Shown here one piece after another: positions 1 through 36,482 of a stretch of DNA of 36,482 bases. The position numbers were made by a program, and so were the translations under genes. The stretch lies in the IMG/VR virus record IMGVR_UViG_3300000970_000005, positions 1 to 36,482 of that record; one strand, 5' to 3'. Under the pieces are notes generated by a model. That model did no database searches, had not been told where the DNA came from, and was given only the letters and a program-made list of their open reading frames with translations. Every line of letters starts with the position of its first letter. The stretch's first letter is position 1. This DNA is from a virus.

Positions 1-47
1 CTGGTGCGGCGGCTGGTGCTGGTTCTGGTGCGGCGGCTGGTGCTGGT
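1..47. repeat. 47-nt terminal overlap identical to 36436..36482, marking the circular closure or assembly junction
   Basis: Direct comparison shows positions 1-47 (CTGGTGCGGCGGCTGGTGCTGGTTCTGGTGCGGCGGCTGGTGCTGGT) equal 36436-36482. The overlap is in frame within a CDS and is built from GCGGCGGCTGGT 12-mers. Confidence 0.9.
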
Positions 48-482
48 CTTTCAACGATTTCCACGGCAGCAACAGTGATCGGTGGTTTGTCCTCAATCAT
101 GTCTGGCGTGATGTCTGGAAATGCAAAGGCAAGCGCGGCGGTTCAGGAAGACACACAAGCTGTTCAAGAAACACTTCAAGGCAAACAGGACGCACTGACT
201 TCTTTGCGTGCGCTCAACCAAGACAGCGCGCAAATTCTAAGCGCCGGGTTCGCTTCAGGGATTGGCGGTGAAGGATCGGTTGCAACAGCGCAAGAAGAGG
301 CAAGCCGGATCGCGGATCAGAACTTTACAATGTCGCGGACGGACGCGGCTCTGAAAGCATCCGCGCGGCGTGGTCAAGCTGATCAATATCGCAAGGATGC
401 GCGTGGTTCCCGATGGGGTGGCTTGTTCCGCGCTGCGTCTGGCGGTTTGGAACTCTATCAACGTCGCGAGGTTCGGGGATAA
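3..482 (+). CDS. C-terminal part of a small internal virion (ejection-type) protein whose ATG is at 36384. The gene spans the circular junction and is about 177 aa once the overlap is removed.
   Basis: The reading frame is open from position 3 and in phase with the ORF at 36384..36482 across the 47-nt overlap. The listed ORF start at 75 is only an internal GTG. The product has a Gly/Ala-rich hydrophobic N-terminus and sits directly after tail tubular B, as T7 gp13/gp14 do. Confidence 0.6.
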   Translation, partial: GAAAGAGSGAAAGAGLSTISTAATVIGGLSSIMSGVMSGNAKASAAVQEDTQAVQETLQGKQDALTSLRALNQDSAQILSAGFASGIGGEGSVATAQEEASRIADQNFTMSRTDAALKASARRGQADQYRKDARGSRWGGLFRAASGGLELYQRREVRG

Positions 483-2659
483 TGGCAAGCGGATCAACAC
501 CGCGCGGTGTTCAGCGTGAAGTTAGAAGTCAAAATTCAGCGGGTGTAACCCCGCCATCATCCATCCCACGCATCCAATTTTCAAGCGGCATGGCAAAGGC
601 ATGGCAAGATTTCTCTATGGAAGCCTTCAAGGTTTCCAGACAAGCTGAAGATCGGTTAGATGATCAAGCTGTTGCAGAAGCGACAGTAGAAGGCGCAACA
701 GCCGGGGCGTCTGGCACATTTGAAGCGCGTGAATATGATACAATTCGCGGCCGGGCGTTCAATCAAGCCGGGATTGAAACCTTCATCACAACTATGGAAA
801 CGCGAACGATCTTAGCAATGGCTGAAATTGCTAAGAAGCACGGATCAAATCCGGCCGAATTAAAGGCGGCGGCGGATGCCTATCATGAAGGCGCGGCGGC
901 TGAGATTGACAAGGTTTCACCGGGCGCGGGTGCATTATATCGAAAGAACGCGGCAACCAGAACAATCCCGATGGTTGCGCGTGCAGAAGATGCCGCTTTC
1001 CAAATGACGCGCGAAGCGGCTGATGCTGCGATTATTGAAAACAGCGCGGCGATCCGGGCTGAAGTTGCAGTTCATGCTGGTGACTTGTTTTCCGATAATC
1101 CGGCGCGATCCCAAGCAGCAGCAAACGCAATCGGAATGTTGGGTTCTCAGATTATGCAAGTATACAACGCGGTGGACCCAACAACCGGAAAACCGCTTTA
1201 CTCGCCAACGGAACGGGCGAAGGCTTACAAGGAATTCCGGGAACGCATCTTCACAGATGCAACAATGTCTTGGTTTGATGGCCAAGATGATAAGGGCGCA
1301 GCTTATCAAAGTTTCATTGAAGGTGATTTTCAATTTGAAATTGATGTGACCCCGGCGGATGTTCCGATCATTGACAAGACAGGCGGGAAGATCAGGGATA
1401 AAGCGATCACGCCAAAAGTACGCAATCGTTTATCAGCGGCCGTTGTCGCCACAGACCCGTCATTGTCTGTCATTCTGTTGTCAGGTGGGCAAGACCCAAA
1501 AGGCATAGGTGCAAAGCGTACCGGATCAACGCGCCATGATCATGGAAATGCATCTGATATTGTTCTTGTTCGTGATGGGAAACCTGTGACACCAGCACAA
1601 GACCCGGAACTATATGCGCGGTTTCTTGAGAATGCCGCTTCCGCCGGGTTCACTGGCATTGGTCATTATCCTTGGGGAATTCATGTTGGTGGGGGAACTG
1701 TTGCCGCATGGGGACCAGACAAGACTTCTAAGACATTGAACACTGAATTCGGTTTGGCGATTGCGCGCGGCCGTAGGAACCCAATGGGTAATGTCGATGG
1801 GAAACAAAAAGTTGATATGCGAACGGCCATCTCTGAAGAAAAAATGGCCGAACTTGAAAGTCAAATGCGCGCGCGCATCACCTTCAGTAATACGCAAGCG
1901 GATCGTGCGGATCGCTTGGAGCAAGAAGAACTTGCTGAAACACATGACATTGGGTTTACCGTCCTAACGAATTCCTATCTTAATCCAGATGATCCGGGAT
2001 CGGAACCGTTGTCCACTCAAATGATCAATCGAATGTTGAAAGAAGATCAGATCAGCATGGCGCACGCGCGCAAGGCTCTTGAATGGCTTAAAGCAGAACC
2101 GCCGGAAGCCTCTGATCGTGGTACATATCAATATTTGGAACAGAAGATTTACAACGGCGAAGACGTCCAAGAAGAAATCTTTAGTTACCGTGAGCGATTG
2201 ACGCGATCAGATATGTCAACGCTTCTACAGAAAAACAGAAGCATTGCGCAAACGGAAGACACCATGTCGGAAGAGGAACGCGGGTATCTTTCAATGATCC
2301 GTCAAACGGTCGCGCCGGAAGGTCTCTTGTCCCAATTGGATCAAGGTGCATCCATGCGCGCTTACAATGCGCAAGATGAATTTCGCAAGAGGATTGCGGA
2401 AGGTGAAAATCCGGCGGATGTTGCGCGGAATATCGTGGATCGTGCGCAGCGTGAAACCATCAATAGGGAACAAGCTAGGACACAAAAACTTCTTGTCCCA
2501 AGGTTTGCAACAGTGGATGAATTCGGTCGGATAGATGTCCGGGCAACGGCCGCAAGTCTTCAGGCGGAAAAAGATGCGGGAAACATTTCCCTTGCTGCGT
2601 ATGCACGGCAACGGAAACTGATTGTTCAGTGGGCGGAAGCACAAAGGGAACTTGAATAA
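482..2659 (+). CDS. Internal virion protein with an LAS/M15-type zinc peptidoglycan peptidase domain
   Basis: The ATG at 482 overlaps the upstream TAA (TAATG). TRHDHGNASD fits the LAS metallopeptidase motif SxHxxGxAxD (S replaced by T), and GIGHYPWGIHVGGG supplies the second His. The rest is long and helical. Position matches T7 gp15/gp16. Confidence 0.75.
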   Translation: MASGSTPRGVQREVRSQNSAGVTPPSSIPRIQFSSGMAKAWQDFSMEAFKVSRQAEDRLDDQAVAEATVEGATAGASGTFEAREYDTIRGRAFNQAGIETFITTMETRTILAMAEIAKKHGSNPAELKAAADAYHEGAAAEIDKVSPGAGALYRKNAATRTIPMVARAEDAAFQMTREAADAAIIENSAAIRAEVAVHAGDLFSDNPARSQAAANAIGMLGSQIMQVYNAVDPTTGKPLYSPTERAKAYKEFRERIFTDATMSWFDGQDDKGAAYQSFIEGDFQFEIDVTPADVPIIDKTGGKIRDKAITPKVRNRLSAAVVATDPSLSVILLSGGQDPKGIGAKRTGSTRHDHGNASDIVLVRDGKPVTPAQDPELYARFLENAASAGFTGIGHYPWGIHVGGGTVAAWGPDKTSKTLNTEFGLAIARGRRNPMGNVDGKQKVDMRTAISEEKMAELESQMRARITFSNTQADRADRLEQEELAETHDIGFTVLTNSYLNPDDPGSEPLSTQMINRMLKEDQISMAHARKALEWLKAEPPEASDRGTYQYLEQKIYNGEDVQEEIFSYRERLTRSDMSTLLQKNRSIAQTEDTMSEEERGYLSMIRQTVAPEGLLSQLDQGASMRAYNAQDEFRKRIAEGENPADVARNIVDRAQRETINREQARTQKLLVPRFATVDEFGRIDVRATAASLQAEKDAGNISLAAYARQRKLIVQWAEAQRELE

Positions 2660-5600
2660 ATGAGTGATTACGAAACTGGAAAAATCGTTATTGAAGCGCC
2701 GCGTCCTGAAGAGGATGCGGCTTCATCATATGCGGAAACAGTTGAGGCGCGGATGGTTTCTGAAGAAGAAGCTGCGTTTCAAAGTCTGCTATCAGACCCC
2801 GCGAACAAATCAGAAAAGCCATCACCTTCCAAGCCTTCAGCGTCAAAGCCTTCACCACAAGAAGCCGATGATAATGGTTGGATTGATACGGTCAAAGGCG
2901 CGTTCTCTGATCTTGGTCAAGGCGTTATTGAAGCGCCCGGTCAAGTTGCTGGTGGGATCGCTGATGCGTTCGATGAAGCCGGGCAGTTCCTAGGGGAAGC
3001 AACCGGGATCGGGGGTTTTCAGTTCACCAATGATGAAGGTGAATTTGAATTCGATTATCTCAATTTTGAAGAATGGGAAGCGGCCGGAAAGCAAGATAGT
3101 TTGACGGGTCTTTTCAAAACTGATCCGGCGGACACCAAGACAGGATCATTCATCCGCGCAACGTCACAGTTTTTGACAGGCTTCATCCCTGCCATGAAGG
3201 GCGCAAAAGCGGCCGGGATTGGGAATAATGTGTTGCGCGCAATGTCCGCCGGGGCGGTTGCTGATGCTGTTGTTTTTGATCCGCATGAAGCCAGGCTTTC
3301 AACGTTCTTGAACGAAATACCCGCCCTTGATCCGTTTGTGTCGGATTATTTCGCGGACAATAATCCCGAAAATGAAAGTTCTTGGGAAGGTCGATTGAAG
3401 AACGTGGTGGAAGGTGCAGGGCTTGGCTTGGCGGCTGATGGAACGGCGGCTCTGTTCCGGGCGTTCAAGTATTACAAGGCGCAACGTAACACCATGGCAA
3501 GCCTTGCACCGGACGCTGCGCCGGGTGCGCAACGTGAAGCGGCGAAGGACTTGATTGATGACGCCGCGCGCAATGAACTGGTTCAGGATGTACCGGATGA
3601 AGCCTTGCGGCCGTTGGGTGATCCTGATGGTGATCTTCTGATCTGGGAAGATGGTCCGTCTTCAAAAATGGAAGAGGCTTTGGAACAAGCGGGACAGCGC
3701 GCGGCGGCAAGCCCGGCGGGTCCGCCACAGAAAAGCATCAAGATCAATCACGCTCGTATCCAATCCGGTGATGACGTGAAAGCCATGATTGAAGATTTGG
3801 CGCAGCGTGATGCACCAGCGATCAAAAAGAAGACACGCGGCAAGGTTTCCAATGAGCAGACCATCCGGGAAAGTTCTCAGGAATATCGTGATCTTGATGA
3901 TCTGATTGGGCGTCCGCCGGGTCCGATGACAGCGGCACAAGCTACCGCCGCACGCCGCTTGTTAACAGCTTCAGGTGAACAGATTGCTGATCTGGCAAAA
4001 CGTGCGGCCGCGCCGGATGCGTCAAAGGCGGACATCTATAACTTCCGCCGGGCAATGAGTGTTCACTATGCAATACAGTCTGAAGTGATCGCAGCGCGGA
4101 CAGAAACCGCGCGAGCGCTTCAAGCATGGTCTATCCCGGCCGGGTCCACAAAAGCGCGATCCCAAGCGATCAATGACCTAATCACACAATCCGGCGGCGC
4201 TGGTGATCTTCAGTCATTGGCAAAGGCGGTGGCGTCTGTGGGTGAAAACCCGGCGGCTTTGAATACAATGGCGCGGGAACTTGGAAAGGGGAAGTTCGGT
4301 CGCGCGCTCTATCAAGTGTGGATCAACGGAATTCTGTCATCACCCAAAACGCACGCGGTTAACATCATGTCAAATGCAATGGTGTCAATCTATTCCATTC
4401 CTGAAAGGTACATGGCGGCGGGAATTTCCAAAGCGTTTTACAACGGCGAAGTCACTACAGGTGAAGCGGCGGCGCAGGTATTCGGCTTGATGAAGGGCGC
4501 ACGGGATGGGTTGCGTTTGATCTGGCACGGGAACAAAGCGGAAGGAATGGACGGGATCGGGGATGTCTTTGATGCGTTTGCGAAACAAGAAATCCACGTC
4601 AGTGACATTTCGTCCGAAGCGTTTGGCTTGAAGCCCGGCGGTGTTGTGGGTCAAGGCTTGGATTATCTGGGCAAGATCGTAAACATCCCCGGTTCATTGC
4701 TGGCTCAGGAAGACAAGTTCTTCAAGTCCATCGGATACCGAATGGAACTTCATTCACTGGCACACCGAACGGCCGCATCGGAAGGGCTTGAAGGTGAAGC
4801 GATGGCAAAGCGTATCGCGGACATCCTGTCTGATCCACCATCAAGCCTGAAGGCTGAAGCAATGGATGTTGCGCACTACAACACGTTCACCAATGAATTG
4901 GGCAAGATCGGGAACAAGTTCACGCAAGGCGTCAATGCGATCCCCGGCGCGCGGCTGGTGGTTCCGTTCATCAGGACACCAACAAACATCATCAAGTACA
5001 CGTTTGCGCGGACGCCTCTTGCTTATATGTCGGGGGCAATCCGGGCGGACATTAAAGCGGGTGGCGCACGTGCTGCGCAAGCACATGCACGGGTGGCGCT
5101 TGGTTCCATGATGATGATGACCGTGGCGGATATGACCATGGAAGAAACGATCACCGGGCGCGGTCCTACTGATGCGCGGATGCGGAAGGTCAAAATGGAT
5201 ACGGGATGGATGCCGTATTCAGTTAAGGTTGGTGATCGGTGGTATCAGTACAGCCGAACCGATCCCATCGGAATGATCATGGGGATCGGGGCGGACATGG
5301 CTGAATTGATGTCAAACGCCAACAATGAAGAGGCGGAATTCATGGTCACGGCCGGGGTTCTGGCGTTGGCAAACAACCTTGCAAACAAAACCTATATGAC
5401 CGGAATTTATGACTTCATCGGGGCGATTGATCCAAATAACCCCACAAATGATCCCGGCCGATACTTGGCAGATTTTGCTGGATCAATGGTTCCATTTTCA
5501 TCCTTCTTGCGCAATGTCGCATCAACGGCCGATCCTATAGCGCGCGAAACGCGAACCGCCATCTATGATCAGGAAGGCGATGAAGACCCGGTTGCCGCTT

Positions 5601-6100
5601 ATGTGGAAGGCTTGATTGCGGATGTCCGTGCGCAAATACCGGGGATGGGTCAAGACCTTCCACCCCGGCGTGATCTATTCGGGGAAGAAATAAACCGGGC
5701 TTCAGGTCTTGGTTGGGGGTATGATTTCATTTCACCCTTGTCTTCAAGGGTGGATGATCCTGACCCTGTGACATCTGTGATATTGGACAATCAGATCACA
5801 ATTTCAAACCCGCCAAGATCAATCAACGGTGTCAGTTTGAACGCGGAAGAATATTCCGAATTCACCCGGATCGCAGGTCAACCATTGAAAAAGCATCTTG
5901 ATCAATTGGTGAAGTCACCAGCTTTCAAAAGAATGTCAGGTGGTCCAGATGGCATGAAGTCTCAAATGATCAAAGATGCGGTGCGCATGTTCCGCGATAG
6001 CGCCAAGGCTCAAATGATGCGGGATTATCCGCGCCTTCAAGAACTTTATCAATTGCGCGAACTTGAACGCGCCAGAACACTGCAAGGGGATGAACAATGA
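2660..6100 (+). CDS. Large internal virion / ejectosome protein (1146 aa)
   Basis: The ATG abuts the upstream stop. Size and position match the largest core protein of T7-type podoviruses. An N-terminal 15-nt x3 imperfect tandem (2816-2860) encodes KPSPS/KPSAS/KPSPQ. Confidence 0.7.
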   Translation: MSDYETGKIVIEAPRPEEDAASSYAETVEARMVSEEEAAFQSLLSDPANKSEKPSPSKPSASKPSPQEADDNGWIDTVKGAFSDLGQGVIEAPGQVAGGIADAFDEAGQFLGEATGIGGFQFTNDEGEFEFDYLNFEEWEAAGKQDSLTGLFKTDPADTKTGSFIRATSQFLTGFIPAMKGAKAAGIGNNVLRAMSAGAVADAVVFDPHEARLSTFLNEIPALDPFVSDYFADNNPENESSWEGRLKNVVEGAGLGLAADGTAALFRAFKYYKAQRNTMASLAPDAAPGAQREAAKDLIDDAARNELVQDVPDEALRPLGDPDGDLLIWEDGPSSKMEEALEQAGQRAAASPAGPPQKSIKINHARIQSGDDVKAMIEDLAQRDAPAIKKKTRGKVSNEQTIRESSQEYRDLDDLIGRPPGPMTAAQATAARRLLTASGEQIADLAKRAAAPDASKADIYNFRRAMSVHYAIQSEVIAARTETARALQAWSIPAGSTKARSQAINDLITQSGGAGDLQSLAKAVASVGENPAALNTMARELGKGKFGRALYQVWINGILSSPKTHAVNIMSNAMVSIYSIPERYMAAGISKAFYNGEVTTGEAAAQVFGLMKGARDGLRLIWHGNKAEGMDGIGDVFDAFAKQEIHVSDISSEAFGLKPGGVVGQGLDYLGKIVNIPGSLLAQEDKFFKSIGYRMELHSLAHRTAASEGLEGEAMAKRIADILSDPPSSLKAEAMDVAHYNTFTNELGKIGNKFTQGVNAIPGARLVVPFIRTPTNIIKYTFARTPLAYMSGAIRADIKAGGARAAQAHARVALGSMMMMTVADMTMEETITGRGPTDARMRKVKMDTGWMPYSVKVGDRWYQYSRTDPIGMIMGIGADMAELMSNANNEEAEFMVTAGVLALANNLANKTYMTGIYDFIGAIDPNNPTNDPGRYLADFAGSMVPFSSFLRNVASTADPIARETRTAIYDQEGDEDPVAAYVEGLIADVRAQIPGMGQDLPPRRDLFGEEINRASGLGWGYDFISPLSSRVDDPDPVTSVILDNQITISNPPRSINGVSLNAEEYSEFTRIAGQPLKKHLDQLVKSPAFKRMSGGPDGMKSQMIKDAVRMFRDSAKAQMMRDYPRLQELYQLRELERARTLQGDEQ

Positions 6101-8862
6101 CCGATGTTCCGGTGAATGAAAATGATGGCATTGTCACAGTAACGGCAACATCAAACGGACAAACAGAATTCGATTTTGATTTTCTGGTTTTTAGTTCCGC
6201 TTGGGTCAAAGCAATCTTCACAGAAGTTTCTACAGGCGATGTGACAACGCTAGAACTGAACACACAGTTCAGCGTTTCTGGTGTTGGTCAAGCAAATGGC
6301 GGAACTGTCACGTTGATCGGATTGGATGTTTCGGTTGGTGATCAGCTTATCATTTATCGCGATGTACCAATTCAAAGGATTTCAGACTTTCAACAGTCTG
6401 GTGATTTCTTCGCAAACACTGTGAACACGGAAGAAGATGTTCAAACTTTGATCATGCAAGACTTGCGCCGTGAAGTTGATCGCGCGGTGAAGTTTGGATT
6501 GGATGTTCTTGCCCCATCCTTTTCAGCACAACCCGGACAAGTCTTGGTTGTCTCTTCTGATGGTCAAGGTGTCGTGGGACAGGCGGCGGTTCCGGGTACA
6601 ATTGAAGGGTTCTATACCGCACGCAATGCAGACAACGCACAAGCGGCGGCTGCGCTTGCTGATGGTCTTGTCATTGGCATGGGTGGCAGAACGTACCGTG
6701 TGGACAGTAGCGCTACGGGAACAGCTTCAGCAACGGCTGATCTTGGCGTTGATGGTTTGGTTTACGCGGCCGCACCCACGTTCTTGAATAGAGCGTCTTT
6801 TGTCGCGGATAGCTTGCCATCATATCCGGTTGATCAGATTGTGATTGCTGAAAAGGAAGCATACGCTTTCAAGGCGGTTGCAAATGATGCGGTGGATTTC
6901 GACATCCAGACATCAGGCGGCGCACGCTTCAAGTTTGTTCCCACAAGTCACATTCCATTGGATGCGTTTGGTTTTGGCTTGGGTGCGACCCCGGCTGAAA
7001 ACACAGCCGCATATAACAAGGCGGTCGCGCGTGCGATTGAAACAGGAACACGCACCATAGTATTTCCGGCAACGCCCAACATAGAACCGATCTATGTGAA
7101 CAAGTTGGAACTTCCCACATTCACGGAAGATGATCCACTTCAAGAACCAGATCGTGACATCAAGATAATCGGACAAGGTGAATTGCGAACGTGGATCGCG
7201 CTTCCTGATGATGATCAAGTTTCTGATTATGTGATCGGACATGGTTCATCAGCTTTGACCGATCGCGCGCAAAATACGTTGCTTCAAGTTCGTGACATGA
7301 GAATAACCCGAACGGGTGCAAAGGATGTGGACAAGCCTGTTTGTCTTTTGGATAATTCATGGGCGGCGCTGATTGAAAATGTTCTTGCATATGGCAACAA
7401 CGGCGGTGACACCTTTCAAGTCCATTCCCGGAAAAGAGGCGGCGCGCAAAGTATCGTATTCAATCGGGTGCGTGATCTGAAAGATCGCCTTTGGGAAAAA
7501 TATACTTCAGAAACAGAATATGATATTTCGAAACTTCGCCGGATTATGTCGCGCTACCTGATCGGTGCTCATGGTTACTGGGCGGAAACCGGAAAAGCCA
7601 ACAATATCGTTGCCACAGATTGCGAAGTCTATCTTCATTGGATGGGCTTGATGGATACACTTCCATTGGAAGGCGCAACGCCGCCTGATTATGACAGCGC
7701 GATATTTCCGAATGGCGGCGGTGCAGATTGGGCGCGTTTGCGGGATTGCTTTGCTGGTTTTGAGGCGTCAACAAAAATTGAAACAGGTGTGTTCGATGGT
7801 GTGTTGAGCCAATTTCAATTTGATCTGGTTCAACGGACCACATTCACAGGCGATGGCGTCACTGAAATCAATGGGATCATTGTCCCAAACGGTGAAACTG
7901 TCATCACCCGTGGCGTCAACCGGAATAATGGGGATTATGTGGATTGCGTTTTGCGGGTCTTAAATCCGGCTGATGGGTATTGGTATTCCCGGCGCATCAC
8001 CTCTCACATCAACAGCATTGTGACGATTGAAACAGCGTTTCCGTTCACTGTGGTTTCAACGGATCAATATGAAATCGCAATGGCTGATGCACAACATTGG
8101 GCGGATAACGGACACCCCGGCATTCGGCCGCATTTGCTCAGGCATTCCAGCTTAGCATATCGCGCACACATCCGTGACAGTCGTGTTGAGGAAGGGATTT
8201 CATGCGTTCGGATGTCCTACGCTGGAACAGACAACATCACCATTGCCAACGTTGATGAATGGTCAACACGTCAAGAAGGGATGATGGTCTATGACAGCAC
8301 TGGTGAACGTCCTGATTACTGGTTCCCGTCAAACGCTGATGGACTTCAGCCTGTGGGCGCACGCGCGGCGAATGCTCACGCTATCCGCAGGACTTTGATG
8401 CTTGGTCAATCTGGTGATTTTTCTTCAGAAGTCCCAATTCAAGCGCAGAAGAAAGCGGCGCAAGGACAAGTGATCCCGTCTGGTGTTTGGGTGCGAGTTG
8501 CCAACAACCAAGAAGACCTTGAACTTCCCGTAAACAACACCAACGCAGGATGGACACAACACGCTTACGCTTGGAACCCAGCGGAACAGGAAGCGTGGGA
8601 TGATGAACCATGCTCAATTGTTGTCATTGGTTACATGCCTGTAAATGTTTGGCTTACTGCAAATCAGGAAGTGACCATTGGCGATGTGATCCGGTCTAGA
8701 ACATATGCTCTTTCTGGTGATGTTGGCGCAATTGTAGAGGATGCAAGTCTGACAACGTTCGCTGACAGCTTCAAAGTTCTTGGGCGAATTGAGGTCGATT
8801 TCACACAAGGCCCTACTGATGGTATAGCAAAGCTATGGGCAACAATTTCAATGTTCCACTAG
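6097..8862 (+). CDS. Tail fiber/spike with a T7 gp17-like N-terminal tail-attachment domain
   Basis: ATGA overlap with the upstream stop. The N-terminus (TEFDFDF..V.A......L..NTQFSV...G.VTL......GDQLIIYRDVPIQRISDFQQSGDFFANTVNTEEDVQ) follows the T7 tail-fiber N-terminal domain pattern. The remaining roughly 750 aa have no assignable fold. Confidence 0.75.
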   Translation: MTDVPVNENDGIVTVTATSNGQTEFDFDFLVFSSAWVKAIFTEVSTGDVTTLELNTQFSVSGVGQANGGTVTLIGLDVSVGDQLIIYRDVPIQRISDFQQSGDFFANTVNTEEDVQTLIMQDLRREVDRAVKFGLDVLAPSFSAQPGQVLVVSSDGQGVVGQAAVPGTIEGFYTARNADNAQAAAALADGLVIGMGGRTYRVDSSATGTASATADLGVDGLVYAAAPTFLNRASFVADSLPSYPVDQIVIAEKEAYAFKAVANDAVDFDIQTSGGARFKFVPTSHIPLDAFGFGLGATPAENTAAYNKAVARAIETGTRTIVFPATPNIEPIYVNKLELPTFTEDDPLQEPDRDIKIIGQGELRTWIALPDDDQVSDYVIGHGSSALTDRAQNTLLQVRDMRITRTGAKDVDKPVCLLDNSWAALIENVLAYGNNGGDTFQVHSRKRGGAQSIVFNRVRDLKDRLWEKYTSETEYDISKLRRIMSRYLIGAHGYWAETGKANNIVATDCEVYLHWMGLMDTLPLEGATPPDYDSAIFPNGGGADWARLRDCFAGFEASTKIETGVFDGVLSQFQFDLVQRTTFTGDGVTEINGIIVPNGETVITRGVNRNNGDYVDCVLRVLNPADGYWYSRRITSHINSIVTIETAFPFTVVSTDQYEIAMADAQHWADNGHPGIRPHLLRHSSLAYRAHIRDSRVEEGISCVRMSYAGTDNITIANVDEWSTRQEGMMVYDSTGERPDYWFPSNADGLQPVGARAANAHAIRRTLMLGQSGDFSSEVPIQAQKKAAQGQVIPSGVWVRVANNQEDLELPVNNTNAGWTQHAYAWNPAEQEAWDDEPCSIVVIGYMPVNVWLTANQEVTIGDVIRSRTYALSGDVGAIVEDASLTTFADSFKVLGRIEVDFTQGPTDGIAKLWATISMFH

Positions 8863-8875
8863 GAAGGACAGCAAC

Positions 8876-9727
8876 ATGACAAGAACACTTGCAATCGTGG
8901 TTGGTCACAACTCTGAACAACAAGGCGCGGTTCGGGGCGATACGGGTGAAACCGAATTTGTTTGGAACAGCGCTTTGGCGCGCATGATAGAAGATGCGGC
9001 GGCTGATTATGACATCAAAGTGAAGACGTTCTTCAGGACGCCGGGTCTTGGATATAAGCGCGAGATTGAACGTGTCTATGACCAAGTTGACTTGTGGAAC
9101 CCTTGGGCAAGTATTGAACTTCACTTCAATTCATTTGCCAAGGAAAGCGCGCGAGGCGCGGAAGTCTTATCAAGCGGAACTTCCCTTTCTTTGCGCCTTG
9201 CGGAAAGCGTCCAGCGTGAAACCGTTGCGGCTTTGGGTGTCCGGGATCGTGGGATCAAAACACGCGCTTCAGATGAACGTGGTGGGCGGTCATTGTTTGC
9301 AGGTAAATCACCAGCGATCTTGGTTGAACCATTCTTTGCATCATCGCCAATGGATCAACGGGCGACAGACGAACGTGATGAAAAGGCAGCGTTAGCTGAT
9401 GCCATACTTCGTGGTGCAGCGGAAGCGTTTGACAGTTTCCCACGAAAAGACTTGACGGAAAGTCGAACTATCACCGCCACAGCAAAGCAACGCCGGGCGC
9501 AAACAGCGGCGGTGCAAACAGGCACGGTTGCAACGCTGATTGCTATTGCCGTTCAAGCAAAAGAAAGCCTTGAACAAATTCCTTTGGTTGGACCGTTCGC
9601 GGAATATCTGCCATTGGCTTCCGCTATGCTCATGGTTCTTGTGGTTGTGCTTCAGGTTTATCAACGTTTCCAATCCGATCAGATTGATGAAGCGCGAATT
9701 GATGATCACGAAAAACAAATCCGATGA
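8876..9727 (+). CDS. N-acetylmuramoyl-L-alanine amidase (Amidase_3-like endolysin) with a hydrophobic C-terminal segment
   Basis: SD GGAAGGA lies upstream. Motifs LAIVVGHNSEQQGAV, SIELHFNSF...ARGAEVL and ILVEPFFASS match the Amidase_3 Zn-ligand layout. The C-terminus YLPLASAMLMVLVVVLQVY looks like a transmembrane segment. Confidence 0.75.
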   Translation: MTRTLAIVVGHNSEQQGAVRGDTGETEFVWNSALARMIEDAAADYDIKVKTFFRTPGLGYKREIERVYDQVDLWNPWASIELHFNSFAKESARGAEVLSSGTSLSLRLAESVQRETVAALGVRDRGIKTRASDERGGRSLFAGKSPAILVEPFFASSPMDQRATDERDEKAALADAILRGAAEAFDSFPRKDLTESRTITATAKQRRAQTAAVQTGTVATLIAIAVQAKESLEQIPLVGPFAEYLPLASAMLMVLVVVLQVYQRFQSDQIDEARIDDHEKQIR

Positions 9728-9936
9728 TCTTCTTGCGAAAACTCTGGCCCGTCATCATGGCGGGTCTTGGCCTTCTGGTGATCGTTCTTCTTGGACGCCA
9801 GAATGGAAAACTGAAACAGCGTCTTGAAGATGCGAACGGCCGGGCAACGGTCAAAGGGAGGATGTTGGATGCTACGGTTAACACTCGCCGCGATCATGGC
9901 GGTGTCATTGATAGGATGCGCGACGGTCGTTTCTGA
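9724..9936 (+). CDS. Small N-terminal-TM protein, candidate i-spanin (a holin role is not excluded)
   Basis: ATGA overlap with the amidase stop. The N-terminal TM is LWPVIMAGLGLLVIVLL, followed by a charged tail. It contains the start of the lipoprotein gene in another frame. Confidence 0.5.
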   Translation: MIFLRKLWPVIMAGLGLLVIVLLGRQNGKLKQRLEDANGRATVKGRMLDATVNTRRDHGGVIDRMRDGRF

Positions 9937-10087
9937 TACGTGTCCGTCATTGGTGGACTATACGCCTGAAGAACAAAATCAGGCAGCGGACGAACTGGAA
10001 AGCATTTCCCCAAGTTCATTGATCGCCCGGATGATTGGTGATTATGGAGTTCTTCGCGAACAAGTGAGGGCGTGCTATGAGCAATAG
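9869..10087 (+). CDS. Candidate o-spanin lipoprotein in an overlapped spanin architecture
   Basis: An internal ATG at 9869 is preceded by GGGAGG. MLRLTLAAIMAVSLIGC has a lipobox-like SLIGC. The product is short and periplasmic, and the gene starts inside 9724..9936 and extends beyond it. Confidence 0.6.
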   Translation: MLRLTLAAIMAVSLIGCATVVSDTCPSLVDYTPEEQNQAADELESISPSSLIARMIGDYGVLREQVRACYEQ

Positions 10088-10652
10088 CGAAGATCATCGC
10101 TTGCACAAGGTTGGCGAAAACGTGGATTTTTGGTGGAAGGTAGTGCGTGCAATTGTTGGTTTTGTTGGATTGGTGGGATTGGCGTGGGTTCAGTTTTTAG
10201 GACCGGGGCTCAAATCTGGGATGCAAGAGTTCATCGGGATGCGTGAAGTCATCAATCGCATTGAATTCATTGAGGCATATATGCCAGCGCCGCGCGTTGT
10301 GGAATGGGACGAAACACGTTCACGTCAAAATGGTGATTGCAACACAGACAAGTGTGTATACATCCTGACAGGTTCGCGAACAGAATACGGTGAGACGTGT
10401 GGGCGTCCGACTAGCGCAACACCTTTCCTTAGAACCAAGGATGGGCAAGTTGTTCAAATTGAATATGATGGGTTTACGCCTGTAGAACTTGGGCGTTCCC
10501 CACGCACATTCCAAATTCCTCTTGCAATGCCATCATTCATTCCGCCGGGGGATCATGCGTGGCGAACGCTCATTGAATATCCGACATGTTCGGGAACGCG
10601 CGATGGGGGGCAACGCTTTACTCCTTGGTTTCCGATCACGGTATCAGATTAA
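10077..10652 (+). CDS. Membrane-anchored protein of unknown function, the last gene of the lysis cassette
   Basis: 11-nt overlap with the o-spanin stop. It has one N-terminal TM (VVRAIVGFVGLVGLAWVQFL) and a Cys-containing extracytoplasmic domain. No family was recognised. Confidence 0.55.
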   Translation: MSNSEDHRLHKVGENVDFWWKVVRAIVGFVGLVGLAWVQFLGPGLKSGMQEFIGMREVINRIEFIEAYMPAPRVVEWDETRSRQNGDCNTDKCVYILTGSRTEYGETCGRPTSATPFLRTKDGQVVQIEYDGFTPVELGRSPRTFQIPLAMPSFIPPGDHAWRTLIEYPTCSGTRDGGQRFTPWFPITVSD

Positions 10653-10910
10653 CCCCCATTTCCACGCTTCAAACTTGTCAAGCATAGCGTCCCACCTTTG
10701 CGCGGCCGCGCCTTCCGTGTCCAGTTGTTTACGGGTGGTGATCCCTAACAGGTAGCGCACGGCAAAGGACGCTTCGCCCGGTGTGTTCACCCCTATCCAT
10801 GGTGCATCATCGGGAACCCCATCCTTGACGCCGGGTTCTGATAGTTCGGATTGCAGGAAAGCGCGGAAGCGTCCTTCACTGCACATGATTGCGCATCGCC
10901 GGGCAGTCAT
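10644..10910 (-). CDS. Hypothetical protein (88 aa)
   Basis: The ATG at 10910 forms an ATGA overlap with the stop of 10907..11260. The longer listed ORF start at 10976 would overlap the upstream gene by 70 nt. The 3' end overlaps the convergent gene 10077..10652 by 9 nt. Confidence 0.5.
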   Translation of the reverse strand: MTARRCAIMCSEGRFRAFLQSELSEPGVKDGVPDDAPWIGVNTPGEASFAVRYLLGITTRKQLDTEGAAAQRWDAMLDKFEAWKWGLI

Positions 10911-11260
10911 CGCTGATCCACCACAGTTGCGCGCGCCCATGCCGCGCCTTCGATTGCCTTCTGTGGATCGCGCCATGATCTACGCCCGGCGCGTTCCCGG
11001 TTGTCTTCATACTTCCAATACATGCAAAGCCGGGTGATCAGGAACAAGACCCGCGCCTTCTTTGCTAAGTCGCGATCATGGCGGTTGATCATCATCAGAT
11101 CATAGAGTTGTTGTCCGCGTGTGGTTCGGCGGTTGTTGAATTCGATACGGCAAGACGGGGAGCAGTATTCCGCATCTTTGCGTTTCGCCTCATAGGACGC
11201 GCCACAGACAACGCAAGAGCGTTTTCGGGTGCTGGTGGTGCTTACAGATGTTACGGTCAT
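10907..11260 (-). CDS. Small zinc-finger protein (CxxC...CxxC)
   Basis: The product contains SCVVCGASYEAKRKDAEYCSPSCR, a four-Cys motif, followed by a basic helical region. It lies in the leftward early operon. Confidence 0.6.
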   Translation of the reverse strand: MTVTSVSTTSTRKRSCVVCGASYEAKRKDAEYCSPSCRIEFNNRRTTRGQQLYDLMMINRHDRDLAKKARVLFLITRLCMYWKYEDNRERAGRRSWRDPQKAIEGAAWARATVVDQR

Positions 11261-11286
11261 GTTTGACCCTTTCCTTATAAAAGAAT

Positions 11287-11685
11287 TTATTTTTTATTCA
11301 GGTTTTCGCCCGGCTTCACAAGAAGCTGAAGTGATCGGTGCGCACCCTCTTCCGTGCGCTTCACGATCCCCTTGCGCTCTAAAGCGCGAATGACTTGGAC
11401 AGCATTGGACCGATCATGAAAGCCGCATCCTTGCCGGATTTCTTCTAGCGTTGGTGACTTTCGGTTCGCGGTCATAAACTTGAACAAGAATTCCTGAACC
11501 TGCGCTTGGCGACGTGGCAACCCGGTTGCCTTCAGTTCCGGTGCAAAGTCCCACATCATCTGATAAATCGCTTGGGCCAATCGCTTGGCCCTAGCTTCTG
11601 TGTTTGGTTGGCGGTGAAGAATGATGTTATAGGCCGCTTCCACCATGTCAGTTGTTGGTTGGCGGGGTAGAGCCTTACGATCCAT
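11287..11685 (-). CDS. LexA-type winged-helix DNA-binding-domain protein lacking an S24 peptidase domain
   Basis: LPRRQAQVQEFLFKFMTANRKSPTLEEIRQGCGFHDRSNAVQVIRALERKGIVKRTEEGAHRSLQLL follows the LexA N-terminal domain pattern (LT.RQ.EV..FI....P.T..EI....GF.S.NA....L.AL..KG.I......R...LL). The start was chosen at MDRKAL (11685), which overlaps the upstream stop by 11 nt. The ATG at 11646 is an alternative. Confidence 0.7.
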   Translation of the reverse strand: MDRKALPRQPTTDMVEAAYNIILHRQPNTEARAKRLAQAIYQMMWDFAPELKATGLPRRQAQVQEFLFKFMTANRKSPTLEEIRQGCGFHDRSNAVQVIRALERKGIVKRTEEGAHRSLQLLVKPGENLNKK

Positions 11686-12325
11686 CGCCTTGATCCCCGG
11701 TCCCAAACGCTTCTTTAAAATTGGCGTCATTCTCTTGATCAACAGCCTTTGCGGTTTGGGCCAATTCATCCATGATCTTCTTGTCATCCTTGAATAAGTG
11801 GCGGACATCCTTTCCATCATCGCTGTTGTACCATTTACGGAAGGCGTCAGTTCCGCATGACGCCGCGTTCCGTGCGGTTTCGATTGCGTCATCACGCGCG
11901 GCGGGACCGGTTTCCGGTGCGCTGTTTTGTTGCGGTTCAAGCCGATGGATCGTCACAGGTTTTTTGACACCGCGCGTCACAGTCAACGGGATCGTAAGTT
12001 CCTGCGCGTCAATGTGGCTTAGGTGGCTGATGCGGATACCGCCAACAGCTTGCCCACCCCATTTCACTTCTGGGTCATTGAAGAGCGTCATGGATCGCCC
12101 GACATATTGGCTTCCATCTGGCCCCCATGCGCGCACCAGAACCCGGCGCACGGACTTGCACGGTTTGAAGGGCTTGCCGTTATCCCCTTCATAGTTGATC
12201 ACGATGGGCTGATCTTTGCTTTCCAGCATACGAACCCCGGTGATCGTGACTGTTCGGGGTGTGGCGAGGTCATCAGCGTTTAGCTGATCGCTTTTCGCCA
12301 GAATGGTTTTCGAAAGATCGGTCAT
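11675..12325 (-). CDS. Putative ssDNA-binding or annealing partner of the exonuclease (OB-fold-like N-terminus). Function is uncertain.
   Basis: 4-nt overlap with the exonuclease gene. The N-terminal beta-rich region (TVTITGVRMLESKDQPIVINYEGDNGKPFKPCKSVRRVLVRAWG...WGGQAVGGIRI) resembles a common phage family found beside recombination genes. It does not look like RecT, Erf or Bet. Confidence 0.5.
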   Translation of the reverse strand: MTDLSKTILAKSDQLNADDLATPRTVTITGVRMLESKDQPIVINYEGDNGKPFKPCKSVRRVLVRAWGPDGSQYVGRSMTLFNDPEVKWGGQAVGGIRISHLSHIDAQELTIPLTVTRGVKKPVTIHRLEPQQNSAPETGPAARDDAIETARNAASCGTDAFRKWYNSDDGKDVRHLFKDDKKIMDELAQTAKAVDQENDANFKEAFGTGDQGDGS

Positions 12326-13071
12326 GCTAAAATCTCCTGACTGTGATCAATCCATTCAACGGGGATGATCCGGTTGTCATCATCAGCCATGGCCGCTTTG
12401 AACTTGCGGACGCATTCTTGAACTTGCTTTTCAGCGACCTTGGCCGCTTCCGCGATCTTGGTTTGATAGATCGGGATCGGAAGCACGCGGATCACCAGCA
12501 TGTTGAACCCGTTGGAATAGCTGGTGAAGTCGCACCATTGGCGACCCGTGACCCATAGCCCGGTTTGAACCTGAAGCATGTATTCGCGCGGGATCACGTC
12601 ATCGTTTTCATCAGCGATGTGTTCAATGATCGTTTGCATCTGGAACTTTGGATCACGGCTCTTGTTTTCCATCATACCAAGATCACCAATCAGGCCATCA
12701 GGCGAGAACCCAACAGGAAAGCCAAGTGATCGGTTGATGACGAAACCGCATTCCGAAACGTCTTCATATTCGTTGGCGTATTTGATGCGCGCTTCCACCT
12801 CTTCCAGATGACCGCGTTCCATCGCGTAGGATTGAAAGTGATCTTCAGGAAATAGTCCAGCGCGCAATGCAGCAAGTTGATAGATCGCGGTGCGGGTGTC
12901 CTTGTTATTGGCGATCTTCAAGGTTGCCGGGGTGATCAGGCTGTTCATCATGGAACCCGTGATCATGCCCCGGCGTAGGTCATGCCATTCTTGGGAACCT
13001 TGTGTCAGGCGGTGGTAATATTCGACATCCCCGATCCGGGTGATGTCTTCATGTGGAAGTGGTTGTGTCAT
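12322..13071 (-). CDS. YqaJ-like (lambda Exo-type, PD-(D/E)XK) recombination exonuclease
   Basis: The GSQEWHDLRRGMITGS motif is typical of YqaJ. ERGH..E, SPDGL and ENKS fit the catalytic D...E.K arrangement. SD AAGGA lies upstream. Confidence 0.8.
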   Translation of the reverse strand: MTQPLPHEDITRIGDVEYYHRLTQGSQEWHDLRRGMITGSMMNSLITPATLKIANNKDTRTAIYQLAALRAGLFPEDHFQSYAMERGHLEEVEARIKYANEYEDVSECGFVINRSLGFPVGFSPDGLIGDLGMMENKSRDPKFQMQTIIEHIADENDDVIPREYMLQVQTGLWVTGRQWCDFTSYSNGFNMLVIRVLPIPIYQTKIAEAAKVAEKQVQECVRKFKAAMADDDNRIIPVEWIDHSQEILA

Positions 13072-13144
13072 ATGATTTCCTTTGTTGCTGTTTCATGCGT
13101 TGGCGCATGGTATCAGGGCGGACACGCCGCCCATCACCGATGCG

Positions 13145-13405
13145 TCAGTCATCCCCTTCCATCACGGGTTCAATGGATTTCAGCGCGGCAACAAAAGCGG
13201 CGGCGCGGGTGTCAGCTTCATCACCTTGACCGAAAAAAAGCGTCATGCGGGTGTGTGTTGTTGAACCCGTAACCGAAGCAAAATTTTGTTCTGTGCTTTG
13301 ATAGACAGTCATGGTCACGGCGTTTAAATTCTCTTGTGTGTGTCGTTCAATTTTGATGCGGGAAACATCGAAGATATCGAAACCAAGCGTTGTGTGAATT
13401 TGCAT
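13145..13405 (-). CDS. Hypothetical early protein (86 aa)
   Basis: The ORF is tightly packed in the leftward operon, 2 nt after the upstream stop. No motif was recognised. Confidence 0.5.
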   Translation of the reverse strand: MQIHTTLGFDIFDVSRIKIERHTQENLNAVTMTVYQSTEQNFASVTGSTTHTRMTLFFGQGDEADTRAAAFVAALKSIEPVMEGDD

Positions 13406-13407
13406 GA

Positions 13408-13668
13408 TTAAACGTTCCTTTTTTCAATGCGGTAATACGTGACGGAACCATATTTCGCGCCATACGCTTGGCCGAATAACTTGGTGTCCAGTTCTTCTTT
13501 TGTGGCGGCTTCTTCCCACATGCGTTCATTCGTGCCTGTTCGGATTGCGGACGCGCCCCACCATCGCTTGTCAGGATCGGGCGCAAGGTTCCCGTCTTCC
13601 TTGGCGCGGTCATGCTGATGATCGCCGCGTTCAAGATCAGCTTCTGTGTTTCCAAACTGATCCCCCAT
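13408..13668 (-). CDS. Hypothetical early protein (86 aa)
   Basis: The start at MGDQFG (13668) makes a TGATG overlap with the upstream stop. The longer listed start at 13707 would overlap the upstream gene. Confidence 0.5.
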   Translation of the reverse strand: MGDQFGNTEADLERGDHQHDRAKEDGNLAPDPDKRWWGASAIRTGTNERMWEEAATKEELDTKLFGQAYGAKYGSVTYYRIEKRNV

Positions 13669-13934
13669 CACACGTATTCCTTTGCGGCGGACACATAGCC
13701 ATTGCAAGCCATCGTGAAGGTTGTCCCGTTGTGCCGGATTTTCACGTGTGTGTTGTTTTCAGTCGTGGTCGAATGAAACAACGGGGCAAGCACGTGTTCC
13801 AATTGGCGAACAGTTCCCTTGAATGTCAAAGCGAGAAACCCGCCTGTCTCGGATTGCTTCAGAATGCGTTGCCTTAACACGCCCGTGTTGAATTCATCCG
13901 GGCAGTTGGTAAAGCGATCAAAATACAGTGTCAT
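13668..13934 (-). CDS. Hypothetical protein, first gene of the leftward early operon (88 aa)
   Basis: SD AAGGA lies 8 nt before the ATG, and the gene is immediately downstream of a TTGACT-17-TATCTA promoter-like element. Confidence 0.55.
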   Translation of the reverse strand: MTLYFDRFTNCPDEFNTGVLRQRILKQSETGGFLALTFKGTVRQLEHVLAPLFHSTTTENNTHVKIRHNGTTFTMACNGYVSAAKEYV

Positions 13935-13961
13935 GTGTGATTTCCTTGTGTTGCTAAATGC

Positions 13962-13990
13962 TAGATAAATTCACAACTTCACTAAGTCAA
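13962..13990 (-). promoter_or_regulatory. Sigma70-like leftward early promoter candidate (TTGACT-N17-TATCTA)
   Basis: On the minus strand the -35 TTGACT is at 13990..13985 and the -10 TATCTA at 13967..13962, with a 17-nt spacer. It sits in an AT-rich divergent intergenic region about 25 nt upstream of the ATG at 13934. Confidence 0.45.
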
Positions 13991-14011
13991 TCAAAAAAGT
14001 ATTTTCAGATT

Positions 14012-14046
14012 ATCTTTTTGGTATCTTAAAAAGATTACCATAAAAC
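14012..14046 (+). promoter_or_regulatory. Candidate rightward early promoter (TTGGTA-N17-TAAAAC) overlapped by an 8-bp-arm inverted repeat
   Basis: TTGGTA is at 14018-14023 and TAAAAC at 14041-14046. The inverted repeat ATCTTTTT (14012-14019) / AAAAAGAT (14028-14035) spans the -35 region and spacer. The consensus match is weak. Confidence 0.3.
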
Positions 14047-14063
14047 CAATGTTAGGACATATC

Positions 14064-14480
14064 ATGCACAACTCTAAAATCGTTCTCCTGATCAACGATG
14101 ATGTCAGGTTGATCAAAGGCGCTTATGATGAAGGCGCTACACCAGAAGTCTTCAAGACCATGGATCAGGGTATTGTGAAGGATGATTTCTGTGTTGTCGA
14201 AAGTGGAACGCGCCACGGAATGACAACGGTGAAAGTCACAGAAGTCGACATCGACATCGATTTTGACAGTCACCATGAAGTCAAGTGGGTTGTTCAGCGC
14301 ATCAACAAAGAAGACTTCGATGATCTTCTTGCGATGGAAAAAAATGCAATTATCAAGGTTCAAGAAGCTGAAAAGCGGCGGCGGAAAGCTGAACTTCGCG
14401 ACAGCCTTTTCCGCGATCATGAGGATCAGATGAAAACACTGGAACTGACAAAGCTGTCAGAAGACAGCGTTACCGAATAA
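14064..14480 (+). CDS. Hypothetical early protein (138 aa) with an acidic centre and a basic coiled C-terminus
   Basis: It is the first ORF of the rightward operon. The ATG at 14064 has AGGA upstream, and the ATG at 14049 is an alternative. No family was recognised. Confidence 0.6.
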   Translation: MHNSKIVLLINDDVRLIKGAYDEGATPEVFKTMDQGIVKDDFCVVESGTRHGMTTVKVTEVDIDIDFDSHHEVKWVVQRINKEDFDDLLAMEKNAIIKVQEAEKRRRKAELRDSLFRDHEDQMKTLELTKLSEDSVTE

Positions 14481-14518
14481 GTGTGTAACCTAGTGCCTTA
14501 GACCCCATAGGAGCGCAC

Positions 14519-14542
14519 TTCCGAACACATGCGTGTTCGGAA
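14519..14542. other. Perfect 10-4-10 palindrome TTCCGAACAC-ATGC-GTGTTCGGAA, either an operator or an RNA hairpin
   Basis: The arms at 14519-14528 and 14533-14542 are exact reverse complements. It lies 39 nt after the stop of 14064..14480 and is not followed by a T-run. Confidence 0.8.
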
Positions 14543-14573
14543 TGTAAGTGAAGAAACATTCACTTCGTGAACG

Positions 14574-14632
14574 GGGTCACACCATCGGATTAACATGGGG
14601 TTAAAGGGCGAAGTTTCCCGATGGTGTGACCC
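14574..14632. repeat. Inverted repeat with perfect 15-bp arms and a 29-nt spacer
   Basis: GGGTCACACCATCGG (14574-14588) and CCGATGGTGTGACCC (14618-14632) are exact reverse complements. The spacer contains a nested 5-bp stem (TTAAC/GTTAA). Confidence 0.8.
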
Positions 14633-14637
14633 GATCA

Positions 14638-14659
14638 ACAGGACATCGACAGGACATCA
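14638..14659 (+). repeat. Tandem 11-bp direct repeat ACAGGACATC(G/A) x2 immediately upstream of the ATG at 14663
   Basis: Read directly from the sequence at 14638-14648 and 14649-14659. It is flanked by ATCAACA at 14634 and 14656, which are 22 bp apart. Confidence 0.8.
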
Positions 14660-14662
14660 ACA

Positions 14663-14836
14663 ATGGCTCATTGTCGAAAATGTGGAAGTAAACGAATGAC
14701 CCGACGCCGGGCTGGTGAATACTTTTGCCAACGTTGTGGGATGCAACCCGGACAACGGCAATTTGACAGAACGGGAACCATTGATGTGGTTCCGTTAAGG
14801 TTGATTAAGGATCATAAAAAAAATGGCACAAAATAA
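14663..14836 (+). CDS. Small zinc-ribbon protein (57 aa, below the ORF-track cutoff)
   Basis: Manual translation gives MAHCRKCGSKRMTRRRAGEYFCQRCGMQPGQRQFDRTGTIDVVPLRLIKDHKKNGTK, with CxxC...CxxC. It overlaps the next ORF by 14 nt. Confidence 0.45.
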   Translation: MAHCRKCGSKRMTRRRAGEYFCQRCGMQPGQRQFDRTGTIDVVPLRLIKDHKKNGTK

Positions 14837-14999
14837 TGACAAGGTTTCAATGCAACTACGCCTTCCGGCCGATCTGGATGCGTGGTTTGTGCAAGAAGCA
14901 CATCGCCTTGGTGTGGCGAAACACGCAATGATTGTCATGGCCTTGCAGGACACGCGATCCGAACGCACAGCGAAGGTAGCGACAGATGCGCAGGGGTAA
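14823..14999 (+). CDS. Ribbon-helix-helix (Arc/CopG-like) DNA-binding protein (58 aa)
   Basis: Manual translation gives MAQNNDKVSMQLRLPADLDAWFVQEAHRLGVAKHAMIVMALQD... This shows the beta-strand (VSMQLRLP), helix, G, helix pattern of RHH proteins. It overlaps the next gene by 14 nt. Confidence 0.55.
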   Translation: MAQNNDKVSMQLRLPADLDAWFVQEAHRLGVAKHAMIVMALQDTRSERTAKVATDAQG

Positions 15000-15441
15000 G
15001 CCGGGCGGATATCGGGGCAAGAAATTCGTTTCTGGATCGTCAATAGGCGCGCGATCCAAGAAGGTCCGCATGTGCAATGGTTGTGGTTGTCAGTATCGGC
15101 CGGGGGAAAAGCCTGAAGTCTGTTTGTCATGTGGTGGTTTGGCGTTCACCACGTTTGACAGTGCCGGGGAAGCTGGACGGTGGGCAACGCTATGCCTGTT
15201 AGAAGGTCAAGGCAAGATCACCGATCTGAAGCGTCAAGTGTCTTTCAATCTGATGGCGGCGCGTCGGATTGATGGTCACTTGGTAGAAGCTAAAGTTGGC
15301 CGATACATCGCAGATTTCCAATATGTCCGCGATGGTGAAACCGTGATTGAAGATTACAAGGGCGCTGCGATTGATCCGCTTGCGGCTTGGAAACTTCGAC
15401 ACATGGAAGCGATGGGGCTTCCGGTAAAACTCACAGGATAA
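14986..15441 (+). CDS. DUF1064-family protein (putative recombination or junction endonuclease) with an N-terminal zinc ribbon
   Basis: FDSAGEAGRWATLCLLEGQGKITDLKRQVSFNL...YIADFQYVRDGETVIEDYKG follows the DUF1064 pattern (FDSKKEA.RY..L.LLE..G.I..L..Q..F.L....Y.ADF.Y...G...VED.KG). A CNGCGC...CLSCG motif lies upstream of it. Confidence 0.7.
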   Translation: MRRGKPGGYRGKKFVSGSSIGARSKKVRMCNGCGCQYRPGEKPEVCLSCGGLAFTTFDSAGEAGRWATLCLLEGQGKITDLKRQVSFNLMAARRIDGHLVEAKVGRYIADFQYVRDGETVIEDYKGAAIDPLAAWKLRHMEAMGLPVKLTG

Positions 15442-15453
15442 GGAATTCAAGTC

Positions 15454-15789
15454 ATGGCGAAAGATGAAAAATCAGCCGATCCCATGCATGGATCAAACAT
15501 CAAAAAGCTGAAGGAAGACGCGCAAAGGGGTGTGCAAAAGATCAATCAATTGAAGGATGACCGAACCGCGATCAATGAAGAGATTGCAGCGGTTAAAGCT
15601 GACCTTCAGGCAAAGGGTATTCACAAAAAAGCGTTGGATATGGCGATGACTTACATGAACATGGACCCGGACAAGCGCGAAGGCTTTGACGTCTCCTATG
15701 ACATCGTGCGGGAAGCCATTGGATTGCCTGTCAAGGCGCAAGGCGATCTGTTCGAAGGCAAAAAGGAAGACGGTTCTGATGACGAATGA
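15454..15789 (+). CDS. GapR / DUF2312-like nucleoid-associated DNA-binding protein
   Basis: IKKLKEDAQRGVQKINQLKDDRTAINEEIAAVKADLQAKGIHKKALDMAMTYMNMDPDKREGFDVSYDIVREAIGL parallels Caulobacter GapR (QLKSIIDRVERLE.EK..I.E.IKEVYAEAKGNGFDVKVLKKVV..R..D...R.EEDAILDLYLSAIG). Confidence 0.65.
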   Translation: MAKDEKSADPMHGSNIKKLKEDAQRGVQKINQLKDDRTAINEEIAAVKADLQAKGIHKKALDMAMTYMNMDPDKREGFDVSYDIVREAIGLPVKAQGDLFEGKKEDGSDDE

Positions 15790-16111
15790 ACCTGATTATC
15801 AGGTCAAAGACGCGGCTGAAGATGATAAGGCCGCGTCTCGCCTGAAGAGCAAGACCAGAACCATTGAACAAGCTGAAAAGCGGATTGCCGGGGTGCTAAT
15901 TCAGGTCATGCCAAAACGTGATCTTGTGGTCTTTGAGTGGCTATGCCACGCGACAGGCAAGAAGCCGGGCAAGATCGCTCTGGAAATGATCCGCGCCGCC
16001 ACGATCAAAGAGCGACCAGCTTACCGGGAAGCAATGGGTCAGGGTGGCGGATCATCACAGAACCTTGAAACTTTAAGTGAACGTCTTCCGGTTCACAAAG
16101 TCAAAAACTAG
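15779..16111 (+). CDS. Hypothetical protein (110 aa)
   Basis: The ATG at 15779 overlaps the upstream stop by 11 nt. The listed start at 15686 would lie inside the GapR-like gene. Confidence 0.5.
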   Translation: MTNEPDYQVKDAAEDDKAASRLKSKTRTIEQAEKRIAGVLIQVMPKRDLVVFEWLCHATGKKPGKIALEMIRAATIKERPAYREAMGQGGGSSQNLETLSERLPVHKVKN

Positions 16112-16120
16112 GGCAAACCA

Positions 16121-16957
16121 ATGGACAGCAACGCGCCGGATTGGGTTCCATGGAACGCGGCAAAGTGGATCGCAGGAACGTCAGAAATGGACGGGATCAC
16201 AGAACTTGTGTTCTTCCGGTTGTGCATGATTTCTTACGAACAGGGAAGCCCCGTTGTCACTGGTTCCGACAGGCGCAATTCTATGCGCTGCAAGGTGGAT
16301 GTTGACCAGTTCATTGCCGCACTTGAAGTCTTGCAAGAACTTCAAAAAGTCACACTCACGGATGAAGGGATCATGGTCCTTTCCACAAAGAAGAGGTTGC
16401 AAGACAGTTCGTCAAGGATGATGGCGAGACAACGGGGCGCGGCGATTGCCAGACGCAAGCGTGAATTGAAACAAGAAGGTAGATCATCAGGCGAAATTGA
16501 TCTGATCATCAAGAAAGAATTCCCTGATCATCAAAGCCGTATACAGACAATACAAAACAATACAGACAATACAGAACAAGACACACAGGGGGGTGTGGGG
16601 GGATTATTCGGAGATGAACTTCCTGAAAATCAATCCGATCTGGACGCGGCAAAAGACATTTGGAACGCGATGGCCGGGCAGCACGGACTTTCTAAGGTTC
16701 AAGTTGTCAAAGGAACCCGTCTGAAGAGATTGCGCGCCCGTCTGAAGGATTGCGGTGGTGTGGAAGGATGGAAGGTTGCAGTAAGCAAAGTTCCTGAAAG
16801 CGAATTCCTTCTAGGCAAAGTGAACGGCCGAAAGTGGAAAGCAGATTTTGATTTTCTGTGTCAGGAAAGTTCGTTCATCAAGGTCATGGAAGACCGATAC
16901 AAGAGCGATCCGAACGGTGGCGGATCGCCAACCATGCAAGCGATTAGGGGAAGATGA
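16121..16957 (+). CDS. DUF1376 (YdaU-like) replication-associated protein, a putative initiator or primosome organiser
   Basis: The N-terminus WVPWNAAKWIAGTSEMDGITELVFFRLCMISYEQG fits the DUF1376 pattern (W.P......T..M...E.GAY..L....W). A basic linker carries the repeat module, followed by a C-terminal domain (DIWNAMAGQHGLSKVQVVKGTRLKRLRARL...W...FDFL). Confidence 0.7.
   Translation: MDSNAPDWVPWNAAKWIAGTSEMDGITELVFFRLCMISYEQGSPVVTGSDRRNSMRCKVDVDQFIAALEVLQELQKVTLTDEGIMVLSTKKRLQDSSSRMMARQRGAAIARRKRELKQEGRSSGEIDLIIKKEFPDHQSRIQTIQNNTDNTEQDTQGGVGGLFGDELPENQSDLDAAKDIWNAMAGQHGLSKVQVVKGTRLKRLRARLKDCGGVEGWKVAVSKVPESEFLLGKVNGRKWKADFDFLCQESSFIKVMEDRYKSDPNGGGSPTMQAIRGR
16482..16533 (+). repeat. Three GATCATCA motifs phased at exactly 22 bp inside the DUF1376 gene
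   Basis: Copies lie at 16482-16489, 16504-16511 and 16526-16533. The last two are the full TGATCATCA. Each copy falls in a different codon phase, encoding SS, II and DH. Confidence 0.85.
16541..16602 (+). repeat. Degenerate 9-10 bp tandem iterons (ATACAGACA / ATACAAAACA / ATACAGACA / ATACAGAACA / AGACACACA) followed by GGGGGGTGTGGGGGG
   Basis: Read directly from the sequence, with the G-block at 16588-16602. The segment is homologous to 27614-27674. Confidence 0.8.
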
Positions 16958-17523
16958 TGGGTGATCTTATCATTCCACAGGAAGTCACGTTAGGGAAAGC
17001 TGATCTTGAAATCCTGAAGGACACACAGGACAGGCGGCAAGAGCAATGGTCTTTACTTCCCGTTGAAACGTGTCGCGCGATCCTGCCAACAATCGAAGCG
17101 GCCTTGACGCCAGCAACGGAAGAACAGGCGCGCAAGAATGCGGAAATCCTGATCGGTTCTTACCCTCGCCACATGATTGACGAACCCCAGATTTATTCAC
17201 GCGCAATCATTTCTGTGTTTCAGCGGTTCCCGGCGTGGATTGGTGCAAAGGCGGTGGATGAAATCACCCTGCAAAATGAATGGCCACCATCCCGCGCAGT
17301 TGTTCACGCTACGTGCAACAAGCTGGCGAATGATGTGAAAAGAACACAATCCGTGATCAGCCGAATGATCTTGGAAACGAAACGCCGCGAAGATGCGGCC
17401 GATGAAGAGAAAAATCGCGAGATTGCGCGCGAAGAATTCCGCCAAAAATATGGTGAAAAGACCCCTTTGGAAGTCTTGGCGGATGAAGGAATTTCCATTG
17501 GGGCAGACACAAATAGAAAGTGA
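16954..17523 (+). CDS. Hypothetical protein (189 aa) coupled to the replication gene
   Basis: ATGA overlap with the upstream stop. No motif was recognised. Confidence 0.6.
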   Translation: MMGDLIIPQEVTLGKADLEILKDTQDRRQEQWSLLPVETCRAILPTIEAALTPATEEQARKNAEILIGSYPRHMIDEPQIYSRAIISVFQRFPAWIGAKAVDEITLQNEWPPSRAVVHATCNKLANDVKRTQSVISRMILETKRREDAADEEKNREIAREEFRQKYGEKTPLEVLADEGISIGADTNRK

Positions 17524-17527
17524 AAAA

Positions 17528-17755
17528 ATGGCACGAACATCAGCAATGAAAAGCCGGATTGATCTGGCGTTCCCGGTGGACTTTTCCAACATGGAAAGCA
17601 TTGGGAAATGCGCAACGGCAATGGAAACCTTGAAATCAGAGGCTGAAAAAATTGGCTTCACCTTGATGAAAGATGTGAAGACGGACGCCGGGTCTTTTGA
17701 CTTTGGTGGCGATGACGCCGGGGAAGAAAATCAATCATCGGATGGCGACGGGTAG
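17528..17755 (+). CDS. Hypothetical acidic protein (75 aa)
   Basis: The ATG at 17528 lies 4 nt after the upstream stop. The listed start at 17393 would overlap the upstream gene. The C-terminus is DFGGDDAGEENQSSDGDG. Confidence 0.5.
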   Translation: MARTSAMKSRIDLAFPVDFSNMESIGKCATAMETLKSEAEKIGFTLMKDVKTDAGSFDFGGDDAGEENQSSDGDG

Positions 17756-17830
17756 ACCCACAACTTCCCATTGTCTAACGGCTGGACAGGTTCACCCATA
17801 TCTGTCCAGCCGGATCAAAGGAAACCCAAC

Positions 17831-18217
17831 ATGAAACTGAAAACTACAACACTCGCTTTGATCTTCATGGCAGGATCAGCGCAAAGCGCAACCATTGGAC
17901 ATGATGCGGCCGGGGCGTTCCGGGGTGTCACACCTGATGTGTACGTTGGCGGCAAGATCGGCAAGATCGCAGCGCCCATCCCGTCTGTTGATGTTCCGGC
18001 CGCAAAGATTGGACCGGAAATTTTCATCTTCATCCTGATCGTGTTCGCCCTTATCGCGGCAAATGAAAGCGGTTCCGATCCATCCCCGGTGATCAAACCT
18101 GATCCGGTCAAGCCCAATCCAGTTGATCCGTCACAGCCCACACCAGTTCCCGGTCCGGTTTCGTTTATTCTGATGTTGTCCGGGATCGCTGCACTGTGGG
18201 GGATGCGTCGTGTCTGA
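17831..18217 (+). CDS. Secreted protein with a signal peptide and a PEP-CTERM/VPLPA-CTERM-like C-terminal sorting tail
   Basis: The ATG at 17831 has AAGGA 9 nt upstream. The signal peptide is MKLKTTTLALIFMAGSAQSA. A Pro-rich spacer follows (PVIKPDPVKPNPVDPSQPTP). The C-terminus VPGPVSFILMLSGIAALWGMRRV has the VPxP + TM + RR layout. Confidence 0.6.
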   Translation: MKLKTTTLALIFMAGSAQSATIGHDAAGAFRGVTPDVYVGGKIGKIAAPIPSVDVPAAKIGPEIFIFILIVFALIAANESGSDPSPVIKPDPVKPNPVDPSQPTPVPGPVSFILMLSGIAALWGMRRV

Positions 18218-18809
18218 TGAACTGAAGCCACTCACGGAAGAGGAAGCGGCCGAATTCGAAATGGAACGCCAAACTGATCTGGTGATCCAGCGCAAATGCG
18301 ACGCTTGCCAAGCGTGGTATGAGACAACCAAGAAATCCATTCCATTCACAGAACGCTTCATCTGCGATTGTGGCAACCCGATGGAGTACAACGTTCCAGC
18401 TTCCCCGGTGGTAAAGATCATCAAGCCCGACACAGCGGACATCCTGTCCCTTGGTGATCTGGATGATCGTCTTGATACCGGAATGAAGGTCAAAGAGGCG
18501 ATCCATCGCGCGTCACAATGGTGGGAAAGTACCGGACGCGCTGAAATGATCACACAGAAGCGCAGACAAGCAAAGCCCGTGGGTGGTGCGGACAAGGGCG
18601 CGGGTGCTTCCTTTGCCTCTGATGATGAAGACAATATAAATTTTCTTCCATCGGGTCTTTTGCACGGTAAGCCATGGGCAGAACTGACCCGTAATGAACA
18701 AATCCGTGTGGTCAAGTCGTGGCATCACTTTCATATACGCAATCCAGATGTGATTGGCGCGGACCCGGAACAGCGTCACAAGATGCAAGATCGCGGCAAG
18801 ATCAATTGA
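18210..18809 (+). CDS. Hypothetical protein with a Cys4 zinc-ribbon-like motif (199 aa)
   Basis: A GTG start overlaps the upstream stop. The product contains CDACQAW...CDCGNP. Confidence 0.55.
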   Translation: MSDELKPLTEEEAAEFEMERQTDLVIQRKCDACQAWYETTKKSIPFTERFICDCGNPMEYNVPASPVVKIIKPDTADILSLGDLDDRLDTGMKVKEAIHRASQWWESTGRAEMITQKRRQAKPVGGADKGAGASFASDDEDNINFLPSGLLHGKPWAELTRNEQIRVVKSWHHFHIRNPDVIGADPEQRHKMQDRGKIN

Positions 18810-18934
18810 TCATTTGGTTGATCCGTATCTTTTGGGAAGACCCGGCTGGTTTTGTCCGTGATGTAGTTTTTGCCGGGTGCTTTCTCTTCATAGCGTGGCT
18901 TGTGCTGCGATCAATTCACCTGATTATGGGATAG
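18806..18934 (+). CDS. Possible small membrane protein (42 aa, TTG start)
   Basis: The TTG at 18806 overlaps the upstream TGA. The hydrophobic core is VVFAGCFLFIAWLVL. It fills an otherwise empty 130-nt gap. Support is weak. Confidence 0.25.
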   Translation: MIIWLIRIFWEDPAGFVRDVVFAGCFLFIAWLVLRSIHLIMG

Positions 18935-18938
18935 AAAA

Positions 18939-19328
18939 ATGACTGAAATAGTTCACTTCGATGTTGAAAAGATTGTTGCGGAAGTTGAAAAACACCTCGC
19001 AGAGAACCCCGCATCCGACATGAAAGACCTATCAACGATTGCAATGCGCAATGGTGATAGCGTTCAAATTGCCTTGCTGAAATGGGGTTATGAACAACGC
19101 AACCTTAACATCCCCGCGCCCGTTCTTGCCAGTGCGGCCGCGCAAATATTCGCGACGTTCTTCATGAATTTGTTCACAGATGAAAGCCAAGACCCGGACA
19201 ACATCGCGAAAAGTGCGGATCATTTTTGCGACATGATTTTCCACGCGACAATGGGCTTATCGGAAATGCGCGCATCGGGAACCACAATTTCAACGCCAAT
19301 CAATCCAATCGTGGGGGGCAGAGCATGA
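18939..19328 (+). CDS. Hypothetical protein (129 aa)
   Basis: The ORF is in operon context. No motif was recognised. Confidence 0.55.
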   Translation: MTEIVHFDVEKIVAEVEKHLAENPASDMKDLSTIAMRNGDSVQIALLKWGYEQRNLNIPAPVLASAAAQIFATFFMNLFTDESQDPDNIAKSADHFCDMIFHATMGLSEMRASGTTISTPINPIVGGRA

Positions 19329-19573
19329 AACCAAAAACAGAAGCAATGGCGTTCCGCATCTGGCAATTTGCAGATGCGTCCGGTTGGGATGTCACGGTTG
19401 CCGATGTCGCTAAGCATCTCAATATCAGTTCAGCGCGTGTCCGCCGCATCAATGGCTTGAAAGGTTGGTCCAATCGTTACCGGGTGGACGTGACAAGCAG
19501 ACACGGCCGCGCACAAGCCGGACTTCATCCAGAACACACTGTTCAGCTTGAAGAGGTCATGCCCGATGTCTGA
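19325..19573 (+). CDS. Small putative HTH protein (82 aa)
   Basis: ATGA overlap with the upstream stop. VTVADVAKHLNISSARVRRINGL is helix-turn-helix-like. Confidence 0.5.
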   Translation: MKPKTEAMAFRIWQFADASGWDVTVADVAKHLNISSARVRRINGLKGWSNRYRVDVTSRHGRAQAGLHPEHTVQLEEVMPDV

Positions 19574-19988
19574 AACACCAGAACAAGAACTTGAACGCCT
19601 TCGCTTTCGCCTGTCCGAAGTCATGTATCACCGCGACAACCTGCAAACAGCGCTAAACATCCTTGTTGATCGTGGCGTCGTGCCAATCGAAGAGTTTGTT
19701 CAGATGGGTCTTATCCGGGCAACGCGGGACCAACACAACGAACTTCACCCGGTCAAAATGGACATGACCGATCTGCGCGATCAGCTACATCAAGCCGATC
19801 ATAAACAGGCAACCGTGGCAAAGTTTCGGAACCTGAAGCAAGCGTTCCTTCAGTATCAAAAAGGAACCGCAATCATCCTTAATGATCTGGATAAACTTTG
19901 CCGGGCAAATCATGTCACACCGCATGACATCAGGATGTTGCGCGACATCCGGGATCAAGTGTCCGATCTGATTGGGCGTGAATTGTGA
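19566..19988 (+). CDS. Hypothetical coiled-coil protein (140 aa)
   Basis: The ATG at 19566 overlaps the upstream stop by 8 nt. Confidence 0.55.
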   Translation: MSETPEQELERLRFRLSEVMYHRDNLQTALNILVDRGVVPIEEFVQMGLIRATRDQHNELHPVKMDMTDLRDQLHQADHKQATVAKFRNLKQAFLQYQKGTAIILNDLDKLCRANHVTPHDIRMLRDIRDQVSDLIGREL

Positions 19989-20899
19989 TGGGTTGGCTTG
20001 GCAATCAAATAGGTCCAATAAATTGGGAAACTTTGTATCCTTTTTTGGAACTCAAAATTTCCCGGCCGTTGGATTTCCCGGCCTTGCGTGTTCTGTCATT
20101 TGGTGCAGGCGTCCAATCAACAACCATGTTGCTGATGTCATTGCGTGGTATGTTTGGACCACCACCAGACTTGGCGATCTTCGCAGACACACAGTTTGAA
20201 CCATCGCAAGTGTATGATCATCTTCAGTGGGTTCAAAATGAAGTCGCTAGACTTTCAAATGGACAGGTTACCGTGAATATCGTTAGCGCAGGAAACATCA
20301 AAACTGATCACCTTCAAGGCACAAACACCACAGGCCAACGCTTTGCATCAATGCCGCTTTATACACAGGACGGCAAAGGCATGGGGCGCAGGCAATGCAC
20401 CCGCGAATATAAGATTGAACCGATTGAAAAGGAAATTAGGCGCTTGCTTGGCGTAGCAAAGGGAAAGCGTGTTCCGAAAGGCGTGATGGTTGAGCAATGG
20501 ATTGGCATTTCCACAGATGAAATCCAACGCATAAAAAAGAACAAGAGACCATGGGCGCATAATCGTTTTCCGCTTATCGAAAGAAGGTTGTCGCGTTCTG
20601 ATTGCCGGGTTTGGTTTGAACGTAACTATCCCGGCGTTCCGCTAGTTAAGTCCGCCTGTTCAGCATGTCCATTTCGGGACAATTCCATGTGGCGATGGTT
20701 GAAAAAGAACGCACCAGAAGATTTCGCTGAAGCGGTGGCGTTTGATAAAGCCATAAGAGAAAACGGAACCACCCTAAAAGGAATGCACTCACAACAATTC
20801 GTTCATCGCAGCGGTATCCCGTTAGACCAAGCCGATCTGGATGAAATTGACATAGATGATCTGTTCCAAAACGAATGTGACGGTTATTGCGGCGTGTAG
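19988..20899 (+). CDS. PAPS reductase-family (adenine nucleotide alpha-hydrolase) protein
   Basis: TGATG overlap with the upstream stop. LRVLSFGAGVQSTTMLLM is the PP-loop-like SFSGG.DS equivalent. The C-terminal Cys cluster CSACPFRDNSMW...CDGYCG is typical of phage PAPS-reductase-like proteins. Confidence 0.75.
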   Translation: MGWLGNQIGPINWETLYPFLELKISRPLDFPALRVLSFGAGVQSTTMLLMSLRGMFGPPPDLAIFADTQFEPSQVYDHLQWVQNEVARLSNGQVTVNIVSAGNIKTDHLQGTNTTGQRFASMPLYTQDGKGMGRRQCTREYKIEPIEKEIRRLLGVAKGKRVPKGVMVEQWIGISTDEIQRIKKNKRPWAHNRFPLIERRLSRSDCRVWFERNYPGVPLVKSACSACPFRDNSMWRWLKKNAPEDFAEAVAFDKAIRENGTTLKGMHSQQFVHRSGIPLDQADLDEIDIDDLFQNECDGYCGV

Positions 20900-20967
20900 C
20901 AAAAAGGTTGTGGAATTATGCCATATTTTTTGATGAATAACGGATAAAGTATCAAGGATCGTGATCA

Positions 20968-21261
20968 ATGGCGAACACTAAAGGAAGAGGTCAAGAGCCG
21001 CGCAAGAAGGAAGCGGCAAGCAATTTCGCGGGTATGTTCGATGGGTCCAAAGAAAAACCCACACCTGAAGAGGTTGTTGTGCGCGTCATGCACGGGGATG
21101 GTGACAACGTGATCACGGATCGCCAACTTGAAGCGGCAAAGATGCTGTTACCCTATCGCCTTCCCAAACTGGCAACCGTGGAAGCCCATGTGGCCACGGA
21201 AGAAATGACGCATGAAGAGTGGATCGCGTCACTGGAAGAGGATGAAGAGGATGATGTTTAA
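20968..21261 (+). CDS. Hypothetical protein, a weak terminase small-subunit-like candidate
   Basis: AAGGA lies upstream. The AAKMLLPYRLPKLATVE segment resembles the A.K.LLPY.HPKL motif I recall in some small terminase subunits. The tail is acidic. This rests on a single motif. Confidence 0.5.
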   Translation: MANTKGRGQEPRKKEAASNFAGMFDGSKEKPTPEEVVVRVMHGDGDNVITDRQLEAAKMLLPYRLPKLATVEAHVATEEMTHEEWIASLEEDEEDDV

Positions 21262-21321
21262 ACGTGTTTCATGGATCGTGGTTGTCTGTCTTTCCATAGC
21301 GTTTTGGATTGTGGTTTTGGC

Positions 21322-21537
21322 ATGAATTCACTGTGGCAGAACCCTATCAACATCCGGCCATGTCCGTTTTGCGGTAACGTAAAGCCTGACATTTCATGCA
21401 ACGCGGATATCGTTTGGGCAGTATCATGCTCATGTGGTGTGATCGCGTTCCCATCAGCGGTGCGATCTGAAACCGTCATAGCTTGGAACACCCGATCAAT
21501 CGACAGAACAGAAGTAACATCTGAAAGGGATGTATGA
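21322..21537 (+). CDS. Lar-family restriction-alleviation-like protein (71 aa)
   Basis: IRPCPFCGNVKP....VSCSCGV.......ETVIAWNTR matches the Lar family layout (PCPFCG...C..CG......eAi.aWN.R). The start was taken at the ATG at 21322. Confidence 0.6.
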   Translation: MNSLWQNPINIRPCPFCGNVKPDISCNADIVWAVSCSCGVIAFPSAVRSETVIAWNTRSIDRTEVTSERDV

Positions 21538-21815
21538 TGCAAAAAGCGTGGTTTGTATTGGAACGAATTCACGGCGGGGAATATCATCCCGTCATCTACT
21601 ATGGCGACAAACCCACAGGGCAGCGGACGGACGCGCCGAACAGGTTGTTCAAGGATGAACCCAAACTGATCCCGGACAAGTTCATGATCAACGGGAAGCC
21701 GATCCGTCTTGATCAGATCGCGGATCATTTCTATCCGCCCGAACATAAGGCGAAACCAATGCAATCGTCAGGACACGCTAAAGCAACCGTTCAACTTCCA
21801 ATGTTCCGGCTTTGA
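21534..21815 (+). CDS. Hypothetical protein (93 aa)
   Basis: ATGA overlap with the Lar-like gene. Confidence 0.5.
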   Translation: MMQKAWFVLERIHGGEYHPVIYYGDKPTGQRTDAPNRLFKDEPKLIPDKFMINGKPIRLDQIADHFYPPEHKAKPMQSSGHAKATVQLPMFRL

Positions 21816-21868
21816 CCGGATAGACCTTTTCCGACATGATGCGCCCACACATCACAAGGGCTTGCATC

Positions 21869-22984
21869 ATGTTGGGAATAAATATCCGCACCACACAGAA
21901 TGAAGGATCACTTGGTATTCTCGGACAAGTGGTCACGGTCAATGATGACAACACGTTGACCATCGAAAACAACCAAGGCAATTCATTCACAATCGACACG
22001 ACACCGGACAGCTATGACGGAACCTATTCTGTCACACAGGCTGAACTGGATGCGGGTCCAGTGGCTTTGGTCGCAACGGCTTTGTCAGGTGACGTTGATC
22101 CTGAAGCTGGCGAGACGCTTTCCATTGTTCCGCCTCTCTTCGCTTATGATCCCGATCTTGGGGATGTGGGTGATGTCACCTATACCGCCAACGGAACGAA
22201 CGCGGTGGATGTGACGGACCCGGCGAACCCCACTTTGCTTATTGACGCGGCTGATGCGGGGGTGACGCTCACGGTCACGGCAAGCCTGACACAGACGGGC
22301 GTGGGAACGACTAACAGCGTGTCCAATGGTGTCACTATCGAAGATTTACCCGCGCCATCCATCACAGTCACACGTTTGTTTGCGGATGCGTTGGCCGATG
22401 ATGGGGGATTTGACACGGAAGGTGAATGGAATGGTGTTGACCTAAGCGCCCATGCGTCTGGTGATCTGATCCTTGCGTTTGTTGGACCAACAGACAACTT
22501 CACCGCCATGACTTTCGATGATGGGACAGGTGCGGTTGCCATGAACCTTGAGGCAACAACAACAGGAAACAACGGTTCACGTTGTCAGTTGTTTTCGCAC
22601 ACCCTGACATCGGCAGGTACAGCGCTAAATGATTTTCTTGCTACACCCGGCGTGAACGCCATTAACCGTTATATGGAACTATTTATCGTGCGCGGCGGGG
22701 TTATTGCAGATGTGCAGCAAGCGGCAGATAGCGGCGGAACGATAAATCCGTTGTCTGTTGACGTTTCAATCACCGATACGATTAACGAGATTGTCGCGTT
22801 TGTGTGTGGCTTTGATTGGGACACCGAAACACTGACAGGTGTGACGGCCAATGCCAAAACAGCAACCACTAATGTGGACATTATCACCGGGCGCGCATCC
22901 AATGTCGCAGGACCAACGCACACTGTTTCCTTTGATCAGTCACCTACACAACGCAAGGGTGCAATCATTGTTAATTTGGAGTAA
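21869..22984 (+). CDS. Structural-looking Thr/Asp/Gly-rich protein, a possible fiber or receptor-binding accessory
   Basis: The ATG at 21869 has AAGGG 9 nt upstream, and 21836 is an alternative. The composition is typical of fibers. It lies directly upstream of a spike-like gene. Confidence 0.55.
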   Translation: MLGINIRTTQNEGSLGILGQVVTVNDDNTLTIENNQGNSFTIDTTPDSYDGTYSVTQAELDAGPVALVATALSGDVDPEAGETLSIVPPLFAYDPDLGDVGDVTYTANGTNAVDVTDPANPTLLIDAADAGVTLTVTASLTQTGVGTTNSVSNGVTIEDLPAPSITVTRLFADALADDGGFDTEGEWNGVDLSAHASGDLILAFVGPTDNFTAMTFDDGTGAVAMNLEATTTGNNGSRCQLFSHTLTSAGTALNDFLATPGVNAINRYMELFIVRGGVIADVQQAADSGGTINPLSVDVSITDTINEIVAFVCGFDWDTETLTGVTANAKTATTNVDIITGRASNVAGPTHTVSFDQSPTQRKGAIIVNLE

Positions 22985-22989
22985 ACACC

Positions 22990-25266
22990 ATGAGCAAGAT
23001 CAACTTTCTTTCAGCGGCGCTTTTGGGCGCGGTAGTCACAATCAACGGTACATCAACCCAAGAATGGGGCGGAATACAGGCGACACCGGGAACGTCTGTC
23101 ACTATCGAATTTGAGCGATCCAATTACTACGCCGCACCAGAAGGTTTCAACTTCTACACCAGCGTGTCAGGTTTCGACACCGCAAGTGAGACCGATCTTG
23201 CGATCTATGATCCATCCTTTCACGATAAGGTTTATTTTTGGGATCATGGTGATGATTATGATTTCACCGCGCCACAGCATATTCCATCGCAGTTTATGAA
23301 AAGCCGGGATGCAATGGGACCAATCAGCGTCCACACCTATCGCAGCGCCGGAAACTATCGACCAAGGTGCATTGTCTATGAAAAATCATCCGGCAAGATC
23401 GGTGTTGGTTATCTCAACATTGGCGGCGCGTCTGAAGACACCCCGGCCGTTGCTGATCCTGATGTTGTCTTTGCCGGGGCAAACACGGTTTATGTTGATC
23501 CTGATGCGGTCTACAGCGGTGCGCCATCGGGCGCGCAAGAAAGCACCAGCTTAAACAGCGCTTACAATTTAGTTGCTGCATCTGAAAACTTGATGCGCAT
23601 TGTCCTATCCGCCGGGAAAACGCATGAAGTCACGTCTGAAATCGGATGGCGTCCATCATCGGCAACACGTGGACGGGTATTCAGGATTGAAAGCGATCCA
23701 TCAAATCCGGCAACCGTAGAACCAAGCGCGTCATTCCCTGATAATCAAGTGATGATCCGGGATCAGTCGAACCGGGATAATATGGCTAATCGTGAAAGTT
23801 GCCTATTCGGTGTGCGCTTCATTGGTCCATGGGACAGCACAACCGAAACCGGAAAGGCGATTTATATGATCAATCATACCATCTATTCATGTCAGTATGG
23901 TTTGGTTGAACAGTGTCATTTTTCCGGTTGGGCGATTGCGGTGAACTCACAGTTAAGCGGCGGCGTGAACCCCGGAAATCTTGTCAACTATGTGGTGACA
24001 GACACGGTTGTGACGAACTGGCAGAACTTTGGCTTTTATGGTCTGGATTATACGATCTTTGGTTTTGCGGGATCGCGGATCATGCAAGATGTGGACGCGC
24101 TAAGCGGTGGAAACAAATACATTGTTGGGTATACCGCATTTTACAACAACCATGGACCATATCGCATCCCTTACGTCTATATGGGATGTTTTCTGTCATG
24201 CGATCTGTTCAATCGGGTGGGATGGTCTGGTCAAGGTTCCATTGATGCAATCCAGCCTTGCGCGCGGATCAATTCGTCATGCAACGCAGGTGCGCGCTTC
24301 AATATGTGGGGATGTGTTCTTGAAGGTGGATATGTGGTTTTCCATGCCTTCCCTGCAAACAACAACCTCACGATCAACGTGGTCAACTACGTGCTTGAAG
24401 CCAATTTCTTCCTTATGGACTTTGAAACCACGGTTCCGATTGAAACGGCTTATGGGGGATGGTCAATCCGCAACAACTTCGCGGTTGTGCCGAACGTCCA
24501 AAAGGACATATCGGTATATGGCGAAGTTTGGGGCGGTCACTTTGGTGAATTTGTGCGGGTGCGTGGGGATCAGTTGAACACATACACATCGGAATGTATG
24601 GCCGCGCCAATCATTGTGGAAAACAATACGATCATCAATCTTTTGGCGGATGTGAATGACAGCCCGGCCGGGGGAACTATTGTAGCTGTGGCGCAGAATG
24701 GATCGAATACGTTCACCGCGATCACAGATCGCAACAACATCATTCATGAGCCTAACAGAACGGTTCCCAATACCCCGGCCGCGCCATTGTCTTCAGCGCA
24801 GTTGTTCACGCCAAGAATGAAGGCGTATGTTAAAACCAGCGCAAGGTTCGTGTTTGCTTCCACAACGGTTCTTGATGGTGGAATGATCATGGTTGATCTG
24901 ACAACGGCTTTTGGTGGAAGCAACATTTCGGCGGTTGCTGATATTGATGTTGCTTCAGGCAAGACGCACGTGGAAGCTGGTGGAACGTTCCATTTGGTGG
25001 ATGTGATCAGTGTTGTTGGTGACACCTTAACTGTTCAGAACAACACAGGGGCAACCATTTCAAACGCGACAGCGTTGACGGTTCCCCTTGCCAATCACAT
25101 CACGTTGACGGGAAGCGAGACCCCGGCCGGATCGGCTCACTTGTGGGAACTTGCGGCGGGATCACCGGGCATTGGTGGCGGTGTGACTGATGGTCCGCTT
25201 TATGACTTCAATGGGGATGATCGCAGTTCACCGCACGATCTGGGCGCGATCCTATACGCTTCCTGA
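22990..25266 (+). CDS. Tail spike / putative depolymerase-like protein (758 aa)
   Basis: GGAG lies 8 nt upstream. A PKD-like signature (HTYRSAGNYRPRCIVYE) is near the N-terminus. Recurrent N-rich turns (IRNNFAV, ENNTIINLL, DRNNIIHEPN) are compatible with a parallel beta-helix. Confidence 0.65.
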   Translation: MSKINFLSAALLGAVVTINGTSTQEWGGIQATPGTSVTIEFERSNYYAAPEGFNFYTSVSGFDTASETDLAIYDPSFHDKVYFWDHGDDYDFTAPQHIPSQFMKSRDAMGPISVHTYRSAGNYRPRCIVYEKSSGKIGVGYLNIGGASEDTPAVADPDVVFAGANTVYVDPDAVYSGAPSGAQESTSLNSAYNLVAASENLMRIVLSAGKTHEVTSEIGWRPSSATRGRVFRIESDPSNPATVEPSASFPDNQVMIRDQSNRDNMANRESCLFGVRFIGPWDSTTETGKAIYMINHTIYSCQYGLVEQCHFSGWAIAVNSQLSGGVNPGNLVNYVVTDTVVTNWQNFGFYGLDYTIFGFAGSRIMQDVDALSGGNKYIVGYTAFYNNHGPYRIPYVYMGCFLSCDLFNRVGWSGQGSIDAIQPCARINSSCNAGARFNMWGCVLEGGYVVFHAFPANNNLTINVVNYVLEANFFLMDFETTVPIETAYGGWSIRNNFAVVPNVQKDISVYGEVWGGHFGEFVRVRGDQLNTYTSECMAAPIIVENNTIINLLADVNDSPAGGTIVAVAQNGSNTFTAITDRNNIIHEPNRTVPNTPAAPLSSAQLFTPRMKAYVKTSARFVFASTTVLDGGMIMVDLTTAFGGSNISAVADIDVASGKTHVEAGGTFHLVDVISVVGDTLTVQNNTGATISNATALTVPLANHITLTGSETPAGSAHLWELAAGSPGIGGGVTDGPLYDFNGDDRSSPHDLGAILYAS

Positions 25267-25330
25267 TGTCTTGGTGATCACGATCCTATAAGATATGGTT
25301 GAGCCTGATCACATTTGAAAGGGCTCGACC

Positions 25331-25585
25331 ATGACAACTTCAGTAAATCCAGCAAGTGAACAATGGAACCCAACATTGTCAGATGACGCGAACCACACCG
25401 AACGTGATGGGCGCGCACGTGGGATAACAATCCAAGCTGAAGGAACCGTTGTTCTGGAAATGATTTCAGGTGACATCGTGACCCGAACCGGATTGAACGC
25501 AAACATTGACTATCCATATCGGGTGAAGCGAGTTGTAGCTACTGGAACAACCGTGGGCGCGAACAACATCTTCTTGTTGGCGTGA
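25331..25585 (+). CDS. Hypothetical protein (84 aa)
   Basis: The ORF has AAGGG upstream. No motif was recognised. Confidence 0.5.
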   Translation: MTTSVNPASEQWNPTLSDDANHTERDGRARGITIQAEGTVVLEMISGDIVTRTGLNANIDYPYRVKRVVATGTTVGANNIFLLA

Positions 25586-25845
25586 TGAACGCCGCGTCAA
25601 TCGAAAAGATCAAGGATGATTTCCGGGCGTGTTTAACGGTTCATGAAGTGGACCTTACCGCCCGTAAACATGCGCGCCCGGTGGTTGAAATGGGGAAGAC
25701 CAAAGCAACCCGGCCGCAATCCATACAAATCAAAAACCTTGCCAACTATATGCGGACTATGATCCGCCAAGGCATTATCCCCGGACATCAGCAACATGAC
25801 CAATCCCAAGAGAACAGCGGCAATCCGCAAGCGCCTAAAGGATGA
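25585..25845 (+). CDS. Hypothetical basic protein (86 aa) directly upstream of terL, a positional candidate for the small terminase
   Basis: TGATG overlap with the upstream stop. Its last 50 nt overlap the terL ORF in another frame. Position is the only evidence. Confidence 0.4.
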   Translation: MNAASIEKIKDDFRACLTVHEVDLTARKHARPVVEMGKTKATRPQSIQIKNLANYMRTMIRQGIIPGHQQHDQSQENSGNPQAPKG

Positions 25846-27433
25846 TTTCGAATATTTCGCGCCGCGATGTCTGAAAATCCTTACAAAGCCGAACGAACAT
25901 GGAAAGGTTGAAATCCTTCCGTTTAAGTTCAACGCTGCGCAAAAGCACATCCACAAACGGATAGAGCAACAAAGATCAGAATTTGGCTATGTCCGGGCGA
26001 TCATCCTGAAGGGAAGACAGCAAGGCGCATCCACCTATACGGAAGGGCGCTTCTACTGGAAGACCACACAGAACAAGGGGGAAAAAACCTACATCCTGAC
26101 ACACTCAAAAGAGGCTACGGACAACCTGTTTGGGATGGTTGATCGTTATCACACCAATGCACCGATCCACGTGCGGCCGTATGTCGGGAAAGACAACGCT
26201 AAGGAACTGGTTTTTGACAAGCTGGATAGTCGCTATCAGGTGGCAACGGCCGGCGCAAAAGGTGCGGGGCGATCCGCAACGCTGACCAACGTTCACGGTT
26301 CAGAAGTCGCCTTTTGGGAAAACGCTGAAAAACACTTGGGCGGGATGCTTCAGGCGGTTCCATTGGCGCAGGGAACGGAAGTTGTCCTTGAAAGCACCGC
26401 CAACGGGATCGGCAATGTATTTCACAAACAATGGCAAATGGCGGAACGTGGTGAAAGTGACTTCATCGCCATCTTTGTTCCATGGTTTTGGCAGACAGAA
26501 TATAGGCGCACACCACCACAAGACTTCCAAGTTTCGATGGACCCAGAAAGCGTTCCAGATGGGGAACTGACGGAAGCCGAATATCAAGAACTTTACAATC
26601 TGGATGATGGTCAAATCTTCTGGCGTCGGATGAAAATCCGGGAACTTGGCGGCGGGGATGAAGGCTTTGCGTTATTCCAACAGGAGTATCCAGCCACACC
26701 AGATGAAGCATTCCAATCATCACAGGCGGGGAACAGTTTGATCAAGCGCAAGCATGTCCTGAAGGCGCGGAAATCGACTGTAACAAGCCATGGTCAATTG
26801 ATCATTGGTGTTGATCCCGGCGGCGAAGGCGAAGGTGGCGATCCAACAGGTATAATCAGGCGACGTGGGCGGCGCATGTTCGGACACCAGTTGATCACCA
26901 AGCTGAACACAATGCAAATCGCGGCGTTGATTGCGCGGATCGTCAAGGATGAACGTCCACACCGGGTCTTTGTTGATGTTGGTGGGTTAGGGACCGGGAT
27001 TGTTGACAGGTGCCTTGAAATGCCTGTGTGTCGCGGTGTGGTGATCCCTGTGAACTTTGGGGAAGCTGCGATGGACCCGGACAAGTATAGGAACCGCCGG
27101 GCGGAAATGCACTGGACATTGAAGGAATGGTTGGAAGACCCCGGCGGCGCGAACATTCCTGATGAAGATGTGATCCAAGCTGATTTCTTGGCGTCAGTGA
27201 TCAAGGCGGGTGACAGCCTTCAGCGGCGTCAATTGATGTCTAAAGAATGGATGAAGTCAAAAGGCATTGCATCACCAAACCTTGCGGACGCGGGTGCGTT
27301 GACATTTGCCATCCCGGTTGCGGCCGTGGATGCTATGGTTGGTCTATCGGCTGATGAATACGATCCATTAAGTCCAGATCAGACGTTCCATCAGTCCAGT
27401 GTGTCGGATTTTGATCCTTTGGATGGATATTGA
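25796..27433 (+). CDS. terL: Terminase large subunit
   Basis: A Walker A-like segment is AIILKGRQQGASTY and a Walker B / catalytic Glu-like segment is LTNVHGSEVAFW. An ESTANG coupling motif is present, followed by a C-terminal nuclease-type region (IGVDPGG...VFVDVGGLG). Confidence 0.85.
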   Translation: MTNPKRTAAIRKRLKDDFEYFAPRCLKILTKPNEHGKVEILPFKFNAAQKHIHKRIEQQRSEFGYVRAIILKGRQQGASTYTEGRFYWKTTQNKGEKTYILTHSKEATDNLFGMVDRYHTNAPIHVRPYVGKDNAKELVFDKLDSRYQVATAGAKGAGRSATLTNVHGSEVAFWENAEKHLGGMLQAVPLAQGTEVVLESTANGIGNVFHKQWQMAERGESDFIAIFVPWFWQTEYRRTPPQDFQVSMDPESVPDGELTEAEYQELYNLDDGQIFWRRMKIRELGGGDEGFALFQQEYPATPDEAFQSSQAGNSLIKRKHVLKARKSTVTSHGQLIIGVDPGGEGEGGDPTGIIRRRGRRMFGHQLITKLNTMQIAALIARIVKDERPHRVFVDVGGLGTGIVDRCLEMPVCRGVVIPVNFGEAAMDPDKYRNRRAEMHWTLKEWLEDPGGANIPDEDVIQADFLASVIKAGDSLQRRQLMSKEWMKSKGIASPNLADAGALTFAIPVAAVDAMVGLSADEYDPLSPDQTFHQSSVSDFDPLDGY

Positions 27434-27505
27434 TCATCAGGTCTTAAATCTCTGATCATCAATGTGATTATTTCTGATCATCAGAGGATAATTGATTGAT
27501 CATCA
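27431..27505 (+). repeat. Four TGATCATCA 9-mers phased at exactly 22 bp, the first overlapping the terL stop codon
   Basis: Copies lie at 27431-27439, 27453-27461, 27475-27483 and 27497-27505. Confidence 0.9.
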
Positions 27506-27575
27506 AAAACCACGAAAAATGGTTATTTTTGTGCTTAAAAAGTGTGCATGATCCGAAATTATCCAATGAAAATTC

Positions 27576-27606
27576 TGATGATCAAGGCGAAACGCTCTGA
27601 TGATCA
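27576..27606 (+). repeat. Two TGATGATCA 9-mers 22 bp apart (reverse complement of TGATCATCA)
   Basis: Copies lie at 27576-27584 and 27598-27606. The second begins the block homologous to 16525 onward. Confidence 0.85.
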
Positions 27607-27613
27607 AAGCCGT

Positions 27614-27674
27614 ATACAATACAGACAATACAATACAGACAATACAATACAGACAGACAAAGGGGGTGTGGGGG
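27614..27674 (+). repeat. Perfect 14-bp tandem repeat ATACAATACAGACA x3 followed by GACAAA and GGGGGTGTGGGGG
   Basis: The units are 27614-27627, 27628-27641 and 27642-27655. The G-block is at 27662-27674. Confidence 0.9.
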
Positions 27675-27676
27675 AA

Positions 27677-27832
27677 ATGACGTTCAAAGAAATGATCAGG
27701 ATTTACAGCCGGGTGATTTGGTTCACGATCCGGGAAGCGATGATTGACGTTTGGTTGATCTTCTGGCCGATGTTTTCGGTGATCGGGTTGATAATGGTTA
27801 TCATCCGGTTTTGGTCGTGGGTGTTGTTCTGA
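27677..27832 (+). CDS. Small hydrophobic protein (51 aa), a possible holin-like or membrane protein
   Basis: The product is MTFKEMIRIYSRVIWFTIREAMIDVWLIFWPMFSVIGLIMVIIRFWSWVLF. The ATG comes just after the G-block. The upstream in-frame extension to 27542 reads through the repeat module and I treat it as non-coding, without certainty. Confidence 0.4.
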   Translation: MTFKEMIRIYSRVIWFTIREAMIDVWLIFWPMFSVIGLIMVIIRFWSWVLF

Positions 27833-28344
27833 TGTTCATTCCAGACAGAAGATGCTTCACGGGCTATGTGGTTTTTGTGGGTTCGGATCACAGACAGTTT
27901 TGGCGGATATTCACCAAACGGGGATGGCGTCATTGCTTTGTGATCATGTCCCATCCATCGCCAAACGGCTTGTTCGGCGGATCGTGCCTGATCGTCAATC
28001 AGCGCTTGGATCATCTGTTCGTGGATCAGGTGGATGTCACGGCCGCGTTCGCAGCACAACACGCGCTGAAAGAGGGTGCAACGTGCGTGATAAAAATCAG
28101 GATTGACCAAAAATCCGCACCCGTTTACGTTCCACGGGGAATGATCACTTGCGTTTCGATTGTGAAATCAGTTCTTGGTTTGCGTGGGTGGTACATCTGG
28201 ACGCCGCAACATTTGGCGCGCTGGATGCTCAAAAATGGTGGCGAAATTGTGAGGCTTGAAGATGGGCGAATTGATCGGGATGAAAAAGCCCAAAGTGAGC
28301 AAGGCAACCCAACAAGCGCAACGTCGCCAAGCGAAATCCATTGA
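27832..28344 (+). CDS. Hypothetical protein (170 aa)
   Basis: TGATG overlap with the upstream stop. The conserved-looking segments GWRHCFVI and TCVSIVKSVLGL...W.TP..LARW are not assignable. The antisense ORF 27703..28110 is a competing model. Confidence 0.45.
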   Translation: MFIPDRRCFTGYVVFVGSDHRQFWRIFTKRGWRHCFVIMSHPSPNGLFGGSCLIVNQRLDHLFVDQVDVTAAFAAQHALKEGATCVIKIRIDQKSAPVYVPRGMITCVSIVKSVLGLRGWYIWTPQHLARWMLKNGGEIVRLEDGRIDRDEKAQSEQGNPTSATSPSEIH

Positions 28345-28477
28345 TGATCAAACAGCGGACGCCGCAAAGGAAGCTGGTTCCAGAAATCGCATCATGCGGA
28401 AGCGGCAATCATCAGGTGGGAACCTGTTCTCCCGTGGTGGCGCAGTTGGTGTTTCAAAAGACACGTTGGGCGGCTGA
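28262..28477 (+). CDS. Small basic protein upstream of the portal (71 aa)
   Basis: The ATG at 28262 has GAGG 7 nt upstream. It is Lys/Arg/Gln-rich and ends in ...GNLFSRGG...SKDTLGG, a pattern I recall from small proteins beside podovirus portal genes. It overlaps 27832..28344 by 83 nt, so the start is uncertain. Confidence 0.45.
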   Translation: MGELIGMKKPKVSKATQQAQRRQAKSIDDQTADAAKEAGSRNRIMRKRQSSGGNLFSRGGAVGVSKDTLGG

Positions 28478-30123
28478 TGCCTCAACTCAAACTTGAAACT
28501 CTGATTGAAGCGTCTGAAAGAGCATGGACGAACAAATCACATTGGGATGAATTGGTCCGCGAATGTTTCGAATTCGCTATGCCAGATCGAAACCCGTATC
28601 ACTACAACGGGACCGGACGTCCACAGGGCGCGCACGGAACCAAGGGGAAGGATAAGAATTCCCGGCGCGTGTATGACAGCACGTTGCAAACTGACACCAT
28701 CAAGATCGCCAATCGCATCCAATATGAACTGTTTCCGATTGGTCATCAGTGGGCAACGTTCCAGCCCGGCGCATTTGTTCAGGACCAAGCCAAGGAACAA
28801 GCGCGCGGATCGCTTCACGGACTTCAGGAAGTTGTCTTCACCGCTATCAGCTTCAGTAATTTTGATCTTTCAATCTCGGAATGGTTGCTTGAATTGATTG
28901 TTGCTGGAACGGCCGTGATGCACGTCACGCCGGGTGATGATGATAACCCGGTCATCTATCAATGCGTTTCACAGTCTCACGTTGCCTTGCGTGAAGGCGC
29001 GATGGGCAAGATTGATCTGATCAGCAGGAAGCACAAGATGCGCCTGACACTGGTTGAACAGACTTGGCGGGATGCCAAAATTGACATCACGGAAGATGAA
29101 CGCAAAGACGATCCCGAACTAGACATCATTGATGTTTGCTATTTCGACGCAAGGGAAAACGTTTGGTTCTATGACGTGGTGATCACAGGCGGATTGAAAG
29201 CAAAAACCAAAGAACACCGGATTGTTGAACGATCATATGAAATCTGCCCTTGGATCATCACCAGATGGAACAAGGCGGCGGAAGAAGTCCAAGGTCGTTC
29301 GCTTGTCATGCAAGCGTTGCCGGATGCGCGGGTTCTATCGGCGGTTAAAGCGTACATCCTGAAGCAAGCCGCGCTTTCAATCGGGGGCGTTTTCCTTGGC
29401 CGAAATGATGGCATTCTTAACCCTAACACGGTGCGGATAGCGCCGGGCGCAGTGATCCCCGTCCGGGCGACAGGCGGTCAAGCTGGTGCAAGCCTGACAC
29501 CGCTTCCGGTTGGCGGTGACATGAACCTTGCCGATCTGGTGATCAAAGACTTGGTGAATTCCATCCACAAGATCATGATGAATGATGGGATGCCGGATGT
29601 GTCTGAAGGTGTCCGAACTGCAACCGAACTGATTGAACGGATGAAGGAACTTCAGCAATCCTTGGGCGCACCCTTTGCGCGCATTTTGAAGGAAGGGATC
29701 ATTCCGATCCTTGAAGCTACCATTGCCGTTTTGTCTGAAGCTGGTGTGATCCCTGAACTGGATGGACGCAAGATCAAGCTGAACAGCGGACAGATTGAAG
29801 TCCGGTTCGCGTCACCTCTTGTTCAAGGTCAATCGGTTCGCGAGGTTGAGGCAGCAAGACAAGCCATGATGATCACGGCGGAAGCGGCCGGGGAAGAGGC
29901 CGTTGGCCTGAACTTCAAGATTGAAGACTTTGGCGCGTTTGTGGCTGAAAAACTTGGCGTTGTTCCTGATCTGGTTCGGATCAGATCGGAACGTGAAAAG
30001 TTGCAGAAAGAGGCGGCGCAAGTTATGGCTATGCAAGCCAATGGGCAACCGTCCGTTGGTGGAACGGGGGGAGTTATCCCACAACAGCAACAAATGGCCG
30101 GGTCCGTTCCTCTGGCCGCATAG
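28477..30123 (+). CDS. Portal (T7 gp8-like head-to-tail connector)
   Basis: At 548 aa it sits upstream of the scaffold and capsid genes. The N-terminal region (..RNPY....G...........VYDST......IANRIQYELFP) parallels the T7 gp8 N-terminus (..RAPY.........LASKLMLALFP). Confidence 0.85.
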   Translation: MPQLKLETLIEASERAWTNKSHWDELVRECFEFAMPDRNPYHYNGTGRPQGAHGTKGKDKNSRRVYDSTLQTDTIKIANRIQYELFPIGHQWATFQPGAFVQDQAKEQARGSLHGLQEVVFTAISFSNFDLSISEWLLELIVAGTAVMHVTPGDDDNPVIYQCVSQSHVALREGAMGKIDLISRKHKMRLTLVEQTWRDAKIDITEDERKDDPELDIIDVCYFDARENVWFYDVVITGGLKAKTKEHRIVERSYEICPWIITRWNKAAEEVQGRSLVMQALPDARVLSAVKAYILKQAALSIGGVFLGRNDGILNPNTVRIAPGAVIPVRATGGQAGASLTPLPVGGDMNLADLVIKDLVNSIHKIMMNDGMPDVSEGVRTATELIERMKELQQSLGAPFARILKEGIIPILEATIAVLSEAGVIPELDGRKIKLNSGQIEVRFASPLVQGQSVREVEAARQAMMITAEAAGEEAVGLNFKIEDFGAFVAEKLGVVPDLVRIRSEREKLQKEAAQVMAMQANGQPSVGGTGGVIPQQQQMAGSVPLAA

Positions 30124-30130
30124 GTGACAG

Positions 30131-30502
30131 ATGGCAGATTTTGACCCTTTTTCATGGCTTGGTGGACAAGACCCATTCACGGACCAATCTGAAGCACAAA
30201 GTAAATCGGCAATGGATGCGCTTGAAAAGCGTCTTGAACTTGCCAGAAAAGTTCATGCGATATTTGCGCAGACACCCGATGGAATTGATGTTCTTCAGAC
30301 CATGCGCGATCTTACAATTGAACTTCCGTTGATGCAGATCAGCGGATCACTTGTCCAAGGCGAAGTGACGCTTTCCCCGGCTGATTGGGCATATATCCGG
30401 GAAGGTCAAAATTCTGTCATCCGGTTCCTTGAAGGATTGATCCACTTGGCAGAAAACCCACCCGAAATCGAAAAACAGGAAGAGGATGAAACCGATGTCT
30501 GA
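30131..30502 (+). CDS. Hypothetical head-module protein (123 aa)
   Basis: The ORF lies between the portal and scaffold genes. No motif was recognised. Confidence 0.55.
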   Translation: MADFDPFSWLGGQDPFTDQSEAQSKSAMDALEKRLELARKVHAIFAQTPDGIDVLQTMRDLTIELPLMQISGSLVQGEVTLSPADWAYIREGQNSVIRFLEGLIHLAENPPEIEKQEEDETDV

Positions 30503-31025
30503 AACAATTTCTTTGCAAGATGCGATTGCAAACTTGAACCCGTCAAATGATGAACACTGGACAAAATCAGGCTTGCCAGACTTGGACACGTTACGCACTA
30601 TGACAGGCAATGGTGATCTATCGCGGGGTGATGTTGATGCAGTTGTTCCTTCTGGTTTCAATCGTTCAAATGCTCACGCTGCGCCCACGCCGGGCGGAAC
30701 TGGTGCGGCCGGGGAAGATGACATGGGTTCCCAAGCAAGCGCCAATCTGGAAGGCACGCCGGGAACGGGTCAGGGTGGCGTGGATTTGAGCGCCACAGCC
30801 TTTGCGGTTGGTGAATTGCTTTCATCTGCATTTGAAGATGATGGTGAATTCAATGCAATCATTCTGATGGAAGCGGCCGTTGCGGCCGCGCAATCTGATC
30901 GGTTTCGCAGCAATTCCGTCCTGATGGGATTGACCCGTGGTTATCAGGCGTCACAGGATCAAATCCGCGAAGTTCAAGATCGGATTGATGTGCGCCGGGA
31001 TCGTCGGACGAAACGTAAATCATAG
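30486..31025 (+). CDS. Hypothetical head-module protein (179 aa)
   Basis: Both the ATG at 30486 and the ATG at 30495 have plausible SDs. The N-terminus is NDEHWTKSGLPDLDTLRTMTG. Confidence 0.55.
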   Translation: MKPMSETISLQDAIANLNPSNDEHWTKSGLPDLDTLRTMTGNGDLSRGDVDAVVPSGFNRSNAHAAPTPGGTGAAGEDDMGSQASANLEGTPGTGQGGVDLSATAFAVGELLSSAFEDDGEFNAIILMEAAVAAAQSDRFRSNSVLMGLTRGYQASQDQIREVQDRIDVRRDRRTKRKS

Positions 31026-31054
31026 CCCGAACTTACACATCTTTCAAAAATGAC

Positions 31055-31084
31055 AGCGCCGCCCTATGATGGGGCGGCGTTTCT
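31055..31084 (+). terminator. Rho-independent terminator candidate
   Basis: A GC-rich stem pairs 31055-31064 with 31072-31080 (CGCCGCCC / GGGCGGCG core), with a 7-nt loop followed by TTTCT. Confidence 0.6.
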
Positions 31085-31110
31085 ACATCAGCAACAAGGA
31101 TCATAAAAAA

Positions 31111-32097
31111 ATGAACATCAATGACTTCCTTATGAAGTATCGTCGTCCTTTGTGGGATGGCGAAGGTGAAGGCGGCTCAAATGCGGCGGCTGGATCAGGC
31201 GGTGATGATGATAACGGTGAAAAGGGTGGCGAAGGCGGCGAAGGTGACAAGTCCGGTTCGCGCAATCTTGGCCTTCTTGATCGTGGCAAGTCTGACGAAG
31301 GCAAAGGCGAAAAATCAGGTGAAGGGGAAGGTGAAAAAAACGGGGAAGGTAAAGGCGATCCTGTCCGACCGGAACACATCCCGGAAAAGTTTTGGGACAC
31401 CAAGAAAGGGGAAGTGAACACTGAAGCCATGGTGAAGGCTTATGGTGATCTTGAAAAGGCTCACGGTGAACTGAAACGCGGCGGAAAGGACGTTCCGAAA
31501 ACGGCGGAAGAATACTTTCCAGATGGTATTGATCTTCCCGATGAAGTTGATCGTCTATCCATTGATGGTCCAGACGATCCCGGATTGAAGGCTTGGGGTG
31601 AAATCTGTCACAAGTATGGATTGGGCAAAGAAATGGCGACAAACCTTGCCCGTGATATGTTCGTTATGATGAACCAATATGCGCCGGAAGCGGTGGATCA
31701 GGACGCGGAATTTGATGCACTTGGCAAAGGCGCGCAAGCGCTGATTGACGGAACGCTTGTTTGGGTGAACGGTCTTGAACAGTCTGGCAAGTTGTCAGGT
31801 GATGACATGGATGTTGTGAGTGAACTTGCGCAAACAGCCAATGGAATTCGGTTCCTTGCGAATATCCGGGAAGCCTCTGGTGAAGAACGTATTCCGATCA
31901 TCCCATCAACAGGCGAAAAAACCATGACTTCAAATCAATGGCATGACGCCATGAAAAGTGCGGTCAAGGCGAATGATTATGCTGAACAAGAGCGATTGGA
32001 AGAGTTGGGGAAAACTATCAACGGTCTTGATCCATCCAGCGGCGGACGCCAAGGCGGCGTGAATGCTGAATTGACAGGTCGCAAACGTTCCGGTTAA
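31111..32097 (+). CDS. Scaffolding (capsid assembly) protein
   Basis: The ATG at 31111 follows the terminator and an AAGGA. The N-terminus is a low-complexity G/E/K tract, followed by PEKFWD...GEVNTEAMVKAYGDLEKAH, typical of podovirus scaffolds. It sits immediately upstream of the capsid gene. Confidence 0.65.
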   Translation: MNINDFLMKYRRPLWDGEGEGGSNAAAGSGGDDDNGEKGGEGGEGDKSGSRNLGLLDRGKSDEGKGEKSGEGEGEKNGEGKGDPVRPEHIPEKFWDTKKGEVNTEAMVKAYGDLEKAHGELKRGGKDVPKTAEEYFPDGIDLPDEVDRLSIDGPDDPGLKAWGEICHKYGLGKEMATNLARDMFVMMNQYAPEAVDQDAEFDALGKGAQALIDGTLVWVNGLEQSGKLSGDDMDVVSELAQTANGIRFLANIREASGEERIPIIPSTGEKTMTSNQWHDAMKSAVKANDYAEQERLEELGKTINGLDPSSGGRQGGVNAELTGRKRSG

Positions 32098-32132
32098 AAA
32101 GAAACCTCACACACTGATAGCCACTCACTAGG

Positions 32133-32176
32133 GAACCGTCCATGATTTTCAGTTCATGGGCGGTTCTTTTGTGTTT
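32133..32176 (+). terminator. Strong rho-independent terminator
   Basis: A 13-bp stem pairs 32133-32145 with 32154-32166 (one G-U pair), with an 8-nt loop followed by TTTTGTGTTT. Confidence 0.75.
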
Positions 32177-32204
32177 GACAGGATCGTAAAAACGGCCGTA
32201 TCTA
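32175..32204 (+). promoter_or_regulatory. Sigma70-like promoter candidate TTGACA-N18-TATCTA in front of the capsid gene
   Basis: The -35 TTGACA is at 32175-32180 and the -10 TATCTA at 32199-32204. The -10 hexamer is the same as in the leftward early promoter candidate. A leader of about 140 nt follows, with an 8-bp stem (32215-32222 / 32238-32245). Confidence 0.5.
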
Positions 32205-32350
32205 TTAAAGCCATGTTCGCCGCTTAATCTTCGGACCCGGCGAACCCGTTGACAGCGGCCCGAAATACACAGGGAACTTAACCGTTTGGCCTTCCCACTT
32301 CCGTGTTTCGCTTAACCGTGAAATCCATGAACACAGAAGGGAAAATCCGA

Positions 32351-33196
32351 ATGTCTCGGAATTTGACAACTAACGAACAAGCCTCTTTCGATGCCCGTGT
32401 TAAAGCGGCATATGAAAGCGGTATGACGCTGCGATCAACGGTTGAAATTGCTGACAATATCGTTGGTTCAACGCACCGCTTCCACAAGATCGGCAAGGGT
32501 ATGGCAACCCGGCGCATTGACCAAACCGATGTGATCCCTATGAACATCGTGCATGGCAATGCAACCGCCACTTTGGAAGACTGGAATGCGGCGGAATATA
32601 CAGGCATTTTTAACCAGCAAAAGGTTCCTTACAAGGAACAAGACAAGCTGGCGACAACCATTGCCATGGCTATCGGACGCCGGGAAGATCAGTTGATCAT
32701 TGACGCGCTTGACGCGGCGGCAACAACGCTTGTTGTTGACACCGATGTTGGTGGTGTGAACTCTGGTTTGAATACTGCAAAATGCCGTCGCACACGTCGC
32801 CTGATGAATGAACAAGCGGTTCCAAAAGGCAAAGGGGATCGTTGCTTTGTGATTTCATCTGAAGGAATGGAACAGCTTCTTGGCGACAGTGACGCAAACA
32901 CGGTGGACAAGAACACCATTAAGGCGCTGTATGATGGCGAGATCGCCCATTGGGTTGGCTTTGATTTCATCGAAATGGACGAACGTGATGAAGGTGGTCT
33001 TCCCAAGGCTGGCAATGACCGCACTAACTTCGCATATCACAAGGCGTCAACCGGGCTTGCTGTTGGGATCAACATGCGAACTGAGGTCAATTACATTCCG
33101 GTGAAAACGTCCTACCTTGCGAACGGTATCTTCAGCGCTGGTTCGGTGGCGATTGATGCGCTTGGCATTGCGGAAATCACCACCACAGAAGTTTAA
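32351..33196 (+). CDS. Major capsid protein (T7 gp10-like, HK97 fold)
   Basis: The ATG at 32351 has AAGGGA upstream. The pattern F..RVKAAY..G..LR..V....G.THRFHKIGKG.A.......D........ATL.DW.A......Q.V.Y...DKLATTIAMAIGRREDQLIIDAL parallels T7 gp10. It follows the scaffold gene. Confidence 0.8.
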   Translation: MSRNLTTNEQASFDARVKAAYESGMTLRSTVEIADNIVGSTHRFHKIGKGMATRRIDQTDVIPMNIVHGNATATLEDWNAAEYTGIFNQQKVPYKEQDKLATTIAMAIGRREDQLIIDALDAAATTLVVDTDVGGVNSGLNTAKCRRTRRLMNEQAVPKGKGDRCFVISSEGMEQLLGDSDANTVDKNTIKALYDGEIAHWVGFDFIEMDERDEGGLPKAGNDRTNFAYHKASTGLAVGINMRTEVNYIPVKTSYLANGIFSAGSVAIDALGIAEITTTEV

Positions 33197-33256
33197 GTTC
33201 ACATCAAGGCGGCACGGATCGCCTTGACCAAAAAACCATGAAGCGAGGTCATTAAC

Positions 33257-33505
33257 ATGGCATTTTCAAAGACCCATCTGGACCCTACAGGATCGGGTTC
33301 AAAAGGCGCGGGTGCGCGTGCGATCTATTCCACATCGACGGACAACAAGGCTACCGTCAAGGGCGCTGGATATTTCAACACGGCCGCGAACGAACTGATG
33401 AACGTCAAAGCGATGTTGATTATTTCGACAGACGCAACGTTTGAAGCAAAGGTCACAGTTGCATCTGGCGTCGTCACCTTGGCCGCTCTGGACGGGTTCG
33501 CATAA
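33257..33505 (+). CDS. Small capsid-module protein (82 aa), a possible decoration or head accessory
   Basis: The ORF sits directly after the capsid gene. The segment YSTSTDNKATVKGAGYFNTAANEL...LIIS resembles a common small phage family of unknown role. Confidence 0.5.
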   Translation: MAFSKTHLDPTGSGSKGAGARAIYSTSTDNKATVKGAGYFNTAANELMNVKAMLIISTDATFEAKVTVASGVVTLAALDGFA

Positions 33506-33590
33506 GTTCTCCCCTTTGTTGCTGAGGGGTGAAGCCGGGGGCGGTGCGAGGTTTATCCTTGCCCGTCCCTTTTTTCTTGAAGGATGAAAA

Positions 33591-34211
33591 ATGTCTGAAA
33601 CTGCAATTTCAATTTGTGCGCGCTCACTTGTTCTTCTTGGGGCTAATCCGATATCTTCTTTTGAAGCGTCGGAAGGTGATGGCGCGGTCATCTGTTCCAA
33701 TGTGTATCCGGGCTTGAAGCGCGGGATGATGTCGCGCCACCCGTGGCGGTTTCTGATGCGCAAAAAGGAATTGACCAAAGACAGTGATGACCCGGTTGGC
33801 GAATGGGACAATTCTTTCATTTTGCCGGGTGATGCTATGGATGGAATTCACGCGGTTTTCAGAAGCGATCAAGACAAGAAGCCTCACACAAGTTTTGAAA
33901 TTTTCGAACGCCGCCTTCTGACAAATGAACAGCGCGCTGTTGTTGATTACAAGGTGGAAAAGAGTGAAGCGTTTTGGCCCGTCTACTTTGTGGAATTGAT
34001 GGTTGCCGCGTTGTGTGCGGAAATAGCCTTTGTGGTAACGGATCAAAACAACGTTGCTTCAGAGTGGAACCTGAAAGCCTATGGCCCGGCATACATGGAA
34101 GGCGAAGGCGGGTTGATGGGTATTGCCAAGACTTCAGACAGCATGGGTAACCAGAACAATGAACTGGACGCTTACGCTTTTATTGATGCACGCTTTGGGG
34201 TTTCCTACTGA
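33591..34211 (+). CDS. Tail tubular protein A / adaptor (T7 gp11-like)
   Basis: AAGGA lies 6 nt upstream. The N-terminus ICARSLVLLGANPISSFEASEGDGAVICSNVYPGLKRGMMSRHPWRF parallels T7 gp11 ([45 protein letters not shown]). Confidence 0.7.
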   Translation: MSETAISICARSLVLLGANPISSFEASEGDGAVICSNVYPGLKRGMMSRHPWRFLMRKKELTKDSDDPVGEWDNSFILPGDAMDGIHAVFRSDQDKKPHTSFEIFERRLLTNEQRAVVDYKVEKSEAFWPVYFVELMVAALCAEIAFVVTDQNNVASEWNLKAYGPAYMEGEGGLMGIAKTSDSMGNQNNELDAYAFIDARFGVSY

Positions 34212-36382
34212 TGCCACGCGCAAGACTTCTTTCCACAAATTTCACCGCCGGGGAATTTGATCCGAGATTGATCGGCCGTTCGGACATCAAGTTCTATTTC
34301 AACGCCGGGGAAATTGTCCGAAATGTGATTATTGTCCCGCAAGGCGGCGCGGAAATTCGTCCGGGTTCCCGTTATACATGGACAGTTCCAGATATCCCAG
34401 AGGTTGATGGCGGTGGGATTTCAAACATCCGCCTTGCTGAATTCCAATTTAACACGGAACAAACCTATTTGATCGCATTCCATCACAAGACCATCACGAT
34501 CTTCCGGGAAGGTTCTGTTGTTGCAAGTGTGGTTTCTCCATATTCATCGGCTGATCTTGTGGCGGCTGAAACAGAAGGCGGTGATCTGGTTTCATCGGGT
34601 ATCTATTGGACGCAATCCAAAGACACCATGATCATTTTTCATGAAGGGTATCCGATCAAGAAATTGGTTCGGCAAGGGTCACATAGTTCATGGGCAATCA
34701 GTAACTTTGAACTATCCAATGTTCCGCGTTTTGATTTCGGGGAAGTCTACACAGACCCGGACGAAATCGGGATTGATGAAGTTCATGAAATCGAATTTCC
34801 GAACCCCGGATCGCAGGGGAATTGGGTAGAAGGCGACACGTTCACATTGATCGTGGAAGATGAAGAAAGCGAAAACATCCGCTTTTTGTCGAATGCTGAT
34901 GCACTGGCGGCGTCACTGCAAAGTGAATTGCGCGCGATGAAAAACACATCTGGTGATGGGATCACGGTCACACATGATGGCGATGGAAGTTCATCAACAG
35001 TTGATGTGACGTTCACAGTCACGTTCACCGGGGCAGATGGTCAACGCCCATGGGGAACTATCTTCAATAGGGTCGTATCATCGCAGCAAGTCCCATCCAT
35101 AGACACCTTCATCACAACGCGCGGCCGCTTGCCGGGCGAACTGGTTTGGAGTGATGCGCGTGGCTATCCCCGGTGCGGTGCATTCTTCCAAGGTCGCTTG
35201 TGGGTGGCTGGAACGCCATCCTTGCCGCATTGGGTGTGGTCGTCACGTGTCGCGGCAGAAGGGGATTTCAACACCGAATTGTTCTCTGATGATTATGGGA
35301 TCGCGGTGCAAGCTGACACAACCGATGTCCCGGCGTTCACGGCAATCTTTCCGGGGCGTCATCTTCAGGTGTTTTCACGATCCGGTGAATTCTACATCCC
35401 GGCTTCTGAGGGTAGTGCAGTTACCCCGGCGAACGTGTCATTGCGGCGCACCACATCACGCGGTTGCAAGCCCGGCTTGCGGGTCTTTGATGTGGATGGC
35501 GGAACTCATTTCGTGCAACGCAAGGGGAACGCCTTGCGCGAATTAATCTTCGCTGATGTGGAGCAGGCTTATCAAGCCACGAACCTATCACTTCTTTCAT
35601 CGCATCTCATGCGCGATCCTGTTGATTTTGCGGTTCGGAAATCAACATCAACAACAGATGCGGATTATGAATTCTTCCCGAATTCAGATGGAACGCTTGC
35701 TGTATTCTGCACATTGCGAACGCAGGAAGTGAACGCAATGACACTTTGGAAAACAGAAGGTGATTATGTCGCGGTTGGTGTTGCCTTGGATGAAGTATTC
35801 TTTGCAGTAAAGCGGAACATTGATGGCGTTGATCGCTTATTCATCGAACAAATGGACCGTGAATTGACAGTTGATTGTGCCTTGTCTGGTGATGATGACG
35901 TATCCATCTCATTGCAGCACCTTCCCAATACAGACATAGAACACATTCTTGATGGATCAATTCAGCAAAAAATCACATCAGACGCATCCGGCAACCTTAC
36001 TTTTGCGCGTCCATCAATAACGAATTGGTCTGCTGGAATTCGTTTCAAAGCGCCGCATGATGATCATCCTGAATTGATCTGGATAGTGAAGACATTGCCA
36101 GTAGAAATTCAACTTCCAGAAGGCGCCACGCTTGGACGTAAAAGACGTATCGTCAACATATCGGTTCGATTGCGCGAAACATCAGCATTGACGTTAAATC
36201 AATCTGTGATCCCTTTTCAATCTTTTGGTTCTGGATTGCTGGATCAGACAATTGAACCATTCACAGGTGTGAAGCATATCCGGGGATTGTTGGGTTGGGA
36301 CTATGAAGGGTGTATAACCATCGGAAGTCCAACGTCACTTCGCGGCGAAATCTTAGGTCTTTCATATGGGGTAAGTGTATAA
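34211..36382 (+). CDS. Tail tubular protein B / nozzle (gp12-like by size and position)
   Basis: TGATG overlap with tubular A. At 723 aa it is beta-rich. The N-terminus is L.T.FTAGEFDPRL.GR.D...Y..G......N....PQGG...RPG. Confidence 0.65.
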   Translation: MPRARLLSTNFTAGEFDPRLIGRSDIKFYFNAGEIVRNVIIVPQGGAEIRPGSRYTWTVPDIPEVDGGGISNIRLAEFQFNTEQTYLIAFHHKTITIFREGSVVASVVSPYSSADLVAAETEGGDLVSSGIYWTQSKDTMIIFHEGYPIKKLVRQGSHSSWAISNFELSNVPRFDFGEVYTDPDEIGIDEVHEIEFPNPGSQGNWVEGDTFTLIVEDEESENIRFLSNADALAASLQSELRAMKNTSGDGITVTHDGDGSSSTVDVTFTVTFTGADGQRPWGTIFNRVVSSQQVPSIDTFITTRGRLPGELVWSDARGYPRCGAFFQGRLWVAGTPSLPHWVWSSRVAAEGDFNTELFSDDYGIAVQADTTDVPAFTAIFPGRHLQVFSRSGEFYIPASEGSAVTPANVSLRRTTSRGCKPGLRVFDVDGGTHFVQRKGNALRELIFADVEQAYQATNLSLLSSHLMRDPVDFAVRKSTSTTDADYEFFPNSDGTLAVFCTLRTQEVNAMTLWKTEGDYVAVGVALDEVFFAVKRNIDGVDRLFIEQMDRELTVDCALSGDDDVSISLQHLPNTDIEHILDGSIQQKITSDASGNLTFARPSITNWSAGIRFKAPHDDHPELIWIVKTLPVEIQLPEGATLGRKRRIVNISVRLRETSALTLNQSVIPFQSFGSGLLDQTIEPFTGVKHIRGLLGWDYEGCITIGSPTSLRGEILGLSYGVSV

Positions 36383-36383
36383 A

Positions 36384-36482
36384 ATGGCAACATTATTCAC
36401 AACAATGATTGCGACATTGAAAGGCGGCGCGGCGGCTGGTGCGGCGGCTGGTGCTGGTTCTGGTGCGGCGGCTGGTGCTGGT
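36384..36482 (+). CDS. N-terminal part of the junction-spanning internal virion protein, continuing at position 3 (or at 48 once the overlap is removed)
   Basis: The ATG at 36384 lies 1 nt after the tubular B stop. The product begins MATLFTTMIATLKGGAAAGAAAGAGSGAAAGAG, and the frame is continuous with 3..482. Confidence 0.6.
   Translation, partial: MATLFTTMIATLKGGAAAGAAAGAGSGAAAGAG

Follow-up and report, generated by a model that had tools for sequence, protein, structure and literature searches.

Some phages carry an origin of replication inside the gene for their own initiator. Bacillus phage SPP1 has two origins, and its protein gp38 binds both: oriL is embedded in gene 38, whereas oriR, some 13 kb distant on the circular map, occupies an intergenic gap between late morphogenesis genes. 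Forks that stall at oriR are believed to be processed by the phage's exonuclease, annealing protein and resolvase-type function (PMC6316719). In lambda and the Stx phages the origin, made of iterons and an AT-rich tract, is found midway along gene O, where additional iterons lengthen the encoded O protein, by 13 amino acids in the case of Stx phages (PMC7466680).

Here we describe a 120-base composite element in a phage genome of 36,482 nucleotides (the whole stretch of DNA analysed, hereafter the window), which comes from a group that is probably one of uncultured marine podophages infecting Rhodobacterales. The element consists of phased palindromic boxes, a tract of low stability and a G block, and it is found inside the putative initiator gene and again between the genes for the large terminase subunit (TerL) and the portal (Table 1). 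It is most likely the replication origin of the phage, in a layout that closely resembles that of the SPP1 origin pair, and we regard it with reasonable confidence as the predicted cognate DNA site of the O-like/DUF1376-type initiator, present in two copies per genome.

As in SPP1, one copy is located in the initiator gene and a second, with repeats and a predicted unwinding region, in a gap among late genes, and this phage too encodes an exonuclease (YqaJ), an adjacent putative annealing protein and a resolvase-like function (DUF1064). The comparison is one of layout, binding and function being predicted here, and the differences are several: the initiator is DUF1376/O-like and is set beside gp38 by family only, a T7-like head module goes with what is probably an alphaproteobacterial host, palindromes of 11 bp take the place of direct AB boxes, and a tract of A+C-rich rather than simply AT-rich composition is followed by a G block. 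Nor does the genome contain a helicase or loader of the gp40/gp39 type, or any recognisable phage polymerase, primase or helicase. With lambda the locus shares phased, dyad-symmetric repeats placed mid-gene between the putative DNA-binding and helicase-recruiting domains and followed by a tract that may likewise melt easily, a PHROG 'O-like' match of the initiator, and a repeat number that varies among relatives and adds residues to the protein (SDDQ/SGDQ units). Lambda, in contrast, has one origin without a second copy, its iterons measure about 19 bp against 11 bp here, a P-type loader homologue is absent from this genome, and signs of transcriptional activation are lacking. Satellite phage P4 (ori/crr) and plasmid P1 (oriR/incA) also carry their initiator-binding repeats in two clusters that lie apart on one replicon, and communication between the clusters through looping or handcuffing has been proposed. 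The present boxes, predicted to be initiator-binding, are likewise found in two separated clusters, but in P4 and P1 the unwinding part is missing from the second cluster and the interdomain linker of the initiator contains neither of the two, whereas here both copies keep the full grammar.

Table 1. Positions of the two element copies and of neighbouring genes in the window
Feature	Position	Strand	Basis or remark
Replication initiator gene, 278 aa	16121..16957	+	PHROG, sub-threshold Pfam DUF1376, AF2 model
Weak box AGATCATCA	16481..16489		One mismatch from consensus; 22 bp upstream of box 1
In-gene box 1 TGATCATCA	16503..16511		Codons CTG ATC ATC A = L-I-I
In-gene box 2 TGATCATCA	16525..16533		Codons ccT GAT CAT CAa = P-D-H-Q
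A+C-rich, strand-asymmetric, low-stability tract with ATACAGACA-type repeats	16534..16587	+	Composition, stability
G block GGGGGGTGTGGGGGG	16588..16602	+	Encodes GGVGG; exact copy at 27662
Downstream gene, 189 aa	16954..17523	+	Overlaps initiator stop codon; candidate partner or loader
Large terminase gene (TerL)	25796..27433	+	PHROG 2 terminase large subunit, 8.5e-26; directly upstream of second copy
Four TGATCATCA boxes, exact 22-bp spacing	27431..27505		Starts 27431, 27453, 27475, 27497
70-bp AT-rich spacer	27506..27575		Up to 73% A+T in 60-bp window; this phage only
Two TGATGATCA boxes, 22-bp spacing	27576..27606		Starts 27576, 27598; homologous to in-gene boxes 1 and 2
A+C-rich tract, (ATACAATACAGACA) x3	27607..27661	+	Composition, stability
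G block GGGGGTGTGGGGG	27662..27674	+	2 nt before ATG of 51-aa hydrophobic ORF 27677-27832

The box is an 11-bp palindrome, C-TGAT-N-ATCA-R, according to a consensus compiled from 56 boxes, and since its central base is free, TGATCATCA and TGATGATCA represent the same site. Phased arrays of boxes (22 and 12 bp) occur in two places only, the linker part of the initiator gene (16481-16602) and the TerL/portal gap (27431-27675), each with an A+C-rich, low-stability tract and then a G block on its 3' side. It is confirmed that this pattern lies far beyond chance. Genome-wide, TGATNATCA occurs 16 times against 1.36 expected, a number reached in none of 100 shuffles, with half of the copies inside the two clusters and the other eight scattered over the genome, and exact copies of GGGGGTGTGGGGG are present at 16589 and 27662 only. 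The two loci also form the longest dispersed direct repeat of the genome when the contig-end overlap is set aside (16501-16578 and 27574-27651, 78 nt at 78% identity, extending to 102 nt at 79% when gaps are allowed). The original prediction had placed three copies of GATCATCA at 16482, 16504 and 16526, encoding SS, II and DH, and GGGGGGTGTGGGGGG at 16588-16602; on re-checking, these coordinates are correct and the encoded residues agree with the frame of the ORF at 16121-16957. A single base does separate CTGATCATCAAAGCCGTATACA (16524-16545) from 27597-27618, as had been claimed, and this C/G difference is the free central base of the box, not an inversion.

The '9-10 bp iterons' reported next to the boxes are indeed repeats at that place, but they are better called a strand-asymmetric tract, with a repeat unit that varies among phages. 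In 16 copies the tract is composed of 54% A, 23% C, 14% G and 9% T, and at 65-72% A+T it is A+C-rich, unlike a classical AT-rich unwinding element; the most A+C-rich 50-bp segment of the genome falls in the in-gene tract. When 40-bp segments of the genome are ranked, both elements fall within the least stable 0.2-0.4%, and among 80-bp segments 27427-27506 ranks as the second and 16494-16573 as the third least stable.

Within the initiator gene the element is conserved as DNA, not as protein. Across ten homologous genes (about 50% identity, 276 codon columns) the mean wobble entropy was 1.39 bits, and the third base was invariant in 7 of the 276 columns, six of which are inside the element. Wobble positions were saturated everywhere except at the bases specified by the motif, which were invariant in 4/4 cases (Fisher p = 1.5e-7 against the rest). 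In box 1, two wobble bases did not vary in any of the ten genes, G in the Leu/Gln codon and C in the second Ile codon, while the centre of the box, the wobble of the first Ile codon, was free (H3 = 1.92 bits, Ile to Met included); the free centre of the motif is the most variable wobble. The first codon of box 2, xCT, specifies P, S or A with its third base T fixed, the Asp codon that follows is GAT in 10/10 genes, and the next one is NAY (D, N or H) in nine of them, the tenth (L025) having GTT (Val) and a degenerate box. Both Gly columns of the G block read GGG in 9/10 genes, whereas conserved Gly elsewhere is mostly GGC. Amino acids thus vary exactly at the degenerate positions of the DNA motif. 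The view that conservation is at the DNA rather than the protein level, and that an excess of synonymous constraint should be visible in homologous genes, is therefore borne out by motif wobble bases that stay invariant alongside varying residues, against saturated synonymous sites elsewhere.

The AlphaFold (AF2) model of the initiator comprises an N-terminal winged-helix-like domain (distant DUF1376, residues 1-86), a long helix, a disordered linker (139-168) and a C-terminal O-like/DnaD-like domain (171-256). It confirms that the element is located in the interdomain linker, with the boxes at residues 121-138 and the tract and G block in the disordered segment between the folded domains. The part of the linker encoded by the tract is rich in T, D, N and Q; as tract and G block both code for disordered residues (pLDDT <50), they can tolerate a sequence imposed by the DNA. 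PHROG profiles of a DnaD-like helicase loader (6e-20) and of O-like replication initiation proteins (3e-16) matched the protein, Foldseek returned weak winged-helix matches only (E about 0.1), and a profile search of PDB sequences with the initiator found no solved structure. The label DUF1376 needs some qualification: the Pfam match (PF07120, 17 bits, E = 0.0079) is below the gathering cut-off of 30.1, but remote homology to bona fide DUF1376 proteins of the same architecture stands. Among the 15 sequences of the initiator alignment, seven, including the protein of the window, match PF07120 at E < 0.01 (best 1.6e-5), and the initiator of the relative L032, which scores 63 bits on PF07120, aligns with that of the window at E = 4e-4 (22% identity over 203 positions, N-terminal domain plus linker) and shares PHROG 'primosomal protein' families with it. 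No close cultured relative was found when the 14-29 kb region (megablast) and the initiator (tblastn) were compared with 50,697 phage records, C-terminal-domain matches in Clostridium and Roseburia phages being the only ones to appear, and the literature on DUF1376 and on second origins in phages yielded nothing about these phages.

The intergenic locus of the window holds six boxes, four plus two on either side of the spacer, the first of them overlapping the terminase stop codon; DnaA-box and IHF-site look-alikes in the spacer were imperfect matches only (by eye). Both copies of the element are present in 7/7 relatives whose fetched DNA reaches both places, so that the second locus of the original prediction is conserved, and the order of boxes, tract and G block, which had been described as the same at both loci, holds in the window and in the non-coding DNA after TerL of all seven relatives readable at both regions. 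Intergenic boxes in relatives are spaced by 22 bp in 13 of 24 intervals and by 12 bp in seven, and the copies are 5-8 kb apart, compared with 11 kb here. The boxes of relatives often have A or T at the centre and include TGGTTACCA variants, and GATC is not conserved; the weak box AGATCATCA is common to the window and L029 only. In L041 the whole intergenic element is inverted, and in L029 its tract and GC block are. The two copies evolve in concert: those of one genome are more alike than copies from different genomes, and when in-gene copies are matched with intergenic copies by similarity, none of the 5040 permutations scores better than the true pairing. We propose that gene conversion and/or joint selection for binding of the same initiator may keep them alike. 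One more distant T7-like phage, L035 (TerL 47% identical), showed no repeat between the region downstream of TerL and the 10 kb upstream; therefore, either the dual arrangement is not universal or the initiator of L035 lies further away.

Three relatives constitute natural initiator swaps. In L032, L041 and L043 the initiator is a DUF1376 protein only 22% identical to that of the window, while TerL (60-65% identical) and, in L041 and L043, the portal (63-65%) remain within the range of window-type relatives. Each of these genomes has an element of its own, of unrelated sequence (GGAGCAC-N-GCTCC with TCCATT repeats; TGCCACGGCA with CTCCCGGCT; CCAGAA repeats), and again carries it twice, at the same linker position and in the TerL-portal gap. 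Dual placement is thus seen with four unrelated element sequences, in seven window-type and three L032-type genomes. Because the element is replaced together with the initiator while the similarity of TerL and head proteins stays constant, it tracks the initiator and not the terminase, as judged on TerL, the small terminase subunit not being recognised in the genome. This lends indirect support to the idea that the initiator may bind its own coding sequence. Conservation of the dual arrangement across at least ten genomes and four unrelated sequences also suggests that the second copy is functionally required.

It may be, with a low probability, that the boxes are instead bound by another replication-module protein, such as the 189-aa product, and that they form a pair for regulation or for handcuffing and titration rather than a firing origin; the regulatory version would be autoregulation of the initiator operon, or late-gene timing. 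The 189-aa gene, whose product has no Pfam or PHROG match, occurs in every window-type relative and lacks a homologue in L032, where it was exchanged together with the initiator. Palindromic 11-bp sites are moreover typical of dimeric regulators, and the eight scattered TGATNATCA sites could fit a wider binding role. Yet the boxes are absent from the early divergent promoter region (13.9-14.05 kb), and the surroundings of the intergenic copy (27200-27900) contain neither a sigma-70-like promoter on the + strand nor an intrinsic terminator. A pure operator would have no need of the low-stability tract and G block that are kept at both sites, and a position inside the initiator linker is the classical one for an origin (PMC7466680).

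We consider it unlikely that the element is a pac-like packaging site for the small terminase subunit, with the array beside TerL as the working site. In every genome the second copy directly follows the terminase gene, phased repeats are a frequent feature of pac and cos binding sites, and the circular assembly of the genome is consistent with headful packaging. The pac site of phage P1 consists of TGATCA/G hexamers, four plus three, and the four-plus-two TGATCA-containing boxes here recall it, forming two groups that flank a spacer near packaging genes. However, a packaging site offers no rationale for a second full copy inside the initiator gene, nor for an element that changes completely with the initiator while TerL does not, and phages with the same boxes do not conserve the small ORFs ahead of TerL. 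The inversions in L041 and, in part, L029 also speak against it. As the GATC core is not conserved in relatives' boxes, a P1-like methylation logic does not apply, and identity with P1 pac or with Dam sites was rejected; the placement of one copy in a replication gene, and covariation with the initiator rather than the terminase, further distinguish the element from P1 pac.

An RNA-level element is very improbable, whether it is taken for a CA-rich translational enhancer with a G-rich Shine-Dalgarno sequence or for a nut/put-like antitermination signal that the rightward transcript would contain in two copies. Both copies are on the coding strand, and the intergenic G block, so close to the next start codon, may double as a ribosome-binding site; small ORFs homologous to 27677-27832 come after the element in most relatives, none being detected in L028 or L043. 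But Rfam families gave no match within the window, the tract and GC block in L029 and the whole element in L041 are inverted, and no consistent in-frame start codon was found 3' of the in-gene G block among the homologous genes compared, so an internal translation start at this place was rejected, as was RNA pairing between boxes, the central bases of which do not co-vary by inspection of relatives. Just as hard to credit, and already contradicted, is the view that EIDLIISKEFPDDQ is a protein motif without cis function and the intergenic copy a decaying partial gene duplication: no other island in the central region of the initiator is as well conserved as this peptide, and box 1 falls within a confidently modelled short helix (residues 123-133), so that part of the 'DLII' conservation may also be protein-level, but invariant wobble bases coincide with varying residues (P/S/A-D-D/N/H), the non-coding copy keeps boxes, phasing, tract and G block across genomes with saturated synonymous sites, and the same dual placement recurs with unrelated sequences.

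If the element is an origin, as we favour, dimers of the N-terminal winged-helix domain would bind the palindromic boxes, and the 22-bp phasing, equal to two helical turns, would place them on one face of the DNA. The resulting nucleoprotein complex would melt the adjacent strand-asymmetric tract, with the G-rich block as the boundary of the melted region, and the C-terminal O/DnaD-like domain, perhaps together with the 189-aa protein, would recruit the host helicase and replisome. The in-gene copy would then correspond to ori-lambda inside gene O and the TerL/portal copy to SPP1 oriR, acting either as a second firing origin or as an initiator-bound site of fork stalling; in the latter variant it may help to switch from theta to concatemer-producing replication. 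We infer the identity of the binder, the steps of melting and helicase loading, and what the second copy does from the arrangement and conservation described above. More tentatively, the two copies could be an obligatory co-evolving pair, kept identical by gene conversion, in which the terminase-portal copy would serve as an initiator-bound checkpoint (fork barrier, loop or handcuff) coupling the theta-to-concatemer switch with packaging; this might be a general, previously unnoticed design rule of widespread uncultured marine podophages that holds across initiator alleles of unrelated specificities. A still bolder variant is that G-poor short tandem repeats and a G block constitute a new unwinding or priming module, working for instance through strand-specific single-strand binding or through R-loop- or G-quadruplex-assisted initiation.

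To our knowledge, a dual-origin arrangement has so far been documented experimentally only for SPP1. The phages described here provide a comparative handle on the still unproven idea that the late origin copy of SPP1 triggers the theta-to-sigma switch. A probable origin and the putative initiator recognition site, C-TGAT-N-ATCA-R, have been obtained by sequence alone for an uncultured group without a cultured relative, and the in-gene copy is a clean natural case of a coding sequence whose conserved peptide, EIDLIIS.EFPDDQ, is dictated by a DNA signal. A practical rule for annotation also follows, namely to search around the packaging genes for a second version of the initiator linker.

At the scale of the whole genome, cumulative GC skew rose near-monotonically with the coding strand and carried no origin information; the least stable region of the genome lies elsewhere, at 13965-14044, in the divergent early region.

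In the initiator gene of the window, the copies of GATCATCA do begin at 16482, 16504 and 16526, as first described, and translation in the frame of ORF 16121-16957 confirmed that the three encode SS, II and DH. Beyond these boxes lie AAGCCGTATACA, a ATACAGACA-type tract and GGGGGGTGTGGGGGG (16588-16602). The second locus, between the large terminase (TerL) and portal genes, holds more than had been noted (see table), and its G block ends 2 nt ahead of the start codon (ATG) of a hydrophobic ORF of 51 codons. Since TGATCATCA is the reverse complement of TGATGATCA, the site is palindromic around a central base that is free to vary, and 56 boxes compiled from ten phages gave the consensus C-TGAT-N-ATCA-R. 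The genome contains 16 occurrences of TGATNATCA (1.36 expected), and a genome search found the exact G block at the two element loci only. The longest dispersed repeat, contig-end overlap aside, is 16501-16578 / 27574-27651 (102 nt at 79% identity with gaps allowed). Chance does not explain the box arrays and the G block. Eight further exact TGATNATCA sites lie outside the two clusters (7209, 9700, 11086, 15793, 23739, 28342, 29867 and 36058; Poisson p ~9e-5 against the genome-wide expectation, codon bias such as GAT GAT CA or ATC ATC A being uncontrolled), and these may be compositional or weak extra binding sites. A 26-nt stretch of the portal gene (29005-29030), which includes a one-mismatch box, is 85% identical to 16490-16515 (GGCaAgATTGATCTGATCAgCAgGAA), probably a chance match.

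Features of the window and details of the element copies in the window and its relatives
Genome	Feature	Position	Remarks
Window	TGATCATCA boxes, n=4	27431, 27453, 27475, 27497	intergenic copy
Window	AT-rich spacer, 70 bp		intergenic copy; after the four TGATCATCA boxes, before the TGATGATCA pair
Window	TGATGATCA boxes, n=2	27576, 27598	intergenic copy
Window	AAGCCGTATACA, (ATACAATACAGACA) x3, then GGGGGTGTGGGGG	27662-27674 (GGGGGTGTGGGGG)	intergenic copy; 3' of the TGATGATCA pair
Window	common to its two copies		AAGCCGTATACA
L019	common to its two copies		CTACCGnGTAACAAGACAGACA
L028	common to its two copies		ACGTTGTATAAAGACAA and hairpin version of G block
L029	common to its two copies		(GC)n block instead of G block
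L041	two copies	8702-8782 / 16801-16881	TGCCACGGCA / CTCCCGGCT, CCCACA repeats; second copy inverted; TerL 62% to window
L043	two copies	5155-5219 / 13532-13595	AAGCC-AACCAGAACCAGAACCA, CCAGAA repeats; second copy direct; TerL 60% to window
Window	amidase	8876-9727	
Window	leftward block	about 11.3-13.1 kb	LexA-type DNA-binding protein, YqaJ exonuclease
Window	rightward early block	14986-16957	DUF1064 protein, GapR-like protein, initiator
Window	TerL	25796-27433	
Window	T7-like portal	28477-30123	
Window	scaffold	31066-32097	
Window	capsid	32303-33196	

Fourteen homologues of the initiator were found (34-53% identity), several on contigs of ~35 kb, and their protein alignment revealed an island, EIDLIIS.EFPDDQ, within an otherwise variable central region, followed by a T/D/N/K/Q-rich stretch and a GG.GG motif. 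We fetched the DNA of the relatives and aligned ten initiator genes by codon. Third positions were saturated (mean entropy 1.39 bits) and only 7 of 276 columns had an invariant third base, six of them inside the element. In box 1 (cTG ATn ATC a) the G and C are invariant, while no position varies more than the central base (1.92 bits), which is the third base of the first Ile codon and yields Met in one phage. The residue ahead of box 2 (xcT GAT nAy CAx) is Pro, Ser or Ala, always with T as third base, and its Asp codon is GAT in every gene; after it, nine of ten genes encode Asp, Asn or His, the residues allowed by N-A-Y, the exception being L025, which has Val (GTT) and a degenerate box there. 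The excess synonymous constraint that the original prediction had named as a test is thus present, the wobble bases specified by the motif being invariant in 4/4 columns vs 3/272 others (Fisher p = 1.5e-7). Both Gly residues of the G block are encoded by GGG in 9/10 genes, conserved Gly elsewhere being mostly GGC, and some relatives have added boxes at 12-bp spacing, encoded as SDDQ/SGDQ units. It is of moderate interest that a DNA motif can so cleanly be seen to shape a protein sequence.

Both regions were readable in the window and six relatives (L019, L021, L022, L027, L028 and L029), and in all seven genomes box clusters occur at exactly two places, in the linker part of the initiator gene and in the gap that follows TerL. 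Box spacing in the non-coding copies is 22 bp in 13 of 24 intervals and 12 bp in 7, and each array is followed by a tract of common skew (A 54%, C 23%, G 14%, T 9%) and then by the G block or a variant of it (GGGGGAGTRTGAGGGGG, or a CCCCCTAAAGGGGG hairpin plus GAGGGGG). Phage-specific details are common to both copies of one genome (see table), and in a matrix of in-gene versus intergenic similarities the true pairing was the best among all 5040 permutations. Such concerted evolution of two element copies is itself of moderate interest. The intergenic copy of L029 (7590-7660) has its A+C tract and (GC)n block in inverted orientation with respect to the boxes. L021 carries a GCGCGCGCG block ahead of its intergenic tract (9140-9160). 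A short GTATAC / GTATA(A/C)A motif lies where the last box meets the tract (27612-27618 and 16539-16545 in the window), with equivalents in L022, L028, L030 and L032; the intergenic copy of L032 has it twice, though the boxes there are otherwise unrelated.

L032 belongs to the same phage group: its TerL is 65% identical to that of the window, the same value as for L021 and L029, and its DUF1064, GapR, orf141, orf197 and small membrane ORF are each homologous to the window's. At E <= 1e-3, BLASTP matched neither the window initiator nor the gene after it to anything in L032; direct pairwise comparison detected a remote initiator counterpart (22% identity, E = 4e-4), a genuine DUF1376 protein (63 bits). 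A box search found no window-type boxes in L032. A 70-nt linker segment (4511-4580), with a different palindrome (GGAGCAC-N-GCTCC) and TCCATT repeats, aligns at the position of the window element and is repeated 3' of TerL at 11679-11748. When each initiator gene was systematically compared by blastn with the rest of its own locus, six of the seven window-type genomes were recovered (L029 was missed), together with two more L032-type phages, L041 and L043, whose second copies both lie between TerL and portal. L032-type phages, with their very divergent DUF1376 initiators, carry unrelated elements, again in the linker and the TerL-portal gap. At least ten genomes with four unrelated sequences thus follow one rule, namely a linker segment of palindromic box(es) and G-poor short tandem repeats, present twice. 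These comparisons show that, at the sequence level, the element goes with the initiator allele and not with the terminase or head genes. That the dual placement is kept across initiator alleles of unrelated specificity is of moderate interest. The genuine, distantly related DUF1376 gene of L039, located on a 92-kb contig of NCBI assembly GCA_030012865.1, has TCACCT x4.5 tandem repeats and then a purine-rich run in its linker (10460-10505); DUF1376 initiator genes may in general carry internal repeats.

The boxes could instead be bound by another protein of the swapped module, which we consider unlikely. A packaging signal would suit an element adjoining TerL but is more improbable still: one copy lies inside the initiator gene, the element covaries with the initiator, and L041 and L029 carry inversions. 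Protein-only conservation is contradicted by the wobble pattern and the non-coding copies, and an RNA-level function by the same inversions and the lack of any Rfam match.

The in-gene element fits a predicted initiator-binding origin element, with the same placement as in lambda and Stx phages, where the origin lies inside the initiator gene. The second copy matches the pattern of SPP1, in which oriL lies within gene 38 and oriR in a non-coding segment interrupting the late genes, both containing repeats and an unwinding element and both bound by gp38 (PMC6316719). A proposed role of SPP1 oriR is to arrest forks and set off the theta-to-sigma switch, with assistance from the exonuclease, annealing protein and resolvase of the phage (PMC6316719). 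The present phages have recombination genes analogous to these: an exonuclease (YqaJ or DUF3799), a putative annealing protein adjoining it and the DUF1064 protein, whose L032 homologue matches a PHROG family annotated as Holliday junction resolvase. Ranked by stability, both elements fall within the lowest 0.2-0.4% of the genome's 40-bp windows, and among 80-bp windows 27427-27506 and 16494-16573 are second and third least stable after 13965-14044, in the early divergent region. In the AlphaFold model of the initiator, residues 1-86 form a winged-helix-like N-terminal domain, 87-118 a long helix, 123-133 a short helix containing box 1, 139-168 a disordered stretch encoded by the tract and G block, and 171-256 a helical C-terminal domain; Foldseek returned only weak MarR/GntR/FNR-type matches to the model. 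We infer that the winged-helix domain would bind the boxes, the tract would melt, the C-terminal domain would recruit the host helicase and the second copy would have a function. Constraint at the DNA level, phasing, dual conservation, concerted evolution and covariation with the initiator, all demonstrated at the level of genome comparison, support the original prediction of an origin as far as computation goes, and argue for a putative origin that pairs a lambda-type site inside the gene with a second copy of the SPP1 type, in a phage group without cultured members.

The ends of the window overlap by 47 nt (1-47 / 36436-36482), so it represents a complete, circularly assembled genome; the overlap lies within a 12-nt tandem repeat (GCTGGTGCGGCG)n, leaving the number of end repeats and hence the genome length uncertain. 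Its genes include no recognisable integrase, polymerase, primase or helicase. The initiator matches PHROG families annotated as DnaD-like loader, O-like initiator and primosomal protein, its Pfam DUF1376 match being below threshold. No related cultured phage was found; one relative was located in a Sulfitobacter metagenome-assembled genome, which, with GapR, suggests a host from the Rhodobacterales. The block 19985-25266, which separates the replication module from the packaging module, contains a PAPS-reductase-like gene (PHROG 424) and two large ORFs (382 and 758 aa) without Pfam or PHROG match. Close relatives have no room for it (initiator to TerL ~3.6 kb in L019 vs 8.8 kb in the window), and the block is possibly an accessory island for DNA modification or defence. 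In the portal-scaffold gap of L019 (19202-19435), a 77-aa gene encodes an Acb2/Tad1 hairpin domain of the anti-CBASS/anti-Thoeris sponge family.

Follow-up and report, generated by a model that had tools for sequence, protein, structure and literature searches.

A phased palindromic array after the large terminase gene of an uncultured phage as a probable second, extragenic copy of its iteron-type replication origin

What purpose is served by the highly ordered DNA that follows the large terminase subunit gene in this phage? In the 36,482-nt stretch analysed here (the window), terL lies on the + strand at 25796..27433 (phrog_2, E 8.5e-26) and has a large family of homologues, sited on 33-37 kb contigs; over 5000 proteins in the database match it at an E of 1e-80 or below. 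The next gene, also on the + strand (27677..27832, with its ATG at 27677), encodes a predicted membrane protein of 51 aa, and the 243 nt between the two form the largest gap on the list of open reading frames, the next being about 219 and 205 nt. Comparison with related genomes indicates that this gap is noncoding, since the homologous small genes of L019, L030, L032, L037 and L038 start at an ATG equivalent to 27677 and three relatives have an in-frame stop 3-5 codons 5' of that start. The original prediction had described the region as a protein-binding array rather than spacer DNA, and had offered a packaging (pac) site, an origin or an iteron cluster as its possible identity. The evidence given below leads us to regard the array (locus B, 27431-27674), with a probability of roughly 0.7, as a second, extragenic copy of an iteron-type replication origin, the primary copy of which (locus A, 16481-16602) would lie inside the replication initiator gene.

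Locus B consists of two sub-arrays of iterons, a repetitive tract and a block of G residues. Sub-array B1 (27431..27505) has four exact palindromic iterons TGATCATCA, at 27431, 27453, 27475 and 27497, in a 22-bp phase; the first of them contains the terL stop codon TGA (27431-27433), and the spacers separating the copies are mutually unrelated. A 70-nt AT-rich spacer (27506..27575, 70% A+T) then splits the array, with a start-to-start distance of 79 bp that is out of phase; the array is also split in relatives, with 81 bp in L042 and 323 bp, including an inserted 72-aa ORF, in L030. Sub-array B2 (27576..27613) contains two iterons TGATGATCA, at 27576 and 27598 and again 22 bp apart, followed by the junction AAGCCGT. 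This leads into an A/C-rich, strand-asymmetric tract of low stability (27614..27661, + strand), made up of three copies of ATACAATACAGACA (27614-27655, 100% matches by Tandem Repeats Finder) and then GACAAA; its 48 nt comprise 28 A, 10 C, 4 G and 6 T (71% A+T), and the 40-bp window from 27613 is the 5th least stable in the genome, at -45.2 kcal/mol (genome mean -57.4, sd 3.8). The tract is bounded by the G-block GGGGGTGTGGGGG (27662..27674, + strand), the 3' half of which probably doubles as the ribosome-binding site for the gene starting at 27677. A G-block is conserved at locus A and in most relatives, though it has decayed in the locus B copy of L032; GCGC-type blocks replace it at both loci in L048, and L042 has a C-block instead.

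The 9-mer itself is a palindrome, TGAT-S-ATCA, with a free central base, and the wider consensus of the iteron is C-TGRT-N-AYCA-R. The TGATGATCA copies, taken in the original prediction for two reverse sites accompanying four forward ones, are thus central-base variants and not oriented sites, and that orientation-based description falls. The symmetry had been overlooked there, as had the recurrence of the whole module at 16481-16602. The coordinates that had been given for the motifs are all borne out, as are the rank of the gap as the largest noncoding stretch and the overlap of the first copy with the terL stop, and it was right to argue from phasing rather than from copy number. Exact TGAT[CG]ATCA occurs 14 times against 1.03 expected, with a maximum of 7 in 500 dinucleotide-preserving shuffles, but the background of the genome is rich in TGAT and ATCA words, GATC being its second commonest tetramer, and further isolated exact copies are present at 11086, 29867 and 36058; by contrast, five pairs of sites lie exactly 22 bp apart, against 0 in each of the 500 shuffles. 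The excess of GATC (2.8x the expectation from base composition) was considered as a sign of Dam biology and rejected, as trinucleotide and codon content explains it, leaving only 1.11x. Inspection of motif and spacer by eye for the DnaA box and for the IHF, Fur and FNR consensus sequences revealed no convincing match.

Within the window, blastn aligns 27574-27674 to 16501-16601 (79% over 102 nt, E 2e-19), the B1 iterons likewise match locus A, and the junction AAGCCGTATACA is identical at the two loci and specific to the window genome. Locus A lies in a + strand gene at 16121..16957, encoding a replication initiator with a winged-helix-like N-terminal domain, a disordered linker and an O/DnaD-like C-terminal domain, and because the array is paralogous to sequence within this gene, the initiator is its likely binder. 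The protein matches the profiles phrog_10469 'DnaD-like helicase loader' (E 6e-20), phrog_345 'replication initiation O-like' (E 3e-16, through the C-terminal part only) and phrog_19658 and phrog_5810 'replication initiation protein'. Its homologues include YdaU/DUF1376-family proteins; against Pfam DUF1376 (PF07120, gathering threshold 30.1) the window initiator scores 17 bits and its L037 homologue 22 bits, while the initiators of L019, L044, L043 and L040 score 33-64 bits, and on these scores the window protein is best described as DUF1376-like. An AlphaFold2 model of it has domains at residues 13-118 and 171-256, with a long helix after the winged-helix-like N-terminal domain and a linker that is disordered at residues 139-168 (pLDDT below 50). 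Foldseek with the N-terminal domain returned weak matches (best E 0.04), all of them winged-helix DNA binders, and a PDB sequence search with the initiator returned nothing significant.

The iterons of locus A (16481..16540) are AGATCATCA at 16481 and TGATCATCA at 16503 and 16525, followed by AAGCCGT; they keep the 22-bp phase and encode residues 121-140, the three in-phase sites themselves (16481-16533) encoding residues 121-138, between the two modelled domains. Next to them (16541..16602, + strand) are a tract of ATACAGACA-type repeats (16541-16587) and the G-block GGGGGGTGTGGGGGG (16588-16602), which encode the linker and coincide with the stretch that is disordered in the model. By stability the 40-bp window at 16540 ranks 12th from the bottom in the genome, and both tracts (16541-16587 and 27614-27661, 67-71% A+T) are among the 12 least stable such windows; unlike a classical AT-rich unwinding element, they are A/C-rich repeats. 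The number of iterons at locus A is 2-3, and 12-bp units there encode SDDQ-type repeats.

To see how far this pairing extends, each post-terL gap in the relatives was compared by blastn with the rest of its own locus. Both loci are present in 11 genomes, and in nine of these the gap finds its best match inside the linker of the genome's own initiator gene, with E values of 2e-19 in the window, 1e-8 in L019, 5e-14 in L032, 3e-15 in L037, 3e-13 in L038, 1.5e-8 in L039, 2e-4 in L043, 8e-6 in L044 and 3e-5 in L048; in L045 the two loci share only a different palindrome, CTGTCACAG, whose three exact copies in 20.8 kb are all at A or B. Clear DUF1376 initiators go with quite different repeats in L019, L043 and L044, so the sequence of the gap changes together with the initiator. 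Locus B keeps its position even in lineages whose terL protein is only 55-79% identical to that of the window and whose underlying sequences are wholly different. L048 retains the tract and GC block of locus B in inverted form, and neither a coding nor a ribosome-binding role explains their retention. Junction sequences are specific to each genome and common to its two loci, which points to concerted evolution; the whole matrix of A/B identities across genomes was tried as proof of this and discarded as too flat (0.62-0.82, low complexity), only the junction 12-mers being informative. Part of the likeness of A and B within a genome could stem from gene conversion alone.

In L040 and L041, two of the relatives sampled, terL is not followed by a noncoding gap, so locus B is dispensable at this position in at least some lineages. 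Among 80 genome and prophage loci with a terL 44-53% identical to that of the window, no A-B pattern was seen, a match in L105 being to an unrelated repeat outside any initiator gene, and a megablast of terL plus gap against 50,697 phage records gave no match. Pseudoalteromonas phage H6/1, the closest cultured terL relative (46% aa), is P22-like and not syntenic, its terL abutting the portal gene, and was of no help in the comparison.

The iterons are under constraint at the DNA level. In a set of 36 locus B sites from 7 genomes, whose flanks were not fixed by the search pattern, the base at -1 is C or T throughout (C in 29/36) and that at +9 a purine in every case, while spacer columns carry no more than 0.3 bit, except for a T/A preference 7 bases past the motif. 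Neighbouring sites are spaced at 22 bp fifteen times, at 12 bp nine times and at 21 and 23 bp once each, with three large gaps. Synonymous codon identity reaches 0.77 over the iterons of locus A, compared with 0.43 and 0.39 over the two folded domains. Of the columns in which 7 genomes have the same amino acid, those with a single codon in all 7 number 4 of 8 in the iteron segment, 1 of 28 in the N-domain and none of 19 in the C-domain. Alignment of the relatives has the motif and the 22-bp phase retained while the spacers drift, and the general claim that this is a protein-binding array rather than spacer DNA is upheld by it.

Phage SPP1 was used as a positive control: the same comparison matches the middle of gene 38 (residues about 117-153) to the intergenic region of genes 7 and 8, published as oriR (PMC6316719), at 82% over 76 nt (E 2.7e-13). 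In that phage oriL lies within gene 38 and oriR in an intergenic segment interrupting the head-morphogenesis genes, and gp38 binds both (PMC6316719, PMC3485210); the oriR segment also carries accessory ('moron') genes (PMC6316719), much as the locus B segment of L030 holds an inserted small ORF. In both phages one copy lies mid initiator gene and a second one between genes for packaging or head proteins several kb off, the mid-gene and late intergenic copies being about 80% identical over 76-102 nt, and both copies combine direct repeats with an A-rich tract, easily melted in SPP1 (PMC6316719) and of low predicted stability here. The window initiator and G38P match phrog_345 over overlapping profile positions, and both genomes have genes for a Holliday-junction resolvase and an exonuclease, which the theta-to-sigma switch model calls for (PMC3485210). 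There are also clear differences. The initiators have no pairwise sequence similarity (BLASTP E 2), the N-terminal domain here being DUF1376-like, and the repeats here are palindromes of 9-11 bp at 22- or 12-bp spacing, with no resemblance to those of SPP1 oriL and oriR. SPP1 is a Bacillus siphovirus, whereas the virion module here is T7-like (the portal gene, PF12236, is at 28477-30123, downstream of locus B) and the host is probably Gram-negative and marine. In gene order, locus B falls between terL and portal, whereas oriR comes after both portal and gene 7; and of the two phages SPP1 is the one in which binding and function have been demonstrated by experiment. As judged from these comparisons, the two-origin layout known experimentally from SPP1 is found again, at the level of sequence, throughout a family of uncultured phages, and the best reading of locus B is as an SPP1-oriR-like second origin or an initiator-bound fork barrier.

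Other replicons share parts of this arrangement. Lambda ori, within O, likewise has iterons and an adjacent AT-rich tract in the middle of the initiator gene, encoding an interdomain linker, and its iterons too are dyad-symmetric; they are longer, at about 19 bp, and lambda, unlike the window phage, has a single origin with no extragenic second copy described. Satellite phage P4 has two separated clusters of the same initiator-binding repeats, ori and crr, several kb apart on one replicon, crr being needed in cis for ori function. The likeness lies in the two clusters, whereas the P4 alpha protein, a primase-helicase, is unrelated to the window initiator and neither P4 cluster lies in an initiator-gene linker. 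The varying iteron count at locus A has its parallel in lambdoid and Stx phages, where iterons are gained or lost and protein residues are added or removed with them (PMC7466680). A search of the literature on DUF1376 and second phage origins found nothing beyond SPP1 and lambda.

One rival is a packaging site of the P1 pac kind, with the phased repeats recognised by terminase through a small subunit and cleavage close by; it draws on the position of the array beside terL, on the GATC in its 6 iterons (with one more in the 243 nt), and on the P22-like character of the phage with the nearest cultured terL, since P22-like phages package by the headful from a pac site. P1 pac also has short GATC-containing repeats clustered in two groups, but it lies within pacA and is built of hexamers, with neither the palindromic 9-mers nor the fixed 22-bp phase of the present array, which is paralogous to the candidate origin; its paralogy with the initiator-gene linker in nine genomes is not something that a terminase site would predict. 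Nor is the GATC core conserved, many iteron variants in relatives being without it: TGATGACCA, TGGTTATCA and TGATTACCA stand at equivalent array positions in L032, L037, L038, L039 and L030, so methylation of a GATC core is not a conserved feature, and L040 and L041 have a terL of the same family yet no gap. To our knowledge, established pac sites (P1, P22, SPP1) are in or before the small-terminase gene and not after terL. The sole host hint, a weak one consisting of one phage contig binned with a Sulfitobacter metagenome-assembled genome, is to an alphaproteobacterium, a group that as far as we know generally lacks Dam. A pac role is disfavoured, and we hold it to be very improbable; of the identities originally offered, the origin or iteron cluster gains from the paralogy with the initiator gene, and the analogy with a Dam-dependent P1-type pac is left unsupported by that paralogy, by the unconserved GATC and by the palindromic site. 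The ends of the contig are an assembly overlap, positions 1-47 being identical to 36436-36482.

In another reading the array is a set of operators, at which a phage repressor or activator would control two promoters, one for the morphogenesis genes downstream and a similar one inside the initiator gene. In keeping with this, dimeric helix-turn-helix regulators typically bind palindromes of 9-11 bp at intervals of about two helical turns, locus B is directly 5' of the structural-gene run, and repressor-like proteins are encoded in the genome (LexA_DNA_bind in relatives). This is nevertheless unlikely: scanning for promoters and terminators turned up nothing sigma-70-like on the + strand of the gap, nor any terminator following terL, the list of exact sites has none in the divergent early-control intergenic region 13934-14049, the sites are accompanied by a tract of low stability and a GC block, both retained even in inverted orientation, and the sequence varies with initiator type, locus A being exactly where the lambda and SPP1 origins sit. 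We think it quite unlikely, too, that locus B is a functionless fragment of the initiator gene, which illegitimate recombination carried into the gap and gene conversion has homogenised with A. The concerted evolution of the junctions is in keeping with such a remnant, as are the locus A reading frame, which even the window's B copy retains, and the absence of locus B from two relatives. However, a remnant should not stay in place across lineages with such divergent terL genes and entirely different sequences; B arrays exceed A arrays, the four exact copies of B1 with their unrelated spacers having no counterpart at A; spacings are quantised and flanking bases constrained; and direct repeats of ~100 bp lying 5-11 kb apart should be unstable in the presence of phage recombination functions unless selected. 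Hardly credible is an RNA element (whether a small RNA, a structured 5' leader, or an ACA-rich tract and G-rich Shine-Dalgarno enhancing translation of the small membrane-protein gene), for all that the G-block is 2-15 nt 5' of the ATG at 27677 and a C-run/G-run hairpin precedes the ribosome-binding site in L030, L037, L038 and L039. Rfam at gathering thresholds gave no match over the whole window, and the idea was rejected on folding, which is unremarkable on the + strand (z -1.37) and on the - strand (z -2.57) no more than expected, as palindromic motif copies pair with each other; moreover, the same module lies within a coding region at locus A, the tract is inverted in L048 and the G-block has decayed in L032.

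If locus B does duplicate the origin, the 22- or 12-bp spacing would place neighbouring sites on nearly the same face of the helix, and initiator dimers would occupy the iterons at both A and B through the winged-helix N-terminal domain. At A, and possibly at B, the complex would then melt the adjacent tract and allow the helicase to be loaded, the 48-nt A/C-rich tract being a candidate DNA unwinding element. We infer that locus B acts in one of two ways, either firing as a second origin or forming a tight initiator complex that stalls the fork arriving from A; in the SPP1 model, a stalled fork would be processed by the phage Holliday-junction resolvase, exonuclease and recombinase, and replication would pass from theta to a concatemer-forming mode. 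A more specific and decidedly tentative proposal is that locus B is not a redundant origin but a programmed initiator-bound barrier at the entrance to the packaging and head genes, which might stall the fork from A and bring about a recombination-dependent switch to concatemers, and which may have arisen or been kept independently of SPP1, co-evolving with the initiator of each lineage. Two genes are relevant only to such an SPP1-type switch, namely a Holliday-junction-resolvase-like gene at 14986..15441 (+ strand; phrog_190, E 3e-13; PF06356 on homologues, DUF1064 in relatives) and a RecE/YqaJ-like exonuclease gene at 12322..13071 (- strand; phrog_149, E 2e-26; PF09588 YqaJ on the L037 homologue). 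Cumulative GC and AT skew is monotonic, driven by gene orientation, and gives no origin signal.

Read in this way, the largest noncoding region of the genome would receive a function, both candidate origins of an uncultured lineage would be identified, and DUF1376-like initiators would acquire a predicted recognition sequence, the palindrome at 22- or 12-bp spacing. As far as our literature search found, experiments on the two-origin layout are confined to SPP1; the layout appears to recur with co-varying sequences in distant phages, and this recurrence opens the SPP1 fork-barrier model to comparative testing; should the barrier proposal be true, that model would describe a general phage strategy rather than the peculiarity of one phage, extending to a large family of uncultured phages with T7-like virions. 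Phased GATC-rich repeats beside terminase genes should not be taken as pac sites. The matching of an initiator-gene linker against the rest of its genome provides a computational signature for second origins, validated on SPP1.

The noncoding gap between terL and the gene for a small membrane protein carries an ordered repeat array (27431-27674, here called locus B), each element of which was found where the original prediction had placed it. Four TGATCATCA iterons start at 27431, 27453, 27475 and 27497, the first containing the terL stop codon; they are followed by two TGATGATCA iterons (starts 27576 and 27598), three copies of ATACAATACAGACA (27614-27655) and GGGGGTGTGGGGG (27662-27674), with an ATG downstream at 27677. 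In homologues of the downstream gene the start codon is at the equivalent of 27677, and three relatives have an in-frame stop 3-5 codons 5' of it. Exact TGAT[CG]ATCA occurs 14 times in the window, against 1.03 expected from 500 dinucleotide-preserving shuffles, and five pairs of sites lie exactly 22 bp apart, a spacing seen in none of the 500 shuffles. As had been proposed, the phasing rather than the copy number carries the argument, since the background is, for codon reasons, rich in TGAT, GATC and ATCA words. TGAT-S-ATCA is a palindrome, and TGATCATCA and TGATGATCA, mutual reverse complements, are also one base apart, so the two copies originally described as reversed differ from the other four only in the central base of one and the same symmetric site. 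Including flanking bases, it reads C-TGRT-N-AYCA-R.

The whole module is repeated at 16481-16602 (locus A), inside the predicted replication initiator gene at 16121-16957, a copy that the original prediction had missed. Locus A consists of one AGATCATCA and two TGATCATCA iterons in the same 22-bp phase as in locus B, the same AAGCCGT junction, a ATACAGACA-type tract (the A/C-rich, low-stability stretch beside the iterons) and GGGGGGTGTGGGGGG, the G-rich block bounding that tract; 27574-27674 aligns with 16501-16601 at 79% over 102 nt (E 2e-19). The ORF matches phrog_10469 (E 6e-20), among the PHROG families annotated as replication initiators, as well as phrog_345, "replication initiation O-like" (E 3e-16), and further replication-initiator families; its N-terminus is DUF1376-like, with a score of 17 bits that lies below the 30.1-bit cut-off. 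The next gene downstream occupies 16954-17523. In an AlphaFold2 model (mean pLDDT 84), an N-terminal domain (residues 13-118) and a C-terminal domain (171-256) are separated by a short helix (123-133), encoded by the locus A iterons, and a disordered stretch (139-168), encoded by the tract and G-block, which places the module in the interdomain linker. Foldseek matches to this model are weak (best E 0.04), but each of them is a DNA-binding winged-helix protein or domain, the N-terminal domain of DnaD among them.

No close cultured relative was found for the window, whose terL is a member of a large family carried by metagenomic contigs of 33-37 kb. In an unbiased test, the best match of the post-terL gap elsewhere in its own locus was determined for each genome, and in nine of them this was the initiator-gene linker: the window (E 2e-19) and the related phage loci L019 (E 1e-8), L032 (E 5e-14), L037 (E 3e-15), L038 (E 3e-13), L039 (E 1.5e-8), L043 (E 2e-4), L044 (E 8e-6) and L048 (E 3e-5). 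Three of these, L019, L043 and L044, have clear DUF1376 initiators (53-64 bits) and entirely different repeats, so the gap sequence changes together with the initiator. In L045, loci A and B have only a different palindrome in common, CTGTCACAG, all three exact copies of which in 20.8 kb lie at these two loci. Locus B is present in L030 and L042, where the initiator gene lies beyond the fetched DNA. L040 and L041 lack a noncoding gap after terL and thus a locus B at that position; L040, which has both terL and initiator genes, is a clear negative, and in L041 no initiator gene was identified within the fetched locus. Phage SPP1 served as a positive control: at 82% over 76 nt (E 2.7e-13), the middle of its gene 38 (residues about 117-153 of 256) pairs with 4866-4956, between genes 7 and 8, the site published as oriR (PMC6316719).

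Both loci bear evidence, from sequence comparison, of apparent selection at the DNA level. Across the 36 locus B sites in the noncoding arrays of seven genomes, the -1 flank is C in 29 and the +9 flank a purine in all 36, both positions being outside the search pattern. The check that had been suggested, whether motif and 22-bp phase are kept among relatives, is positive for these sites, and the spacers are nearly uninformative, with columns of at most 0.3 bit except for a T/A preference 7 bases past the motif. Neighbouring sites are 22 bp apart 15 times, 12 bp nine times, and 21 and 23 bp once each, with three large interruptions of 79, 81 and 323 bp; the two common spacings are one helical turn apart, which puts neighbouring sites on almost the same side of the DNA. 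At locus A, where only columns with an amino acid common to all seven genomes were considered, 4 of 8 such columns in the iteron segment have one codon throughout (pairwise codon identity 0.77), against 1 of 28 in the initiator N-terminal domain (0.43) and 0 of 19 in the C-terminal domain (0.39). Ranked by stability, the tracts of loci A and B both fall within the lowest 12 of the genome's 40-bp windows. Locus B of L048 carries its tract and GC block inverted relative to locus A, and in L032 the locus B G-block has decayed, so translation signals do not account for the retention of the tract. The iteron-tract junctions (AAGCCGTATACA in the window, with L038 and L039 each having their own) are genome-specific yet common to both loci, which points to concerted evolution of loci A and B.

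Locus B thus reads as a second copy of a predicted origin module that combines iterons for the initiator with a candidate unwinding tract and a GC block, and is presumably bound by the initiator. The closest known system is SPP1, where oriL lies inside gene 38 and oriR some 12-13 kb off, in a segment interrupting the head genes; each pairs direct repeats with an AT-rich unwinding element, and gp38 binds both with nanomolar affinity (PMC6316719, PMC3485210). Locus A likewise lies in the linker of the initiator gene, the position of SPP1 oriL in gene 38 (PMC6316719) and of the lambda ori in gene O (PMC7466680). The window initiator has no pairwise similarity to G38P, although both match phrog_345. 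For SPP1 it has been proposed that oriR-bound gp38 stalls the fork, leading to a theta-to-sigma switch that relies on three enzymes of the phage itself, a Holliday-junction resolvase, an exonuclease and a recombinase (PMC6316719, PMC3485210). Genes for a resolvase-like protein (14986-15441) and for a RecE/YqaJ-like exonuclease (12322-13071) are present in the window. Locus B might either fire as an origin or act as a barrier. The dual-origin mechanism is itself not of a new kind; what is new is its putative occurrence in a distant, uncultured phage lineage, together with the definition of the palindromic iteron and the co-variation of gap and initiator across the family, and the resulting annotation of locus B is clear, testable and of comparative value.

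The original prediction had offered a pac site or an origin or iteron cluster; the latter stands, as a second copy of the initiator-gene module, while a P1-like pac site is disfavoured, the array being a paralogue of the origin module, its GATC not being conserved among the relatives' iterons, and the gap after terL being absent from two relatives. Known pac sites are situated within or ahead of the gene for the small terminase subunit, which also counts against packaging; in the window, candidates for that gene are at 25582-25845 and 20968-21261. GATC is the second commonest tetramer of the window (402 copies, 11 per kb), at 2.8 times the base-composition expectation but only 1.11 times the trinucleotide Markov expectation, so that its excess is codon-driven; GTAC (0.52x) and CTAG (0.64x) are depleted, and GATC density in relatives is 6-16 per kb.

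That the sites form an operator array for a regulator is possible, though a scan of the + strand of the gap found no sigma-70-like promoter, the early-control region lacks the motif and the sites are accompanied by an origin-type tract. A neutral duplication is unlikely given the quantised spacing, the extra locus B iterons without counterpart at locus A, and the retention of locus B across lineages despite sequence turnover. For an RNA element we find no support.

Several relatives carry a complementary C-run 5' of the locus B G-block, the two forming a small hairpin that immediately precedes the small membrane-protein gene's ribosome-binding site (L030:3060-3100, - strand; L037:11775-11812; L038:11812-11848; L039:11790-11826), for example CCCCC-TAAA-GGGGG followed by AGTGTGAGGGGG; locus B of the window has no C-run before its G-block. 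In L048 (7560-7640) the inverted GC block is of GCGC type, not G5TGTG5, and the iterons keep their 22-bp phase. Locus B of L030 has a small ORF (3200-3420, - strand; about 72 aa, MSFKLKKSQENLKPF...) inserted between its two iteron sub-arrays, where the window has a 70-nt AT-rich spacer and L042 an 81-bp split; it resembles the accessory ("moron") genes beside SPP1 oriR.

The first and last 47 nt of the window (1-47 and 36436-36482) are identical, with two copies of the 24-nt unit CTGGTGCGGCGGCTGGTGCTGGTT per end. This looks like an overlap left by the assembly of a genome that is circular or circularly permuted and was opened within repetitive coding sequence; the window probably represents a complete genome, with ends that are not physical termini. 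Other repeats include ATCAACAGGAC x2.6 (14634-14662), intergenic in the early region and directly 5' of the ORF starting at 14663, which may be another regulatory site, and imperfect 24-nt and 21-nt tandem repeats at 31297-31358 and 31435-31476 (GAAGGCAAAGGCGAAAAAAAAGGG and others). The latter lie within ORF 31066-32097, whose homologues have Phage_T7_Capsid matches, and would be translated into a low-complexity segment rich in Lys, Gly and Glu. L032 has six tandem 60-nt units at its left end (112-459), 65-79% identical to the reference copy. Two large ORFs directly upstream of the terL region (21836-25266; 382 and 758 aa) have no match in Pfam or PHROG, and L039 and L042 have large ORFs of different sizes in their place. 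ORF 19985-20899 matches phrog_424, "phosphoadenosine phosphosulfate reductase" (E 1.6e-39); the equivalent region in L039, L040 and L048 encodes a C5 DNA methylase (PF00145), and this may be a variable DNA-modification slot.
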